Shown here piece after piece: positions 1-64,000 of a DNA stretch of 64,000 nt. The notes beneath the pieces were generated by a model. It was not told the origin of the DNA. It saw only the letters and a list, made by a program, of their open reading frames with translations, and made no database searches. Position 1 is the stretch's first letter; each line of letters opens with the position of its first letter. Source of the stretch: Candidatus Omnitrophota bacterium (GTDB lineage Bacteria > Omnitrophota > Gorgyraeia > Gygaellales > Profunditerraquicolaceae); the NCBI GenBank assembly GCA_003598135.1, contig QZKA01000027.1:20788-84787 (forward strand), given 5' to 3'. A program made the position numbers and the translations under genes.

Positions 1-1286
1 ATAGCCAGCTCACTTCCGAACTATATAAGATTACCGATTCCAAACGGGCGATCCTGGGAAGCGATCATAACTTCTTGAAAGATTATTTTTATCGTGAGTA
101 CGAAAAGGATGCACAGCCGTTATCCTATGCCCTTTATCACCGTTCATTCAATTACTCGAGCCTTGACGTCATGGTCCAGAAGCGCCTTAACCGCTGGTAT
201 TCGCAGCTTGAGAAGTTGCCGGAAGTAAAATATAGCCTGCCGAGCCTTCAGGTCGGTCAGACGCCTTTATATTTTGAAAATAATATGTCCGCAGCCAACT
301 TCAATTATAAATACGCCGTCCCTTCAGCATCGGCAAATGACGTGAGTGTCTTGAGGTTCGATACTACAAATAAAATCTTTCTCCCTTCCAGGATTGCATT
401 TATGCAGTTTACTCCTTACCTGGCCAGCCGCCAGACTTTTTATGATAGGGATATCAACGGTTCTTCTGTTGCTCCCAGGACTGTTTTCTATACGGGGGCA
501 GACATAAGTACCAAGTTTTACCGTATCTATAACGTCAACACCAATTTTCTTAAGCTTGACCTTAACGGCTTGAGGCATGTGATTACACCGACAATCGGAT
601 ATGCCTATACGCATAAACCGACGGTGAACAGTGTAAGGCTTAATCAGATTGACGCGGTTGATGCCATTGGCAAGAGCAATGCGGTTTCATTTCAACTTTC
701 GAATAAATTGCAGACAAAGCGAAAAGAGGTAAACGTTGATGTGGTTGATCTATTGGTAACTACCGATTATAAATTTTATGCAGTAGACCCAGCTTCCGGC
801 GATAAAAGCGGAGGGAGTTTTTCTGATTTCCTTATGAAGATGAAACTTTTGCCTTTTTCCTGGATGCGCATGGATGTGGATGCCACCTATAAGCCTCAAG
901 GGGATTATTTTTCCGAAGTTAACCCCAGCCTCTCCATGGAATTCGGCAAAGAGCGTTCGATTTCGTTCGGTCACCGGTATTTAAGGAAAGGCGGCAAAGA
1001 AATGACTTTTAGTAGTTCATGGCGCCTTAACCCTAAGTGGAAGCTCGGTATGTATGAACGGTATCAAATTGCCGATCTGCTTGGTAGTACGAAAGGCCTA
1101 GCAGAGCAGCAATATAGCGTTACCCGGGACTTGCATTGTTGGGAGATGGAAGTGAATCACACTACCAAGAAGAACGAAGGCAGCACTATCTGGTTAATTT
1201 TTAGGCTTAAGGCATTTCCGGAAATGGAATTTAACGTTAATCAATCGTATCACAGCCCGCAATCTGGCTCACAGTCTAATCCATAA
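1..1286 (+). CDS. lptD: LptD/OstA-family LPS-assembly outer-membrane protein, C-terminal beta-barrel portion; 5' end lies outside the window
   Basis: Frame 3 is open from position 3 with no upstream stop, so the track's TTG at 75 is not the true start. C-terminal pattern D-x-H-CW-x(6)-H...IWLIFRLKAF resembles the LptD C-terminus (DCCWAVRLVYER...IFLQLELKGL in E. coli). The stretch reads as beta-strand-rich and aromatic. Confidence 0.55.
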   Translation, partial: SQLTSELYKITDSKRAILGSDHNFLKDYFYREYEKDAQPLSYALYHRSFNYSSLDVMVQKRLNRWYSQLEKLPEVKYSLPSLQVGQTPLYFENNMSAANFNYKYAVPSASANDVSVLRFDTTNKIFLPSRIAFMQFTPYLASRQTFYDRDINGSSVAPRTVFYTGADISTKFYRIYNVNTNFLKLDLNGLRHVITPTIGYAYTHKPTVNSVRLNQIDAVDAIGKSNAVSFQLSNKLQTKRKEVNVDVVDLLVTTDYKFYAVDPASGDKSGGSFSDFLMKMKLLPFSWMRMDVDATYKPQGDYFSEVNPSLSMEFGKERSISFGHRYLRKGGKEMTFSSSWRLNPKWKLGMYERYQIADLLGSTKGLAEQQYSVTRDLHCWEMEVNHTTKKNEGSTIWLIFRLKAFPEMEFNVNQSYHSPQSGSQSNP

Positions 1287-1299
1287 CACATTAGAGGCC

Positions 1300-2610
1300 A
1301 TGGAGAATTTTGTCAGACAGTTCAGGGACAAGGTTAAGAAGAAACAGCTTAAAATCGGGGTAGTGGGCTTAGGGTATGTGGGCCTACCATTGGCTATAGA
1401 GTTTGCAAAGAAGGGGTTTTCAGTAACCGGCATAGAAGTCGATACAGACAGGCTCTCTAGCCTTAAGAAAAAAATATCGTATATTACCGATGTCAGCACC
1501 GTCGAATTACGCTGTGTCGTTGACTCTGGCGCTTTAACCGCTACTTGTGATTTCGGTGTCCTCAAGAAGATAGACGTAGTAATTATTTGCGTGCCGACCC
1601 CTTTAAAGAAAAAATACCTTCCTGACATCTCCTATATCAAGACCGCAGTCAGGGCTATAGCCGGGCATTTAAAAAAGAAGGCCCTGGTTATTCTAGAGAG
1701 CACCACTTATCCAGGCACTACCGAAGAAGTGATACGCCCATTATTTGAGGCGCGGGATTTAAGGCACGGCAGGGATTTTTATCTCTGTTTTTCTCCTGAA
1801 AGAATAGACCCTGGCAATACGGTGTTTCCGGTGCATAAAATCACCAAGGTGGTAGGCGGCATAGATAAGACCGATGCGTACCTCGCAGGATTAGTGTACG
1901 GCACCATTATTGAAAAAGTCGAATTGGTTTCTTCGGTCAGGGTAGCTGAATTCGCCAAATTACTTGAGAATACCTTTCGGCTCGTCAATATAGGCCTTAT
2001 CGATGAGATAGCCATGATGTGCCATAAGATGGACGTTAAGGTCTGGGAAGTAATCAAGGCAGCCAAAACCAAGCCTTTTGGCTTTATGCCTTTTTATCCC
2101 GGGCCGGGTGTAGGCGGCCATTGTATTCCTAAGGACCCGCTGTACCTTTACTGGAAGGCAAAAAAATTCGGTTTCAGCTCGCGTTTCATAAGACTCGCTT
2201 CTGATATCATTTCCTATATGCCGGCATATGTTACCTCAAGAGTCGCAGACTTATTGCGCAAAAAAAACAAGTCTCTTCAGAAAGCAAAGATTTTGGTAGT
2301 TGGCGTGACATACAAGAAAGATATAAAGGACCTCAGGAAATCGCCCGCGCTTGATATAATCGGGATATTGCAGGAGAAGAGATGCGCAGTTTCGTATTAC
2401 GATCCGTTAATTCCCTATTTGAAATTTAACGATATCGACCTTATTTCAATTAAACTTACTCCTTCGGCCATTAAGCGTTTTGATTGCGTAATCATTGCGA
2501 CTGACCATTCCCGCCTAGATTATGCAATGATTGCAGGGAACGCAAAGCTTGTGTTTGATACCAGGAACGTGTACAACAACCTTAGCGCAAAGAATATTTT
2601 TTTGTTATAA
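1300..2610 (+). CDS. Nucleotide-sugar 6-dehydrogenase of the UDP-ManNAc/UDP-GlcNAc dehydrogenase family (WecC/WbpA/Cap5O-like)
   Basis: N-terminal Rossmann motif IGVVGLGYVGLPLA and catalytic GGHCIPKDP motif. Length 436 aa is typical of the UDP-glucose/GDP-mannose dehydrogenase superfamily. Confidence 0.8.
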   Translation: MENFVRQFRDKVKKKQLKIGVVGLGYVGLPLAIEFAKKGFSVTGIEVDTDRLSSLKKKISYITDVSTVELRCVVDSGALTATCDFGVLKKIDVVIICVPTPLKKKYLPDISYIKTAVRAIAGHLKKKALVILESTTYPGTTEEVIRPLFEARDLRHGRDFYLCFSPERIDPGNTVFPVHKITKVVGGIDKTDAYLAGLVYGTIIEKVELVSSVRVAEFAKLLENTFRLVNIGLIDEIAMMCHKMDVKVWEVIKAAKTKPFGFMPFYPGPGVGGHCIPKDPLYLYWKAKKFGFSSRFIRLASDIISYMPAYVTSRVADLLRKKNKSLQKAKILVVGVTYKKDIKDLRKSPALDIIGILQEKRCAVSYYDPLIPYLKFNDIDLISIKLTPSAIKRFDCVIIATDHSRLDYAMIAGNAKLVFDTRNVYNNLSAKNIFLL

Positions 2611-2623
2611 TAAAGGCACGGAT

Positions 2624-3031
2624 ATGCAAAAGCGCTCATTTACGCTCGTTGAAGTAATGCTGGTAGTTACGATAATCGCCGCATTAGTTGCAATTGCCAT
2701 CCCGCAGCTTTTACGCATGCGCATAAACGCAAATGATGCAGCTGCGCAGACTACCCTCAGGACAATCGCAATTGCCTGCGAAGATTATGCCTCGGCAAAC
2801 CACGGTAACTATCCTTCTGAGTTCGGCGCCCTTCTTAATTCTACTCCTGCATACCTCAATGAAAACTACACCTCCCGAAGCAGGCAGGGTTATAATTTCA
2901 ATTGCAGTGCGCAGATGAACATGGTGGGATATAATTGTAGCGCAACGCCTGTTGCATGTAATATGACCGGTGCAAAAATTTTCACGATTACTACGGGAAG
3001 CGTATTGACCAATACCGATTGTGCGCCGTAG
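2624..3031 (+). CDS. Type IV pilin-like protein, paralog 1 (class III signal peptide; S at the -1 position)
   Basis: MQKRS-FTLVEVMLVVTIIAALVAIAIP is a prepilin cleavage/methylation N-terminus with E at +5. The track ORF at 2531 begins inside the upstream gene, and the ATG at 2624 fits the pilin N-terminus. The conserved C-terminal block PAYLNENYT..RQGYNF.C...YNC.ATP..CN.TG..F.ITTG is shared with paralogs 2-4. Confidence 0.7.
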   Translation: MQKRSFTLVEVMLVVTIIAALVAIAIPQLLRMRINANDAAAQTTLRTIAIACEDYASANHGNYPSEFGALLNSTPAYLNENYTSRSRQGYNFNCSAQMNMVGYNCSATPVACNMTGAKIFTITTGSVLTNTDCAP

Positions 3032-3049
3032 CTACTAAAGGAGTAAGGC

Positions 3050-3466
3050 ATGAAAAAAGGCCTAACACTGATAGAGGTATTTGTGACAACGGTTATTATT
3101 GTGATATTGTTTTCAATCGCAGTGCCCCGCCTGCAGCGCATGCGGATTAACAGTAACGAGGCTGCTGCCAGGGTTATTGTCCAGAAAATATCCGTTGCTG
3201 CTGAGACATACGCGTTTGCGCATAATGGAGTGTATGCGAGCAATATAATAAATCTCACTTCTTCTACTCCAAGATATCTTGAGGAAAATTATTCCGCCAA
3301 ACCCCAGCACGGTTACAATTTTGTTTACTCGTCACCAGATATTCAGGGTACGGGTTATTCGGCGACCGGTATCCCTGTATCCTGTAACAGAACCGGGACC
3401 AGGGTTTTTGTGGTTACTACGAATAATACGACGCGTGCAGCATTAAGTGTCTCAGGCTGCATTTGA
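3050..3466 (+). CDS. Type IV pilin-like protein, paralog 2
   Basis: MKKG-LTLIEVFV prepilin N-terminus; RBS AAGGAG lies 8 nt upstream. Shares the C-terminal ENYS..QHGYNF...CNRTG..F.VTT block with the other paralogs. Confidence 0.75.
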   Translation: MKKGLTLIEVFVTTVIIVILFSIAVPRLQRMRINSNEAAARVIVQKISVAAETYAFAHNGVYASNIINLTSSTPRYLEENYSAKPQHGYNFVYSSPDIQGTGYSATGIPVSCNRTGTRVFVVTTNNTTRAALSVSGCI

Positions 3467-3476
3467 CCCGCCTGTC

Positions 3477-3505
3477 TTGACAAACCCAGATATGCGTGGT
3501 ATACT
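3477..3505 (+). promoter_or_regulatory. Candidate sigma70 promoter, 11 nt downstream of the pilin-2 stop codon
   Basis: TTGACA (3477-3482), 17-nt spacer, TATACT (3500-3505). A consensus -35 with a near-consensus -10 at optimal spacing. Confidence 0.4.
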
Positions 3506-3511
3506 TTTAAT

Positions 3512-3756
3512 TGACAATTTGGTGTAACTGAAAAAGGCAAACCATTCGTAAGAATGGGACGGGTCTTTACCCGGCTTAGCGTATGTCTTTATCTATAAAG
3601 CGTAAGCCGCAAAACTAAAGGGCCCCTGAGCCGAAAATGAAGCAAGGCTCTTGAGGGTAGCCAGTTGCCAGTTAAAAGAACTCGAACCTATTCTTTCCCT
3701 TCTTAAAAGAAGGGGGGCAGTATTTTGCCTGAGTGGAGAATAGGTTTTTTATTTTT
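3512..3756 (+). ncRNA. Candidate small non-coding RNA of about 240 nt, running from the promoter at 3477-3505 to the terminator at 3687-3756; family not recognised
   Basis: The longest + strand ORF in the unit is 14 codons and has no RBS. The unit is bounded by a consensus promoter and a nested-stem intrinsic terminator, and the next gene carries its own promoter. Confidence 0.25.
3687..3756 (+). terminator. Rho-independent terminator (nested hairpins followed by a U-tract)
   Basis: Outer stem CCTATTCT (3687-3694) pairs with AGAATAGG (3737-3744). It encloses the inner hairpin CCCTTCTT-AA-AAGAAGGG (3697-3714) and is followed by TTTTTTATTTTT (3745-3756). Confidence 0.5.
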
Positions 3757-3769
3757 AGAGAAATTTTGC

Positions 3770-3798
3770 TTGACAAGAACGAAAGGAGGTGATATAAA
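3770..3798 (+). promoter_or_regulatory. Sigma70 promoter of the candidate major pilin gene
   Basis: TTGACA (3770-3775), 17-nt spacer, TATAAA (3793-3798). The predicted 5' UTR to the ATG at 3947 is about 140 nt, with GGGGG/GGAAAG RBS-like sequence ahead of the start. Confidence 0.5.
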
Positions 3799-3946
3799 GT
3801 TATAAATCAGGGGACTGGCAGGAAATCTTATTCTTTGGAACTCAATGAACAGCAATAAGTTATAATTTAGCTAGTATAAAACTAGTCATAAAGAATAAGA
3901 GAGTAATGCCCTAGTCAATCATACCTAGAAAGGGGGTATTGGAAAG

Positions 3947-4366
3947 ATGAAGAAAGGTTTTACGCTCGTAGAAATCATGATTGTTGTAGCCATTATCGCA
4001 TTGTTAGCAGCAATCGCCATACCTAACCTGTTGCGTGCAAGAGTAAATGCCAATGAATCCACCGCACAGGCTACGCTTAAGACGATTGCAACCGCAGCTG
4101 AATCTTTTGCTTCGGCGAACGCCGGCGCATACCCAAGCAACATGTCGGCTATGTTGACCGCTAATCCTGCGTATCTAAACGAAAACTATACCAATGGTAC
4201 GAGGCAGGGATATAATTTCACCTGTACCTTTACTGCAACTTCGTATGTATGCAACGCGACTCCTGCTACCATTAACCAGACAGGTACCAGGTCGTTCGCC
4301 ATTTGCACGGGTGCGGTTATGAATACGTCGGCAGTTGGTAGTGCTACAGCTCCTGCGTGTCCGTAG
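3947..4366 (+). CDS. Type IV pilin, paralog 3; candidate major pilin
   Basis: Canonical MKKG-FTLVEIMIVVAIIALLAAIAIP prepilin N-terminus. It is the only paralog flanked by both a consensus promoter and a strong terminator. It has four Cys and eight N-x-S/T sequons in 139 aa. Confidence 0.8.
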   Translation: MKKGFTLVEIMIVVAIIALLAAIAIPNLLRARVNANESTAQATLKTIATAAESFASANAGAYPSNMSAMLTANPAYLNENYTNGTRQGYNFTCTFTATSYVCNATPATINQTGTRSFAICTGAVMNTSAVGSATAPACP

Positions 4367-4393
4367 TTTTTTATACCACAGCCTGAGGATTTT

Positions 4394-4434
4394 CCCCGTA
4401 CCTACTTTTTAGTAGGTACGGGGCTTTAATTTTA
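4394..4434 (+). terminator. Strong rho-independent terminator downstream of pilin paralog 3
   Basis: CCCCGTACCTACT / AGTAGGTACGGGG forms a perfect 13-bp GC-rich stem around a TTTT loop, followed by CTTTAATTTT. Confidence 0.65.
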
Positions 4435-4562
4435 TGCGGGCAGCTAAAAGTATACCCGTTCTTTTTAATATCTAAATTTTCCTTTAGCAATAAATAAAAT
4501 AGAATACTATTGTATTCAGAAATATTTATGATAAAATAGTTTTATTCTTAAGGAGTGCGTGT

Positions 4563-4982
4563 ATGTATCGTGACAACAAAGGATTAAGCCTTATCGCCGT
4601 AATGATCAGCATCGCGGCGGTATCCTTGCTTTTAAGAATCGCAATAGGCCAGATCATTAAGATTAATATTGCGCAGAATGAAGCTGATGCTTCTAATACT
4701 ATGAAACTGATTTCAGCTGCGCTTGAAAATTATGCCAAGAATTACAAGGATGCATACCCTTCGAACCTGTCCGTCCTTATTGAAACAACGCCGCCGTACC
4801 TTGAAAAAGATTTTACCAGTTTTGAATCGATAAAGGGATACGAATACAATTGTGACAGGCTTGATCCTTTGGGTTATAACTGTCTGGCATCTCCTGTGAA
4901 ATGCATGCTCAGCGGAGAAAAAAGCTTTACCATCATTACAGGAGGAATTATTTCTTCGGAAGATTGCCGCAGGAGAGAGTAA
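4563..4982 (+). CDS. Divergent type IV pilin-like protein, paralog 4 (degenerate N-terminus)
   Basis: N-terminus NKG-LSLIAVMISIAAVSLLL lacks Glu at +5. The paralog C-terminal block is kept: YPSN...PPYLEKD..GYEYNC...GYNC.ASPVKC..SGEKSF.IITGG. RBS AAGGAG present; a possible TTGTAT-16-TAAAAT promoter lies upstream. Confidence 0.55.
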   Translation: MYRDNKGLSLIAVMISIAAVSLLLRIAIGQIIKINIAQNEADASNTMKLISAALENYAKNYKDAYPSNLSVLIETTPPYLEKDFTSFESIKGYEYNCDRLDPLGYNCLASPVKCMLSGEKSFTIITGGIISSEDCRRRE

Positions 4983-4983
4983 G

Positions 4984-5379
4984 ATGAAGCCTAGGGGTTT
5001 TACTCTGGCAGAGCTTCTTCTGGCAGCTGCGATTTTGGCGTTTGCGTTGACTAGCTTGCTTGTTCTTTTTGTAAATTGCCTGTTTCTGAATGAAAATAAC
5101 CGTAACTCAAGTATTGCCGTTGGCCATGCACAGTATGTGCTTGAGGATATCAAGAATACAGCGTTTGAGTTGATGAGCTCAAGGATTCAGAACGGTACCT
5201 GGAGTTGGAGCAGTACGGTGATAGAGTCTCGGGGCCTTACGCCCTTGAGGAATGAACTTATCACTACTTCCTGTTCAGGAACAGACCCTTTGGACGTACG
5301 GGTGAGGGTGTTCTGGCAGAGCAAGGGCCAGACCGCAGGGACGAAAAACGTTACCGTAGAAACCTTATTTAGCAGATAA
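4984..5379 (+). CDS. Minor pseudopilin with a prepilin-type N-terminal cleavage/methylation domain
   Basis: MKPRG-FTLAELLLAAAILAFALTSLLVLF matches the class III signal. The 2-nt gap to the upstream gene suggests co-translation. Confidence 0.6.
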   Translation: MKPRGFTLAELLLAAAILAFALTSLLVLFVNCLFLNENNRNSSIAVGHAQYVLEDIKNTAFELMSSRIQNGTWSWSSTVIESRGLTPLRNELITTSCSGTDPLDVRVRVFWQSKGQTAGTKNVTVETLFSR

Positions 5380-5383
5380 TGCC

Positions 5384-5923
5384 ATGAACGGTTTTACGCT
5401 GATTGAATTGCTCTTGGTGGCGGTGCTTTTTGTGTTTCTCATTAGCGGGATCTTTTTGGTGTTGGATGTAGGAGAGAAAACCTGGAATTATGATTTGGGA
5501 ATCCTGGATTTGCAGCAGTATGCCCGTAATGCGATGGACGGAATGGTGAGGGAGCTAAGACAGGCGCGCTCCAACAATATCACTATTACGAATATTACCT
5601 TAAATAGTACCAGAATCGATTTTAAAATGCCTTATAATGCCACCAATACCACGGTGAGTTATTTCTTAAACGGTACTCAGATTATAAGGGAGCAGCCAAC
5701 TGGATCGAATTGCGTCTCTGTGTGGGATGGGAACCGCTGCAGGATTCTCGCCCAGAACATTACGGTTCTTAATTTCGGACGTTCTGGCAATGTGGTGGAT
5801 GTACAATTGAGGGCGGAAAAGTCCGCAAGGGGAAGATGGCTGTATTACCCTTTAAAAAATAATCCTGCCAACGTAACCGAAGTGAGATTTTTGAAAGAAC
5901 GGGTAAGGTTAAGAAATGAATAA
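5384..5923 (+). CDS. Minor pseudopilin (PilW/GspJ-like)
   Basis: MNG-FTLIELLLVAVLFVFLISGIFL prepilin N-terminus. The protein is extremely rich in N-x-T sequons: NIT, NIT, NST, NAT, NTT, NGT, NIT, NVT. Confidence 0.6.
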   Translation: MNGFTLIELLLVAVLFVFLISGIFLVLDVGEKTWNYDLGILDLQQYARNAMDGMVRELRQARSNNITITNITLNSTRIDFKMPYNATNTTVSYFLNGTQIIREQPTGSNCVSVWDGNRCRILAQNITVLNFGRSGNVVDVQLRAEKSARGRWLYYPLKNNPANVTEVRFLKERVRLRNE

Positions 5924-7007
5924 GAAGGGCATTGCCTTGATTCTCATTTTTTCCACGATCGTGGTATTGACTGCGATAGGCGCGGCAATAGTGTTGCGCA
6001 GTGTAGCAGAGCGTGCCTATGTGCAGCAATATATGGAGTCAACCCAGGCATTCTGGCTTGCTGAAGCAGGCATCAACAGGGCTAAAAAAGAATTACGCAG
6101 TACGTATAGCGCAACAGGAACCGATATCTGGCAGGGTAATTTAACTTCAGTGCCCGGCGGCTACAATGTAAGTGTAGCGGATGTCTCTATTGACGGAAAA
6201 CCATGCAAAAACGTTACTGCATACGGGTATGTCCCCACAACTGCTCCTTACAGGGCGCGACGCGCCATTCAGGTCATTATCAAGAAACAAATTCCTGGCG
6301 GGTTTTATGATAATGCCATCTATACTGCAGGAGATTTGGATATCAATGGCGATTCATATAGCGTGACAGGGAACATCCTTTATGCCGGAGATTATGAAGT
6401 TGAGCATGATAATATCAGCGGAACCGCAACTCAGGATACCAGCATCAGCCCTTTGGCTAGGTTCGATTTTACACAACTAAAAGTCTTGAGTGAGGCGCAA
6501 GGGAATTTTTATGATATCACCCGGATTACCCGCGTGGAACATAAACAGGAAACCTTTCCTTCAACCTTCTGGTACACGCGCGCAGACGATGGTGTTGACA
6601 ATGATGGCGATGGTACTATTGATGAGGTAGATGAGTGGGTGCCGAATATCCTGTATCTCGAAGGAGATTTGACGCTTAATGGTAACATCGGGACAATCGG
6701 TGGCTTTTTTGTGGTAGTCGGCGATGTGATTACTGATCCTGATGATACAGAGGATATGACCATTAACGGCAATGGTACGATAGACGGGGTGATTTATACA
6801 AGGGGCGAGTTCAGGATAAACGGCGGCGGCGGGAATCTAAACGTAAACGGCGGAATATGGTCCGGTATTGAGGCAAGGATTAATGGTAATGCCAATATTG
6901 CCTATAACCAGGCATACATGGATTCTATTGAAGGGCTCAATATTGAGCCCGATATCCAGATAACAAACTGGAAGGAAAGCATAAATCCTTATAAAATGTA
7001 TCTTTAA
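5916..7007 (+). CDS. PilX/GspK-like minor pilin (pilus-tip adhesin or priming-subunit candidate)
   Basis: Has an N-terminal hydrophobic helix followed by YVQQY..TQAFWLAEAGI, which is the PilX_N-type motif. A 363-aa secreted domain rich in G, N and D follows. Confidence 0.5.
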   Translation: MNKKGIALILIFSTIVVLTAIGAAIVLRSVAERAYVQQYMESTQAFWLAEAGINRAKKELRSTYSATGTDIWQGNLTSVPGGYNVSVADVSIDGKPCKNVTAYGYVPTTAPYRARRAIQVIIKKQIPGGFYDNAIYTAGDLDINGDSYSVTGNILYAGDYEVEHDNISGTATQDTSISPLARFDFTQLKVLSEAQGNFYDITRITRVEHKQETFPSTFWYTRADDGVDNDGDGTIDEVDEWVPNILYLEGDLTLNGNIGTIGGFFVVVGDVITDPDDTEDMTINGNGTIDGVIYTRGEFRINGGGGNLNVNGGIWSGIEARINGNANIAYNQAYMDSIEGLNIEPDIQITNWKESINPYKMYL

Positions 7008-7017
7008 AGGCAATCCG

Positions 7018-8052
7018 ATGAAATTACCTATAGATATTTTCGTAAAAAAGGGCCCACAAGCGAAAGCCAGGGTTACTTTAGGTTTGGACGTAGGTTCAAA
7101 TTCCATAAAGTTCGTAAAGTTATTGCAAGATAAGGATGCGTTCCAGCTTGTATCGTATGCCTTAGAAGAGAAGCAGCTTGATCTGGAAGAGGTATTCAAG
7201 AAAATAATCGATCCCAAAGACTTAAAAAGGCCGGTTACTATTTCTGTATCGGGTGCTCCTACCATCATGAGGTACGTGTCGTTTCCCAAAATGAACCAGC
7301 AGGAATTAAAGCAGGCCCTTAAATTCGAGGCACAAAAGCACATTCCTTTTTCAATCGCCGAGGTCAACCTTGACAGCTGCATTTTGAAACAAGACCTGCC
7401 TGATAACAAGATGCTGGTTTTGGTAGCTGCGGTTAAGAAAGAACCGCTGGAACAGAAGCTCAGGGTTTTTAAGGAACTGAACCTCCTGATACATTTTATT
7501 GATATCGATGCCCTTGCGTTGATAAATGCGTTTACCTTTAATTATGCAGATACCGATGTCCTTAAAGGGAAGGCAGTAGCGTTGCTTAATATCGGGGCGC
7601 TTGAAAGCAACCTCGATATCCTTGAAGACGGCGTTCCCCGTCTTAGCCGGGATATACACATAGGGGGTAACCATTTTACCCAGAAGCTTGCCGATATCTT
7701 TGGCGCCGACCAGAAAGCAGCGGAAAAAATGAAGCTGTCCCCTGATAAGGAAAAAACCGAACAGATCAATGCTGCGGCTGAAAACGTACTCGTGCATCTT
7801 GCCAAGGAGTTGCGCAGCTCTTTTGATTATTATGAAAGCCAGAGCGTTTCTTCGGTAAGCAAGATTTTCCTAAGCGGAGGCTCGAGTCTGTATATGAGCC
7901 TCGGTTCTATCCTTACCACAATGCTGGGAGTTCCCGTTGAAAGATGGGATCCGTTTAGGCGGATTATTCTACCGGATTCCGCTGATATGTCGCAGCTTAA
8001 GTCAGTAGCAGGCCAATTCGCGGTAGCAGTAGGCCTGGCATTGAGGACTTAA
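7018..8052 (+). CDS. pilM: Type IV pilus assembly protein PilM (actin-like ATPase fold)
   Basis: LGLDVGSNSIKFVKL is the characteristic PilM N-terminal motif. The protein is 344 aa and sits immediately upstream of pilN. Confidence 0.8.
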   Translation: MKLPIDIFVKKGPQAKARVTLGLDVGSNSIKFVKLLQDKDAFQLVSYALEEKQLDLEEVFKKIIDPKDLKRPVTISVSGAPTIMRYVSFPKMNQQELKQALKFEAQKHIPFSIAEVNLDSCILKQDLPDNKMLVLVAAVKKEPLEQKLRVFKELNLLIHFIDIDALALINAFTFNYADTDVLKGKAVALLNIGALESNLDILEDGVPRLSRDIHIGGNHFTQKLADIFGADQKAAEKMKLSPDKEKTEQINAAAENVLVHLAKELRSSFDYYESQSVSSVSKIFLSGGSSLYMSLGSILTTMLGVPVERWDPFRRIILPDSADMSQLKSVAGQFAVAVGLALRT

Positions 8053-8060
8053 TAATCCCT

Positions 8061-8636
8061 ATGATAGAAATTAACCTTTTACCAGAAGAACTGAAGGCGA
8101 AGGCGAGAAAAATCCAGGCAAGCGAAAAATTCCAATATATCGTTTACGGGATTCTTGCGGTGTGTGTGCTTTTCATTGTCTTGCATGTTTTCTTTGGTGT
8201 AATAGCAATCGCAAAGGGCGTGCGTCTGAATTCTCTTAAGGCCCAAGGCAAAAAATTACAGCCGCAACTGAAGGCCTTGGAAGATTTCAGGAAAGAGAAC
8301 AAAGAGCTCTCAGCCGAAGAGAAGGGTATGCAGGATTTAGTTGCCAAGAGAATAAACTGGGCCGAAAAACTAAATTTCTTAAGCCGTGACCTTATCATGG
8401 GGACCTGGTTTAGGGAGTTATCCGTAACCCCTAAGGAATTAATTATAAAAGGAGCCGCGGTGTCTTTAGAGAAAGAAGAGCTGAGGCTTCTTGATAAGTT
8501 TATAGAGAACCTTAAGAAAGACGAACGTTTCTTTAAGGACTTTACCGCAATAGAATTGAAATCCGTAACGCGAGCACTGATCGGCAACTATGAAGTGGTT
8601 GATTTTACGCTGGTAGTGCCTGCGAGAGAAAGATGA
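8061..8636 (+). CDS. pilN: Type IV pilus assembly protein PilN
   Basis: Hallmark N-terminal INLLP motif (MIEINLLPEEL) followed by a single TM helix. Confidence 0.8.
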   Translation: MIEINLLPEELKAKARKIQASEKFQYIVYGILAVCVLFIVLHVFFGVIAIAKGVRLNSLKAQGKKLQPQLKALEDFRKENKELSAEEKGMQDLVAKRINWAEKLNFLSRDLIMGTWFRELSVTPKELIIKGAAVSLEKEELRLLDKFIENLKKDERFFKDFTAIELKSVTRALIGNYEVVDFTLVVPARER

Positions 8637-9181
8637 TGAATCTACCCGAATTAGACATAAAGAAAATAGCGGTTATTGTGCTTTTTTCTTTTGCGGTCCT
8701 CTATACGGACGCGGCTTTTTTGTTTAAGAAACAATTCAGTTCGTTGCGCGCAACCGGCAAGAAGATCGAGCAGTTGCAAAAAGCCATAAGCACCGTGAGT
8801 AAAGAGCTTGAAAAAATGAACGAAGAGAAGGCAAGGGCAAAGAAGGAAAACCAGGGCGGAGGCAAAACACTCATTTCCGAAGAGCAGATACCATCACTTT
8901 TGCATATCATCTCAAATTTTGCCAACGACAACAAAGTAAAAATCATGCAGATGAGGCCGGTAAAGGACACGGCGGTTCAAAGCCCTGGCCCGGGAACGCA
9001 GATTGCGCTCTCCATCATTATGGATGTATCTTGTTCGTATCACAATTTTGGGAAATTCATTAACGATCTGGAAAATGCTGGTCAATTTATGGCAATCCAA
9101 GAGATGCGGATTATGAACCGGCCGGATACAGATTTAGAGCAGAGTATATACCTAATACTGAAGACCTATGTCAAAAAATAA
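8633..9181 (+). CDS. pilO: Type IV pilus assembly protein PilO
   Basis: Sits between pilN and pilP with an overlapping stop/start. It has one N-terminal TM helix followed by a coiled-coil, at 182 aa. Confidence 0.6.
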   Translation: MMNLPELDIKKIAVIVLFSFAVLYTDAAFLFKKQFSSLRATGKKIEQLQKAISTVSKELEKMNEEKARAKKENQGGGKTLISEEQIPSLLHIISNFANDNKVKIMQMRPVKDTAVQSPGPGTQIALSIIMDVSCSYHNFGKFINDLENAGQFMAIQEMRIMNRPDTDLEQSIYLILKTYVKK

Positions 9182-9578
9182 CATTTTTGTCTTTATGCTT
9201 GCCTTAGGTTTGTATTCTTGCGTGAACTGTTTTGCGCAAAACGAGACCGTTTCTGTGCCGGCAGTCGTGCCTACGCAGGAAAACGCTGCAGAAAATAAAT
9301 TTGTCTACGATGCCCAAGGAAAACGTAATCCCTTCATTGCGCTGGTTACTTCTGACGGGCGTTTGCTTAAGATTTCCGACGAACAACAATCCGGCGGCTT
9401 GACGTTGGAAGGTATTATCTACGACGAGCAGGGGATATCGTTTGCGATGGTGAATGGCTCTGTGGTAAAGGTCGGCGATACAATAAGTGGTTATCAGGTG
9501 CTTAAAATAGAATCAAGCCGAGTTATCTTTATTAAGGACGGGGAGCCTTTTATGGCAGAATTAAAGAAGGAGGAATAA
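9168..9578 (+). CDS. pilP: PilP-like lipoprotein
   Basis: Has a signal peptide and a Cys (LGLYSC). It is a small beta-rich protein immediately upstream of the secretin, with an overlapping start. Confidence 0.5.
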   Translation: MSKNNIFVFMLALGLYSCVNCFAQNETVSVPAVVPTQENAAENKFVYDAQGKRNPFIALVTSDGRLLKISDEQQSGGLTLEGIIYDEQGISFAMVNGSVVKVGDTISGYQVLKIESSRVIFIKDGEPFMAELKKEE

Positions 9579-11182
9579 TGAAGCCTATTGTGAGGGTGAG
9601 GACAAGAATATTGCTAATTCTTTTCGGTTTAATGATAACTTTTGTTGTGCGCAGTTCTCTCGTTGCTCAAGAATCCAATGCTACATCTGTGCAGGGCAAG
9701 GATAATGAAACTGCTGTGCAGGAGCAGGCGGAGGCAGGAGAGGTTTTTGGGAATACTGCTGAATCTCCAAGCGAAATGTCGCTTAAGGCCAATGGGTCAG
9801 CGGCACAGAAAAACGTGACACTTGATTTTAAAGATGCCGATATCCGCAACGTCCTGAAAATTATTTCTTATAAGGCAGGCGTCAATATCGTGGTAACCCC
9901 GGATGTGGTCGGTAACGTGAATATGCGCCTGGTGGATGTCCCGTGGCAGAATGCACTGGATACCATTGTAAAGACCTATGGGTTCGGGTATGAATGGCTT
10001 AACGACCGCGTGATTATGGTCTCTACGCTTGCGCGGCTTGCAGAACAGAGGAAGTCGCAAGAAGAGGCGATGGAGAAAGAGCCGCTTGATACAGACACCT
10101 TCGTTTTGAACTTTTCTTCAGCCATAGATATCAAAAATGTCCTGGACAAGCTGCTTTCCGCAAGGGGAAAGATTACGGTAGAGAGCAGGACTAATACCCT
10201 GATTGTGACTGATACCAAGTCTACGCTATTGAAAATCAAAGAGGCAATCCAGCGGCTTGACAAAATGACTCCCCAGGTTATGATTGAGGCAAGGATTATT
10301 GAGACAACGCTTGGAAGTTCTGAAAAATTAGGCATTGATTGGAACCTCAGGGTTGCGTTAAGCGGTCCAAAAAGGCCGACTACCTGGCCTTTTACAGGAG
10401 AAATAAAGGGAGCAGGGTCAAAATATTTTCCCAAAACTACGGTTCCGACTTCCCTTGTGAGGGAAGCAACTACGACGTATAGCGAAACAGGGGCCGTGGT
10501 CGGTACGAGTTATTCCGAAAATACCTACCATAGCCTTGTGGCTGGTTTTCCGGATGTACCTACGGGCCTTTTTACCTTCGGTACTCTTGACATGACAGGA
10601 TTACAAGCCGTACTTGAAGTTTTAAAATCAAGCTCTGATACAAAGATAATTTCTAACCCCCGGATTACTACCTTGAATAATCAGGAGGCAAAGATCTTGG
10701 TGGGTAAGGTCGTGCCGATTCCCAAATACGAATACAGCAAAGAGACGGGAGCCTTGAGCATATCAGGCTATGAAGATAAAGAAGTCGGAGTAAAGCTTAT
10801 TGTAACGCCCAATATCAATGAGCAGGAGTATGTTACCTTGAGTGTTAAGCCAAGCGTTGAGGCTATCATTGGTTCAACCGGACCCAACGGAGAAAGGCCC
10901 GTGATTTCAACCCGAAGCGCTGAAACAAATGTTATGATAAAAAATGGGCAGACTCTCGTGATAGGGGGCTTGATTTCGGAAGATAAAATAAAGTCAAAGA
11001 ATGGAATCCCTATTTTGGGCAGCCTGCCGCTTTTAAAGTACCTATTCGGCAGGAAAGAGGACACTATTACCAAAACAGAGATGCTTATTTTTATTACTCC
11101 GCACATCATAAGAGAAAAGAAGCCTTTGCTTGAAAAAGCCGGCTCAGAAGGAATACCGGCGGTATCTCCTACTGGTGCATAG
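9578..11182 (+). CDS. pilQ: Type IV pilus secretin PilQ
   Basis: Secretin C-domain: NPRITTLNNQEAKI...TLVIGGLISED....GIPILGSLPLLKYLFG....EMLIFITPHII. An N-terminal signal peptide is present. Confidence 0.85.
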   Translation: MKPIVRVRTRILLILFGLMITFVVRSSLVAQESNATSVQGKDNETAVQEQAEAGEVFGNTAESPSEMSLKANGSAAQKNVTLDFKDADIRNVLKIISYKAGVNIVVTPDVVGNVNMRLVDVPWQNALDTIVKTYGFGYEWLNDRVIMVSTLARLAEQRKSQEEAMEKEPLDTDTFVLNFSSAIDIKNVLDKLLSARGKITVESRTNTLIVTDTKSTLLKIKEAIQRLDKMTPQVMIEARIIETTLGSSEKLGIDWNLRVALSGPKRPTTWPFTGEIKGAGSKYFPKTTVPTSLVREATTTYSETGAVVGTSYSENTYHSLVAGFPDVPTGLFTFGTLDMTGLQAVLEVLKSSSDTKIISNPRITTLNNQEAKILVGKVVPIPKYEYSKETGALSISGYEDKEVGVKLIVTPNINEQEYVTLSVKPSVEAIIGSTGPNGERPVISTRSAETNVMIKNGQTLVIGGLISEDKIKSKNGIPILGSLPLLKYLFGRKEDTITKTEMLIFITPHIIREKKPLLEKAGSEGIPAVSPTGA

Positions 11183-11221
11183 TTCTGATTTTATACGATT
11201 TGGAAGGGCGCCTTTCTAAAC

Positions 11222-11539
11222 ATGTACGAAATTTCTTTCAGTTTCACTAAAAAGGGCGCAATGAGGTTTATTTCTCATCTTGATCTGTTACGTTTATTAC
11301 AGCGTGCATTACGCAGGTCAGGATTGCCCTTGAAGATGACCGAAGGATTCAGCCCCCACCCCAAACTAAGCATTATCAGGGCATTAAAGCTTGGACTTGA
11401 AAGCGAAAATGAAGAAGCGAAGGCAGTGCTTAGGGAAGTAGTTGAGCCTCATCAGGCAAAGGAATTACTCAACACACAGCTGCCCGAAGGGATAGAGATA
11501 GTAGCCCTTACCGGAAGACAGAATAGCGAGAGGGCGTAA
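11222..11539 (+). CDS. Short DUF2344/TIGR03936-like protein (radical-SAM-associated family), only about half the usual length
   Basis: N-terminus MRFISHLDLLRLLQRALRRSGLPL..GFSPHPKLS matches the conserved start of the DUF2344 family, which is commonly found next to RNase E/G genes. It is 105 aa against roughly 230 aa for typical members. Confidence 0.4.
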   Translation: MYEISFSFTKKGAMRFISHLDLLRLLQRALRRSGLPLKMTEGFSPHPKLSIIRALKLGLESENEEAKAVLREVVEPHQAKELLNTQLPEGIEIVALTGRQNSERA

Positions 11540-11544
11540 AGGAT

Positions 11545-12984
11545 ATGGCAAAAGAAATACTGATTAATATTGAACCTCGACAAAAGCGCGTTGCCATAGT
11601 AAATAACGGCAGGCTGGAAGAGTTTTATATCGAACGGCCTAGCGATAAGACTATTGTCGGGAATATTTATAAGGGCATTATTGAAGCAGTAGTGCCGTCT
11701 ATAGGAGCGGCATTTGTGGATATCGGTTTACCCAAAAAGGGTTTTTTGTACCTTTCCGAAATAGAATCCGCATATGAATCCTCCGATTCTCCGTTGTCAA
11801 AACCCCAAGAAGTAAAAAAGGGCCAGGAGATTCTTGTCCAGGTAGTCAAAGAGCAATTCGGTACTAAGGGCCCCAGGATTTCTTGTCACACTGGCCTTGC
11901 GGGTAGGTATTTGGTGATGATGCCGCAGGATCAGCAGATAGGTATTTCCCGCAGGATAGAAGACGACGAGGAAAGAAGGCGGCTCAGGCAGATTTTAGCG
12001 GAATTGCGCCTTCCAAAAAATATAGGTTTTATTGTCAGGACTGCGGCGTTCGGCATGTCGAAAAAAGAGCTCTTAAGAGACGCGCATTTCCTGATCAAGT
12101 TGTGGAAAAGACTTGAGAGGACGATGCGCCAAAAAAGGCCACCTTCGCTTATCTATGAAGAATATGATTTGAGTTTCAGGGCTATCAGGGATTCTTTCAC
12201 CGAAGACGTTTCCAAGTTGATCGTAGATTCAAAAGACGAATATTACCGTATTATGCGTTTTGTGAAGACTTTTCTTGGGTATCTTGCGCCCCGTATAGAA
12301 TTATACAAAGGAGATGATCTTTTTATCAGTAAAGACGTTGAACGGCAGGTAAGCCGGATTTTTGAACCTATGGTGCACCTTAAATCGAAATCGTACCTGG
12401 TAATAGAACCCACTGAAGGGCTGGTAGTCATAGATGTTAATAGCGGGGGGTTCAAAGATAAGATTAGCCAGGAAGACGCAGCCTTCAAGGTTAATTGCGA
12501 AGCGGCAACTGAAACAGCGCACCAGCTCAAGCTACGTGACCTCGGCGGTATAATCGTTATTGATTTTATCGATATGGAGAAAGAAGGGCACCGTAGGCAC
12601 GTGCTCGATACCCTTAAGCATGCCTTAAGAAGCGACAAGGCTAAATACGATATTTTGGGGATCTCAAAGTTCGGCTTGGTAGAGATGACCCGCGAGCGCA
12701 TCCATAATACGGTGCAGACCCTTTCGTTTCAGGCTTGTCCATATTGCCAGGGAAGGGGTAAGGTCAAATCGGCACTTACCGTATCCATTGATGCGCTTAA
12801 GGAACTGAAGAAGTACCTTAAAGAGAAAACCCATAAAGAGGTAAGCCTTTTTCTAAACCCTGTGGTAGTGGATGAAATACTCAAACACAAGGAGCACATC
12901 AGGTTCATTGAGCGCAAATTTGGCACAAAGGTCAACCTTATCTCCAATCCTGCCTTACACATCGAAGACATCAGAATATCTTAA
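11545..12984 (+). CDS. rng: Ribonuclease G/E family endoribonuclease (Rng/CafA-like)
   Basis: S1 domain (GNIYKGIIEAVVPSIGAAFVDIG) and RNase E/G catalytic core (GGIIVIDFIDME, RISCHTGLAGRYLV). At 479 aa it is the size of RNase G. Confidence 0.85.
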   Translation: MAKEILINIEPRQKRVAIVNNGRLEEFYIERPSDKTIVGNIYKGIIEAVVPSIGAAFVDIGLPKKGFLYLSEIESAYESSDSPLSKPQEVKKGQEILVQVVKEQFGTKGPRISCHTGLAGRYLVMMPQDQQIGISRRIEDDEERRRLRQILAELRLPKNIGFIVRTAAFGMSKKELLRDAHFLIKLWKRLERTMRQKRPPSLIYEEYDLSFRAIRDSFTEDVSKLIVDSKDEYYRIMRFVKTFLGYLAPRIELYKGDDLFISKDVERQVSRIFEPMVHLKSKSYLVIEPTEGLVVIDVNSGGFKDKISQEDAAFKVNCEAATETAHQLKLRDLGGIIVIDFIDMEKEGHRRHVLDTLKHALRSDKAKYDILGISKFGLVEMTRERIHNTVQTLSFQACPYCQGRGKVKSALTVSIDALKELKKYLKEKTHKEVSLFLNPVVVDEILKHKEHIRFIERKFGTKVNLISNPALHIEDIRIS

Positions 12985-13087
12985 AATCGCACAGCAGATT
13001 ATATTGATTACCTAAAATTCCGCTTCGCTGAATTGCGGGGCTTTTGAAAAATGGTTAATCCCGCTATTTTTCAGGAGGCAATTTTAC

Positions 13088-13115
13088 TTGATTCTTTGAT
13101 TTTATGGTGTATAAT
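13088..13115 (+). promoter_or_regulatory. Candidate sigma70 promoter for rplU-obg
   Basis: TTGATT (13088-13093), 16-nt spacer, TATAAT (13110-13115). It lies about 50 nt upstream of the GGAGG RBS of rplU. Confidence 0.45.
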
Positions 13116-13163
13116 TAAACTTCAGACTTTTTAACCGTAGTAAACCCCCAAGGAGGATGGAAA

Positions 13164-13478
13164 ATGTATGCAATAATTGAAGTTGGCGCAAAACAGTATA
13201 TCGTAAAAGAAGGCGACTCGATTGAAGTTGAGCGTCAAAAAATAGAACAACATAAAGATATTATTCTTAAGAATATTTTATTGATTTCCAATGATAAGGA
13301 AACAAAGGTCGGCCAGCCTTTTTTAAAGGACGCAACAGTCAAAGCCACGGTTGTAGAGCACACAAAAGCCGAGAAGTTAATCTCTTTTAAATACCGCCGG
13401 AGAAAATCCTCACACTGGACAAAAGGGCATCGCCAGAGGCTAACGAGGCTTACAATCAAAGAGATCAAGGCAAGCTGA
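13164..13478 (+). CDS. rplU: 50S ribosomal protein L21
   Basis: MYAIIEVGAKQYIVKEGD... is the canonical L21 N-terminus, at 104 aa. Confidence 0.9.
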   Translation: MYAIIEVGAKQYIVKEGDSIEVERQKIEQHKDIILKNILLISNDKETKVGQPFLKDATVKATVVEHTKAEKLISFKYRRRKSSHWTKGHRQRLTRLTIKEIKAS

Positions 13479-13500
13479 TACAATTGAAAGCTGGTTTTCG

Positions 13501-14454
13501 ATGTTCATTGATAGCGTCAAGATTTACGTTAAGGGCGGCCGCGGAGGAAACGGCTGCAATAGTGTATACCGGGATAAGTTAAATCGTCGAGGGTTCCCTG
13601 ATGGAGGAAGCGGCGGGAAAGGCGCCGATGTAATCCTTAAGGCCGATAGGAACTTGCGCACCCTGCTTGATTTTAAGTACAACAGGCATTTTTACGGCTT
13701 AAAAGGCAAGGACGGCTCCAGTAAAAGAAAAAAAGGAAAAACCGCCCCGGATTTATCCGTGAGGGTTCCTTGCGGGGTAGTCGTCTTAGACGCGGCAAAG
13801 AACTGTATACTCGGAAGTCTTGAGTATGACGGCCAAATGCTCGTTGTTGCTTCAGGCGGTAAACCCGGCTTGGGGAATCAGCACAACCGCGATGCAACAA
13901 GCGGCGAACCCGGAGAAGAGCGCGAGCTCCTTATTGACTTAAAGCTTATAGCGGATGTCGGGATCATAGGGTTCCCTAACGCAGGCAAATCTACCCTGAT
14001 ATCGGTAATTTCTGGGGCTCATCCGAGAATTGCACCGTATCCCTTTACTACAAAGACCCCGACTTTAGGTGTAGTCAAAGTTGCCGGCGGACATTTTGTA
14101 GCGGCAGATATACCCGGTCTGATCGAAGGTTCTCATTCTGGCAGAGGCCTAGGAGACCGTTTCTTAAGGCATGTTGAGCGCACAAAGCTGCTTGTGCACC
14201 TGATTGATATTTCAGGATGCGAAGGCAGAAACCCGCTTGAAGACTATCGGATCATTAAAGATGAGCTGCGTAGGTATAGCCCGGAGTTAGCCAAGAAGCC
14301 GCAGATCCTTGCCGCAAACAAAATGGACCTGGGGCAGGCAGCAGGAAACCTTAAAGTTTTTAGGAGCAAGATACGTAGGGTGATATACCCTATTTCGGCA
14401 TTGAATAAAGAGGGGCTCGATGAGCTTATCAACGCAATCAGAAAAAAATTATAA
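13501..14454 (+). CDS. obg: GTPase Obg/CgtA (short form without a C-terminal extension)
   Basis: Gly-rich Obg-fold N-terminus (KGGRGGNGC, GGSGGKGADV) with G1 GFPNAGKST and G3 DIPGLIEG motifs. Confidence 0.9.
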   Translation: MFIDSVKIYVKGGRGGNGCNSVYRDKLNRRGFPDGGSGGKGADVILKADRNLRTLLDFKYNRHFYGLKGKDGSSKRKKGKTAPDLSVRVPCGVVVLDAAKNCILGSLEYDGQMLVVASGGKPGLGNQHNRDATSGEPGEERELLIDLKLIADVGIIGFPNAGKSTLISVISGAHPRIAPYPFTTKTPTLGVVKVAGGHFVAADIPGLIEGSHSGRGLGDRFLRHVERTKLLVHLIDISGCEGRNPLEDYRIIKDELRRYSPELAKKPQILAANKMDLGQAAGNLKVFRSKIRRVIYPISALNKEGLDELINAIRKKL

Positions 14455-15493
14455 AAGAATCGTAATCAAGATTGGTAGCAGCCTGTTTTTTAAGGACTGT
14501 ACACAGCCGGATTTCAGGCTTTTTCATGCAATCTCCTCCCAGATTCAAGAGTTACTCAAGGATGGCAAAGAGGTAATATTGGTTTCTTCCGGGGCGATTG
14601 CCCATGGAATGTATCTTTTGCACCGCCAAGAAAGGCCAAAGGAATTGAGCCTGCTTCAGTCAATGTCAGCAATCGGCCAGAACGCGCTCATGAATGCATA
14701 CGCCGGCGCCTTTGAAGATTCAGGGTATCATGTTGCACAGATTCTTCTGACCTGGGATGATTTCGCTGATTCCGAACGTTATCTTAACGCCAAGAATACC
14801 ATATTGTCCCTTTTGAAACTAAAAGGCGTGCCGATTATTAACGAAAACGATACTATCTCAACCGAGGAGATCAAGTTCGGCGATAATGATCGGCTTTCTG
14901 CGCTTGTGGCGGGACTTGTGTTTGCGGATCTCCTCGTCATACTTTCTGACGTCGATGGACTTCTTGATAACGAAAAAAAGGTTATAAAAATCGTGAAGGA
15001 AATCACGCCTCAGATTAAGTCGCTTGCCTGCCCTACGGGCAAGAAGGTCTGCGTTGGAGGGATGGTGACTAAGATTGAGGCGGCAAGAATTGCAATTGAT
15101 TCGGGAATTCCGTGTTTGATCACCAATGGCAATATCGAAGGCAGCATTGTATCCGCGGTCAGAAACCCGGGAGGGAGCGGCACTTTATTTATGCCGAAAA
15201 AAGGCCTGAAAGCAAAAAAGCGGTGGATCGCCTTTAGCGCAAAGACGAAAGGTAAAGTTATGGTTGACGAAGGCGCGCAAAAAGCGCTGCGAGGCAACAA
15301 AAGCCTCCTTTCCGTCGGCATTATATCCTGTTCCGGTAATTTTGAGGCCGGGGATATAGTCTTTGTTGCCGATAAGGACGGGATACTCTTTGCGAAGGGC
15401 AAAATTGCTGTTTCTTCGAAACAACTGGAAAGGATTAAGGGGAGCCGTTACCACAAAGAGATAATTCATCTGGATAACATAGTCATTCTATAG
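14420..15493 (+). CDS. proB: Glutamate 5-kinase with a C-terminal PUA domain
   Basis: KRIVIKIGSSL N-terminal motif, amino-acid-kinase fold and PUA tail. It overlaps the obg 3' end by 35 nt. Confidence 0.9.
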   Translation: MSLSTQSEKNYKRIVIKIGSSLFFKDCTQPDFRLFHAISSQIQELLKDGKEVILVSSGAIAHGMYLLHRQERPKELSLLQSMSAIGQNALMNAYAGAFEDSGYHVAQILLTWDDFADSERYLNAKNTILSLLKLKGVPIINENDTISTEEIKFGDNDRLSALVAGLVFADLLVILSDVDGLLDNEKKVIKIVKEITPQIKSLACPTGKKVCVGGMVTKIEAARIAIDSGIPCLITNGNIEGSIVSAVRNPGGSGTLFMPKKGLKAKKRWIAFSAKTKGKVMVDEGAQKALRGNKSLLSVGIISCSGNFEAGDIVFVADKDGILFAKGKIAVSSKQLERIKGSRYHKEIIHLDNIVIL

Positions 15494-15509
15494 AAGTACG
15501 GGATTACGC

Positions 15510-16775
15510 ATGGAACTTAAAAAATATCTTACCACAATAGGGAAATTGGCAAAAGAGGCGTCATACGGGGCAATGTGTCTTTCGACCAAAGTAAAAAACT
15601 TAGCTCTTAAGGATATGGCAAAGTCTCTCTGTGCGCATAATTCCGCCATCTTGAAAGCGAATGCCAGAGATGTGCGCGCAGCGTTAAAAAAGAAACTGCC
15701 ATTACCTCTTATCGACAGGTTGCAATTGAATGCTAAAAGGATTCGCGTAATGGCTGATTCCTTAGCTGAAATCGCAACGCTCGACGACCCTGTGGGGGAG
15801 GTACTAAAGGCTTGGCGTAGGCCAAACGGCTTATGGATTCATAAGGTGCGCGTGCCCATAGGCGTTATTGCCATTATTTATGAATCGAGGCCGAACGTGA
15901 CTTCTGATTGTATCGGGCTTTGTGTGAAATCCGGCAACAGTGTTATTTTAAGGGGCGGAAGCGAAGCGATGCATTCAAACCTGAGTATTTACGCAAGCAT
16001 CAAAGGGGCCTTGAAAAAGCACCGTATTCATGAAGGCATGGTTAATATGGTTTCGACGTGCGACAGAAAAGCGCTTGATGTGTTGCTTAGGCTTAATGAG
16101 TACATTGATTTAGTAATGCCTCGGGGTGGCGAAGGACTAATTAAACGAGTGATGCAGATATCGCGCATCCCTGTGATTAAACATTATAAGGGCATCTGTG
16201 CGGTCTATGTCGATGAATCGGCGGACGTAAAAATGGCGAAAGAGGTTTGTTTCAACGCAAAAGTTCAGCGTCCGGGCGTCTGCAATGCGATGGAAACTAT
16301 GTTAGTGCACAGAAGGATTGCGAAGAAGTTTCTTCCTTCTATGCTTGCCGATTTCAGAAAGGCAAACGTTGAGATACGCGGCTGTCCGTACACGAGGAGG
16401 CTTTTTAAGGGAGCAAAAGCCGCAACTCAGGCAGATTACCGGACTGAGTTTCTCGGCTTGATACTTAGCGTCAAAGTGGTCAAAGACGTAGCTGAGGCAA
16501 CCGCACACATCAACACCTGCGGTACGCATCATTCGGATAGCATTATTACCGAAGATTACCGTAATGCCCTCTCATTTTTGAGGAACGTTGATTCGGCCTG
16601 CGTCTATGTGAACGCCTCTACCCGCTTTACGGACGGTTATCAGTTTGGTATGGGTGCAGAGGTAGGGATTTCGACCGATAAGTTGCATGCCCGCGGGCCC
16701 ATGGCCCTGGAAGAATTGACGACCTATAAATATATGGTGTTTGGCAAGGGCCAGGTGAGGACTGAGTTAAAATGA
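15510..16775 (+). CDS. proA: Gamma-glutamyl phosphate reductase
   Basis: Aldehyde-dehydrogenase-family ProA pattern with the catalytic Cys region (NTCGTHHSD), at 421 aa. Confidence 0.9.
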   Translation: MELKKYLTTIGKLAKEASYGAMCLSTKVKNLALKDMAKSLCAHNSAILKANARDVRAALKKKLPLPLIDRLQLNAKRIRVMADSLAEIATLDDPVGEVLKAWRRPNGLWIHKVRVPIGVIAIIYESRPNVTSDCIGLCVKSGNSVILRGGSEAMHSNLSIYASIKGALKKHRIHEGMVNMVSTCDRKALDVLLRLNEYIDLVMPRGGEGLIKRVMQISRIPVIKHYKGICAVYVDESADVKMAKEVCFNAKVQRPGVCNAMETMLVHRRIAKKFLPSMLADFRKANVEIRGCPYTRRLFKGAKAATQADYRTEFLGLILSVKVVKDVAEATAHINTCGTHHSDSIITEDYRNALSFLRNVDSACVYVNASTRFTDGYQFGMGAEVGISTDKLHARGPMALEELTTYKYMVFGKGQVRTELK

Positions 16776-17338
16776 AAATTGGTATTCTTGGAGGGACGTT
16801 TAACCCCATACATCTGGGGCATCTTATTCTGGCTGAGGAGGTCAGGGAACAGATGAATCTGGAGAAAATAATTTTTGTTCCAACGTTTCTGGCGCCTCAT
16901 AAAGATAACTCCAATGTTGCTTCAGCGAAAGATAGGCATGAAATGATTACACTTGCCATCCGCGGGAATAGACATTTTTCTGTCTCTGATATCGAAATTG
17001 CCAGAAAGGGCCGTTCTTATACCATTGATACGCTTAAAGAGCTGGTAAGGAGGTTTTCTTCCGACGAATTATCGTTTATCACCGGTTCTGACCTGTTGAA
17101 TTACCTCGACGAATGGAAGGATTTACAGGATATCATCAAGTTGGTGCGATTTATTGTCGCTACAAGGCCGGGATACCCTTTGGAAAAGATTCCTTCCTAT
17201 ATCGATACGGTCGAGATCAGGGCAGTAGATATTTCTGCGTTTGAAATACGTAAGCGCATACAACAACGTCAATCATTTCGTTACCTTGTTCCTGAGGCGG
17301 TGTATGCCTACATCGCCAGGAAAAGATTATATTCCTAA
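16772..17338 (+). CDS. nadD: Nicotinate-nucleotide adenylyltransferase
   Basis: GILGGTFNPIHLGH is the (H/T)xGH nucleotidyltransferase motif. It overlaps proA with ATGA. Confidence 0.85.
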   Translation: MKIGILGGTFNPIHLGHLILAEEVREQMNLEKIIFVPTFLAPHKDNSNVASAKDRHEMITLAIRGNRHFSVSDIEIARKGRSYTIDTLKELVRRFSSDELSFITGSDLLNYLDEWKDLQDIIKLVRFIVATRPGYPLEKIPSYIDTVEIRAVDISAFEIRKRIQQRQSFRYLVPEAVYAYIARKRLYS

Positions 17339-17342
17339 AGAG

Positions 17343-17987
17343 ATGAAAATAAAAATCGCAGCTTCAATACTGTCGGCAGATTTCAGCTGTTTGAATGAAG
17401 AGATCAGAAAGGTAGAAAGTGCAGGCGCGGACATGCTGCATATTGACGTCATGGACGGCCATTTTGTTCCTAACATTACCATCGGGCCTATGGTGGTTGA
17501 GGATATCCGTAAATCAACCGCCCTTCCGCTTGATGTGCATTTGATGATTGAGAAGCCACAGGATTTTATCGATGACTTTGTCAAGGCCGGCAGTAACCTT
17601 ATAACCGTGCACATCGAAACGGTTACGGAGAGAAAGGCCAGAGAGATAAAAGAGAGATTGCAGAAGAAGGGTGTGCGGCTGGGTATTTCGCTTAACCCCT
17701 TAACTGCGCTACATACGATTGATAAAACGCTTGCGTTTGTTGATTTCGTGTTAGTGATGTCAGTCAATCCCGGTTTTGGTGGCCAGGAGTTTATCGGGTC
17801 AGTAGTCCCGAAGATTAAAGAGCTGCGTTCGTTTTTTAAAGGCGACATTGCAGTGGATGGCGGCATTAATGAAACGACCGGTAAACAGGTGGTGGCAGCG
17901 GGTGCTTCGATTTTGGCTGCGGGCTCATATATTTTTAAATCAAAAGATTATGCGGATTCAATAAGGAGATTGAAATGTCAGGCGTAA
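17343..17987 (+). CDS. rpe: Ribulose-phosphate 3-epimerase
   Basis: MKIKIAASILSADFSCLNEEI...DVMDGHFVPNITIGP matches Rpe. The start is placed 4 nt after the nadD stop rather than at the track's 17241, which would overlap nadD in another frame. Confidence 0.85.
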   Translation: MKIKIAASILSADFSCLNEEIRKVESAGADMLHIDVMDGHFVPNITIGPMVVEDIRKSTALPLDVHLMIEKPQDFIDDFVKAGSNLITVHIETVTERKAREIKERLQKKGVRLGISLNPLTALHTIDKTLAFVDFVLVMSVNPGFGGQEFIGSVVPKIKELRSFFKGDIAVDGGINETTGKQVVAAGASILAAGSYIFKSKDYADSIRRLKCQA

Positions 17988-19390
17988 AGAGAGAGATCAA
18001 GTTCGGGACCGATGGCTGGCGGGGGGTTATCGGCGATAATTTTACTTTTAAGAATGTCGGGAGGGTGGCCAAGGCAGTTGCTGATTATTATAATCTCAAG
18101 GCCCGAGAACATAGCAAGGCCTGCGTCCGCATAGCTGTCGGTTATGATACTCGCTTCTTGTCTGAAAAATTCGCACGCATCGTCAGTGAAGTGCTTGTCC
18201 GGGAAGGTATCAGTGTTATTGTATCTAACCGGTCAATACCCACGCCTACTTTAAGTTTCGCCGTAGAAAAAAGGAAACTCACTGCTGGAATTATGATTAC
18301 TGCCAGCCATAATCCTTGCGAATACAACGGCATTAAGATCAAGACTGCTTCAGGTGGAGCTGCCGGAATAGAGGTTACCTCTGAAGTCGAAAAATTAGTC
18401 GAGAGGCCCAAGAAAGCAGGATGGATAGGTAAGAACGCAAAGATAGAAGAGGCCGATTTTGTCAAAGACTATATCCGGTTCTTAAAGGGCTACATTGATT
18501 TTGAAAGACTGCGCAATATGAAGTTTAGGGTGCTTGTGGATGCGATGCACGGAAGCGGAAACAGCTTTATCGCAGAAATCTTGAAAGGCTCTCGCATAAA
18601 AGTAGAATTCATTCGTTCCGACATCAATCCTTCATTCGGAGGCTTAAGGCCAGAACCGGTCCTTGAGAATCTCGCTCCCACGGTCGCAAGGTTAAAGAAA
18701 GACCGTTTTGACCTTTGTTTGGTTTTAGATGGGGATGCAGATAGGATAGCTGCCTTTGCGGGCAATGGTGAGTTTATTTATCCGCAGAAAATATTGGGTT
18801 TATTGACGTTGCATTTGCGCCAGGACCGTAAGATGTCAGGAGGGGTGGTAAAGACGATAGTTGGCACTAATATGATTGATGCGATTGCCAAAAAATTAGG
18901 TTTGCCGTTATATGAAACACCGGTAGGGTTCAAATATATTTCTGAATTAATGGTAAAAAAAGAGATTCTTGTGGGTGGAGAAGAAGCCGGAGGCATGGGT
19001 TTTAAAGGGTACATTCCTGAAAGGGACGGCAGTCTTGCCGGACTTTTGCTTCTTGAAATGATGGCGTACCGCAAAAAGAATATGCTCGCCATCTTGCGCG
19101 AAATGGAAAAAGAGTTCGGCAGGTATTATTACTGGCGCGATGATTTAAAGCTCAAACAGTCAAAGGTTAATGTTCGTAATTTTAAAAAGATAAAACGGAT
19201 CTTAGGGCAGGATGTTGTTTTAGTCAAAGACTATGACGGAGTGAAATTGATCCGACAAGATACTAGCTGGCTGATGCTTAGGGCTTCAGGCACTGAGCCG
19301 ATTGTCAGGGTCTACGCGGAATCAAAGAGCCAGGCGACTTCCCGAAGGCTGGTTGAATTCGGTAGCAGATTGATTAAAAATGTTTTATAA
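17975..19390 (+). CDS. Phosphoglucomutase/phosphomannomutase family protein
   Basis: Active-site serine loop ITASHNPCEYNGIKI and N-terminal GTDGWRG motif. Confidence 0.8.
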   Translation: MSGVKREIKFGTDGWRGVIGDNFTFKNVGRVAKAVADYYNLKAREHSKACVRIAVGYDTRFLSEKFARIVSEVLVREGISVIVSNRSIPTPTLSFAVEKRKLTAGIMITASHNPCEYNGIKIKTASGGAAGIEVTSEVEKLVERPKKAGWIGKNAKIEEADFVKDYIRFLKGYIDFERLRNMKFRVLVDAMHGSGNSFIAEILKGSRIKVEFIRSDINPSFGGLRPEPVLENLAPTVARLKKDRFDLCLVLDGDADRIAAFAGNGEFIYPQKILGLLTLHLRQDRKMSGGVVKTIVGTNMIDAIAKKLGLPLYETPVGFKYISELMVKKEILVGGEEAGGMGFKGYIPERDGSLAGLLLLEMMAYRKKNMLAILREMEKEFGRYYYWRDDLKLKQSKVNVRNFKKIKRILGQDVVLVKDYDGVKLIRQDTSWLMLRASGTEPIVRVYAESKSQATSRRLVEFGSRLIKNVL

Positions 19391-19976
19391 TATAGTAAGA
19401 TTTTTTCTCTTTATTCTCTTGAAGTTGTCATGCAGGATCACTGCAACCGGCAGGGCATATATACCGAGGAAAGGCGGGTTCATCCTGGCAAGCAATCATA
19501 CCAGCTACCTTGATCCCATGGTTCTGGCAGTTACCTGTTTTCGTAGGCTCAATTTTATGGCCAGACATGACCTGTTTATTAATCCGCTGTTTGCTTGGCT
19601 TATTAGGCAGCTCGGCGCTTTTCCGGTGAAACGTAAGACTACAGACTTTTCAGCCTTTAAGGAAGCTATCCGGAGGCTGCGCAGGGGAGAGTCTTTAGTT
19701 ATTTTTCCCGAAGGTACACGCCAGGGCGAAGGGGTTCTCGGCGATCCCGAAAAGGGGGTAGGGCTTTTGGCAGCAAAGCTCAATGTCCCCATTGTTCCCG
19801 TTTTCATACATGGCGCAGAGCGCGTGTTGCCAAAAAATGCACGTTCTCTCAATGCATCGAAAATCTCTGTATATTTCGGCAAACAAATATTTGTAGAAAG
19901 GAGGACGCCTTATCAGGAAACAGCTCAGATGGTTATGGAATCCATCAGGCGCCTTTCATGGTCAGTATCAAAATAG
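19380..19976 (+). CDS. plsC: 1-acyl-sn-glycerol-3-phosphate acyltransferase
   Basis: Acyltransferase motifs NHTSYLD (HxxxxD) and FPEGTR. Confidence 0.75.
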   Translation: MFYNIVRFFLFILLKLSCRITATGRAYIPRKGGFILASNHTSYLDPMVLAVTCFRRLNFMARHDLFINPLFAWLIRQLGAFPVKRKTTDFSAFKEAIRRLRRGESLVIFPEGTRQGEGVLGDPEKGVGLLAAKLNVPIVPVFIHGAERVLPKNARSLNASKISVYFGKQIFVERRTPYQETAQMVMESIRRLSWSVSK

Positions 19977-20821
19977 CCACACACACAGGATTTTGCTCTG
20001 GAGTCAAAAGGGCAGTTCAGTTAGTTCAACAAAGTCTCTCCACGCATAAGGGTAGCGTTTATTCCCTCGGTCCGGTGATACACAATCACCGCGTCATGGA
20101 AATACTTAAGCACAATAAGCTGCGTATTGTCAGTTCTATCGACAATATCAAACCCGGCGCAACGCTTATTCTTCCTTCGCATGGGAGTTCTCATCTTACA
20201 GAATTCAAGGCAAGCCAGAAGCGTTTGAGGCTAGTCAATACCATGTGCCCTTACGTTTCTCTGGTACAGAAGATTTGTGCAAAGCTTAACCGTGACGGCC
20301 TCCAGGTGCTTATTGTAGGAGATAGGGCGCATCCTGAGATTAAGGCGTTGCTTGATATCGTCCCTACTGCGCGGGTAATTACACGCATGAAAGAAGTCAG
20401 GGCGAATATTTTTTCGGGCAAGAGGATAGGGATAATTTCACAAACCACCCAGTCCAGGAGGTTCTTTATAGACGTCGTTAACAGTATCCTTAAAAAAAAT
20501 CAAAAAGTATCGGAAGTCCATATATTCAATACCATATGTTTGGATACGAGTCGTAGGCAAGAGGAGGTGAAAGAATTAGCGGGTTTGGTCGATGTATTGC
20601 TGGTGATTGGTTCTAAGTCCAGTGCTAATACTAAACGGCTTTTGGTAATCGGCCAAGCCATCAATAAAAATAGTTATTTAGTCGAATCAGAACGTTCTCG
20701 ATTCCCCGCCGTTATCAAAAAGGCCCGCCGGGTGGGTGTTATCAGCGGAGCTTCTACGCCCAGCTGGCTTGTTGAAAAGGTGGTAGAGAAACTAAAAAAA
20801 TACGGAGGAAACAAAAAATGA
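19958..20821 (+). CDS. ispH: 4-hydroxy-3-methylbut-2-enyl diphosphate reductase (IspH/LytB)
   Basis: N-terminus GFCSGVKRAV carries the first cluster Cys. Length 287 aa. It is adjacent to rpsA, as in many bacteria. Confidence 0.9.
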   Translation: MVSIKIATHTGFCSGVKRAVQLVQQSLSTHKGSVYSLGPVIHNHRVMEILKHNKLRIVSSIDNIKPGATLILPSHGSSHLTEFKASQKRLRLVNTMCPYVSLVQKICAKLNRDGLQVLIVGDRAHPEIKALLDIVPTARVITRMKEVRANIFSGKRIGIISQTTQSRRFFIDVVNSILKKNQKVSEVHIFNTICLDTSRRQEEVKELAGLVDVLLVIGSKSSANTKRLLVIGQAINKNSYLVESERSRFPAVIKKARRVGVISGASTPSWLVEKVVEKLKKYGGNKK

Positions 20822-22368
20822 GCGAAACTAAAAGTACCCTTGAACAACTGTACAATGAAACTATCAAGATAATAAAAGAAGGCGAGGTGATTAAGGGTAA
20901 GATTGTATCCGTCAGGAATAAAGACGTCATTGTCGACGTGGGTTTTAAATCCGAAGGAGTTGTTACTATCACGGAGTTCAACACAAGCGAACTTCAGGTA
21001 GGTAGAGAGATAGAGTTTTTTGTCGAATCCATAGAGGATGATTCGGGCTCGATAGTTCTTTCCCGGGAGAAGGCAAGCCGCATCCACGGCTGGGGAAGTG
21101 TTATGGACTGCTATAATAAGGGGGACCTTATTGAAGGCAAGCCCATGAAGAAGGTCAAGGGAGGGTTCTTAGTGGATGTGATGGGGATCGAAGGGTTCCT
21201 GCCTTCTTCGCTTTCAGCGTTTAAGAACGTGGCGGACAGGGACATACTCAGCAAGCCCTTTAAGTTTAAGATCATCAAGGTGAATAAGCTTAGGTACAGC
21301 GTGATTCTTTCCCGCAAAGAGGCGGCCATGAAGGAACGGGAAGAAGCAAAGGAAAAAATATGGCAGGACCTAAAAGTAGGGAGTATCTATCCAGGATTAG
21401 TTAAGGCAATAACCGATTTTGGGGCTTTTATTGACTTAGGCGGCGTTGACGGGCTTCTTTACATTACGGATATGTCCTGGTCGAAAATCTCCCATCCTTC
21501 AGAAGTAGTAGCGGTAGGAGACAAAATCGAAGTACTGATATTGAATGTAGATAAGGAATCAGGAAAAATCTCGCTTGGCCTGAAGCAGCGTTTCCCTGAT
21601 CCATGGCAGGATATTGAGACGAAGTATAGCGTAGGCGCTAAAGTAAAAGGAAAAATTGTCAACATTGTCCCCTACGGCATATTCGTCGAAATCGAAAACG
21701 GCATCGAAGGATTGATTCATATCTCTGAGATTTCCTGGACAAAAAAGATTAGCAACCCGGTTGAGCTCTTTGCAATCGGAGACACCATTGAAAGCCATGT
21801 CATCAGCATCGATAAGGATGCCAGAAAAATAGCCCTGAGCATCAAGCAGCTTGAGCAAAATCCATGGCAGGATATCGAGGGCAAATATACCAAAGGCACA
21901 CGGGTGCATGGCAAAGTCAAGGGGTTTACTAAATACGGGGTCTTTGTTGAGCTTGATAATAGTATCGAAGGCATGGTCCATATTTCGGATATTTCTTGGA
22001 CCAAAAGGGTAGTCAACCCCCAGGATATACTTAAGAAAGGGCAGAAAGTAGAAGTGGAGGTTTTGTCAGTTGATGCCCAGAATCAGCGGATTGCGCTTGG
22101 CCTAAAACAACTGCAGACTAATCCGTGGCCTGAGATCGCGCAAAAGTATCCCTTAAACAGCACTGTGGAAGCGGAGGTGTCAAATATTACCGATTTCGGC
22201 GTATTCGTAAAGATCGAAGAAGACCTTGAAGGCTTGATTTTCGCCAATGAGATCAACCAGGAGCAGCTGAAACAATTAAAGCCTCAGGATAAAATCAAGG
22301 CCAAGGTAATCAAGGTTGATACCGAACAGGGCAAAATTGGGTTATCGGCGAAAGTTGAAAACGTATAG
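20818..22368 (+). CDS. rpsA: 30S ribosomal protein S1
   Basis: Carries six S1-domain repeats (GxV.G.V..I.DFG.FV..xG..GL.H.SE.SW), at 516 aa. Confidence 0.85.
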   Translation: MSETKSTLEQLYNETIKIIKEGEVIKGKIVSVRNKDVIVDVGFKSEGVVTITEFNTSELQVGREIEFFVESIEDDSGSIVLSREKASRIHGWGSVMDCYNKGDLIEGKPMKKVKGGFLVDVMGIEGFLPSSLSAFKNVADRDILSKPFKFKIIKVNKLRYSVILSRKEAAMKEREEAKEKIWQDLKVGSIYPGLVKAITDFGAFIDLGGVDGLLYITDMSWSKISHPSEVVAVGDKIEVLILNVDKESGKISLGLKQRFPDPWQDIETKYSVGAKVKGKIVNIVPYGIFVEIENGIEGLIHISEISWTKKISNPVELFAIGDTIESHVISIDKDARKIALSIKQLEQNPWQDIEGKYTKGTRVHGKVKGFTKYGVFVELDNSIEGMVHISDISWTKRVVNPQDILKKGQKVEVEVLSVDAQNQRIALGLKQLQTNPWPEIAQKYPLNSTVEAEVSNITDFGVFVKIEEDLEGLIFANEINQEQLKQLKPQDKIKAKVIKVDTEQGKIGLSAKVENV

Positions 22369-22398
22369 CCTGATTGGGTAACGAAAGAGGGCCTGGCA

Positions 22399-23586
22399 AT
22401 GAAAAGTGCGGAAGAACAGCTTAAGATAATTAAACGCGGGACAGTTGATATTATTTCTGAAGAGGAACTGTCGCAAAAATTGAAGAAATCATTGAGGGAT
22501 AAACGTCCGCTGTGCATCAAAGCTGGTTTTGACCCTACTGCGCCGGATATCCACCTGGGCCATACGGTGCTGCTGAATAAATTGCGGCAGTTCCAGGAAC
22601 TGGGCCATACGGTGTATTTCTTGATAGGAGATTTTACTGCGCGTATCGGTGATCCCTCGGGCCGCACCCAGGTCCGTAAACCCATGGGCAGGGTTGAAAT
22701 AGTCAAGAATGCCCTTACCTACAAAAGGCAGGTCGGCAAGATCCTTGATTTGCGCAAGACCAAGGTCGTCTTTAACAGCCGCTGGTTTGAAAGAATGCGC
22801 CTCGCTGATTTTTTGCGGCTCACTATGAAGGTGACTGTTAGCCAGATGATTGCCCGCCAGGATTTCAAGAAGAGGCTTGAGAATAACCAGGATGTTTCAC
22901 TTCTTGAGTTTATGTACCCTGTGTTGCAGGGGTATGACTCGGTAGTGGTACGCAGCGATATAGAACTAGGCGGGACCGACCAGATTTTTAATTTATTGGT
23001 AGGCAGAGACTTGCAAAAAGATTTTGCGCAGGAGCCCCAGGTAGTCATTACGCTTCCTCTCCTTGAGGGGACCGACGGCCTGCAAAAGATGAGCAAATCA
23101 CTGGGTAATTATATCTCTATCAACGATAAGCCCGGGGAGATATTCGGGAAGATCATGTCTATCCCAGATGAATTAATGCATAAATACTACACCCTCCTGA
23201 CCGATGAAGACCTTGAGCAGATAAAGCGCCAGCATCCAAAAGAGTCAAAAGAAAAGCTAGGAAAGCTTATCGTAAGCAGGTACTATTCTCAAAGGTCAGC
23301 GCAAGCCTGCGCAGAAGAATTTAAGAGGGTATTTACGCAGCGAAGCATTCCCGAAGAAGTAGAGGCCATAACCTTAGACGCAAATACTTCAATACTGCAG
23401 TCAATGAGTGCGGCAAAAGTTGTGAAGAGCAAAAACGAAGGCAGAAGGCTTATCAGGCAGAATGCAGTCGAGTTCGATGGCAAGAAAGTGACTGATGAGA
23501 ACATGCTGATCACCCAGCCGGGAATATTGAAGGTTGGAAGCCGTCAATTTCGTAGAATAGTGATAAAGAAAAAGAGCAGCACTTAG
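22399..23586 (+). CDS. tyrS: Tyrosyl-tRNA synthetase with a C-terminal S4 domain
   Basis: Class I motifs HLGH (PDIHLGHTV) and KMSKS, plus an S4-like C-terminus. Confidence 0.9.
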
Positions 23587-23606
23587 TTTTTTATGAAGGA
23601 GGTTTT

Positions 23607-24557
23607 ATGGGGCGATTCTTGGTAACCGGCGGTGCAGGCTTCATCGGATCGCATATCGTGGAGAGGTTGCTTAAAGAAGGCAATTTTGTAAGGGTTCTTG
23701 ATAATTTCTCAAGCGGTAAAGAAAAGAACCTTGCGTTTACTAATGAGTTGTCAGCTACGAACTACGAACTCATTCGCGCAGATATCCGTGACTTTACAGC
23801 CTGCCAGGACGCCTGTAAAGGTATTGACTATGTACTGCACCAGGCAGCGCTGCGGTCTGTCCCAAAGTCGCTGCTCGATCCTTATGTGTACAACAGTGTG
23901 AATATAGACGGTACGTTGAATATGCTCAGGGCTGCGCATGAGAAAAAAGCGAAGCGGTTTGTCCTTGCTTCCTCAAGTTCGGTATACGGAGATATTGATG
24001 TATTTCCCGAAAAGGAAACCGATTACCCTCAATTGATTTCACCTTATGCGTTAACAAAGCTGGCGGGCGAATATTATTGCCGTATTTTTTCTACGATCTA
24101 CGGCCTTACGACTGTCTCGTTGCGTTATTTCAATGTTTTTGGTCCCCGTCAGGCAGTAGATGATGAATATGCGGTAGTAATCCCAAAATTTATCACCTGC
24201 ATGCTTAAGGGCGAAGAGCCTCCTATTTTTGGAACGGGCAAACAATCGCGTGATTTCACTTATGTTGATAATGTAGCGGAGGCAAACATATTGGCCGCGA
24301 CTACGCCGGGAATACAGTGTGAGGTTTTTAATGTTGCCAACGGCAAGGACCACTCGGTGCTTGAGCTCGTCGATACTATTAACAAAATCCTCAATCTCCG
24401 CATAAAGCCTTTGTTTTTAGATAAACGCCCCGGAGACGTATATAAGACTCTTGCGGACATACGCAGCGTTAGGAAAATACTAGGGTTGCGTATGAAGGTG
24501 GATTTTGTTGAGGGACTGAAAAGAACAATTGAGTACTTTAAAAATGTCTCGGCATAA
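23607..24557 (+). CDS. NAD-dependent sugar-nucleotide 4-epimerase of the WbpP/WbgU/GalE SDR family
   Basis: N-terminus FLVTGGAGFIGSH...VLDNFSSGKEKNL is the extended-SDR Rossmann region; the motif assignment YxxxK is assumed rather than checked, the sequence reading YALTK. RBS GGAGG present. Confidence 0.7.
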   Translation: MGRFLVTGGAGFIGSHIVERLLKEGNFVRVLDNFSSGKEKNLAFTNELSATNYELIRADIRDFTACQDACKGIDYVLHQAALRSVPKSLLDPYVYNSVNIDGTLNMLRAAHEKKAKRFVLASSSSVYGDIDVFPEKETDYPQLISPYALTKLAGEYYCRIFSTIYGLTTVSLRYFNVFGPRQAVDDEYAVVIPKFITCMLKGEEPPIFGTGKQSRDFTYVDNVAEANILAATTPGIQCEVFNVANGKDHSVLELVDTINKILNLRIKPLFLDKRPGDVYKTLADIRSVRKILGLRMKVDFVEGLKRTIEYFKNVSA

Positions 24558-25950
24558 CTTCGCGATACTTTTAGCTGGCGGGCAGGGAAGCAGGTTCTGG
24601 CCTTTAAGCCGTACCTTAGAACCAAAACAGTTCTTATCGCTACATGTCAATGGGAGCCTTTTTGAGCAGACGGTACTACGAATCCGCCCTCTTATCCCTG
24701 CCGAAAATATTTTTATTGTTACTTCGCAGCTCTACCGATTTCAGGTACTAGAGTATATTGCTGTATTGAAAATCCCCGTGGCCAACGTTATATTCGAGCC
24801 GGAAGCGAAAAATACCTCTGCTTCCATTTGTGCGGGAGTGCAGCTTGTTTATGCCAAAGACCGGTTGGCGAGAGTTTGTGTGTTGCCTTGCGATCACCTC
24901 ATCGGGAAAAAGAAGTGGTTTTTGTCGTTGTTGCAAAAAGCCTTTCGCGTATGCGAAGATTCCCTTGTCGTGTTTGGGATCCCGCCCACAAGGCCGGCAA
25001 CAGGTTACGGCTATATTAAGGCGGCTCGAGAGCCTCTGCACAAGAGCAGGGTAATGGTATACAGGGTAGAAAGGTTTACGGAGAAGCCCGATAGAAAAAC
25101 CGCACAGGGATTTCTAAAAAGCGGCTTATTTTTTTGGAACAGCGGTATCTTTGTGGGCTCAGTCTCGGTATTTTTGAACGAGTTTAAAACACATCTGCCT
25201 GCGCTTTATTCCCAGCTTCGCCGTATTCAACAGGCTCAGGATATTGAGAAGGCCTGGAATAGGGTTCAAGCGGTGTCATTTGATTACGGAGTCCTTGAGA
25301 AATCACGCAATATTCTCATGCTTAAGGCGCAAGGGTTAGGGTGGTCTGACCTAGGCAGCTGGCAGGCCTGGGATGAGCTCCTCAAAAAAGACAGTCAGGG
25401 AAACTCACTCGGCCAGGACGTGATCAGCCTGAAAAACAAAAACCTGACTGTCTTAGGCAAGAATCGCCTTGTTGCCGCTATCGGCCTCGAAGATATAATC
25501 GTAATAGATACACCTGATGCGCTTCTGATTACGAAAAAAGACAGAAGCGAAGAGGTCAAAAAGGTTGTTGATGTTCTTAGGCGCACAAAGAGGCAGGAGC
25601 ATTATTATCACCGCACCGTGAAAAGACCATGGGGAAGCTATACGGTTCTTGATATGGGCAGGGGGTTTAAAATCAAGCTCGTTGAAGTAAAGCCGCGCAG
25701 CGCGTTAAGCCTTCAGTACCATCGTAAGAGAAGCGAGCATTGGGTAGTGGTGGAGGGGCAGGCCAAGATCATAAAAAGAAAAAAAAGCATTTATCTTAAT
25801 GCCAATGAAAGCACCTTTATCCCTTTATCTTGTACTCATCGGATTACTAACCCCAAAGATACCTGGCTTAGGATTGTTGAGGTACAGGCAGGCAGTTATC
25901 TTGAGGAAGACGATATCGTGCGATTAAAAGATTATTTCGGAAGGAGCTAA
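24544..25950 (+). CDS. manC: Mannose-1-phosphate guanylyltransferase / mannose-6-phosphate isomerase (bifunctional type II, cupin C-terminus)
   Basis: AILLAGGQGSRFWPLSR nucleotidyltransferase motif and a C-terminal cupin (QYHRKRSEHWVVVEG). Confidence 0.8.
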   Translation: MSRHNFAILLAGGQGSRFWPLSRTLEPKQFLSLHVNGSLFEQTVLRIRPLIPAENIFIVTSQLYRFQVLEYIAVLKIPVANVIFEPEAKNTSASICAGVQLVYAKDRLARVCVLPCDHLIGKKKWFLSLLQKAFRVCEDSLVVFGIPPTRPATGYGYIKAAREPLHKSRVMVYRVERFTEKPDRKTAQGFLKSGLFFWNSGIFVGSVSVFLNEFKTHLPALYSQLRRIQQAQDIEKAWNRVQAVSFDYGVLEKSRNILMLKAQGLGWSDLGSWQAWDELLKKDSQGNSLGQDVISLKNKNLTVLGKNRLVAAIGLEDIIVIDTPDALLITKKDRSEEVKKVVDVLRRTKRQEHYYHRTVKRPWGSYTVLDMGRGFKIKLVEVKPRSALSLQYHRKRSEHWVVVEGQAKIIKRKKSIYLNANESTFIPLSCTHRITNPKDTWLRIVEVQAGSYLEEDDIVRLKDYFGRS

Positions 25951-25953
25951 ACG

Positions 25954-27255
25954 ATGCAAAAAATTGCGGTGATAGGGGCCGGTTACGTCGGCCTTGTGAC
26001 TGCGGCCGCTCTTGCGGAAACAGGCAACAAGGTGCTGTGCGTAGACAGCGATACGGAAAAAATAAGAAAACTAAAAAATGGGGCAATTCCCATTTATGAA
26101 CCGGGCCTTGAGAAAATCATTTTAAAAAATAAGAATCTCAAAAGGCTTCTCTTTTCAACCAACATTAAAGAGGCTACCGTATCAGCACAGATTATTTTTA
26201 TATGCGTAGGCACTCCGTCTCGGCATGACGGCAGTGCTGACCTATCGGCCGTACAAAAAGTAGCGCAGGAAATCGCCCGGAACATGAAAGAGTACAAAGT
26301 AATCGTTGAAAAAAGCACGGTTCCCGCAGAGACAGGAGAAAAGATTAAGCATACAATAGAGATGAATAATCCAGGAGGGGTTGCGTTCGATGTAGTCTCA
26401 AACCCGGAATTTTTACGCGAAGGTTCGGCAATGCACGATGCCTTCCATCCGGACAGGATTGTGATCGGGGTAGAGAGCGAGCGTGCAGAGAAAATAATGC
26501 GGCAATTGTACAAACCCTTTAAGGCACCCATTGTTGCTACTAATATTAATACTGCTGAATTGATAAAACACGCCTGTAATTCATTCCTGGCAACCAAAAT
26601 CTCTTTTATCAATGCGATCTCAAACATCTGCGAAAGAGTTAATGCCGATGTGGAAAAAGTAGCGCTCGCTATGGGCCTGGATACGCGTATCGGCAAGGAA
26701 TTCTTACAGGCCGGCATCGGGTTTGGTGGTTCTTGTTTTCCCAAGGATGTAGATGCTTTTATATACCTGGCAGCGCAGAAGGGATACGATTTCGAGCTGC
26801 TTAAAGCCGCCCGTAAGATAAACCAAGAGCGCAAGGACGTGCTTTTAAAAAAAATTGAGGAGGCGCTCTGGATTATCAAAGATAAAACCATTGGCGTCCT
26901 TGGTTTGAGTTTTAAGCCGGACACCGATGATATCCGCTCATCGGTTGCCATTGACATAATAAAGCTTTTGCTTTACGCCGGCGCAAAAGTGAAAGCCTAT
27001 GATCCTAAGGCTATGGAGAAAGCAAGGTCGCAGCTTAAGGGCGTCATATTCTGCGCCAACCCTTATGAGGTTGCCCGCAAGAGCGATTGCGTGGCGATTC
27101 TGACTGAATGGCAGGAATTCAGAGAGTTGGATTTGAAAAAAATCAAAAAACTCTTACGCCAACCGGTAATCATTGACGGGCGAAATATGTTTGAGCCGCA
27201 GCAGATGCATGCAATGGGTTTCGTATATAAAAGCATCGGACGGAGAAGAAAATGA
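25954..27255 (+). CDS. ugd: UDP-glucose 6-dehydrogenase
   Basis: IAVIGAGYVGLVTAA Rossmann fold and catalytic GFGGSCFPKD. Confidence 0.85.
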   Translation: MQKIAVIGAGYVGLVTAAALAETGNKVLCVDSDTEKIRKLKNGAIPIYEPGLEKIILKNKNLKRLLFSTNIKEATVSAQIIFICVGTPSRHDGSADLSAVQKVAQEIARNMKEYKVIVEKSTVPAETGEKIKHTIEMNNPGGVAFDVVSNPEFLREGSAMHDAFHPDRIVIGVESERAEKIMRQLYKPFKAPIVATNINTAELIKHACNSFLATKISFINAISNICERVNADVEKVALAMGLDTRIGKEFLQAGIGFGGSCFPKDVDAFIYLAAQKGYDFELLKAARKINQERKDVLLKKIEEALWIIKDKTIGVLGLSFKPDTDDIRSSVAIDIIKLLLYAGAKVKAYDPKAMEKARSQLKGVIFCANPYEVARKSDCVAILTEWQEFRELDLKKIKKLLRQPVIIDGRNMFEPQQMHAMGFVYKSIGRRRK

Positions 27256-28190
27256 GGCTACTCATTACTGGAGGCTCAGGGTTTATCGGCAGTCATTTGT
27301 GCCGCACGCTGCTTGCGCAGGGAAATACCGTCATTTGCGTGGATAATTTTATTACAGGGGATAGGGACAATATCAAGGATTTAATCGATAATCCTTCTTT
27401 TGTCCTGATAGAGCATGATATTTCAGAGCCCCTGAAAATTTCTGAAAAACTGGACTGGATCCTGCATTTTGCATCTCCTGCTTCGCCGAAAGATTACCTG
27501 AAGCATCCTATCAAAACCTTAAAAGTAGGGACCTTAGGGACACATAATTGTTTGGGAATCTCCAGGCTCCATAATGCCAGGTTTTTCCTGGCATCTACCT
27601 CTGAAGTATACGGCGATCCCGCGATAAGCCCCCAGCCGGAGGAGTATTGGGGTAATGTCAATCCCGTAGGAGTGCGTTCCTGTTACGATGAAGCAAAAAG
27701 GGCAGCCGAGGCATTGACGTCTGCGTATCGTAGGGAACATAATATCGATACCAAAATAGTCAGGATATTCAATACCTACGGCCCTTCGATGCGGCTTGAC
27801 GACGGAAGGGTGGTATCAAATTTTATTTACCAGGCTCTTACAGGAAAGAATCTAACCATATATGGTAAAGGAGACCAGACACGTTCATTTTGCTACATCG
27901 ACGATTTGGTTGAAGGCATACTGAAGTTTTTAGAGGTCGATTACCCGGGTCCTCTGAACCTTGGGACGGAATTTGAATTTACGATACTAGAATTGGCAAA
28001 ACAGGTGATCGAGGTGACAGGGTCAACTTCAAGGGCAACTTTTTTGCCGCTTCCTGAAGATGACCCCAAACAGCGACGGCCTGATCTTTCCAAAGCTAAA
28101 AAATTACTTACGTGGAATCCGCGCATCGGCATCAAAGAAGGGTTAGAGAGGACAATCCCTTATTTTAGAAAAAAATTGGGCAGTTCTTGA
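27252..28190 (+). CDS. UDP-glucuronate decarboxylase (UDP-xylose synthase, UXS-like SDR)
   Basis: LITGGSGFIGSHL...VICVDNFITG matches the UXS/ArnA-decarboxylase N-terminus. It sits directly after ugd with an ATGA overlap. Confidence 0.7.
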   Translation: MRLLITGGSGFIGSHLCRTLLAQGNTVICVDNFITGDRDNIKDLIDNPSFVLIEHDISEPLKISEKLDWILHFASPASPKDYLKHPIKTLKVGTLGTHNCLGISRLHNARFFLASTSEVYGDPAISPQPEEYWGNVNPVGVRSCYDEAKRAAEALTSAYRREHNIDTKIVRIFNTYGPSMRLDDGRVVSNFIYQALTGKNLTIYGKGDQTRSFCYIDDLVEGILKFLEVDYPGPLNLGTEFEFTILELAKQVIEVTGSTSRATFLPLPEDDPKQRRPDLSKAKKLLTWNPRIGIKEGLERTIPYFRKKLGSS

Positions 28191-28219
28191 TATCGTTTTA
28201 AAACAAAAGAGGCAGGCAA

Positions 28220-29086
28220 ATGAAAGGGATTATATTAGCAGGTGGTAAAGCGACACGTCTCTATCCCATTACCAGGGCTGTGTGCAAACAATTGCTACCG
28301 GTCTATGATAAGCCGATGGTGTATTACCCCCTTTCATTGCTCATGCTTGCCGGCATCAAGGACATTTTGTTGATATCCACTCCTGAGGCGCTCCCCCGTT
28401 TCAAAGACTTGCTTGGCAACGGTTCAGAAATAGGGATCAAAATACGTTTTGCTGAACAACGAACGCCAAGAGGCATAGCGCAGGCATTAACTATCGCAGA
28501 GGGCTTTATCGGAAAAGACAAAGTATGCCTGGTGCTTGGGGATAATGTATTTTTCGGGCAGGGTTTATCCTCGCTTTTGAAAGAAGCAGTACGCCAGAAA
28601 GAAGGGGCAACTATTTTTGGCTATTATGTAAACGACCCTGCACGCTACGGAGTAATTGGGTTCGACCGTAAAGGCGGGGTATCTTCCATCGAGGAGAAGC
28701 CCAAGCGGCCAAAATCAAATTACGTGATCACCGGTATTTATTTTTATGATCATCTTGCCTGCAGCATTGCCAAGGCGCTGAAACCGTCGCAAAGGAAAGA
28801 GTTTGAGATTACCGATGTGAATAGGTATTATTTAGAACGCGGAAAGCTTAAGGTAAAATTGCTGGGTAGGGGGTATGCGTGGCTTGATATGGGAACGTAC
28901 GAGTCCCTAATGGAGGCATCAGAGTTTATTAAGACGATGGAACAGCGGCAGGGTGTCAAGGTCGGCTGCATCGAGGAAGTCGCCTACAAAAAAAGATATA
29001 TCGACGAAAGGCAATTACGTAAACTTGCAAAAGAAATACCTACCAGCTACGGTGACTATTTAAGGCGGTTGCTAAAAAATGAATGA
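28220..29086 (+). CDS. rfbA: Glucose-1-phosphate thymidylyltransferase
   Basis: MKGIILAGGKATRLYPIT...KQLLPVYDKPMVYYPLS is the canonical RmlA N-terminus. Confidence 0.85.
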   Translation: MKGIILAGGKATRLYPITRAVCKQLLPVYDKPMVYYPLSLLMLAGIKDILLISTPEALPRFKDLLGNGSEIGIKIRFAEQRTPRGIAQALTIAEGFIGKDKVCLVLGDNVFFGQGLSSLLKEAVRQKEGATIFGYYVNDPARYGVIGFDRKGGVSSIEEKPKRPKSNYVITGIYFYDHLACSIAKALKPSQRKEFEITDVNRYYLERGKLKVKLLGRGYAWLDMGTYESLMEASEFIKTMEQRQGVKVGCIEEVAYKKRYIDERQLRKLAKEIPTSYGDYLRRLLKNE

Positions 29087-29912
29087 AAGAATACTGATTC
29101 TGGGGAATGGGTATATCGGACAGAGATTGCATGAGGGCTTGGGGTGTGAGGTTTCTGAGCGCAAGATTTACTCGTTAGCTGACGCAGAGGAAGAAATAAA
29201 AAAATTTAAGCCCGCAGTCTTGATTAATGCAATAGGCTATATTGGTAATACGGTTGATGACTGCGAACAGGATAAAGATAAGGCGCTTATGGCCAATGCC
29301 TTTGTCCCGCTTATTCTCGGCGAAGCCGCAATAAGAAACCACATCAAGCTGGTCCATATAAGCAGCGGCTGTATTTATCGGTTCGATTACCTTTGTGATG
29401 ACCCGATTGCGGAAGAGAAGGTCCCGGATTATTTCGACCTTTTCTACAGCCGCACAAAGATATATTCGGAGCAACCCTTGCTCATTCTTTCGAAATCATA
29501 CCCGATTTTGATAGTAAGGATACGTGTGCCGCTTGACAACCGCCCCCACCCTAGAAACCTGCTAGATAAACTCATCAAGTATAAGAAAATTATCGATGTC
29601 CCCAATTCGCTTACCTATGTGCCTGATTTTATCCAGGCAATGAAGCACCTGCTTAAAGTTGATGCCCGGGGTATTTATAACGTAGTGAATAAAGGGAGCT
29701 TAAAGTACCCAGACCTAATGTATGTGTATAAAAAATATGTACCCGCCTTTGAGTATGAGGTAGTGGATCTTAAAAATCTTTCGCTTAAACGCACTAATCT
29801 GATTATGTCGTGCGAAAAACTTGAGAAAACGGGATTCAAGATGAGGAATATCAAGGATGTGTTGGAAGAATGCGTGAGGGAATACTTAAACGCCAGGGGA
29901 TCAACTCGATGA
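29079..29912 (+). CDS. dTDP-4-dehydro-6-deoxyhexose reductase-like SDR (RfbD/RmlD-like)
   Basis: Short 277-aa SDR with ILILGNGYIG. It sits between rfbA and rfbB with overlapping stop/starts. A specific RmlD assignment is tentative. Confidence 0.5.
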   Translation: MNERILILGNGYIGQRLHEGLGCEVSERKIYSLADAEEEIKKFKPAVLINAIGYIGNTVDDCEQDKDKALMANAFVPLILGEAAIRNHIKLVHISSGCIYRFDYLCDDPIAEEKVPDYFDLFYSRTKIYSEQPLLILSKSYPILIVRIRVPLDNRPHPRNLLDKLIKYKKIIDVPNSLTYVPDFIQAMKHLLKVDARGIYNVVNKGSLKYPDLMYVYKKYVPAFEYEVVDLKNLSLKRTNLIMSCEKLEKTGFKMRNIKDVLEECVREYLNARGSTR

Positions 29913-30901
29913 AAAGAGAGAAGTTATTGATTACCGGGGGGGCTGGTTTTATCGGGAGCACTTTCGTGAAGGAAGTTTTACAGGACGGCTTTACCCTGCC
30001 TGTTGTAGTAGATAAGCTTACCTATGCCGGCGACCTCTTGAGGTTGCAGGCAGTAAAAGGCCGTTATGTATTTTATAAAGCCGATATTATCGACAAGCAG
30101 TCCCTTAGGTCTGTTTTTAAAAAAGAGAAGCCGCACGCCGTCGTACATTTTGCCGCAGAGTCGCACGTCGACAGGAGTATCAGGGATGCGAGTACTTTTA
30201 TAGAAACGAATGTCCGCGGAACTCAGGTGCTTGCTGACGTGGCTAGAGAATATAATGTTAAGAGGTTTATTCATATTTCAACCGACGAGGTATACGGAGA
30301 AATTAGAAAAGGGGGTTTTCCCGAATCGCATCCACTATGCCCGAGTTCGCCTTATTCTGCAGCAAAGGCAGCAGCTGACTTGTTGGTGATTTCTTATATC
30401 AGGACGCACGGCTTTCCGGCTATTATAGTCAGGCCCAGTAATATTTATGGCCCCTGGCAATACCCGGAGAAATTAGTACCTTGGGCAGTGCTGTGCCTGC
30501 TTAAAAAGCAAAAAATTCCCGTTTACGGCAGGGGGCAAAACATAAGGGAGTGGCTTTTTGTAGGCGATTGCGTTGCCGGAATACTTGATATTTTAAAAAG
30601 GGGCAGAGCCGGAGAAATCTATAATCTAGGTAGTGGTGAGGAAAGAAAAAATATGGAGGTGGTACAGGCAATCCTTACGCAGGCGCATAAGGGAAGGTCC
30701 TGGATTGTGTTTGTGAAGGACCGGCAAGGCCACGATATCCGCTATAGAATGGATTCCCGTAAGATACGAAAAGAACTCGGATGGAAGCCGTCATTGGATT
30801 TTGAAAAAGGTCTCAAAGCAACGGTTGAGTGGTGCCTGGATAACAGGGAATGGCTTTTGCGCAAATGGCGTTATATCGCGCCATTTTATCATAGAGAATA
30901 A
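29909..30901 (+). CDS. rfbB: dTDP-glucose 4,6-dehydratase
   Basis: LLITGGAGFIGS...VVVDKLTYAGDL matches RmlB. The start at 29909 (MKREK) gives the typical ATGA overlap with the upstream gene; the track's 29870 start is rejected. Confidence 0.85.
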   Translation: MKREKLLITGGAGFIGSTFVKEVLQDGFTLPVVVDKLTYAGDLLRLQAVKGRYVFYKADIIDKQSLRSVFKKEKPHAVVHFAAESHVDRSIRDASTFIETNVRGTQVLADVAREYNVKRFIHISTDEVYGEIRKGGFPESHPLCPSSPYSAAKAAADLLVISYIRTHGFPAIIVRPSNIYGPWQYPEKLVPWAVLCLLKKQKIPVYGRGQNIREWLFVGDCVAGILDILKRGRAGEIYNLGSGEERKNMEVVQAILTQAHKGRSWIVFVKDRQGHDIRYRMDSRKIRKELGWKPSLDFEKGLKATVEWCLDNREWLLRKWRYIAPFYHRE

Positions 30902-31165
30902 ATGTGGCTTGTAATCGGTTCTCTGGCGGCTTGTTGTACCATGTTTGCCTTTATTCCGCAAATCATCAAAGTCGTAAGGACAAAATCCGCTAAAGACGTA
31001 AGCGCTATTACCGTCTTACAGCTTTCTTTCGGGGTGACTTTGTGGATAGCCTACGGCATACACCTTAAAGATGCGGTGATTATCGTTGCAAATAGCATTA
31101 CCCTGTGCAGTACTATTGTGCTTTATTTGCTCTATTTAAGATATAAAGAAGGAAGCCGGCACTAA
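30902..31165 (+). CDS. SemiSWEET / PQ-loop family 3-TM membrane protein
   Basis: An 87-aa, 3-helix protein with the signature FIPQIIKVVRTKS...LW.AYG......IIVAN....L. This fits the bacterial SemiSWEET pattern (F.PQ..K..RT.S / LW..YG / N). Confidence 0.6.
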   Translation: MWLVIGSLAACCTMFAFIPQIIKVVRTKSAKDVSAITVLQLSFGVTLWIAYGIHLKDAVIIVANSITLCSTIVLYLLYLRYKEGSRH

Positions 31166-31228
31166 AAGAGGCCTACGGGGTTTTGTGTTACCATAGTGCG
31201 CATCTTAAAAAAGAAAGCATAGACGACG

Positions 31229-32482
31229 ATGTTTTCACTTGGCAAATTCTTTAAGGGCGGTGACGGGTTTGGCCGCAACGTGCTTGTGGTGTTCTTCGGT
31301 ACTTCCCTGCTCAGTATCTTTAATCTTCTTTATCAGCTCCTTATAGCGCACCGGCTCAGCCCTGTGGATTTCGCCGTATTTAATTCTTTATTATCCCTGT
31401 TTCTCATATTCTCCGCTCCTTTGCTTACCCTGCAGGCTGTAACTGCAAAGTTTGCCGCTGAATTTGCCGCACGCAGCGAGGTCAATAAAATCAAAACCTT
31501 ATTTTCCGGGCTTCTTTTAAAGAGCGTGCTTTTCTCCCTTGGGACTTTTTTTGTCTTTCTTGTATGTGCTCCCCGCATTGCCTCAAGTTTAAAAATACCC
31601 TCTTATGGGCCGGTGTATATGCTTATGTGGTTGGTTGCGTTTGCATGGATTCTGCCCGTATTATTGGGCGGCCTCCAGGGGCTAAAAAAATTTAACTGGT
31701 TCGTATTTTCTTCGATAAGCGGCGGAGGGCTGAAACTGGTTTTGGCATTTGTATTCATTAGTTTTGGCTTCGGCATAAGCGGGGCGCTCGGCGGATATCT
31801 GGTCGCTACTATCGTTACTATCCTTATTGCAATGGTTGCGCTGCGGTCTTTTATCGTTGGGAAGGAGCAATGGGTTTATGTACATTTTAAGGAAATTTAC
31901 AGATATTTCTTCCCCCTCATTATCAGTAACCTCTGTTTTACGGGGCTGGTGAATAGCGATATGGTGTTGGTAAAATACTATTTTAGCCCTGAGAAGGCAG
32001 GCCTTTATTCCCTATCTCAAATGGTCGGAAAGATTTTTTTATTCCTTCCGATGGCTATCAGCGTAGTCATGTTTCCCCATGCCAGTTCCTTAAACGCCAA
32101 GGCGCAAGATGCCCGCCCCGTTCTGAATAAGTCGCTTTTATATGCCACGACCTTATGCGTCGCTGCAATCCTTTTTTATAACCTTTTCCCGGAGCGGACG
32201 CTTATTTTACTTACAGGCAAGATTTACCCGGAGTCGATTTTTGTTGGAAGGCTTTTCAGTGTTTCCATGACCGGCTTTGCATTATCTTTTCTGTTAATGA
32301 ATTATTTTCTCTCCGTTAAGGACCTGCGTTTTATCAAATTCATTTTTATAATTGCGGGTATACAGCTATTGTCGATTTTGATTATTCATCGCAGCCTCGC
32401 AGAGGTCCAGTATATTCTCTGCGTGAGCGCGCTTGTACTTTTTTCATCGTTATTCATATTATCCAGGAAGAGTTCGGCATGA
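31229..32482 (+). CDS. wzx: Wzx-like oligosaccharide/polysaccharide flippase (MOP superfamily)
   Basis: A 417-aa protein with about 12 TM helices and the polysaccharide-biosynthesis-protein topology. Confidence 0.7.
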   Translation: MFSLGKFFKGGDGFGRNVLVVFFGTSLLSIFNLLYQLLIAHRLSPVDFAVFNSLLSLFLIFSAPLLTLQAVTAKFAAEFAARSEVNKIKTLFSGLLLKSVLFSLGTFFVFLVCAPRIASSLKIPSYGPVYMLMWLVAFAWILPVLLGGLQGLKKFNWFVFSSISGGGLKLVLAFVFISFGFGISGALGGYLVATIVTILIAMVALRSFIVGKEQWVYVHFKEIYRYFFPLIISNLCFTGLVNSDMVLVKYYFSPEKAGLYSLSQMVGKIFLFLPMAISVVMFPHASSLNAKAQDARPVLNKSLLYATTLCVAAILFYNLFPERTLILLTGKIYPESIFVGRLFSVSMTGFALSFLLMNYFLSVKDLRFIKFIFIIAGIQLLSILIIHRSLAEVQYILCVSALVLFSSLFILSRKSSA

Positions 32483-33279
32483 AGAACCTGACAACAGAAA
32501 AAGTCTCTATTATCATGCCTGCGTTTAACGAGGCAGAACATATCGTCAATAGCATCAGAGAGACTGCCAAGACTTTTCAGGAATTTGGATGCGCCTGGGA
32601 GTTGATTGTTATTGATGACGGTTCCACCGATTCTACGTTCGAATTGGCAAGATCCCTCTGTAGCGAATTCCCCGGGAATCTTATCGTGAAGAAAAATGCT
32701 CATCGAGCCAGGGGAAAAGGGCGAGCATTCAAAAAGGCGTTTCATTATGTAAGTGGTGATTATGTTGTTTTTTTGGATGCGGATATGGACCTGCATCCTA
32801 TTCAGGTACAAACGCTCTTTGATATCATGAGATTCGATAATGCAGACGTGGTTATCGGTTCAAAGCTACACCCTAACTCGATCGTAAATTATCCAGGGCA
32901 TCGTCGGATAATGAGTCTTGTATATTATTACCTCATTAAGATCTTGTTTAACTTGCCTTGCCGCGATACCCAGACCGGGCTAAAATTATTCAAGACCGAG
33001 GTATTACGTAAAGTCTTTCCGCGCCTATTAGTCAAAAAATTTGCCTACGATTTAGAAGTTTTGGTAAATGCGCACCATCTGGGATTTCAGATTGCTGAGG
33101 CCCCTATAAAGCTTAGTTCTCAGAGGAAGTACGGAAGGATAGGCCTCAGGGCCGTATGTGCCACTACTTGGGATACTCTGGCTATATTTTACCGCATGTA
33201 TGTCTTGAAATATTATGACCGTATCGATTATCATCGCCGTAAAAACCTGGCAAAGGAATTTAGAAGAATGCGTCGTTAG
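32479..33279 (+). CDS. GT2 glycosyltransferase, Dpm1/GtrB-like (polyprenyl-phosphate sugar synthase type)
   Basis: VSIIMPAFNEAEHI...LIVIDDGSTDST and DADMD (DxD). Length 266 aa. Confidence 0.75.
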   Translation: MKNLTTEKVSIIMPAFNEAEHIVNSIRETAKTFQEFGCAWELIVIDDGSTDSTFELARSLCSEFPGNLIVKKNAHRARGKGRAFKKAFHYVSGDYVVFLDADMDLHPIQVQTLFDIMRFDNADVVIGSKLHPNSIVNYPGHRRIMSLVYYYLIKILFNLPCRDTQTGLKLFKTEVLRKVFPRLLVKKFAYDLEVLVNAHHLGFQIAEAPIKLSSQRKYGRIGLRAVCATTWDTLAIFYRMYVLKYYDRIDYHRRKNLAKEFRRMRR

Positions 33280-34189
33280 GTGCATTGAGCTGTCGCAGAG
33301 CAATTTTGAAATCATCATCTTGCCCGACGAACCTTTCTCTTTCGATTTATTGCCAAGGCAGGCATCTGTTCCTATTGCGATTATCCCCACCGGAAGCGTG
33401 ACTCCCGCAAAAAAAAGAGATCTTGGTGTTACGCATGCAAAAGGCGAAATACTGGCATTTTTGGATGATGACGCCTATCCCGACAAAAACTGGCTGGTAA
33501 ACGCAGTGAGGCATTTTCAAGACTCCAAAGTTGCGGCTGTTGCCGGCCCAGCAGTGACACCGACAACTGATTCGATAAAACAGAGGGCAAGCGGGGAGGT
33601 GTATTCCTCGTTTCTGGTGAGCGGCAGTTACGCCTACCGTTATTTTCCGAATCGACAAAGAGAAGTTGACGACTATCCGAGCTGTAATTTCCTGGTCCGT
33701 AAATCCGTAATGGAAGAGATAGGGGGGTTCAATACCAATTTTTGGCCGGGTGAAGATACCAAGCTGTGCTTAGAGATAACGAAGAAACTGCATAAAAAAA
33801 TCACCTACGATCCGAAAGTCCTGGTCTTTCATCACCGCAGGCCCTTGTTTATTCCTCATTTAAAACAAATTGCAAGTTACGCATTGCATCGCGGCTACTT
33901 TGTAAAAAAGTACCCTGAAACTTCTTTAAGGGTTGCATATTTTATACCAAGCGTCTTTCTTGCTGCGCTTGTCATCGGCGCAGTATTTTCTCTATTCTTC
34001 CCAGCCCTAATCAACATTTATATTGCTGGCCTGCTATGTTACTTCGTACTTGTGCTCTTGGAAGCTATACGTAAAAACCCTCGTTTGATTTTTTATGTAT
34101 TCCTTGGGATAATCCTGACGCACCTGACATACGGAGCTTATTTTATAAAAGGCTTATTCCGAAAAAGGCTCCCGGAGGAGGAAGAATGA
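33215..34189 (+). CDS. GT2 glycosyltransferase with a C-terminal transmembrane anchor
   Basis: VSIIIAVKTW...LDDDAYPD (DxD) is the GT-A core. Three predicted C-terminal TM helices follow. It overlaps the upstream GT2 by 65 nt. Confidence 0.65.
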   Translation: MTVSIIIAVKTWQRNLEECVVRCIELSQSNFEIIILPDEPFSFDLLPRQASVPIAIIPTGSVTPAKKRDLGVTHAKGEILAFLDDDAYPDKNWLVNAVRHFQDSKVAAVAGPAVTPTTDSIKQRASGEVYSSFLVSGSYAYRYFPNRQREVDDYPSCNFLVRKSVMEEIGGFNTNFWPGEDTKLCLEITKKLHKKITYDPKVLVFHHRRPLFIPHLKQIASYALHRGYFVKKYPETSLRVAYFIPSVFLAALVIGAVFSLFFPALINIYIAGLLCYFVLVLLEAIRKNPRLIFYVFLGIILTHLTYGAYFIKGLFRKRLPEEEE

Positions 34190-35697
34190 AGGTCATTATC
34201 TCATACCCTCCGCTTGATGCAGCGAAAGGCTGTCCGACTCTCGGCCAGAACAGGCAGTTCCAATATTTTAAAGACCCTACCTTTATTTATCCGGTAGTAC
34301 CGGCACAGGCCGCCACATTACTTAAAAACTCAGGTTTCAAGGTAATCTGGAATGATTGCATTGCCTTGGGCTGGACATATGAGCAGTTTCTAGACTTCGT
34401 AAAAGAGGAAAAGCCTGACTTAATCGCCTTTGAGACCAAAACTCCCGTAATCAAGCAGCATTGGCAGATTATCAATAATATCAAACGACTTTCGTCAGCC
34501 GGCTGCCGTCCGTGGATAGTGCTCTTCGGCGACCACGTGACTGCGCTTCCCGAAGAGTCGTTTCAAAATTCAGAGGTTGATTATGTTCTTACCGGAGGCG
34601 ATTACGACTTTTTGCTGCTTAACCTGTGCAAATTTCTATCTTCTCAACTCAATACTCAATACTCAATACACAATACATCACTAGAGCCCGGAATCTATTA
34701 TCGCGAACATAAAGAAGTAAAAAACACCGGAAAATTCCAGCTCAATCATGACTTGAGCCAACTCCCTTTTATAGACCGTGATCTTACAGGCTGGGAAATG
34801 TACGCGTATCAAAACGGAAACTATAAACGGACTCCGGGGACTTATATTATGAGCGGCAGGGATTGCTGGTGGGCGCGCTGTTCTTTTTGCTCATGGCCGA
34901 CTCTCTATCCGTCGTTTAGGGTAAGAAATATAGATAATGTATTGGATGAAATAGGCATGCTTTTGGAGCGTTACAAGGTACGCGAAATAATGGATGATAC
35001 GGGATGTTTTCCTGCTGGGGATTGGCTTGGAGATTTTTGTTGCGGTTTGCTGAAACGGGGATACGAGAAGAAAATGTACATAGATTGCAATGCCCGGTTC
35101 GGCGCTCTGAGTAAGATTGATTTCAAGTTAATGAGAAAGGCAGGGTTTCGTTTGTTGCTATTTGGCCTTGAGTCCGCCAATCAAAAGACACTCGATAGAA
35201 TAAATAAGAACGTCAAGGTAGAAAGAATGATCGCCGATTGTCAGAATGCCTCCAGGGCAGGCCTCTTTCCACACATCACTATTATGTTTGGCTATCCCTG
35301 GGAATCGTTCGAAGATGCATCCCGAACGCTTCAATTGGGGTCATGGTTGTTGAAAAAGGGATATGCGTACACTATGCAGGCGACTATTGTCATACCATAT
35401 CCCGGGACTCCTTTATTTCAGGAGTGTAAAGAAGAGGGATGGCTTAAGACCGTTGATTGGGATAGGTATGATATGAAAGAAGCAGTGATGCGTATTCCTT
35501 TTGCCGAAGATGCGATGCGCCAGTTGGTACAAGGCATGTATAAAGTCTCTTTCGGCCCTGAGTTTATCGCAAGAAGGTTATTCTCAATCAGAGACACGGA
35601 TGACGTAGCGTATTTCCTCCGTGCTGCAAAAAAAGTGCTCGGGCATATTTTTGACTTTAGGAATAAAAAGTCATGTAATGGAAAAAAGCAAGTATAG
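34186..35697 (+). CDS. Cobalamin-binding (class B) radical SAM protein with a non-canonical Cx4Cx2C cluster motif
   Basis: Has an N-terminal B12-binding-like Rossmann domain and the motif CWWARCSFC in place of the usual CxxxCxxC. A downstream GLESANQKTLD motif is typical of radical SAM proteins. The start overlaps the upstream GT2 stop (ATGA). Confidence 0.7.
   Translation: MKVIISYPPLDAAKGCPTLGQNRQFQYFKDPTFIYPVVPAQAATLLKNSGFKVIWNDCIALGWTYEQFLDFVKEEKPDLIAFETKTPVIKQHWQIINNIKRLSSAGCRPWIVLFGDHVTALPEESFQNSEVDYVLTGGDYDFLLLNLCKFLSSQLNTQYSIHNTSLEPGIYYREHKEVKNTGKFQLNHDLSQLPFIDRDLTGWEMYAYQNGNYKRTPGTYIMSGRDCWWARCSFCSWPTLYPSFRVRNIDNVLDEIGMLLERYKVREIMDDTGCFPAGDWLGDFCCGLLKRGYEKKMYIDCNARFGALSKIDFKLMRKAGFRLLLFGLESANQKTLDRINKNVKVERMIADCQNASRAGLFPHITIMFGYPWESFEDASRTLQLGSWLLKKGYAYTMQATIVIPYPGTPLFQECKEEGWLKTVDWDRYDMKEAVMRIPFAEDAMRQLVQGMYKVSFGPEFIARRLFSIRDTDDVAYFLRAAKKVLGHIFDFRNKKSCNGKKQV
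34649..34676 (+). repeat. Imperfect tandem heptanucleotide repeat (TCAATAC x3 perfect plus one ACAATAC) inside the radical SAM CDS
   Basis: Read directly from the sequence: tcaatac tcaatac tcaatac acaatac. The encoded peptide is NTQYSIHNT. Confidence 0.5.
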
Positions 35698-36703
35698 CTA
35701 TTCAGTCGACGGACATAACCGGCTTCTGATAAAATCCCCAGGAAGCAAAAAAGCTGTTTCCCCCAACGGACAATTCCGGGTAACCAGAGATAACGGACTT
35801 TCGTTTTGGCTCAATGAGCCTCCTTCCTGGAGAAAAGAAAACAACCTTCCTAAGAAAATTACTTTTACCGGAACCTGGCAGCTGGATGAAAAGAACGGCC
35901 TGGAGTTCATTCTGGATAAAAGCAGATATCAAAATGCAGGAGAGAAGATTAGCTTTAAAGGCAAGCTCTTTGCGGTTGACGGAAATTCTGTCGCCTTTTC
36001 GATTTCCAGTTATAAAGAAGCGGCTTTGCGCTTGAGCCGTATCCAGACATTCAGGCTTGCCGGCTTATGGCAGGCAGATAAATATAACCGCCTCAATTTT
36101 ATTATCAGCCGGAAATTGCATTCTGATACGCTTACATTTGAGGGCGGCTGGCAGATCAACAAAAACCAGCAGATTGTGTATATATGCGAGAAGACAGGCC
36201 TCAAGAACAAAACCAGGATTTCTGAAGAAGTGGTATTGCGGGGTTATTGGCAGATAGTAAATAATAGAAGGTTAGTATATATACTTTCCCATAACGGCGA
36301 TTCCTGTCTTGAGTTCCGCGTCCAGCTCGAAACACCTAATCTCTACCCTCAAAAGGGAAAAATAAAGTTTCGTCTTGGAGTAGGCCTTAAAAAGAACAGG
36401 CCACCTGTGCCAAAAACTATTTGTCTTTACGGAGAGTGGAAGTTTTCCCACAAGTGGGGGTTAGTTTTTGCAATGGATTACGGGGCAGGAACAGTACACA
36501 ACATTGAGTTCGGTTTTACAGTTGCAGTACATAACGCAGACAGTATTTCGGTAAGTTTGACAAACAAACAAAACGAACCCCTTGGTATTACGGTTACTTT
36601 TACGCATCGTTTTTTAAAAGAACATGGCGCGCAAGGTTTTATCCGGTTAAAACCGGAAAGGAAAAGGTCGGGCCTGGAAGCAGGATTTACTTTTCCGTTT
36701 TAA
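35678..36703 (+). CDS. Uncharacterised cytoplasmic protein with five internal G-x-W-Q beta-hairpin-like repeats
   Basis: The repeats are TGTWQLDEKNGLEFIL, AGLWQADKYNRLNFII, EGGWQINKNQQIVYIC, RGYWQIVNNRRLVYIL and YGEWKFSHKWGLVFAM. It has no signal peptide. The start is taken at MEKSK (35678), overlapping the upstream gene by 20 nt. Confidence 0.5.
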   Translation: MEKSKYSYSVDGHNRLLIKSPGSKKAVSPNGQFRVTRDNGLSFWLNEPPSWRKENNLPKKITFTGTWQLDEKNGLEFILDKSRYQNAGEKISFKGKLFAVDGNSVAFSISSYKEAALRLSRIQTFRLAGLWQADKYNRLNFIISRKLHSDTLTFEGGWQINKNQQIVYICEKTGLKNKTRISEEVVLRGYWQIVNNRRLVYILSHNGDSCLEFRVQLETPNLYPQKGKIKFRLGVGLKKNRPPVPKTICLYGEWKFSHKWGLVFAMDYGAGTVHNIEFGFTVAVHNADSISVSLTNKQNEPLGITVTFTHRFLKEHGAQGFIRLKPERKRSGLEAGFTFPF

Positions 36704-36876
36704 AGCCATTTCTGCAGCATAAAAAGCTTTTAAAAGTTCATAACGTATGGGATAATAATAAGTTAAATACCTTTTAAAACAAAGAATCTTTTAGAAAAAT
36801 GCGGCTGTACGGTTAATAGGGATAAACAGGCGCGTTGCTGGTTTATAATAAATTTTGCTTTGTAGAGGAGCCTAAA

Positions 36877-37905
36877 GTGAAAAAGATTAATTTAGGGATA
36901 ATCGGGTGTGGGCATTGGGGGCCGAATTATGTGAGGAACTTTAGTACGATGCCTGAAGCAAGAGTTGTATGGGTAAGCGACCTGAAGGAAGAAAGGCTCA
37001 CGCATATCAGGCAATTGTTCCCTGGCGTAAAGGTTTCCAAGGATAGTAATCGCGTCATCAACGACGATACAATTGACGCAGTAGTGATTGCTACCCCGAC
37101 GGTTACCCACTACAAAATGGCCCTACGGTGCCTGCAGGCGGGTAAACACGTGTTGGTTGAGAAGCCGATGACTACCGCTATCAAGGAGGCAGAAACACTC
37201 CTCAGTCTTGCCTCAAGGTGCAAAAAGACGTTGATGGTAGGCCATACCTTCACCTATAACAGTGCAGTGCAGGCAATAAAGGAACTTATCGGCCAGGACA
37301 AATTGGGCAGGCTTTACTATCTCTATTCTTCGCGGACCAATTTAGGGCCGTTACGCAGCGACGTGAATGTGTTATGGGATTTAGCTCCGCATGACGTCTC
37401 TGTATTTTCTTATCTGCTTGGCTGCCTGCCGGTCAAAGTAAGCGCTCAAGGCGCATCTTATTTGCGCAAGGGTATCGAGGACGTGGTGTTCATTACGCTC
37501 TACTTCCCGCGTAATATAATCGCCGGTATACATCTTAGCTGGCTTAATCCCCGCAAGGTCAGAGAGATAACGATTGTGGGGAACAAAAAGATGCTGGTGT
37601 TTGACGATCTCAACACTGCTAATCCCATTTATCTCTATAGTAAAGGAGTTATCCGTAAACAGATATCTCTTCCTTACTACGATACATTCGGTGAATTCCA
37701 GTATATCATCCGCGACGGTGACGCAACTATTCCTAAGGTGGCAATGAAGGAGCCTCTTACGGCTGAATGCCGCCACTTTTTGGAATGCGTTATGACAAGA
37801 AAAGAGCCCCATAGTAGCGGCAGGGACGGCTTAAATGTAGTACGGGTGCTTGCAGCTATCCAGAGTTCCCTGGAAGATAAAGGCCGCTTAAAGGAGGTGC
37901 GTTAA
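36877..37905 (+). CDS. Gfo/Idh/MocA-family NAD(P)-dependent sugar oxidoreductase (WbpB-like), copy 1
   Basis: KINLGIIGCGHWGPNYVRNF Rossmann fold plus the EKPMT family motif. A GTG start at 36877 sits 6 nt after a GAGGAG RBS and is preferred over the track's ATG at 36835. Confidence 0.75.
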   Translation: MKKINLGIIGCGHWGPNYVRNFSTMPEARVVWVSDLKEERLTHIRQLFPGVKVSKDSNRVINDDTIDAVVIATPTVTHYKMALRCLQAGKHVLVEKPMTTAIKEAETLLSLASRCKKTLMVGHTFTYNSAVQAIKELIGQDKLGRLYYLYSSRTNLGPLRSDVNVLWDLAPHDVSVFSYLLGCLPVKVSAQGASYLRKGIEDVVFITLYFPRNIIAGIHLSWLNPRKVREITIVGNKKMLVFDDLNTANPIYLYSKGVIRKQISLPYYDTFGEFQYIIRDGDATIPKVAMKEPLTAECRHFLECVMTRKEPHSSGRDGLNVVRVLAAIQSSLEDKGRLKEVR

Positions 37906-38565
37906 TTGAAAACAGCAGCCAATAAATCAGGAAGAGTTCGGTTTGGAAAGGATTGTTTGATTGACGAAGGAGTAATCTTGGGCTATCGTTCCGGCAGAAA
38001 GGGCTTGACCGGTATTTTGGTTATCGGCGCAGGAGCCCATTTGCGCAGTGGCACTGTTATTTATCAATCGAGCATAATAGGGAATCATCTAGAGACAGGC
38101 CATAATGTCGTAATCAGGGAACAGAACCATATTGGAAATAACTTTGCAATCTGGAATAATTCAACGGTTGATTACGGCTGTAAAATAGGAAATAATGTAA
38201 AAATTCATTCTAATTGTTATATAGCCCAATTTACCGTTCTTGAAGATGATGTATTTCTTGCGCCAGGCACTAGCATAGCCAATGACCTTCACCCGGGCTG
38301 TGACTTTTCTAAAAAGTGCCTTCGCGGCCCGACTATAAAAAAGGGAGCGCAGATAGGGGTCGGCTGCACCCTGCTTCCTTATGTTACGATTGGGGAAGGG
38401 GCCTTGATTGGCGCGGGCAGTGTAGTAACCAAGGATATACCTGCGCACTCGGTTGCCTACGGGAACCCAGCCAGGGTAGCAGGCTCTGCTTTTGATCTTA
38501 CGTGTAGATTCGAATTCACCGATAAGCCTTATCGCGAGGCGACCAAGGCTAAGCGTCGTAAGTAA
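37906..38565 (+). CDS. Left-handed beta-helix (hexapeptide-repeat) acetyltransferase, WbpD-like
   Basis: Hexapeptide repeats ([28 protein letters not shown]...[25 protein letters not shown]). It follows the Gfo oxidoreductase with a 0-nt gap. Confidence 0.75.
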
Positions 38566-38661
38566 TATTTTAGAATTCTGGCCACACCTTGGACTAAAGC
38601 AATAGGCGGTAGGCGCATAACGGCAAATTCTCAACACCTTCAAAAATTATTTGATTGTACT

Positions 38662-39969
38662 ATGCCTGAACAGCCGGTTGTATTAATTAATCCCCCAAGC
38701 CCTTTTTTGATTAACCAAAAAAGCTTTTCTCCGCTTGGCATACTCTATCTTGCCGCCGAATTGGAAAAAAATAACCTACCCGTGCGGGTTGTCGATTTGG
38801 CGGACTCAGAGAATGATATGGAGGCGGCCTTACGTTCGTATTTGGATGCCGAGCTATTTGGTATCAGCGCAACAACCCCGCAATATCCTTATGCAAGAGC
38901 GATAAAGGATGCGATCAAGAGAGCGCACCCTGAGGCGAAAGTAGTATTGGGTGGCGTTCATGGAACAGACCTCACTGAAAAGTGTCTTAATGACGGGTTT
39001 GATATCGTGGTTAAGGGAGAAGGTGAGAAGGCAATAGTTAAGATCGTGCACGATTTCGCAACGCATTCCCTTGATTACAGGACTTTGCAATTGCCTTATG
39101 AAAAAGATATGGATTCTTTGCCTCTTCCTGCGCGGCACCTGATTCCCCTGAAGGAGTACGGTTATGATATTGATGGTGTACCTGGGGCAAGCGTTATTAC
39201 CAGCAGGGGCTGTCCGTATCATTGCGTTTTTTGTTCAAAAGGCGTCTGGGAACAGGGGGTAAGGCTTCATAGCGTTGAGTACGTCGTAAGGGAGCTGGTC
39301 TCAATCATACAAAACTATACGATTAGCCATTTTCTTTTCCTTGATGATGCCATTAATATTGATAGAAACAGGTTGGTGCGGTTATGCACTGCGATAAAAC
39401 CGCTTGGAATAAAATGGCGTTGCTATGCGCGGGCGGATTTTCACGCCAAGGGTATGCTTATTGCGATGAAGGAAGCAGGTTGCGTGGAGATAGGTGTGGG
39501 CATTGAGAGCGGTTCGCAGAAGATATTAGACATCGTAGGCAAAGGGAGCACTGTGGAAAAGAATACCAGTTTTGTTAAAGAATGCAAATCTGTTGGCGTG
39601 GCGGTGAATGCCTTTGTGATGATTGGGCTACCCGGTGAGACGCATGAAACGGTCGAAGCCACAAAAAAATGGATAGGAGATGCAATGCCGGATAAGTTTG
39701 GTTTTAATATTTTTATGCCTTATGCTGGCACTCCGGTCTGGCGCAACCTAGAAAAATATGATTTGTGTATCGCAGATATTCCCGAGGAACATAGCTGGGT
39801 AAAGGGCAGGCCAGGCCAGCACCATTGTTATGTCTCGACAAACGAGTTGAGCTCTAGTGAAATCTTAAGGTTGTTCAACGAGTTGTTTGATTATTACACA
39901 CAATTGTTACATTGGAGGCCCGGAGTAGGCAGGGTAAAGCAGACTGTCCCGGGTAACACAGTATGCTGA
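38662..39969 (+). CDS. Cobalamin-binding (class B) radical SAM protein, copy 2
   Basis: N-terminal B12-binding domain (VVLINPPSP...PLGILYLAAEL) and a canonical cluster motif, RGCPYHCVFCSK. Confidence 0.85.
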   Translation: MPEQPVVLINPPSPFLINQKSFSPLGILYLAAELEKNNLPVRVVDLADSENDMEAALRSYLDAELFGISATTPQYPYARAIKDAIKRAHPEAKVVLGGVHGTDLTEKCLNDGFDIVVKGEGEKAIVKIVHDFATHSLDYRTLQLPYEKDMDSLPLPARHLIPLKEYGYDIDGVPGASVITSRGCPYHCVFCSKGVWEQGVRLHSVEYVVRELVSIIQNYTISHFLFLDDAINIDRNRLVRLCTAIKPLGIKWRCYARADFHAKGMLIAMKEAGCVEIGVGIESGSQKILDIVGKGSTVEKNTSFVKECKSVGVAVNAFVMIGLPGETHETVEATKKWIGDAMPDKFGFNIFMPYAGTPVWRNLEKYDLCIADIPEEHSWVKGRPGQHHCYVSTNELSSSEILRLFNELFDYYTQLLHWRPGVGRVKQTVPGNTVC

Positions 39970-41483
39970 TAGGCGCGTTGTTGTTTTTTGTGGGGTATCT
40001 GTTTCAGTGCTGGCCGCGGTTTTTTAACCCTTATTTCGGGGTGGATGTATGGAGGAATCTTTCTATCGCCGATGAAATCAGAAAGTATAAGCGGCTGCCC
40101 AGGCGCAATCTTCCCAAATATATGTTAAAGGGGCCGTTTGACTATCCGCCGCTGCTCAATATATTTCTGTCGCTTTTTTCTAAAAAGTGGCTAGAAAAAT
40201 ACCAGGGTTTTATCGCGCCTCTTTTTGATGCAATCACCGGATTTATCCTTTTTTCATTCACCCTTTTCCTTACGAGAGAAGTCGCAGTTGCGCTCCTGGC
40301 GCAGCTTCTTTTTGTTACTAATCCCCTTGCAGCTATGGAAAACGCAAGCCTTACTGCGAGAAGCCTGGGTAATTTGACTTTTTCATTGACATTCCTTTTT
40401 ATTATTCTTTTCACCGTATTCCATTCATGGGCCTATTTTCTGTTGGCAATCATTTTTGGATTTTTGGTGATTTTTGCCCAGAAAATGGCATCCCAGGCCT
40501 TGATTATGATATCCGTTATCTTTATGCTCTTCAGAATGGATGTTTCCTATGTTCTTATCGTTTCTCTAAGTATACTGGTTGCACTCTTATTGGCAGGCGA
40601 TTTGTATGTCCGGATCGCCAGTGGACATCTTTCTGTGCTTAGATACTTTAGAAAGATTCTTGATAATCGCTATGCGCATCAGGTATCAGGCAATATTGCA
40701 TTAAAAGGCGGGAATGATTTCATCGATAAAGTTAAGTCTTATGTGAATAAACAACCGTTTTTGGCAATGCTGGCCAGTGCTCCTCTTGTCACCATGGGGT
40801 TGGTGCTGTCCTTGTGGGGACTAATTTTTATACCGAAGAGTTTTTCGATACCCCCCGAGCTTTATCTTTACCATATATTGTTTCAATTTTGTCTATGGCT
40901 AATAGTACTGTATTACTTTGGGATTCTTACCGCGCAAGTGCGCGCTATACAATTTTTAGGCGAGGGCATGAAATACTTGGTCTTTGCAAGTTTCCCTGCT
41001 TCTTTTATCGTGGCATACGTGTCGTTTTATGAAATCCGGTTAAACGCTAATTTCATTCCTTTAGTGTTTAGTTTGGTTGTTGTCGCAATGAGCGTAGCCC
41101 AAACGGTTTTCCTTCAGAAGAAAGGGATCGTCAACGACCGGCAGCGCACCCTTACCCCGGTTTTGCGGCAAGTTATGGATTTTTTACAGAATGAGCCTGG
41201 CGAAATCCGTCTGGCGACTATACCTTTTTCGCTCTCGGATATCATTGCCTATTTTACAAAGTGTAATGTTTTTTCATCCGATTCGGCGTTTGTCTTGGGC
41301 AATGATCCTGCGTATACTGACTTTTATCCGGTGTTAAAGAGGCCGCTTGAAGAAATCCTAAGCGTCCACAATATCAATTATTTGCTGATAGATAAGAACT
41401 ATGTGAACCCTGAGGCTTTGCAACTTGCGGCGGGCTCAAAGATTGTCCTTGAGAGAGAGAACCTGTGTCTGATAAAACGCTAA
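39963..41483 (+). CDS. Polytopic membrane protein (about 12 TM helices plus a C-terminal soluble domain of about 110 aa); possible GT-C-fold glycosyltransferase or polymerase/ligase-like protein
   Basis: The first extracytoplasmic loop reads GVDVWRNLSIADEIRKYKR, a DE..R(Y/K) motif reminiscent of the ArnT/PMT loop-1 DE(x)RY. There is no WWDYG motif. Topology only; no confident family assignment. Confidence 0.4.
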   Translation: MLIGALLFFVGYLFQCWPRFFNPYFGVDVWRNLSIADEIRKYKRLPRRNLPKYMLKGPFDYPPLLNIFLSLFSKKWLEKYQGFIAPLFDAITGFILFSFTLFLTREVAVALLAQLLFVTNPLAAMENASLTARSLGNLTFSLTFLFIILFTVFHSWAYFLLAIIFGFLVIFAQKMASQALIMISVIFMLFRMDVSYVLIVSLSILVALLLAGDLYVRIASGHLSVLRYFRKILDNRYAHQVSGNIALKGGNDFIDKVKSYVNKQPFLAMLASAPLVTMGLVLSLWGLIFIPKSFSIPPELYLYHILFQFCLWLIVLYYFGILTAQVRAIQFLGEGMKYLVFASFPASFIVAYVSFYEIRLNANFIPLVFSLVVVAMSVAQTVFLQKKGIVNDRQRTLTPVLRQVMDFLQNEPGEIRLATIPFSLSDIIAYFTKCNVFSSDSAFVLGNDPAYTDFYPVLKRPLEEILSVHNINYLLIDKNYVNPEALQLAAGSKIVLERENLCLIKR

Positions 41484-42724
41484 ATACCAATTTCAGAGTT
41501 TCGTTATTGCGGTGTCAGTCAGCAAAGCAGATACGGCAAAAGCTATATGCGGCCCTTGTTTCTTTTTCGGATATTTTTCCGACCTCTAAAGATGCGCATA
41601 TCCTAATCAAGCCGAATTTAAACAGCAACATGAACGCGTTAACAGGCAATACGACTGATTTGAGGCTACTGGATGCGCTTTTAAGCTACTTGCGCGATCA
41701 AGGGTATGGCGCTATTACGATAGGGGAAGGAACCAGTAGCGGCTTTCATAGAGAAAAAATCAATATATTCACTCGTCTTTGCATTGACAAGCTGGCTAGG
41801 CGCTTCAATGCGAAACTGCTCGATCTTAATTATGCCCCTTATGAGTATGTCGAGTTTGAGCACGGGGAAAAAGCAGCCGTGGCTCGAATATGCAAGGAAG
41901 CGGATTTTTTTATCAACCTTCCTAAATTAAAGACGCATTTTGAGGCCCTTCTTTCTGTGTGTTTGAAAAATATGATGGGTGCGTTAGTGGGCCTTCCCAA
42001 CAAACAAAAGACCCACCGCAGCCTTTTTAAAAATATTCTCAATCTCAATAAATTCGTAAAGCCGCATTTGCACATTATTGACGGCCTTATTGCCATGGAG
42101 GGCACAGGTCCTTCATCAGGGACTCCGATCAAGACTGATGTGGTGCTTATTGGCACCGATCCATATCTGTTGGATTTAGCGTGTGCTAAAATCGCAGGCT
42201 TTGATTATAAAGAGATTCCCTATTTGAGGTTGGCAGAAGAGCGAGGCATCATTAATCAAGATTATTTAAATTTTGTTGAAGCGTTTATCCCTAAAGAAGT
42301 TATCAGGATTTTCAAAAGGCCACACGTCAACTCGCTAGTCAGGTTCGTTAATCATCCTAATTGGCAGTATAGTTTTATCAAAATAAGGCTATCTCCTTTA
42401 GTGAATAAGCTGTTTTCTTTTAAAAGCTTTGGGAGGCTGCTTAATGCGGCAGGCCTACGCCAGGATGTTTTTGACAAGCAGGATTTGTGCCTTAAGGATA
42501 TCTATTTTGAGGCCTCGTTGTGCGATAACTGTAAAAAGTGCCAAGCCTATTGTCCGGTTGGTCTTGTTTTGCCTGAACAGTTACATCCGCTGCATGAACA
42601 GTGTATCGGCTGCCTTTATTGTTTTTTGGTCTGTCCTAAAAAGGCAATCAAAATAAAGGGAACCCTTGGGTTTTTTAAGGAGCAGTTAAAACGTTACGAC
42701 AACATTACGCGCTCAATAGCATAG
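41465..42724 (+). CDS. DUF362 domain protein fused to a C-terminal di-[4Fe-4S] ferredoxin domain
   Basis: DUF362 signatures (ILIKPNLN, KTH, NMMG, IIDGLIAMEGTGPSSGTP) plus two CxxCxxCxxxCP motifs (CDNCKKCQAYCP; CIGCLYCFLVCP). The start codon is uncertain; a GTG at 41465 overlaps the upstream gene by 19 nt. Confidence 0.7.
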   Translation: MSDKTLNTNFRVSLLRCQSAKQIRQKLYAALVSFSDIFPTSKDAHILIKPNLNSNMNALTGNTTDLRLLDALLSYLRDQGYGAITIGEGTSSGFHREKINIFTRLCIDKLARRFNAKLLDLNYAPYEYVEFEHGEKAAVARICKEADFFINLPKLKTHFEALLSVCLKNMMGALVGLPNKQKTHRSLFKNILNLNKFVKPHLHIIDGLIAMEGTGPSSGTPIKTDVVLIGTDPYLLDLACAKIAGFDYKEIPYLRLAEERGIINQDYLNFVEAFIPKEVIRIFKRPHVNSLVRFVNHPNWQYSFIKIRLSPLVNKLFSFKSFGRLLNAAGLRQDVFDKQDLCLKDIYFEASLCDNCKKCQAYCPVGLVLPEQLHPLHEQCIGCLYCFLVCPKKAIKIKGTLGFFKEQLKRYDNITRSIA

Positions 42725-42740
42725 CGCAAGGAGCCCGGAG

Positions 42741-43754
42741 ATGATTAGAATAGGCGTAATCGGTTGCGGATACTGGGGGCCTAACCTTATCAGGAATTTC
42801 AGTGAAGTCAGGGACGCGCACGTGATCGTCTGTGCAGACGTTAGGGAGGACCGCTTACAATTTGTAAAACAAAGATACCCGGCTGTTGAGGTTACGAAAG
42901 ATTACAAGAGGCTGTTGCAGCGTAAAGATATTGACGCGGTAAGCATTGCGACGCCAGCGTCAACCCATTTTTCTCTTGCGCGCGAGGCCCTTTCGTACAA
43001 TAAGCACGTGCTTATAGAAAAGCCTATGACTAAGACCTCAGGTCAAGCAGAAGAGCTTATACGAGCGGCAAAAAGCAAGAAAAGGGTTTTGATGGTCGGC
43101 CATACCTTTGAGTATGCGGGAGCAGTGCGCAAGATCAGAGAGCTCTTGAGCCGCGGGGAAATCGGCGATATCTTTTATTTTGATTCAACCAGGGCAAATT
43201 TGGGCCTTTTCCAGAAAGACGTCAATGTTATTTGGGACCTTGCTCCTCATGATCTCTCTATTATGCTCTACGCACTCAAACTGCATCCTGTTCGGGTACT
43301 GGCGGTAGGAAGCGCCTTTGTCAATTCTTCGATAGAGGATATTTGCTATATAACTTTGTTTTTTCCTAAGAAGATCATCGGGCATATACATATTAGTTGG
43401 CTGGCGCCTGTCAAATTTAGACGCACGGTTATTGCGGGGAGCAGGAAAATGATCGTATATGATGATGTCGAGAATATTGAAAAGATAAAGGTGTTTGAAC
43501 GCGGAGTCACGATTAAAGAAAACAACGGGCCCAAAGGGATACTGGAACGCCAGCTCTTTTACCAGATGGGAGACGTTTGGAGTCCCCGGATTGACACTCA
43601 GGAGCCCTTAAAAATCGAATGCGAGCATTTTATTGATTGCGTCAAAAAAGGCAAGACGCCTTCCAGTGATGGGAAAAATGGCCTTGAGATCGTGAGGATT
43701 CTGGAGGCGGTGGATGAATCGCTTAAGGAGGGCGGGAAAATAATAGATATTTAG
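42741..43754 (+). CDS. Gfo/Idh/MocA-family oxidoreductase, copy 2
   Basis: IRIGVIGCGYWGPNLIRNF and EKPMT motifs. About 45% identical by eye to copy 1. Confidence 0.8.
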   Translation: MIRIGVIGCGYWGPNLIRNFSEVRDAHVIVCADVREDRLQFVKQRYPAVEVTKDYKRLLQRKDIDAVSIATPASTHFSLAREALSYNKHVLIEKPMTKTSGQAEELIRAAKSKKRVLMVGHTFEYAGAVRKIRELLSRGEIGDIFYFDSTRANLGLFQKDVNVIWDLAPHDLSIMLYALKLHPVRVLAVGSAFVNSSIEDICYITLFFPKKIIGHIHISWLAPVKFRRTVIAGSRKMIVYDDVENIEKIKVFERGVTIKENNGPKGILERQLFYQMGDVWSPRIDTQEPLKIECEHFIDCVKKGKTPSSDGKNGLEIVRILEAVDESLKEGGKIIDI

Positions 43755-44483
43755 ATGGATGGACGGCTAAACCAGAAAGAACAAGTAGGTGTAAGTATTA
43801 TTCTGCCCGCTTTCAACGAGCGGAATAACCTTAAAACGGTGGTTGAATCCGTGATTGCCTCTGTTGCTTGCGCTGTGAATACGTACGAAGTTATCATAGT
43901 TGATGACGGAAGCAATGACGGGACCGGTGAAGTGGCGCGTTTATTGACAAGCCTGCCAAATGTAAAGTTTTTTCGGCACGAGGCCAATTTGGGGATGGGT
44001 GAGGCGGTCAAGACAGGCATCCGTCACGCTGTGTTTCCGATAGTAATGGATATCCCTTGCGATAATCAGTTTAATGCGAAAGATATTTTGTCATTTATCG
44101 AAAAAATTAAAGTCGCCGATATCGTGGTGGGGTATCGGATCAATAAAGCCCAGGGATTCAGGCGGAAATTTTTTAGCGGATTCAATATCCTGCTGCTTAA
44201 GGTACTTTTTGGGCTCAGGCTTAAGGACCCTACATGGGTGAAAATGTGCAGGAAACAAATTTTTGACAGCATCGGAATAGAATCTAAAGGATTTTTCTGG
44301 GAGACGGAAGTTCTGGTAAAGGCTAAGAATCAAGGGCTAAGAATCGAAGAAGTGCCCACGACCATGCAGCCAAGGCTTAGCGGCCAGTCAAAGGGAAATA
44401 GTTTTTTTAGGGCTGTTGATGTATTGTTCTCAATGTTACGCTTGAAAACTGCTTTTGTATTTTCAAATTTTCCGAAGAGATGA
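43755..44483 (+). CDS. GT2 glycosyltransferase, Dpm1-like (polyprenyl-phosphate sugar synthase type)
   Basis: VSIILPAFNERNNL...VIIVDDGSNDGT. Length 242 aa. The start abuts the Gfo-2 stop (TAGATG). Confidence 0.8.
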   Translation: MDGRLNQKEQVGVSIILPAFNERNNLKTVVESVIASVACAVNTYEVIIVDDGSNDGTGEVARLLTSLPNVKFFRHEANLGMGEAVKTGIRHAVFPIVMDIPCDNQFNAKDILSFIEKIKVADIVVGYRINKAQGFRRKFFSGFNILLLKVLFGLRLKDPTWVKMCRKQIFDSIGIESKGFFWETEVLVKAKNQGLRIEEVPTTMQPRLSGQSKGNSFFRAVDVLFSMLRLKTAFVFSNFPKR

Positions 44484-45871
44484 AAGTTGCGCTAATAAAC
44501 CCTTCAGTACAAAAGGTAATCGAACGTCGCTATGACAGGCCGGTATTTCCACACTTGGGGCTTGGCTATATTGCCTCTTATTTGCGTAAGCGTGACGTTG
44601 ATTGCCATGTGGTAGACGCAAAGATGGAAGGCTTAAGTCTTCCTGGGCTTTTGGGGCGCTTGAAAGAAATCAGGCCGCATTTAGTCGGCTTGACATCTAT
44701 GACGCACGAAATAGGCAGTGTGCATTGCGTTGCCAAGCGGATAAGGGAATTATTTCCAGATGCCAAGATTGCTTTGGGTGGAGTGCATGCAACTTTCTTA
44801 CCCGCAGAAACTTTGCGTGATTATCCAGAATTTGACTTTGTAGTTTCCGGGGAAGGTGAAGAGACTTTTTTTGATCTTTATAACACGTTATCCTGCGGTA
44901 AACCGAACGTAAGTACTGTTGCAGGCTTAAGTTTTCTTGAGGGTGGTACTATCAAAACGAATCCTTCCCGGGAGAAGATCTACAATCTTGATGCTCTGCC
45001 TTTTCCTGACTGGGAAAATTTTCCTGTGGCAAGGGAATATCCGGTGATGACAAGTAGGGGATGTCCGTTTGAGTGTATTTTTTGCGCCAACCCTAACGGA
45101 AGGGTCTTGCGCGCGCGTTCCGCTGAAAGTGTAGTAAGTGAGTTCGAATGGGTAGTGAATAGGTTTCATCCCCAAAGGATTGTTTTCTGGGATGAAGGCT
45201 TGACGTTTGACCGAAGGAGGGCAGAAGCAATTTTTGATGCACTGATTAAGAAAGGTTTGCAGAAGAAGGTAAAATGGTATGCTCAGACCCATGTCTTGAG
45301 TGTCGATTACCTTCTTTTTAAAAAGATGAAAGAGGCAGGTTGTGTTTCTATCGGGTTAGGGATTGAGTCTGGCAATGAAAAAATCCTATCCCGCCTTCAG
45401 AAGAAGACAAATATTGCAAAGATTAAAATGGCCGTCAAAGATGCCAAAAGAGCGGGCTTGCCGGTTGAGGGGTATTTTATTTTTGGCCATCCCTATGAAA
45501 CGAAAGAAACCGCCATTGATACCATTCGGTTTGCAGTAAAGCTTAACCCCGAATATCCTGTATTCGGTATTATGGTTCCTTATCCAGGCACCGAGGTCCT
45601 GCGTATGGCTCAGAAGGGAGAAGGGGATTACCGTTTGCTTTCAAAAGATTGGTCTGACTATAATAAACAACTGGGCCATGCACTTGAGCTTGCCCATTTG
45701 AATCGCCGCCAGCTTGAGCTATTTCAGCTTAAGGGATATATATATGTGTTTATCTGTAACTTAAGACTAATAAGCCTAGTGAGGTTCTTTTTTAAGTACA
45801 GAAAAGAAGCGGTTGCCTTTATGAAAAAAATGCTGTTACGAAAGGAAAATCATGGACCTGAGGCAATTTAA
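44480..45871 (+). CDS. Cobalamin-binding (class B) radical SAM protein, copy 3
   Basis: B12-binding N-terminus (KVALINPS...LGLGYIASYL) and TSRGCPFECIFCANP. Its start overlaps the upstream GT2 stop. Confidence 0.85.
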   Translation: MKVALINPSVQKVIERRYDRPVFPHLGLGYIASYLRKRDVDCHVVDAKMEGLSLPGLLGRLKEIRPHLVGLTSMTHEIGSVHCVAKRIRELFPDAKIALGGVHATFLPAETLRDYPEFDFVVSGEGEETFFDLYNTLSCGKPNVSTVAGLSFLEGGTIKTNPSREKIYNLDALPFPDWENFPVAREYPVMTSRGCPFECIFCANPNGRVLRARSAESVVSEFEWVVNRFHPQRIVFWDEGLTFDRRRAEAIFDALIKKGLQKKVKWYAQTHVLSVDYLLFKKMKEAGCVSIGLGIESGNEKILSRLQKKTNIAKIKMAVKDAKRAGLPVEGYFIFGHPYETKETAIDTIRFAVKLNPEYPVFGIMVPYPGTEVLRMAQKGEGDYRLLSKDWSDYNKQLGHALELAHLNRRQLELFQLKGYIYVFICNLRLISLVRFFFKYRKEAVAFMKKMLLRKENHGPEAI

Positions 45872-46907
45872 CCCCTTAAAGGTATTAAACCATTGGGAGA
45901 CGCTTAAGGTGGTTATCGAAGGGAAGAACCCTTATCCGGTCTCCTGCGAAATTGACCCGAGCAATATCTGTAACCATAATTGTATCTGGTGTATTAATGA
46001 CCGTTTTAGAAAGTCGAACAAAGCAATGATTCCAAAAGAGTTAATGTGTAGGATCATTAAGGAAATTGCTGCGTGTGGCGTAAAGTCCATTGCGTTTACG
46101 GGCGGAGGAGAGCCGTTAATGAACCCGGCAAGCATAGAGGCTATTCAGTTGACGAGACGAAAGCGGATGGATGTCGGAATTGTAACTAATGGCGAGCTTC
46201 TCGATCCTGAGAAATGCCGGGTTATTGTGGATAATTGTAGTTATGTTCGTATAAGCCTTGATGCCGGTACCCGCAAGACGCATACCGTTGTCCACGCGCC
46301 CCTTAACAAGCGACAGGATGTGTATAGAAAAATCCTGGACAATATAGGTTTACTCGTAAAATACCGGCAGAAAAATAAAAGGAATATTACGATAGGGATT
46401 GGATATTTGGTAAATTTAGATAATTATCACGAAATAGCCAGGGCTGCGAAATTGGTACGGGATTCAGGTGTTGATTATATGCAGATCCGTCCTGCATTCA
46501 TGCCTGGAAAGCAGCTTTCCGAAAGAATCCGTTTTGAGGCAGAGCGTTTGATCCAAGAAACTCTTGCGTTATCCGATGGGCGGTTTTATGTGTTTCCGAT
46601 TCTGCACCGTTTCGATGAGGTAATAAACCTTGACCGTGCATACGACCGTTGCTTGGGCCACGGCCTCGTGGGAGTAGTTGCGGCAAACGCAAAGATGTAT
46701 ATCTGCTGTCAGCTAAGGGGGGAGGAGGCATTTTGTATCGGCGACCTGCGCCGGGCATCATTTTCTCAAATATGGAAAGGCAAAAGGAGGAAGTCAGTAA
46801 TTAAGTCGATAAACCTCGACCGTTGCCCTCCTTGTCGTTACAACAAATATAACGAAATCTTGGATTATCTTGCGAGTGAAAATAAGACACACAAAAATTT
46901 TCTATAA
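45852..46907 (+). CDS. Radical SAM protein without a B12 domain, with a C-terminal Cys cluster (SPASM/twitch-like); paralog a
   Basis: CNHNCIWC is the CxxxCxxC cluster motif, near the N-terminus. C-terminal cysteines sit at CPPCRYNKYNE. The N-terminus MDLRQFN is shared with paralog a' at 47860. Confidence 0.75.
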   Translation: MDLRQFNPLKVLNHWETLKVVIEGKNPYPVSCEIDPSNICNHNCIWCINDRFRKSNKAMIPKELMCRIIKEIAACGVKSIAFTGGGEPLMNPASIEAIQLTRRKRMDVGIVTNGELLDPEKCRVIVDNCSYVRISLDAGTRKTHTVVHAPLNKRQDVYRKILDNIGLLVKYRQKNKRNITIGIGYLVNLDNYHEIARAAKLVRDSGVDYMQIRPAFMPGKQLSERIRFEAERLIQETLALSDGRFYVFPILHRFDEVINLDRAYDRCLGHGLVGVVAANAKMYICCQLRGEEAFCIGDLRRASFSQIWKGKRRKSVIKSINLDRCPPCRYNKYNEILDYLASENKTHKNFL

Positions 46908-46910
46908 CGT

Positions 46911-47879
46911 ATGGAACTAAAAGGAAAAAACATTCTAGTTACCGGAGGTACGGGTTTCCTGGGCAGCTACATTGTCCAGCGTTGCCTTGATGAGAAGGCG
47001 CGGGTGCGGGTTTTTTCTACGGGAGCGCAGCTAGACAATATAAGGCATCTTTTAAAGAACCCAAGGCTGCATTTTATCGCATCTGATATGAGCGATGCTG
47101 CTTCTTTGGGGAAGGCGGTGAGAGGGGTTGACCTGGTGTTTCATTTCGCCTCTTTTACCAAGACCCAAGAATCGTATCAATACCCCATGAAGGATTTCCA
47201 GACCAATGTGGTGGGCTCGATGCTTCTTCTGGAGGCGATGAGGGCTCACGGAGTGAAACAAATTGTTTTTGCTTCTACGGGAAAGGTGTATGGCCAGCCC
47301 CGCTATTCCCCGGTGGACGAAAATCATCCTATCAGCCCCCAGGAACCTTATAGCGTAGGTAAATATTCGATAGAAAGGTATATCTTGCTTTACCACAAGC
47401 TATACCAGATGAATTACCTCATACTAAGAATATTCGGCATTTATGGCCCCCGGCAACTCCCTAAACCCGGTTCTCTGGTGGGTGTGATCAGCATCCTCGT
47501 TGAAAATATATTAAAATACGGGAAAGTTGACATTTATGGCAACGGCTCGCTTAAAAGGGATTTTCTTTATATCGATGATTTTGTGGAATTTTGCTGCGCT
47601 CTCATAAAAAGAAACCGCTGGCAGCATATACTCAACGTTGCTTCCGGAAAGACTGTCGACCTAAACGGGGTCTTAAAAATCATCTCCAAGGAAATTTACC
47701 CCGATACATTTAAGGTTAATTATAAGCCTTCCTTAAAGAGCGACATAGACCTTTGTCCGGATGTTTCTTTATTAAAGAAAATTTCTTGCTACAAACCTAA
47801 GGTAACCCTACGGAGCGGGATCTCTCGCTATATAGCCTGGTATAAGGACATAAAAAGACATGGATCTGCAGCAGTTTAA
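46911..47879 (+). CDS. NAD-dependent epimerase/dehydratase (extended SDR)
   Basis: ILVTGGTGFLGSYIV plus an SDR Tyr (YSVGK). Confidence 0.75.
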   Translation: MELKGKNILVTGGTGFLGSYIVQRCLDEKARVRVFSTGAQLDNIRHLLKNPRLHFIASDMSDAASLGKAVRGVDLVFHFASFTKTQESYQYPMKDFQTNVVGSMLLLEAMRAHGVKQIVFASTGKVYGQPRYSPVDENHPISPQEPYSVGKYSIERYILLYHKLYQMNYLILRIFGIYGPRQLPKPGSLVGVISILVENILKYGKVDIYGNGSLKRDFLYIDDFVEFCCALIKRNRWQHILNVASGKTVDLNGVLKIISKEIYPDTFKVNYKPSLKSDIDLCPDVSLLKKISCYKPKVTLRSGISRYIAWYKDIKRHGSAAV

Positions 47880-48915
47880 TAGCTACAAAATATTAACACA
47901 CCTGGGAACGATTCGTAAATTCTCAAGGGGCAATAATCCCTTTCCTGTTTCCTGCGAAATTGACCCGAGCAATCTATGCAACCATGATTGCCTCTGGTGT
48001 TATTTCGTTGACAGCCGTAAAGGCACCAGGACAAACCTGAAAAAAGAAACCCTGCTTAGTTTAATTGATGACCTGGCTAAGGGAGGCACTAAGTCTGTTA
48101 CGCTTACCGGGGGAGGCGAGCCCCTGGTCAATCCCGCCACGATGGAAGCCATTGCCAGGACGCATGCAAAGGGAATGCGCGTCGGCCTGGTAACCAATGG
48201 CGGGCTCTTGGATGAAGGAAAAAACAAGGTTATTGTTTCTTGCTGTGATTTTGTCAGGATAAGCCTTGATGCGGTTGACCGGAAATCGCATAGTAAGTTG
48301 CATAAGCCGCATAACCCTACGGCGGATAATTTCGAGATGGTCCTTAAGAATCTTTCTTCTTTGGTGGCACTGCGCAGGAAGTTACGAAAAAAAATAACCA
48401 TAGGAATCGGTTTTCTCGTACATAGCGATAACTATAGAAAACTTTCATCTTTAGCCTCATGGCTTAAAAAAGCGGGCGCGGATTACCTGCAGATTAGGCC
48501 AATCTTTATACCGGGAAATGAGGCGATTACCAGGGTTTGGGTAACTGCCTATAAAGAGATCCGCAAGGCAATTGCCTTGACAGATCGTTCATTTTATGTG
48601 TTTCCCATAAAGCAGCGCTACGAAGAAATTATGAGCCGGCATAAAAATTATAGTTGTTGTAATATTCACAATTTGTTATCGGTTGTTGGTGCTGATGCAA
48701 ACGTATATATGTGTAGCCTATTCCGTGGTGATGGCCGGTTCAGTTTTGGCAGCCTTTATGAGAATTCGTTTGCTGAAATCTGGAACGGCAAAAGAAGGAA
48801 AGAGGTACTAAGGTCATTTGATATCAGAAAGTGTCCGGCGTGTCGTTATAATACGTATAACGAGATCCTCCAGTATGTATTGAACCCTAAGAAGCCGCAT
48901 GCAGAATTTTTATGA
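47860..48915 (+). CDS. Radical SAM protein, paralog a' of 45852..46907
   Basis: CNHDCLWC, with C-terminal CPACRYNTYNE. A 24-nt stretch (tcctgcgaaattgacccgagcaat) is identical in the two paralog genes. Confidence 0.75.
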   Translation: MDLQQFNSYKILTHLGTIRKFSRGNNPFPVSCEIDPSNLCNHDCLWCYFVDSRKGTRTNLKKETLLSLIDDLAKGGTKSVTLTGGGEPLVNPATMEAIARTHAKGMRVGLVTNGGLLDEGKNKVIVSCCDFVRISLDAVDRKSHSKLHKPHNPTADNFEMVLKNLSSLVALRRKLRKKITIGIGFLVHSDNYRKLSSLASWLKKAGADYLQIRPIFIPGNEAITRVWVTAYKEIRKAIALTDRSFYVFPIKQRYEEIMSRHKNYSCCNIHNLLSVVGADANVYMCSLFRGDGRFSFGSLYENSFAEIWNGKRRKEVLRSFDIRKCPACRYNTYNEILQYVLNPKKPHAEFL

Positions 48916-50069
48916 TGAAAATAGCCGATATAAAGGCGGTCGTAGTAACCCATGTGACTATTTCAGAGCCTTCTTTGGCTGAAGTATACGGCCAGTGTCA
49001 CGCAATAGCCGACTTTTTAAAAGAAAATGCGCAAGAGCTACTTTTTATCCGTCATCCGCTTAACGGAAAATTTTGCTCCCGGGCAGAACGATTCTCAAAA
49101 GATACCGTTGTCCCAACTGATACGGGCAAGAATACTGCTTCGGGGATAATGAGATACATCGCCGATGTTTTGACTACCCTGAAGGTAACATACTCGTCAA
49201 GCAAAAGCTGGGATGTGTTCATCGGCGTAAATAGCCTTAATGCATTCAGCGGAATTCTGCTTAAGCGGATGAAGAAGGTAAAGCGGGTTATTTTCTATAC
49301 TGCAGACTACGTTCCGTTACGTTTTAAGAACAGGATTATGAATTCAACATACCATTGGTTTGATAGGTTTTGCATAAGGAACGCTGATTTTGTCTGGAAT
49401 ATTTCTCAGGCCCAGGTTGCGATAAGGCGTACACAAGGCGTTTCAGATGCGCACAATATTCATGTGCCCCACGGCATAGATACGGAAAAGATAAAGCCCC
49501 AGCCAGTTGAGAATATAGACAGGTTCAGCTTTGTTATCGCAGCCAACCTTACCCGGGCTTTCAATCATACGCTTATTCTGGATGCATTTAGCGAGACGGT
49601 AAAACGGATACCTCACGCCAGGTTATTTATTGTCGGTACAGGTGAGTCAGAACAAGAGATTCAACATTACATCAATCTAAAAAATATAGAAAATTCAGTT
49701 TTTATGGAGGGTTGGATGCCTCATGAGAAATTACTCGCTTTTCTATCGCGCTGCGGGGTAGGGATAGCCATTTATACTTCTGAGTGCAGTTGGACTAATT
49801 TCTCCGATTCTTTTAAAACCAAGGAATACCTCGGTTGCGGCTGCCCTGTTATTATTTCCGGCGCCCAAGGCGCCATTAGTGAGGCGAAAGAAAGCAATGC
49901 CCTTATCGTTGTAGAGCAGACAAAAGACTCCCTCTCGCAGGCAATGTTGAAAATGCTGCAAGACGAAACGTTCTATATGCAATGCCGTAAGAACGCAATT
50001 AATTTCATGAAAAACCTTGATTGGCGCGCGATTTACGGGCGCAGCCTCAAGTTTCTTAATTCAAACTAA
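48912..50069 (+). CDS. GT4-family (GT-B fold) glycosyltransferase
   Basis: C-terminal E..K motif region (EGWMPHEKLLAFLSRCGVGIAIYTS...KTKEYLGCGCPVIIS), typical of retaining GT4 enzymes. Confidence 0.6.
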   Translation: MMKIADIKAVVVTHVTISEPSLAEVYGQCHAIADFLKENAQELLFIRHPLNGKFCSRAERFSKDTVVPTDTGKNTASGIMRYIADVLTTLKVTYSSSKSWDVFIGVNSLNAFSGILLKRMKKVKRVIFYTADYVPLRFKNRIMNSTYHWFDRFCIRNADFVWNISQAQVAIRRTQGVSDAHNIHVPHGIDTEKIKPQPVENIDRFSFVIAANLTRAFNHTLILDAFSETVKRIPHARLFIVGTGESEQEIQHYINLKNIENSVFMEGWMPHEKLLAFLSRCGVGIAIYTSECSWTNFSDSFKTKEYLGCGCPVIISGAQGAISEAKESNALIVVEQTKDSLSQAMLKMLQDETFYMQCRKNAINFMKNLDWRAIYGRSLKFLNSN

Positions 50070-50073
50070 GGAT

Positions 50074-51507
50074 ATGGACACACGCAGGGTAGTTTTATTC
50101 AATGCGCCGGTCTGCCAAAGCAAGAAAGACGAGATAGAGGAGGGTAATGAACACTTGCGTATCGGCATCGCTTCAATAGCGGCATATTTGAAAAGCAAAG
50201 GTGTTTCAGTCTTGATGATAGATACCGAAGATTTACCCAGCATTAAAAAGATGCTACGGGTCTTCTCTCCTCAATTCGCCGGACTTCCGGCATATACCTG
50301 CGAGGTGTATGATACCGCTAGAACGGCTAAGATGGTGAAAGAGATAGTACCAGAGTCCAGAATTGTAGTAGGAGGCCCGCATCCTAGTGCGCTTCCGGAA
50401 GAGACGCTGCGCGAATTTCCCGTGTTTGATCTGGCCGTTATCGGTGAAGGGGAAAAGACTTTTTATGAAATCGTGCGAGGGGATACGCGGATTGAGGAGC
50501 TCAAAGGGGTTGCATATGCCAGAAACGGTTCAATTTATGTTAATCCTAAAGCGGGTCCTTTAGAGTCTCTGGACGCGCTTCCGGATCCGGCCTGGGACCT
50601 CTATAACCTGGTTCGTTATAAGAAAATTTTTTGGGGTAAAACACGCAATGCGTTTAAAATTGTAAAAGATAATGATATGCTGTTTCTGCCAATTGAGAGT
50701 ATGCGAGGGTGTCCTTTTGAATGCCTCTTTTGTTTCCGTTTAAATGACAGGAGCGTACGCTATAAGTCACCTTTGCGGGTAGCAGAGGAGCTAGAGCGTG
50801 GCATCGAACAGTTTAATGCAGGCAGGTTTTATTTCGTTGATCCTACTTTCGGTATCAATAAGCAATACACACTTGAATTGTGTGATTTGATAGTAAAGAA
50901 AAGGCTGCAGGAAAGAATCGGCTGGGAAGTAAGCTCAAGGGTAGATGTGATGGATGAGGAATTATTGAAGAGCATGAAAAAGGCAGGGTGCGATACTATC
51001 GGTTTCGGGATAGAATCAGGCAACGATGACGTCCTTGAACATACAGGAAAGCATACGAATAAAAAGATGATCCTTGATGTCATAAGACTTTGCAATAAGA
51101 TCGGGATAACCGTAGGCAGCACTTTTATTTTCGGCCATCCGCATGAGTCCAAGCAAAGAATAAATGAAACCATCAAATTTGCAAGGAGCCTGCCTATTGC
51201 TACCGCAAGTTTCGCTATTATGGTCCCTTTCCCAGGCACAAAGATATATGAAATGGCCAAACAGGACCTCGGAGGATTCAGGATTCTGACAAAACAGTGG
51301 GATGCCTACGGCAAACAGGTAGGGATGGCTATGGAATTAGAAAATGTTCCCCAAAAGGAATTATTAAAGTTGCAAGCCAAGGCATACATTTATTTTTATT
51401 GCAGTTTTCGCAGGATTGCATTTCTTTTGCGTCATCTTACGTTTGCAAGGGCGCTGTATGCTTTTAAAAGATCCTTGTTTTTATTACGCGTTGATAAAAG
51501 ATCTTAA
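50074..51507 (+). CDS. Cobalamin-binding (class B) radical SAM protein, copy 4
   Basis: B12-binding N-terminus (RVVLFNAP...IGIASIAAYL) and MRGCPFECLFCFR. The start at MDTRR has an AAGGA RBS. Confidence 0.85.
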   Translation: MDTRRVVLFNAPVCQSKKDEIEEGNEHLRIGIASIAAYLKSKGVSVLMIDTEDLPSIKKMLRVFSPQFAGLPAYTCEVYDTARTAKMVKEIVPESRIVVGGPHPSALPEETLREFPVFDLAVIGEGEKTFYEIVRGDTRIEELKGVAYARNGSIYVNPKAGPLESLDALPDPAWDLYNLVRYKKIFWGKTRNAFKIVKDNDMLFLPIESMRGCPFECLFCFRLNDRSVRYKSPLRVAEELERGIEQFNAGRFYFVDPTFGINKQYTLELCDLIVKKRLQERIGWEVSSRVDVMDEELLKSMKKAGCDTIGFGIESGNDDVLEHTGKHTNKKMILDVIRLCNKIGITVGSTFIFGHPHESKQRINETIKFARSLPIATASFAIMVPFPGTKIYEMAKQDLGGFRILTKQWDAYGKQVGMAMELENVPQKELLKLQAKAYIYFYCSFRRIAFLLRHLTFARALYAFKRSLFLLRVDKRS

Positions 51508-51552
51508 TAGTGCTTTTAACGAAATACTATAATGAAGGGAGATTAAAATAGT

Positions 51553-52584
51553 ATGCTTAAAATAGGAATAATCGGGGCAGGCGGTTGGGGCCAGAATTTG
51601 GTGCGTGTATTTAGTCAGCTTCCGAATGCGCAGGTCTTAAGCATATGCGATTCTAATGCAAGCCGTTTAGAGTTCATAAAATCAAAATATCACCCTTTAA
51701 AGAGCGCTACGGATTATCGCGAGCTTCTTAAGGACGCCGAGATTGATGCAGTGGTAATTGCAACTTCTGCGGCGAGCCATTTCCCGATCGCCAAAGATGT
51801 ACTCACGCACAACAAGCATGTATTTGTAGAAAAGCCGCTGGCCCTCTCGTCAGCTGAGTGTGAAACGCTCATTACGATGGCTCAAGGCCGGCATTTAACG
51901 CTGATGGTAGGGCATACGTTCCTCTACAATCCCGCTGTCCGCAAGGCTAAAGAATACCTGGAAAAGAAATACTTAGGAGACATTTATTATATTTACACGC
52001 AACGGCTTAACTTAGGCATAGTCCGCAGGGACGTGAATGCGATGTGGAATTTTGCTCCTCATGATATTTCTATCATCATGTATCTTTTGGATAAGCTTCC
52101 TTCGGCGGTTTCTGCCCGAGGGCTTTCCTATATCCAGGAGAATATTGAAGACGTGGTATTTTTGAACCTCGATTTCCCCGGAGGCGCTTCCGCGCATATC
52201 CATATCAGCTGGTTGGATCCGAATAAAACGAGAAAGGTAACGATTATCGGCAGCGAAAGGATGATTGTCTACGATGACATCAACTCCGATGCCAGGATCC
52301 AGATTTACGACAAGGGGATTACGAAAAAGGCGAACGTCTCTCTTGAAGAATTCAATTCCTACGGCCAGTTCCAGCTTATTCATCGCGCAGGAGACGTGCT
52401 TATCCCTAAGGTAGATACCACAGAAGCGCTGCAGACAGAAGCTGAGCATTTCGTCGATTGTATCATCAATAAGAAAAAGCCGCTTTCTGACGGGACTAAT
52501 GGCCTTGCGGTCGTAAAGATCCTTGAAGCAGCAGACAGGTCCATAAAGGCAGGCGGCACAGTACAGCAGGTTACCTGGAGGTAG
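51553..52584 (+). CDS. Gfo/Idh/MocA-family oxidoreductase, copy 3
   Basis: LKIGIIGAGGWGQNLVRVF and EKPLA motifs. Confidence 0.8.
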   Translation: MLKIGIIGAGGWGQNLVRVFSQLPNAQVLSICDSNASRLEFIKSKYHPLKSATDYRELLKDAEIDAVVIATSAASHFPIAKDVLTHNKHVFVEKPLALSSAECETLITMAQGRHLTLMVGHTFLYNPAVRKAKEYLEKKYLGDIYYIYTQRLNLGIVRRDVNAMWNFAPHDISIIMYLLDKLPSAVSARGLSYIQENIEDVVFLNLDFPGGASAHIHISWLDPNKTRKVTIIGSERMIVYDDINSDARIQIYDKGITKKANVSLEEFNSYGQFQLIHRAGDVLIPKVDTTEALQTEAEHFVDCIINKKKPLSDGTNGLAVVKILEAADRSIKAGGTVQQVTWR

Positions 52585-52590
52585 CAAGAT

Positions 52591-53649
52591 ATGAAGGTCG
52601 CATCGATTATCGGGACAAGGCCTAATTTTATCAAAGAATATTCCATTAATCGCGCCTTTAAGAACAAGGGCATTAAGGAAGTCATTATTCACACCGGTCA
52701 GCATTACGATTTCGCTATGTCCAACATCTTTTTTAAGGAACTCAATATCCCCCAACCCGATTATATTGCTGAAATACTAAAGGGGCGGCACGGGCAGGAA
52801 ACCGCGGCTATGCTGTCTTTTATAGAAGATATCTTAATTCAGGAAAAGCCTACTCTCACGCTTGTCTATGGTGATGTGAATTCGACCGTTGCCGGCGCTT
52901 TGGCTTCAGCAAAGCTTAAAATCCCCGTAGCCCACATAGAGGCGGGGTTACGGACTGAATCCAGGCATAATCCCGAGGAAATCAACCGCAGGGTTGCTGA
53001 TACCCTTTCATCTGTTTTATTTCCGCACATAAAGGAGGCATATGATTCCCTCCTTAATGAAAGTTACCACAAGGATGATGTTTTTTTGGTAGGGGACGTA
53101 ATGTTAGACAGCCTCACCAGGGCAATAAAGGAGTTTTCGATAAAAGTAACGAAAGGAGACTATCTCCTTGTGACTCTTCACAGGGAAGAGAACACCGATA
53201 CGCGGCAGCGCCTGTCGAATGTTATCGATGCCCTGATTGAGTGTAAAGAAAAGGTCAAATTTCCTGTGCATCCTAGGACTGAAAAGAAGCTGCGAGAATA
53301 TAAACTTTACGAAAAACTTGCCCGTGCGCCCTCAGTTGAGATTTTGAAGCCGCTAGGCTACGTTGATTTTGTCCGTTTGCTCGCTGGTGCAAAAAAGGTG
53401 CTTACGGATTCGGGAGGAGTAAGGCGTGAGGCATACATGTTGAAAAAGCCGGTGATAACCCTGATTGATATAATCTGGGTCCCGCGCATGGTAGAGATCG
53501 GCTGGAGCAGGGTGGTTGATGTTGATAAGAAAAAAATTCTTGATGCTATCCGTACCCATGACCCAAAACTAAATACTTGGGAAAATATCTTTGGAGACGG
53601 TAAGGCATCAGAGAGGGTCGCTGACATTTTAATGAAAAGGTACGGGTGA
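52591..53649 (+). CDS. UDP-N-acetylglucosamine 2-epimerase-like (non-hydrolysing WecB/Cap5P family)
   Basis: IGTRPNFIKEYSI...HTGQHYDFAMSNIFF...VHIEAGLRT matches the WecB fold signatures. Confidence 0.75.
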   Translation: MKVASIIGTRPNFIKEYSINRAFKNKGIKEVIIHTGQHYDFAMSNIFFKELNIPQPDYIAEILKGRHGQETAAMLSFIEDILIQEKPTLTLVYGDVNSTVAGALASAKLKIPVAHIEAGLRTESRHNPEEINRRVADTLSSVLFPHIKEAYDSLLNESYHKDDVFLVGDVMLDSLTRAIKEFSIKVTKGDYLLVTLHREENTDTRQRLSNVIDALIECKEKVKFPVHPRTEKKLREYKLYEKLARAPSVEILKPLGYVDFVRLLAGAKKVLTDSGGVRREAYMLKKPVITLIDIIWVPRMVEIGWSRVVDVDKKKILDAIRTHDPKLNTWENIFGDGKASERVADILMKRYG

Positions 53650-53652
53650 AGC

Positions 53653-54381
53653 ATGAAAAAAACAAGACTTTCTGTCGTAACTCCCTGCTACAACGAAGAA
53701 GATTCTCTTCCTATGATATTTTACCGCTTTGATCTGTTAGAAAGGCTTATGAATGACTCTGCCTACGATATCGAGTTCGTCATAGTTGATGACGGAAGCC
53801 GCGATAAGACCCCTACAATGCTGGCGTTAAAATACGGCAATAAGCAAAACGTCAAGATAATTACACATCCTACTAACAAAGGATTCGGCGCTGCCCTTAA
53901 AACCGGGCTGCGTGCGGCAAGCGGTGAGGTGGTGGTAACTATTGATGCAGACACCAACTATGACCACGAGGAGATTCCGGAAATTCTTGAGCATCTGTCT
54001 GAAGGGGTAGACGTAGTGACCGCATCGCCTTTTCATCCGGAAGGTAAATGGAATTATCCTGTTCACCGGTTTATTCCTAGCCGTACCGTAGTAGCGCTGT
54101 ACAAGTTCGTATTAAGAGGCAAGGCGGATTTTATGCATACTATGACCAGCGGTTTCCGGGTGTACCGTAAGTATGTCCTCGCAGATATTATGCCCGAAGC
54201 CAATGATTTTCTAGCCACCGCAGAATTGCTTGTCCGGGCATTGCTTAAGGGTTACCAGGTGAAGGAATATCCTACTGTGTTATACGAAAGAAAATTCGGC
54301 GTATCGAAACTAAAGACTTTTAAGACCACAATGAGCCATTTACGCTTTATGTGGAAGATTTACAGGGGGAAAATCCGATAA
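53653..54381 (+). CDS. GT2 glycosyltransferase, Dpm1-like
   Basis: LSVVTPCYNEEDSL...FVIVDDGSRDKT and DADTN. Confidence 0.8.
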   Translation: MKKTRLSVVTPCYNEEDSLPMIFYRFDLLERLMNDSAYDIEFVIVDDGSRDKTPTMLALKYGNKQNVKIITHPTNKGFGAALKTGLRAASGEVVVTIDADTNYDHEEIPEILEHLSEGVDVVTASPFHPEGKWNYPVHRFIPSRTVVALYKFVLRGKADFMHTMTSGFRVYRKYVLADIMPEANDFLATAELLVRALLKGYQVKEYPTVLYERKFGVSKLKTFKTTMSHLRFMWKIYRGKIR

Positions 54382-54383
54382 CT

Positions 54384-56258
54384 ATGTGCGGTATCTGTGG
54401 CATATACCATTTTTCGGGCAAAAGGGTAGATAAGGAATCTCTAGTTGCGATGAGGGATATTATGATCCATCGCGGTCCGGATGGGGAGGGTTTGTTCCTT
54501 GAAAAAAATGTGGGCTTGGGCCACAGGAGACTAAGTATTATCGATATTTCAGGTGGAGCCCAACCGATGTTTAACGAAGATGGCTCGATTGTTCTGGTTC
54601 TTAACGGAGAGATCTACAACTACCTGGAACTAAAAGAAGACTTAAAAAAACGTAACCACGTATTTAAGACCTACAGCGATGCCGAAGTAGTCCTGCATCT
54701 TTACGAAGAATATGGACAAAACTTCCTGCCGTATCTAAATGGAATGTACGCGTTTGCGCTTTATGATAAAAGGAAGAAAAGGCTGTTTATGGCCCGGGAC
54801 CCGTTCGGGATAAAACCCCTTTATTATAAAAGGACCGGCGAAGGATTGCTTTTCGCTTCAGAAATCAAGGCATTGTTGCAATACCCGGGAGAGCGGCCTT
54901 GTATGGATAAGGAAGCATTGATGGATTATTTGACCTTTCAGTATGTGTTAGGAGAAAAAACTTTTTTTAAAAATATCAAAAAAATACTTCCCGGGCATAT
55001 GGTAGTAATTAACAATAGCGAATTCAGCATGAGTCGTTTTTGGGACTTGCCGGCGCAGGAAGAAACAAATCTTAGCGAAGGAGAGTGTCAAGAAGCGCTC
55101 TTATTAGCCTTGAAGGATTCAGTAAGGATTCAGCTGCGAAGCGACGTGCCTGTGGGGAGTTACTTAAGCGGCGGTATCGACACATCTTCAATAGTTTGCT
55201 TAGCTTCCAGGCATTTAGGATATCAACTCAAGACTTTTACTGCCGGATTTAAGGAGGGGGGGGTGTATGATGATACGGAGTTCGCGCGTGTAACCTCCCG
55301 ATACGCCGATACGCGACATTATGAAATTTTTCCGACTTCCGCTGACTTCAGTAATTCTTTTGATAAAATAATATGGCATTTGGATGAGCCTGTTGCAGCC
55401 CAAGGGATATTTCCGCAATATATGGTCTCAAGGCTCGCCAGTGAAAATGTAAAGGTGGCTTTGGGAGGCCAGGGGGCAGATGAAATTATCGGAGGGTATA
55501 CCCGCTACTATTTGCTCTACTTAGAAAGACTACTCCAAGAAAGGATAAGCGGAGTAAAAGACAAAAGCATTTCTTCCTTTCCTTTAGAAGGCGCTCTTTC
55601 GAATATCTCACAGTTGACAAGATATATCCCTCTCTTGCACTATTTTTTTAAAGAAAATTTATTCGGTCCGGTTGAAGAGAGATATTTCAGGTTGATTTGC
55701 AGGTGCGAAAACTTAAATAGCATTTTGTCGGAAGAATTTTTGCAGGACTCCAAGAATTATTCTCCGTTTGAAAGTTTCCTTGAGGTTTTTAAAGGAGGCG
55801 GATATACTCAACTGCTTAATAGGGTACTGCGCTATGAAACAAAAGCGTGGCTTCCGGCATTGCTTCAGGTAGAGGATAGGGTGAGCATGGCTTGCTCTCT
55901 GGAATCACGGGTTCCGTTTCTTGATACGCGTATTGCCCAGTTGATTTTCGGCATGCCGGTCAGCATAAAGTTCAAAAACGGGCAGACCAAATCTATCCTG
56001 CGCAAAACCGTAAAAGGAATTATTCCTGATGCAATCGATGAAAGGAAAGACAAAATAGGGTTTCCGGTCCCGCTTTTTAAATGGTTAAAAAACGACTTAA
56101 ATGATTTTCTTCATGAGAGGGTTGGCGATACTTGTTGTCTCAATGGAATTTTTAAACCCGCTGCCATTCATAAGATTATTGAAGGCAGTCGCGAGTTTGA
56201 CCGTGATGTCTGGGGCATTATGTGTCTGGAATCATGGTACCGGCAGTTTTTTCTTTAA
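54384..56258 (+). CDS. Asparagine synthase (glutamine-hydrolysing)-like amidotransferase
   Basis: N-terminal nucleophile MCGICGI and the PP-loop SGGIDTSS of the AsnB family. Length 625 aa. Confidence 0.8.
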   Translation: MCGICGIYHFSGKRVDKESLVAMRDIMIHRGPDGEGLFLEKNVGLGHRRLSIIDISGGAQPMFNEDGSIVLVLNGEIYNYLELKEDLKKRNHVFKTYSDAEVVLHLYEEYGQNFLPYLNGMYAFALYDKRKKRLFMARDPFGIKPLYYKRTGEGLLFASEIKALLQYPGERPCMDKEALMDYLTFQYVLGEKTFFKNIKKILPGHMVVINNSEFSMSRFWDLPAQEETNLSEGECQEALLLALKDSVRIQLRSDVPVGSYLSGGIDTSSIVCLASRHLGYQLKTFTAGFKEGGVYDDTEFARVTSRYADTRHYEIFPTSADFSNSFDKIIWHLDEPVAAQGIFPQYMVSRLASENVKVALGGQGADEIIGGYTRYYLLYLERLLQERISGVKDKSISSFPLEGALSNISQLTRYIPLLHYFFKENLFGPVEERYFRLICRCENLNSILSEEFLQDSKNYSPFESFLEVFKGGGYTQLLNRVLRYETKAWLPALLQVEDRVSMACSLESRVPFLDTRIAQLIFGMPVSIKFKNGQTKSILRKTVKGIIPDAIDERKDKIGFPVPLFKWLKNDLNDFLHERVGDTCCLNGIFKPAAIHKIIEGSREFDRDVWGIMCLESWYRQFFL

Positions 56259-56264
56259 AAAGAA

Positions 56265-57794
56265 ATGACCATATTTATACAAACTTCCGACGATGCGCAG
56301 GATTTAAAATATGTAGCATTTATTTGCGAGACATTTAAACACGTTACCAAGACGGCGGTTGAGTTCAGGTTTCGAAAAGAAAACGATCCCATAGAATCGC
56401 AAGATTGTCTTATCAATTACGGGTTGCCGCCGAAAGAAGGCTGTATCAATATCCCAAGGGTGCGCTCTCGCATGCAGGAAGGTTATTGTTACGGCAAGTG
56501 CGATAGTTCATTCTTTACCGATGCGCGCCTGAGCGATACCGCACTACCCGTATACCGGCAGCTTCTCAGTAACCAGCAGGTCAGGGGTAGCGTAGTTTTT
56601 TCTGAGGCAAGCACCAAAGCGCCCTTAATTAGCAGCGCAGGCAGCGGGACCAAGGGAATCAATGTCCATTTCGACTTTTTTTACAACATCTTTTGTTTTT
56701 TGGGGAATATCCCTGATATTGCCTTTGAAGAGAAGCACGGGATTGCACACTCTTACGCAAAATTTATACGCCGAGATCAGGCGTTTTACGGTAAACCTTG
56801 GGTCAATTATTTTTTTATCATATTTCAGTCGTTGATAGAAGCGGTTTCAGGTAAAAGCCTTGATTGCCAAAAGTCGCCTCGCCGTTTAGGTTTTCAGGTT
56901 CTTATGATGTATGATGTCGATGCGATAAGAAAGACGCCGATCATGCAGGCAAAACAACTTTTGTTTATTGTCATTAACCTTTTCCGATCCCTTTTTGAAA
57001 TGGATTTTAAGAAATCCCGTGAAGAGGGGAAGCGTTTTTTTCGCTTTATTTTTTTTCGTTGTAATTATTTATGTTTTGAAGTAATTGCCTCAGGTGAGGA
57101 GTCGTTAAAGGTCCCTTCAATATTTAATATTTATCAAAAAATTAGATACGGGAGGATAAAGAAAATAAAAAGCCTGATCTTTGACCCCGCATATGATATT
57201 TCCAAAGAAGCGGTTTTAAAGGATTCGATTAAAATGTTGATTCGCAAAGGAAAAGGTATTGGGTTGCACTCAGGCTATAATTCCTATGCCTCAAGCGGTG
57301 AACTGTTATTACAGAAGTCCATGCTTTCTCGGACCCTAAATTATTCGGTAAGGGGGTTACGGCAGCACTGGTTGAGGTTTTCTGTTAAGAATACCTGGAA
57401 AGCGCAAGAGGAGGCAGGGTTTTTGTATGATGCCAGTTTTGGTTTTAACGATGCGATAGGGTTCAGGTCCGGGCTGGCGCATCCTTACTTTCCCTATTCG
57501 CACGAAGAAGGGAGAAGTTACAGGATTTTGGAGGTTCCGCCTGTATTGATGGATTCAACGCTCATGCATTATGGCAATCGTACAGAGGAGAGTGCATTTA
57601 CAGAAGCGGTCTGCGTGCTTAAAGAGGTGAAAAAATTCGCCGGAACCTGCGTGATGGTTTGGCATCAGGAATCTTTCTGTCGGGATTATGGATGGGGGAA
57701 CCTGTTGAAACGAATCCTTGGCTGGGTTGCCGATAGCGGAGGCAGCTTTATTTCAGAACAAGAGCTACTATCGCAATACAATCTTTTACATTAA
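56265..57794 (+). CDS. Hypothetical protein; the C-terminal half is weakly similar to a CE4/NodB-type polysaccharide deacetylase (DUF3473-like)
   Basis: Motif order YDVDA ... GLHSGYN ... HPYFPY ... VWHQ loosely follows the CE4 motif series (DxD, HSxxN, RxPY, ...H). The N-terminal roughly 200 aa are unrecognised. Confidence 0.3.
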   Translation: MTIFIQTSDDAQDLKYVAFICETFKHVTKTAVEFRFRKENDPIESQDCLINYGLPPKEGCINIPRVRSRMQEGYCYGKCDSSFFTDARLSDTALPVYRQLLSNQQVRGSVVFSEASTKAPLISSAGSGTKGINVHFDFFYNIFCFLGNIPDIAFEEKHGIAHSYAKFIRRDQAFYGKPWVNYFFIIFQSLIEAVSGKSLDCQKSPRRLGFQVLMMYDVDAIRKTPIMQAKQLLFIVINLFRSLFEMDFKKSREEGKRFFRFIFFRCNYLCFEVIASGEESLKVPSIFNIYQKIRYGRIKKIKSLIFDPAYDISKEAVLKDSIKMLIRKGKGIGLHSGYNSYASSGELLLQKSMLSRTLNYSVRGLRQHWLRFSVKNTWKAQEEAGFLYDASFGFNDAIGFRSGLAHPYFPYSHEEGRSYRILEVPPVLMDSTLMHYGNRTEESAFTEAVCVLKEVKKFAGTCVMVWHQESFCRDYGWGNLLKRILGWVADSGGSFISEQELLSQYNLLH

Positions 57795-57803
57795 AGGGCT
57801 CCA

Positions 57804-58985
57804 TTGAAAACAAAGAATGTATTAATACTGGATGGCTTTACCAAGCATTCCCTCCCCTTTGTTCGGTCCCTGGGAAAAGAGGGGATCAGGATTACCCTCG
57901 GTTCTCCGGTGAAGTACCTGTCATTATCTTTTTATTCTAAATTCGTAAACAGGTTTTTCAGGTATCCCGAACCCGAAAGTAATCCCCAAGGCTTTGTTGA
58001 AGCCTTATTAGAAGAAGTCAAAAAGACCCATTATGACGCTATTTTTCCTTTAAGGGATGCTTCTACGTATCTTGTCTCCCGCCATAAGAAAGAGTTCCTC
58101 AAGCATACGAATACCGCTGTTGCCGATTTTAATCAGATGGAGATCGCTTCAGATAAATCTAAGACTATAACCTTTGCGCGAGGGCTGGGCGTAGCAATAC
58201 CCGTAACAAAAACTATCGATGAACAGGGTTTTTCCAGCCTTTGCGATTCAGACTTTCCCGCGGTTTTGAAGTTACCGATGAAATCCGGAGGGGTAAGGTA
58301 TGTAAACTCAAAGAGTGAGTTTCTCGGAGCTTTCAGGGCATTACGCAGCGAAAAGAGCGTTCTTTCTACCGGGCGAGTGTTGTTACAGGAATATATACCC
58401 GGACAGGGCTATGGCTACTTTGCGCTTTGTGACCAAGGCAGGGTTATTGCGCATTTCATGCATAAAAGAATCAGGGAGTATCCGGTAACTGGCGGCATCA
58501 GCGCGGCAGCCGAAAGTGTTTACGAAGATGGCCTGAAGTCTATCGGAGAATTAATCTTGAGCAGGCTACGGTGGCACGGGGTTATCATGATGGAATTCAA
58601 GCGCGATGCGCGCGATAACTCTTTTAAGCTTATGGAGCTCAATCCTAAATTCTGGGGGTCACTGGATTTAGCTATCGCCTGCGGGGTGGATTTTCCTGTT
58701 CTTGCCTATCGTCTTGCAACGCAGGAAGCATTAATTCCCCCTTTAAGCTATAACGTGGGAACGAAATTCCGATGGCTTATTCCGTGGGAGATCCTGCATG
58801 TATGTGCGAAGCCCGCTTCTCTGCCGGCTTTTATACGTGATTTTAAAGAAAAGAATGTTTTCTATGACATAGACTACCGGGACTTAAAACCTAACCTTTT
58901 TCAATGGCTTCTATTTTTAGGGTATGCGCGATACTATAAAGGCAAGCTGAAATTCCCTCACGGAAGGCCGCCATGTATACGGTAG
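57804..58985 (+). CDS. ATP-grasp domain protein (carboxylate-amine ligase-like)
   Basis: ATP-grasp signatures (LKLPMKSGGVRYV, LLQEYIPG, MELNPKFWGS). A TTG start at 57804 is the first in-frame start after the upstream stop; the start is uncertain. Confidence 0.55.
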   Translation: MKTKNVLILDGFTKHSLPFVRSLGKEGIRITLGSPVKYLSLSFYSKFVNRFFRYPEPESNPQGFVEALLEEVKKTHYDAIFPLRDASTYLVSRHKKEFLKHTNTAVADFNQMEIASDKSKTITFARGLGVAIPVTKTIDEQGFSSLCDSDFPAVLKLPMKSGGVRYVNSKSEFLGAFRALRSEKSVLSTGRVLLQEYIPGQGYGYFALCDQGRVIAHFMHKRIREYPVTGGISAAAESVYEDGLKSIGELILSRLRWHGVIMMEFKRDARDNSFKLMELNPKFWGSLDLAIACGVDFPVLAYRLATQEALIPPLSYNVGTKFRWLIPWEILHVCAKPASLPAFIRDFKEKNVFYDIDYRDLKPNLFQWLLFLGYARYYKGKLKFPHGRPPCIR

Positions 58986-59605
58986 ATTTTCATATTCATT
59001 CACGGTACTCTTTCGACGCGCTTTCTTCCATAGACGGATTGCTCTGCAAAGCAAAGAAGTGCGGTTTAGACGCAATCGCGATTACCGACCACAATACGAT
59101 ACGGGGAAGCGTTGAGGCTGCGCGAAGAAACACAGACCCGGGATTTTTGGTAATCTGTGCTTCTGAGGTTGCTACGGAATTCGGGGATATGATCGGTTTG
59201 TTTCTCAATAAAGAAATCACCTCGCGAAAGTGTGCTGATGTAATCGAGGAAATAAAAGGGCAGGGTGGAGTAGTATTGATTCCGCATCCGGACTTACGCA
59301 GGCTGCCGTTATCCATTCTTAAGTCCGCCGATTTGATAGAACTTTACAGTGCCCGCAGTCCTGCGAAAGAGGAATTACGAATTGCGCAGATTGCCGAGGA
59401 GTGCTCTTTGATACCTGTAGGAGGTAGTGACGCGCACTTTGTTTCCGATGTGGGTAGCTGTCTGAATACGTATGAGGAAAAAATAGCCAACATGGAATCG
59501 CTTAAAGCGGTCGTTACCCGCAGTGCTCCCGATGTCAAGATACTGAAGAAAGCGTCGTTTCTTAAATTTTGCGCCAGCCAGCTCATAAAGCATATTAAAT
59601 CATGA
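58973..59605 (+). CDS. PHP-domain metal-dependent phosphoesterase
   Basis: N-terminal DFHIHSRYSFDA...AIAITDHN is the His-rich PHP motif. Length 210 aa. Confidence 0.65.
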   Translation: MYTVDFHIHSRYSFDALSSIDGLLCKAKKCGLDAIAITDHNTIRGSVEAARRNTDPGFLVICASEVATEFGDMIGLFLNKEITSRKCADVIEEIKGQGGVVLIPHPDLRRLPLSILKSADLIELYSARSPAKEELRIAQIAEECSLIPVGGSDAHFVSDVGSCLNTYEEKIANMESLKAVVTRSAPDVKILKKASFLKFCASQLIKHIKS

Positions 59606-60585
59606 AAACGCAATTATGGGACAGCCTTATTAAGGTTTTGGGCCGGGTGATTGCCAGGTACTATTTAAAAAAGCCTTCATTTGAGTATATTATTTCCACT
59701 CGCTACCCAAGCGCATCCGCGTTTTTTTTAGACTCCTTGAATCAATTGATGAGGGGCTTGGGTTCAACGTTTGTGTTTGGCCTGACTACCGTGACGTTTG
59801 AGTTGACAAATGTATGTAACCTAAAATGCTCTATCTGTCCGGTAAATTCTGGAATGAAGCGGAAAAGGGGCCTTTTTCCGCTCAAGGAGTACAAAAGAAT
59901 AATTGATGCAAATCCTCTTATAAGAAGGGTAGGTTTGGTAAATTGGGGGGAGCCGCTTCTGCATCCGGAATTCGTAGAATTTATTACGTATGCTTCTTCT
60001 AAGGGCATCCATACGTCAACCACGACTAATGCAGTATTACTTAACGAAGGCAAATGTAAAGAAATAATAAGTAGCGGGTTAGATATTATGAGATTTTCCA
60101 TGGATGCAGTCGGAAAAGAATACGAGAAAATACGAGGGCATAATTATCTAGAAGTAAAACAGAATATCGAGCGCTTCATAGAATATAGGAACCGAAACAA
60201 CCCGCGGATGAAGATTGAAATAACCGCAGTGATTGGTAATGATAACGAAGCGGACATCGGGGCGCTTAAAGAAGAGTGGAAAGGCAAAGTCGATTTCATC
60301 AATTTTCAACCGTTGTTGTTATTCCAAAAGCATTCAAGGCAACAGGCGTGCAGGGAATTATGGAGGAGCCTCTACGTGCTCGTTGACGGAACCGTTATTC
60401 CCTGTTGCGCTGATTATGAAGGATTGCTTGATGTAGGGAATGCGTTTACTCAGGATTTAGAGAAAATATGGAACGGCAGGCTGATTCGGGAACTAAGGCG
60501 CGGGCATTTATCTAGGAGGTTTCAAGCTACATGTGCTCTTTGCTCGGAATTTTCGTCCAGCCGGATAGAAAGCAGGTTTCAATAA
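59602..60585 (+). CDS. Radical SAM protein with a C-terminal Cys-rich (SPASM/twitch-like) region
   Basis: CNLKCSICPV is the CxxxCxxC cluster motif, near the N-terminus. C-terminal cysteines sit at CCADYEGL...CALCSE. Confidence 0.7.
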   Translation: MKTQLWDSLIKVLGRVIARYYLKKPSFEYIISTRYPSASAFFLDSLNQLMRGLGSTFVFGLTTVTFELTNVCNLKCSICPVNSGMKRKRGLFPLKEYKRIIDANPLIRRVGLVNWGEPLLHPEFVEFITYASSKGIHTSTTTNAVLLNEGKCKEIISSGLDIMRFSMDAVGKEYEKIRGHNYLEVKQNIERFIEYRNRNNPRMKIEITAVIGNDNEADIGALKEEWKGKVDFINFQPLLLFQKHSRQQACRELWRSLYVLVDGTVIPCCADYEGLLDVGNAFTQDLEKIWNGRLIRELRRGHLSRRFQATCALCSEFSSSRIESRFQ

Positions 60586-60588
60586 GAT

Positions 60589-62061
60589 ATGAAAATTTTG
60601 CTTATTTTTCCTCCGCTTGTTCATAAACAGATATATGACCTTCCTGAGTTTGTTGAAAATGAAGCGTCTTTGCATCCTCCTTTAGGCTTAATGTCTTTGG
60701 CTGGCTACCTGCAACGCTTCAGTAGGCATGAAGTGAGGATCCTTGATGCCAATGCGCAAAAAATGGAGTATCGTCAATTAAGTCAGGCCCTGCAGGAATA
60801 TGGGCCGGATCTGGTAGGGATAACCGTAAATACCACCTTTTTATACGATGCAGCGTTAACTGCCAAAACGGTGAAGGAAGTAGACAGAGATATCCATGTC
60901 TGCCTTGGCGGCGCCCATGTGAATTTGTATCCAAACCAGACCATGCGCCTGGAAGGGGTTGATTCAGTGGTGGTAGGTGACGGAGAATTATCCTTCATGA
61001 AGTTGGCCGATTCTCTTAGCGAAGAAAAAAATGGGTCAGGCATTGACGGCGTTTTCATAAGTAAGACAGACAGAGATAAAAAAATAAATCCCATGAATCC
61101 TGCCTATTATATCGATGACCTCGATTCTTTGCCGTTTCCTGCGCGCGGCCTGGTAAACCCACAAGATTATTACTCGGTTTTTTCTTCAGGAAAGACAAAA
61201 TTGATGACTTCACTCGTTACCAGCAGGGGGTGTCCTTTCAGGTGTTCTTTTTGCCAGCTGCCTTTTGAGAAACTCAGGATGCGCTCCCCAAAGAATGTTA
61301 TTGAAGAAATAGAAGAGTGTGTCGAAAACGGTTATGCAGAATTTGATATTTACGATGACACATTCAATTTTTCCATAGACAGGGTAATTGAGATATGCAA
61401 GCTTATTTGTGAGAAGAAGTTTAAGATCGAGTGGTCATTCAGGGGAAGGGTGGATAGGGTTAATAGAGAAATGTTGCAATGGGCAAAAAAGGCAGGATGC
61501 AGCCGGATTCAGTTCGGAATTGAGTCTGGGTCACAGCGGATATTATCCGCATACAACAAAGGAATATCCTTAAGCGATGTCTATGAGGCATTCAGGCTTA
61601 TGCGCCAAGTCGGTATCGCTTCTTTTGCCTATTTTATTGTGGGAGGGCCTGGTGAGACACTGCAAGATTTCGAGGAGTCGCTTACGTTGATTAAAAAGAT
61701 AAAGCCCGACTACATCACCTTTTCCATCTTAAAACCGATGCCCGGAACAGCCATATACGACTTAAGCCTAAAAAAAGGGTTACGAAAAAATGATTACTGG
61801 GAGGGGTTCGCACGTAATCCTACAAAAGACTTTATCCCTCCGCTATGGGAGGAGAACTTTACTCTTAGTGAATTGATAGCGTTGCGTAACCGTGCGCTGA
61901 GAAGTTTTTATTTCCGCCTTTCGTATATCGCACGCAGGGCAACTACTATAAAGAGCCTCAATGAACTAACGAATATGGTCAAATCGGGAATTTTACTTTT
62001 TAGGGATATCTGCGTAAGTCCGATATTCAAGGCCTCTATACAACATGTTAAGAAAACTTAA
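60589..62061 (+). CDS. Cobalamin-binding (class B) radical SAM protein, copy 5
   Basis: B12-binding N-terminus (ILLIFPPLV...PLGLMSLAGYL) and TSRGCPFRCSFCQLP. Confidence 0.85.
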   Translation: MKILLIFPPLVHKQIYDLPEFVENEASLHPPLGLMSLAGYLQRFSRHEVRILDANAQKMEYRQLSQALQEYGPDLVGITVNTTFLYDAALTAKTVKEVDRDIHVCLGGAHVNLYPNQTMRLEGVDSVVVGDGELSFMKLADSLSEEKNGSGIDGVFISKTDRDKKINPMNPAYYIDDLDSLPFPARGLVNPQDYYSVFSSGKTKLMTSLVTSRGCPFRCSFCQLPFEKLRMRSPKNVIEEIEECVENGYAEFDIYDDTFNFSIDRVIEICKLICEKKFKIEWSFRGRVDRVNREMLQWAKKAGCSRIQFGIESGSQRILSAYNKGISLSDVYEAFRLMRQVGIASFAYFIVGGPGETLQDFEESLTLIKKIKPDYITFSILKPMPGTAIYDLSLKKGLRKNDYWEGFARNPTKDFIPPLWEENFTLSELIALRNRALRSFYFRLSYIARRATTIKSLNELTNMVKSGILLFRDICVSPIFKASIQHVKKT

Positions 62062-63196
62062 AAAGAGGATCGATAGTTTTATCGCCCATCCTAACTCCCA
62101 GGACGAAGGAATATTTTCGCTTCTGTGGCAGGCAATGCCATATTACGTCTCGAGGAAGGGCTTTAGCCTTTTCCCTAAAATAATTTATCTGGTTGTCAAT
62201 AGCGTCTGCAATCTTCATTGTAAAATGTGCGATGTGGGAATGAATGATAAGGAGACCTATTTTTATAAGAACATGGTGGCAGATGCGCGCCAGGAACTCG
62301 ACCCCACCCGGCTTAAAGCACTTTTTGAAGAAGTAAAAAAGTTCAAACCGCTTATTTCCATCACCTCAACCGAGCCACTTTTGTACGGTCCTTTGCTGGA
62401 AGTCTGTGAATATGCTACAAAGAAATGCGGCTTAAAAGTTTCCATAAATACCAACGGACTGCTATTGGAGGATATGGCAGAAGGACTTCTTCGTGCCGGA
62501 ATTACAAGGATTGTAGTTTCACTGGACGGGCCGCCTGAGGTTAACGATATGATACGCGGTTTTTCCGGTGGTTTTAACCGCGTTTTGGCCGGAATGCGCA
62601 AAATCGACCGGATTAAAAAACAGAGAAAGCTGCGATACCCGCGTTTTGCCACTATCCATGTAGTCACCAATTATAATTATGATTCGCTTGACCGCATCCC
62701 GGATTACTTCAGCGGTATTGACATAGAAAAATTTATTTTTTCGCATATGACATTCATTACGCAGGAGATGGCTGATGCCCATAACCGCATATATGCGCAT
62801 ATCTATCCCATTACGCACTCCTGTATCGGGGGAGGGATTGATCCGAAAAAGGTTGATGTTGAGGTACTCTGGGACCAGCTTAATAAGGTCAAAAGAATGC
62901 TTAAAAATAAAGCATTCTTCAGCCCGACAATGGATAAAGAGGATTTGCAGAAATACTACCTTGAGCCTGATAGTTTTGTCGGCGGACACCGTTGCTATAT
63001 TCCCTGGGGGGTAAGCCAGATTACTGCCAGCGGCGATGTGATTGGCCTTACCCGCTGTTTTCATTACCCGATGGGCAATATATATGAGAATAGCTTTAAG
63101 GAGATATGGAACGGAGATAAATTGAGAAGATTCAGGAAGGATTTACGCGCAAAAGGTGCTTTTGTTGCCTGTAGCCGTTGCCGCGGAGTGTTATAG
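62045..63196 (+). CDS. Radical SAM protein with a C-terminal Cys cluster
   Basis: CNLHCKMCDV is the CxxxCxxC cluster motif, near the N-terminus. C-terminal cysteines sit at CFHYP...CSRCRG. Confidence 0.7.
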   Translation: MLRKLKKRIDSFIAHPNSQDEGIFSLLWQAMPYYVSRKGFSLFPKIIYLVVNSVCNLHCKMCDVGMNDKETYFYKNMVADARQELDPTRLKALFEEVKKFKPLISITSTEPLLYGPLLEVCEYATKKCGLKVSINTNGLLLEDMAEGLLRAGITRIVVSLDGPPEVNDMIRGFSGGFNRVLAGMRKIDRIKKQRKLRYPRFATIHVVTNYNYDSLDRIPDYFSGIDIEKFIFSHMTFITQEMADAHNRIYAHIYPITHSCIGGGIDPKKVDVEVLWDQLNKVKRMLKNKAFFSPTMDKEDLQKYYLEPDSFVGGHRCYIPWGVSQITASGDVIGLTRCFHYPMGNIYENSFKEIWNGDKLRRFRKDLRAKGAFVACSRCRGVL

Positions 63197-63198
63197 AG

Positions 63199-63927
63199 AT
63201 GCGCGAGCTTTCTTTGGTTATTCCTTTATACAATGAAGCAGATAATATCAGCGAATTGATTGAAACACTATCCCGTGCGTTGGATAAAGAGAAAATAGAT
63301 TACGAGCTTGTGCTTGTGGATAATGGCTCATGCGATGCGACAGGAGACTTGATTGAAAAATACTCAAGGACCAACAATCGCATACGTAAAGTAACAGTGG
63401 TTAAGAATCGTGGCTATGGCTGGGGGATTATTAAAGGCCTGGAAGGGGCTTGCGGTGAGTATCTCGGTTTTATGTGCGGAGACGGCCAGATAAAGCCGGC
63501 AGATGTCGTAAAGGTATATAGAAAATTAACAGAAAAACGCCTGGATTTATGTAAAGTCAGGAGGGTTTTCCGGGAAGACGGGTTGCAACGTAAAGTCATA
63601 TCGTTTTTCTATAACGCGATTTTCGGCGTTCTTTTTAAGGCACACACCGATGATATAAACGGCACCCCCAAGATATTTGCGCGCCGCTTATATGAGGCGC
63701 TTAAGCCCGTTTCAAAAGATTGGTTCATCGATGCGGAGATCATTCTGAAGTGCGCGCAATTGCGCGGTAAGGTTGGGTCAGTACCGGTAACATTCTACAA
63801 GAGGAAGTGCGGCTCAACCAATGTGGGGCTGGCTACGATTATGGAGTTCCTTAAAAACATTACATTATATTATTTCATGCCGGAGAAATTCAGAAGGGAA
63901 CATGGAGACGTCACTAAAAGGCTGTAG
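63199..63927 (+). CDS. GT2 glycosyltransferase, Dpm1-like
   Basis: LSLVIPLYNEADNI...LVLVDNGSCDAT. The start at 63199 falls 3 nt after the upstream stop. Confidence 0.75.
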   Translation: MRELSLVIPLYNEADNISELIETLSRALDKEKIDYELVLVDNGSCDATGDLIEKYSRTNNRIRKVTVVKNRGYGWGIIKGLEGACGEYLGFMCGDGQIKPADVVKVYRKLTEKRLDLCKVRRVFREDGLQRKVISFFYNAIFGVLFKAHTDDINGTPKIFARRLYEALKPVSKDWFIDAEIILKCAQLRGKVGSVPVTFYKRKCGSTNVGLATIMEFLKNITLYYFMPEKFRREHGDVTKRL

Positions 63928-64000
63928 AGTCCTGGTTACGGGCATAAACGGTTTTATCGGCTCTCATCTAGCGCGGGAGTTGATTGCGACCGGAGCAGAG
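63902..64000 (+). CDS. NAD-dependent epimerase/dehydratase (SDR); 5' end only, the gene continues past the window
   Basis: METSLKGCRVLVTGINGFIGSHLARELIATGAE is a Rossmann GxxGxxG N-terminus. Confidence 0.55.
   Translation, partial: METSLKGCRVLVTGINGFIGSHLARELIATGAE

Follow-up and report, generated by a model that had tools for sequence, protein, structure and literature searches.

Three adjacent radical SAM genes in a glycan operon of an uncultivated Omnitrophota bacterium probably mark the junction of two sugar-tailoring modules

Within the window, the 64,000-nt stretch of DNA from the anaerobic, uncultivated Candidatus Omnitrophota bacterium to which all positions refer, the ORF list contains three adjacent radical SAM (rSAM) genes on the plus strand at 59602-60585 (rSAM 1), 60589-62061 (rSAM 2) and 62045-63196 (rSAM 3). 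They encode a twitch-type enzyme, a B12-domain enzyme and a second twitch-type enzyme, in that order. The gene in front of the triad overlaps rSAM 1 by 4 nt, rSAM 1 and rSAM 2 are separated by 3 nt, and rSAM 2 and rSAM 3 overlap by 17 nt. The preliminary description of consecutive genes with overlapping or abutting ends was thus confirmed, and the three motifs it had named, CNLKCSIC, CPFRCSFC (B12 type) and CNLHCKMC, were found in the translations of the respective genes. All Pfam domain scores of the three proteins exceeded the gathering scores. The rSAM profile was covered almost from end to end (positions 2-156, 2-165 and 4-158 of 166 for rSAM 1, 2 and 3), showing that each protein has the full rSAM core. 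Transmembrane (TM) segments were predicted in none of the three, and none reached the cut-off of a curated NCBIfam family.

The first protein (327 aa; family SP1, 290 representative clusters at E<=1e-30) consists of a conserved N-terminal extension of about 60 aa, an rSAM core (PF04055, 65 bits) and a C-terminal twitch-like auxiliary-cluster domain with four cysteines (SPASM PF13186, 53 bits). Its cluster cysteines (C72/C76/C79), the auxiliary cysteines C250, C268, C311 and C314 and the N-terminal residues Y21, L22 and P25 are invariant in the family. The third protein (383 aa; family SP3) combines an rSAM core (68 bits) with a domain of the same kind (SPASM, 44 bits). Here the cluster motif (C55/C59/C62) and the auxiliary cysteines C317, C338, C376 and C379 are invariant, so that the Cys-rich tails described previously correspond to SPASM/twitch domains with four family-invariant cysteines each. 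The AF2 model of rSAM 3 (pLDDT 91) has only two N-terminal helices ahead of the barrel. Its best PDB sequence match was BlsE (1e-10), and its nearest folds were SkfB, DesII, SuiB, BlsE and BtrN. Since SkfB, SuiB, CteB and anSME scored as well as DesII, BlsE and BtrN, the comparison of the modelled fold does not discriminate between a sugar, peptide, lipid or cofactor substrate. The central protein, rSAM 2 (490 aa), is a class B enzyme with a B12-binding domain (PF02310, 74 bits) and an rSAM domain (100 bits; C215/C219/C222). Cobalamin binding is predicted from the Pfam domain. In sequence comparison, its N-terminal domain could be aligned with TsrM, OxsB and TokK, all in cobalamin-bound form. 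The nearest folds of its AF2 model (pLDDT 91) were AprD4 (best, TM 0.70/0.75), TsrM, MgmA and OxsB, and by sequence only the rSAM core aligned with AprD4, which is not known to depend on cobalamin. The best NCBIfam matches of rSAM 2 (BchE 165, HpnJ 164 and ApyD 151 bits) all lay far below the cut-offs.

The triad belongs to a tightly packed, single-strand operon of at least 45 kb, which extends from 23.6 kb past the end of the window and is encoded on the plus strand. It starts after tyrS with a region (23607-34189) of SDR genes, ManC, UDP-glucose dehydrogenase, RmlA/RmlD/RmlB, a Wzx flippase with 12 TM-like segments and two GT2s according to Pfam; RmlA scored 442 bits on TIGR01207 (cut-off 361). 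The following part (34186-51507) contains six further rSAM genes, raising the total to at least nine. By Pfam, four of them are of the B12 type (34186-35697, 38662-39969, 44480-45871 and 50017-51507) and two of the SPASM type (45852-46907 and 47860-48915); a DUF362-ferredoxin gene lies at 41465-42724. Mutual identity of the rSAM paralogues is just 20-47%. Directly upstream of the triad we found genes for an AsnB-like glutamine amidotransferase (54351-56258; 496 bits on TIGR01536, cut-off 267, and 483 bits on the XrtA/PEP-CTERM amidotransferase model, below 817), a 509-aa protein whose C-terminal part resembles VimE-like sugar deacetylases (56265-57794; NF053580 55 bits, below cut-off), an ATP-grasp ligase (57804-58985; ATPgrasp_Ter 35 bits, PRK06849 83 bits, below cut-off) and a PHP-domain phosphoesterase (58973-59605; PHP 42 bits, PHP_C 35 bits). 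From the 4-nt overlap, the PHP gene is predicted to be translationally coupled to rSAM 1.

Downstream, the expected GT2 and SDR genes were both present. The GT2 (63199-63927) is a short soluble protein of the polyprenyl-phosphate-sugar synthase type (ArnC/PpgS/PgfS-like) with 78 bits on PF00535, 66 bits on PgfS and 60 bits on ArnC, the latter two below cut-off, and no predicted TM segment. Its likelier start is the ATG at 63199, preceded by GGAG, rather than the TTG at 63178 of the mechanical ORF, so that it abuts rSAM 3 instead of overlapping it. The SDR gene (63902-64000) is cut by the window end; its N-terminus resembles NDP-hexose 4,6-dehydratases and contains an in-frame TGxxGFIG Rossmann motif. 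An identical JGI contig (L001) carries the full-length SDR (319 aa), followed by an RfbH-family 3-dehydrase (NF011936, 570 bits; cut-off 423), a PMT_2 GT-C and an 11-TM protein.

Comparison of related loci, sampled from metagenomic and partly redundant sequences, revealed different partners for each of the three families. SP1 members usually reside beside a B12-rSAM in GT2/GT-C cassettes, and a B12-rSAM lay within two genes in five of seven independent loci. SP1-like genes adjoin B12-rSAMs in L086, L088, L172 and L174. The family pairs with various B12-rSAMs, in the reverse of the triad order. A compact Omnitrophica operon (L172) has the order GT2, B12-rSAM, SP1-like, one further gene, PMT_2, and L088 the order GT2, B12, SP1-like, SDR. 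A GT2 directly precedes the rSAM 2 orthologue in 7 of the 14 closest orthologue loci, and the GT2 in front of the closest orthologues is polyprenyl-phosphate-sugar-synthase-like. The commonest partner of SP3 is an AsnB-like gene: of 44 loci with a length of at least 6 kb, 22 have one within 6 kb of the SP3-like gene, and 14 have a homologue of the 509-aa protein within this distance; any B12-rSAM occurs in just nine and an SP1-like gene in none. Among 26 long loci, SP3 is the sole rSAM in 19, and a B12-rSAM is adjacent (<=300 nt) in three. The partner association occurs in two different gene arrangements; five loci (L141, L093, L124, L138 and L085) have AsnB, deacetylase-like, FemAB-like, DegT-like, unknown (~550 aa), SP3 and methyltransferase genes in this order.

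We know of no characterised enzyme in any of the three triad families. Among the nearest solved relatives are sugar-acting rSAM enzymes for each protein. BtrN, the butirosin 2-deoxy-scyllo-inosamine dehydrogenase, is the archetype of twitch-domain rSAMs with an aminocyclitol/sugar substrate. Like rSAM 1 and rSAM 3, whose C-termini align with its C-terminal region, it combines the rSAM core with one C-terminal auxiliary cluster bound by four cysteines (C...C...CxxC), and it belongs to a carbohydrate pathway with adjoining DegT-family enzymes. However, the alignment is confined to the C-terminal ~65 residues (E about 1e-5), rSAM 1 and rSAM 3 are 60-110 aa longer with N-terminal extensions, the twitch model NF033640 gave 61-71 bits where 170 are required, and BtrN serves an aminoglycoside rather than a cell-envelope glycan. 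For rSAM 3, the nucleotide-sugar enzymes BlsE (cytosylglucuronate decarboxylase) and DesII (TDP-4-amino-4,6-dideoxyglucose deaminase) showed 16-17% identity and TM scores of about 0.56-0.58, values that peptide-modifying rSAMs match equally; TIGR04466 gave 55 bits (cut-off 400). The class B counterparts of rSAM 2 are the C-methyltransferases GenK/GenD1 and AprD4/AprD3, which deoxygenate apramycin at C3'. AprD4 shares the N-terminal Rossmann-like domain and the rSAM barrel and acts on an aminosugar, and AprD3 is an SDR, a class also encoded near rSAM 2, but identity is 20% and NF033070 gave 110 bits against 500.

On the pathway level, HpnI-HpnK-HpnJ transfer GlcNAc to a hopanoid, deacetylate the sugar and contract its ring to a cyclitol ether in a B12-rSAM reaction. 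The present operon repeats this logic, with a GT2, a deacetylase and a class B rSAM that would act on a lipid-linked aminosugar, whereas the HpnJ score of rSAM 2 is below the cut-off of 578 and the hopanoid genes shc, hpnH and hpnG are absent. The short Dpm1/ArnC/PpgS-type GT2 and the PMT_2 multi-TM glycosyltransferase in one operon resemble the pairs ArnC/ArnT, GtrB/GtrV and PpgS/Rv3779. In contrast to our operon, the known pairs lack rSAM genes. No curated model was reached, and the accompanying SDR and aminotransferase-fold genes differ from ArnA/ArnB; the aminotransferase-fold gene encodes an RfbH-family 3-dehydrase, which points to a 3,6-dideoxyhexose branch.

Three rSAM genes in a row are not unprecedented: the polytheonamide (proteusin) cluster, which includes a precursor gene, encodes two B12-rSAM methyltransferases and one further rSAM (PoyB/PoyC/PoyD). 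A comparable system, in which SPASM-type rSAMs and a B12-rSAM C-methyltransferase modify a ribosomal peptide (RiPP), is very improbable here, even though many weak NCBIfam matches were RiPP maturases (ApyD, WgkB, AlbA, YhhB and CcpM) and SkfB, SuiB and CteB were among the nearest folds. The twitch domains have four auxiliary cysteines instead of the seven of peptide-modifying SPASM enzymes. Between 53.6 and 63.9 kb, neighbouring genes are spaced by -31 to +9 nt and every small ORF lies within a large gene, leaving no free-standing precursor ORF, in agreement with the preliminary description. An RRE/PqqD domain was detected neither by Pfam nor in the AF2 model of rSAM 3, and the locus contains no protease or ABC exporter. 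Moreover, in over 100 related loci across phyla the surrounding genes are sugar genes (GTs, SDRs, aminotransferases and flippases). The RiPP reading is therefore largely refuted, consistent with the glycan context assumed initially. Hardly more credible is a role in cofactor or tetrapyrrole maturation (BchE/NirJ/AhbD/tungsten-cofactor maturase-like) with the genes in this operon by happenstance: the highest-scoring NCBIfam matches were indeed W_rSAM_matur, NirJ1 and BchE, but they scored 86-165 bits where the cut-offs are 380-650, no tetrapyrrole or molybdopterin genes occur nearby, and the families reside in glycan loci. Tailoring of a lipid instead of a sugar appears improbable as well. The target would then be the polyprenyl carrier, the acyl chains of lipid A or some other membrane lipid, and the chemistry would resemble that of HpnJ, HpnR, Tes or GDGT methylase. 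Such a role would agree with the weak rSAM 2 matches to HpnJ and TIGR04072 (lipid-biosynthesis B12-binding/radical SAM, 141 bits), with GDGT-MAS as best PDB sequence match of rSAM 1 (5e-8), with 269 bits on HpnJ for the B12-rSAM of L172, with the lipid-linked sugars on which the partner GT2 and GT-C act and with fatty-acid modifying genes flanking the SP1 homologue of L173. Yet every score was far under cut-off, the triad proteins lack TM segments, the ~40-kb operon is devoid of lipid-biosynthesis genes, and the conserved partners are mostly sugar-nucleotide enzymes.

The preliminary description had regarded three radical enzymes probably acting in series on one intermediate as exceptional. 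Such a pathway on a single sugar, for example twitch oxidation, B12-dependent C-methylation and a further radical reaction, after which the GT2 would load the lipid carrier, is unlikely but agrees with gaps and overlaps of just -17 to +3 nt and with the order kept in L001, which is identical, and in L002, an Omnitrophota MAG of 83% identity. In L083 the closest non-trivial rSAM 2 relative (54% identity) adjoins an SP3 homologue (47%), and upstream lies a 509-aa-like gene. Against it, the triad recurred only in the two near-identical relatives, with no occurrence outside them among 80 B12-anchored and 80 SP3-anchored loci; the families partner separately, most SP3 homologues have no other rSAM nearby, and the SP1/B12 order is flipped elsewhere. 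The whole operon is packed as tightly as the triad. With nine rSAM genes among ~40 locus genes, 26% of randomly shuffled orders contain a run of at least three; adjacency alone is therefore not beyond chance expectation and not telling by itself, but the enrichment of rSAM genes is the real signal. The triad is also not special in number, as 20 of 52 related loci contain at least three rSAM genes (maximum 10). A series of three as one unit is thus not borne out, while the recurring pairs (rSAM 2/3 in L083, SP1-like/B12-rSAM in five of seven loci) leave room for consecutive action of two enzymes. Tight packing and recurring pair adjacencies would also fit consecutive action on one substrate.

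The triad is probably not one obligate three-step unit but the junction of two separately conserved sub-modules in a cell-envelope glycan operon, whose genes include those for sugar-nucleotide enzymes, GTs, a flippase and a GT-C. Because no triad protein reached a curated family cut-off, we infer all substrates and reactions of the three enzymes, which would comprise C-methylation or rearrangement of unusual sugars and their oxidation, decarboxylation or deamination in BtrN/BlsE/DesII-like steps. One module would comprise rSAM 3, the AsnB-like amidotransferase encoded upstream, the 509-aa protein with its deacetylase-like region and an enzyme that forms amides, which is of the ATP-grasp type here and FemAB-like in other loci. 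This module would remodel the N-acyl or carboxyl groups that decorate an amino or uronic sugar. The step catalysed by rSAM 3 may be an alcohol oxidation, decarboxylation, deamination or epimerisation. The other would consist of rSAM 1, the B12-rSAM, the short GT2 and the GT-C encoded downstream, and yield a polyprenyl-phosphate-linked, radically modified sugar, either C-methylated or rearranged/dehydrated as by HpnJ or AprD4, which the GT-C would pass on outside the cytoplasmic membrane. We found no description of multi-rSAM glycan loci in the literature; they are frequent in related uncultivated anaerobes. The operon as a whole would make several unusual sugars, with radical SAM chemistry serving many steps.

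The ORF list places three consecutive radical SAM (rSAM) genes on the plus strand exactly where a preliminary description of this DNA had located them. The first enzyme, rSAM 1 (59602–60585), consists of 327 amino acids with the motif CNLKCSIC, the second, rSAM 2 (60589–62061), of 490 amino acids with CPFRCSFC and the third, rSAM 3 (62045–63196), of 383 amino acids with CNLHCKMC. Pfam Radical_SAM and SPASM domains were found in rSAM 1 and rSAM 3, and B12-binding and Radical_SAM domains in rSAM 2. The profile PF04055 scored 65, 100.5 and 67.9 bits in rSAM 1, 2 and 3 (cut-off 29.5) and at least 155 of its 166 positions were covered. The CxxxCxxC motifs were invariant in the family alignments of all three proteins, and the AF2 models of rSAM 2 and rSAM 3 reached a pLDDT of 91. 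As all matches exceeded the gathering score and covered the rSAM profile almost completely, the concern that one of the enzymes might lack the full rSAM fold was not borne out. At the junctions, described before as overlapping or abutting, rSAM 1 overlaps the PHP gene before it by 4 nt and is separated from rSAM 2 by 3 nt, and rSAM 2 and rSAM 3 overlap by 17 nt. The expected GT2 gene followed by an SDR gene is also present. The GT2 probably starts at the ATG at 63199 behind a GGAG sequence rather than at the mechanically assigned TTG at 63178; the SDR start lies at about 63902, and this gene, in which a Rossmann motif is encoded, is truncated at the window end.

The JGI metagenome contig identical to the window (L001) carries shorter gene calls at 9266–9997 and 11637–12608, which trim rSAM 1 to 243 and rSAM 3 to 323 amino acids. 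Both trimmed calls lose the CxxxCxxC motif, and a spurious 56-aa minus-strand gene occupies the gap. The long starts are favoured because the family alignments span the long N-termini. These annotation errors would mask the rSAM identity of the genes in some pipelines.

The C-terminal Cys-rich tails noticed in the first and third enzymes are conserved. Alignments of 28–29 homologues revealed four invariant cysteines beyond the SAM cluster in each protein (rSAM 1: C250, C268, C311 and C314; rSAM 3: C317, C338, C376 and C379). They follow the pattern CX(17-20)C ... CX2C, and the proteins end 4–13 residues past the CxxC. A full SPASM domain binds two auxiliary [4Fe-4S] clusters through the seven-cysteine motif CX9-15GX4C ... 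CX2CX5CX3C ... C. The twitch domain of BtrN, MoaA and SkfB is a truncated SPASM domain with one auxiliary cluster and about four ligands after the rSAM core. PF13186 (SPASM) matched rSAM 1 with 53 and rSAM 3 with 44 bits (cut-off 21.5). Assignment to the full SPASM subfamily was rejected, since four C-terminal cysteines are present instead of seven and the CX5CX3C part is missing. The C-terminal region of BtrN aligns with the C-termini of both proteins. Because of the four ligands, whose pattern fits a twitch domain, and this alignment, we call the predicted tails twitch-like, although rSAM 1 and rSAM 3 scored only 71 and 61 bits with the curated twitch model NF033640 (cut-off 170). The nearest solved structures by sequence are GDGT-MAS and BtrN for rSAM 1, and BlsE and BtrN for rSAM 3.

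In rSAM 2 the B12-binding profile PF02310 scored 74 bits (cut-off 32.1). Its nearest solved structures by sequence are AprD4 (rSAM core only), MgmA, TsrM, OxsB and TokK, of which TsrM, OxsB and TokK align via the N-terminal B12 domain. When the AF2 model was compared with the PDB, AprD4 was nearest (TM 0.70/0.75), followed by TsrM, MgmA and OxsB; TokK also matched. With a B12-binding domain fused to the core, rSAM 2 is a candidate class B, i.e. predicted cobalamin-dependent, rSAM enzyme; AprD4, its best structural match, is not known to need cobalamin. All named class B equivalogs of NCBIfam (cut-offs 360–750) remained below their curated cut-offs in rSAM 2, with scores of 165 for BchE, 164 for HpnJ, 151 for ApyD, 146 for PhpK, 145 for BzaD, 117 for MgmA, 110 for AprD4 and 103 bits for HpnR. 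NCBIfam assigned no family to any of the three enzymes, the scores being nowhere near the cut-offs, nor to the rSAM 3 homologue of the related locus L141.

Every gene of the window lies on the plus strand. Housekeeping genes (pilins, secretin, RNase G, Obg, proB/proA, rpe, PGM, IspH and S1) continue up to tyrS (22399–23586). Among them is a tandem array of four paralogous type IV pilin-like genes (2531–5923), whose products of about 138 amino acids combine an FTL[IV]E prepilin motif with a Cys-rich C-terminus; genes for two minor pseudopilins follow ahead of PilO (8633) and secretin (9578). From 23607 a glycan operon runs uninterrupted to the window end and for at least 5 kb more on L001. It encodes SDRs, ManC, UDP-glucose dehydrogenase, RmlA/RmlD/RmlB, a Wzx flippase, several GT2s, one GT4, a NeuD/PglB-type acetyltransferase, WecB, an AsnB-like amidotransferase (54351–56258), a 509-aa protein with a VimE-like deacetylase region (56265–57794), an ATP-grasp ligase and a PHP phosphoesterase. 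The three rSAM genes are followed by the GT2 and, on L001:13314–18544, by genes for the 4,6-dehydratase-like SDR, an RfbH-family 3-dehydrase, a PMT_2 GT-C with at least seven TM segments and an 11-TM protein. The 3-dehydrase (L001:14270–15613) scored 570 bits with NF011936 (cut-off 423), and this RfbH equivalog points to a predicted 3,6-dideoxyhexose branch. An Arn-like (ArnC/A/B/T) reading of the GT2, SDR, DegT-fold and PMT_2 genes was dropped because the DegT-fold gene passes the RfbH cut-off, while the ArnA and ArnB models scored only 32 and 135 bits. Three paralogous GFO/IDH/MocA oxidoreductase genes (36835–37905, 42741–43754 and 51553–52584) each adjoin a B12-rSAM gene; their best match was UDP-GlcNAc 3-dehydrogenase at 189–207 bits, below the cut-off of 450. 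An Rfam scan of the window gave no matches. Promoter and terminator signals in the window were not enriched over shuffled sequences, so that a single transcript is neither backed nor contradicted.

The operon contains six further rSAM genes upstream (34186–51507), four of the B12 type at 34186, 38662, 44480 and 50017 and two of the SPASM type at 45852 and 47860. Together with the triad, at least nine rSAM genes are thus located within 30 kb. The paralogues are 20–34% identical to each other, apart from the two SPASM-type genes with 47%. This divergence is too high for a recent duplication as their source, and judged by sequence the paralogues are old. Set among them is a gene (41465–42724) for a DUF362 protein that ends in a 2x[4Fe-4S] ferredoxin domain and may be a dedicated electron donor to the rSAM clusters. 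The preliminary description had regarded three radical enzymes that probably act in series on one intermediate as unusual. A run of at least three occurred in 26% of random orders of nine rSAM genes among about 40 genes, so that significance attaches to the rSAM density and not to the adjacency by itself.

Co-conservation of the complete triad is narrow. An exact look-up of rSAM 2 gave no match. The representative protein P0001, identical to rSAM 2 of the window, led to JGI metagenome contig Ga0394679_019197, which is the identical contig L001, and an 83%-identical, fully syntenic contig (L002) belongs to the Candidatus Omnitrophota MAG GCA_040754255.1. Among the 80 genome loci described below, the rSAM – B12 – rSAM order with both specific flanking families occurred only on these two contigs; the co-conservation that the preliminary description had proposed to check did not extend beyond them. 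The rSAM 2 family itself is large, with more than 5000 matches at E<=1e-10 among the matches listed; matches at about 42% identity came from Omnitrophota, Patescibacteria, DPANN archaea and Brocadia. In 7 of 14 loci of the closest orthologues (36–43% identity) a GT2 gene of the Dpm1/ArnC/PpgS type lies directly upstream. Eighty genome loci were fetched with the B12-enzyme family profile and examined by tblastn and HMMs. Fifty-two of them were 12 kb or longer; at least three rSAM genes were present in 20 of these, at least four in 12 and ten in one. The 20 multi-rSAM loci are spread over Omnitrophota, DPANN, CPR and other anaerobes, and rSAM-rich glycan loci recur among uncultivated anaerobes. 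In seven loci (L015, L027, L033, L039, L065, L070 and L086), 5–10 B12-rSAM or SPASM genes per approx. 20 kb lie amid GT2, GT9 and PMT_2 genes; these loci come from Omnitrophota, Bathyarchaeia, Bacteroidales, Nanoarchaeota and, in the case of L027, an unclassified bacterial MAG. The closest non-trivial relative of rSAM 2 (54%), on locus L083, is followed by a 47%-identical rSAM 3 homologue, with a gene like that of the 509-aa protein upstream. Around L083:811–4339, the pair is preceded by genes for an FkbH-like/glyoxalase fusion of 750 amino acids, for the 84-aa product of an ORF that might be a carrier protein and for an LbH acyltransferase. These neighbours suggest an acyl decoration route unlike the ATP-grasp or FemAB versions.

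Members of the rSAM 3 family have about 380 amino acids and about 40% identity and occur in many phyla. Metagenomic loci were fetched with the rSAM 3 profile, and the 44 that spanned 6 kb or more were evaluated. Within 6 kb of the rSAM 3 homologue, an AsnB-like gene was present in 22 of the 44 loci and a homologue of the 509-aa protein in 14. WecB occurred in seven of the loci and any B12-rSAM in nine; the rSAM 1 family was found in none. The association with AsnB is not mere resampling of one lineage, because two different gene arrangements show it. In loci of at least 10 kb the rSAM 3 homologue was the sole rSAM in 19 out of 26 cases. The typical cassette elsewhere, found at L141:570–7832, L093, L124, L138 and L085, consists of AsnB-like, VimE-like deacetylase, FemAB-like and DegT-like genes, a gene for a conserved soluble protein of about 550 amino acids, the rSAM gene and a SAM methyltransferase gene. 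The FemAB-like gene is of the XrtA/PEP-CTERM type (136 bits, below the cut-off of 260), and in the window the ATP-grasp ligase occupies its place. The 550-aa protein has no Pfam or NCBIfam match and no counterpart in the window.

The rSAM 1 family is smaller, 290 of 1.84 billion representative clusters matching at E<=1e-30. A B12-rSAM gene lies at most two genes from the rSAM 1 homologue in five of seven independent loci, mostly upstream and so in the opposite order to that of the window. Genes for GT2, GT9 and PMT_2 repeatedly occur nearby. The clearest case is L172:5899–12720 (Omnitrophica GCA_016939375.1), where an AglJ/PpgS-like GT2 gene is followed by a B12-rSAM gene (HpnJ model 269 bits, below 578), the rSAM 1 homologue and genes for a 206-aa, a PMT_2-like and a 581-aa protein. 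Judged by gene content, it represents a predicted minimal form of a GT2/B12-rSAM/rSAM 1/GT-C cassette.

We infer that the operon product is a complex envelope glycan. Its sugar repertoire would include 6-deoxy sugars of the rhamnose type, an amide- or amidino-decorated sugar of the 2,3-diamino-uronic-acid type and the 3,6-dideoxyhexose branch. The triad enzymes are likely glycan-tailoring enzymes; the joint statement that they are, and that the triad is the junction of two cassettes, is somewhat more probable than not. In the first cassette, rSAM 3 would cooperate with AsnB, the deacetylase-like protein and the amide-forming ligase in decorating an amino or uronic sugar, performing a radical oxidation, decarboxylation, deamination or epimerisation of the BtrN/BlsE/DesII type. 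In the second, rSAM 1, the B12 enzyme, the short GT2 and the GT-C would act together on a sugar finally held by polyprenyl phosphate; the B12 enzyme might catalyse C-methylation of an unactivated carbon or an HpnJ-/AprD4-like rearrangement or dehydration. The DUF362-ferredoxin protein would be a candidate reductant. Our confidence in any specific reaction is low. That all three enzymes act in true series upon a single intermediate is unlikely, an idea kept alive by the pairwise rSAM adjacencies that recur.

Structure comparison leaves the substrate class undistinguished. The rSAM 3 model matched SkfB, DesII, SuiB, BlsE, CteB, BtrN, MoaA and viperin about equally (TM 0.5–0.6), and the search with the rSAM 2 model confirmed the fold; for neither model were sugar, peptide and lipid substrates separated. 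Tailoring of a lipid in place of a sugar is improbable. A system maturing a ribosomally made peptide (RiPP) would need a precursor, and the earlier statement that no small precursor ORF is apparent holds: intergenic distances range from -31 to +9 nt over 53.6–63.9 kb, and between 58.9 and 63.3 kb every ORF of at least 20 amino acids is nested within a large gene. The Pfam scan of the triad proteins detected no PqqD/RRE or other extra domain at E<=0.01. The N-terminal extensions comprise 45–65 amino acids, and in the rSAM 3 model two helices and no beta-sheet precede the barrel. No protease or exporter gene was found among the triad neighbours, and sugar genes were the neighbours in more than 100 related loci. 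The lack of room for a precursor and the absence of an RRE, a protease and an exporter, together with the sugar genes, make a RiPP maturase highly improbable. Cofactor maturation likewise has a very low probability. Named SPASM/twitch equivalogs (tungsten-cofactor maturase, NirJ, AhbD, PqqE, MftC, AlbA, BlsE and viperin) reached no NCBIfam cut-off, the best scores being 86 bits for rSAM 1 and 112 bits for rSAM 3 against 380, with others lower.

To our knowledge, sugar tailoring by rSAM enzymes is known almost solely from antibiotic pathways (BtrN, DesII, AprD4, GenK and BlsE). Sugar-modifying rSAM enzymes are a known kind, and the triad members fall in uncharacterised families within an rSAM-heavy cell-envelope operon. 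In the literature we found no description of rSAM-rich surface-glycan loci, no paper on a GT2 – B12-rSAM – twitch-rSAM – GT-C cassette and nothing on 'VimE'. The nearest report, from a different context, concerns groundwater Elusimicrobia in which as many as 13 rSAM genes lie next to nitrogenase paralogues (bioRxiv 10.1101/765248).

What is notable is the rSAM density of the whole locus rather than the triad, which is unremarkable in itself; as a lead, rSAM-rich glycan loci in uncultivated anaerobes are of more interest. By its gene neighbourhoods the triad divides into AsnB/deacetylase/amide ligase plus rSAM 3 and GT2 plus B12-rSAM, rSAM 1 and GT-C, a division that is testable, and the compact five- to six-gene operon of L172 is a far easier target for reconstitution than the 45-kb operon. 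The nine or more rSAM genes in one envelope glycan operon and the multi-rSAM loci (20 of 52) suggest that the surfaces of uncultivated microbes harbour a wealth of anaerobic sugar chemistry that is still uncharacterised. Tentatively, and as one joint proposal that we hold to be possible rather than probable, Omnitrophota, DPANN archaea, CPR bacteria, Bathyarchaeia and other uncultivated anaerobes may build surface glycans with many rSAM enzymes, using a pathway not described before, a recurrent cassette of a short GT2 (polyprenyl-P-sugar synthase type), a B12-rSAM, a twitch rSAM and a GT-C, in which a lipid-linked sugar would be C-methylated, ring-contracted or deoxygenated before transfer outside the membrane. 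If so, the triad families would be the first members of new rSAM families that modify sugars by new reactions.
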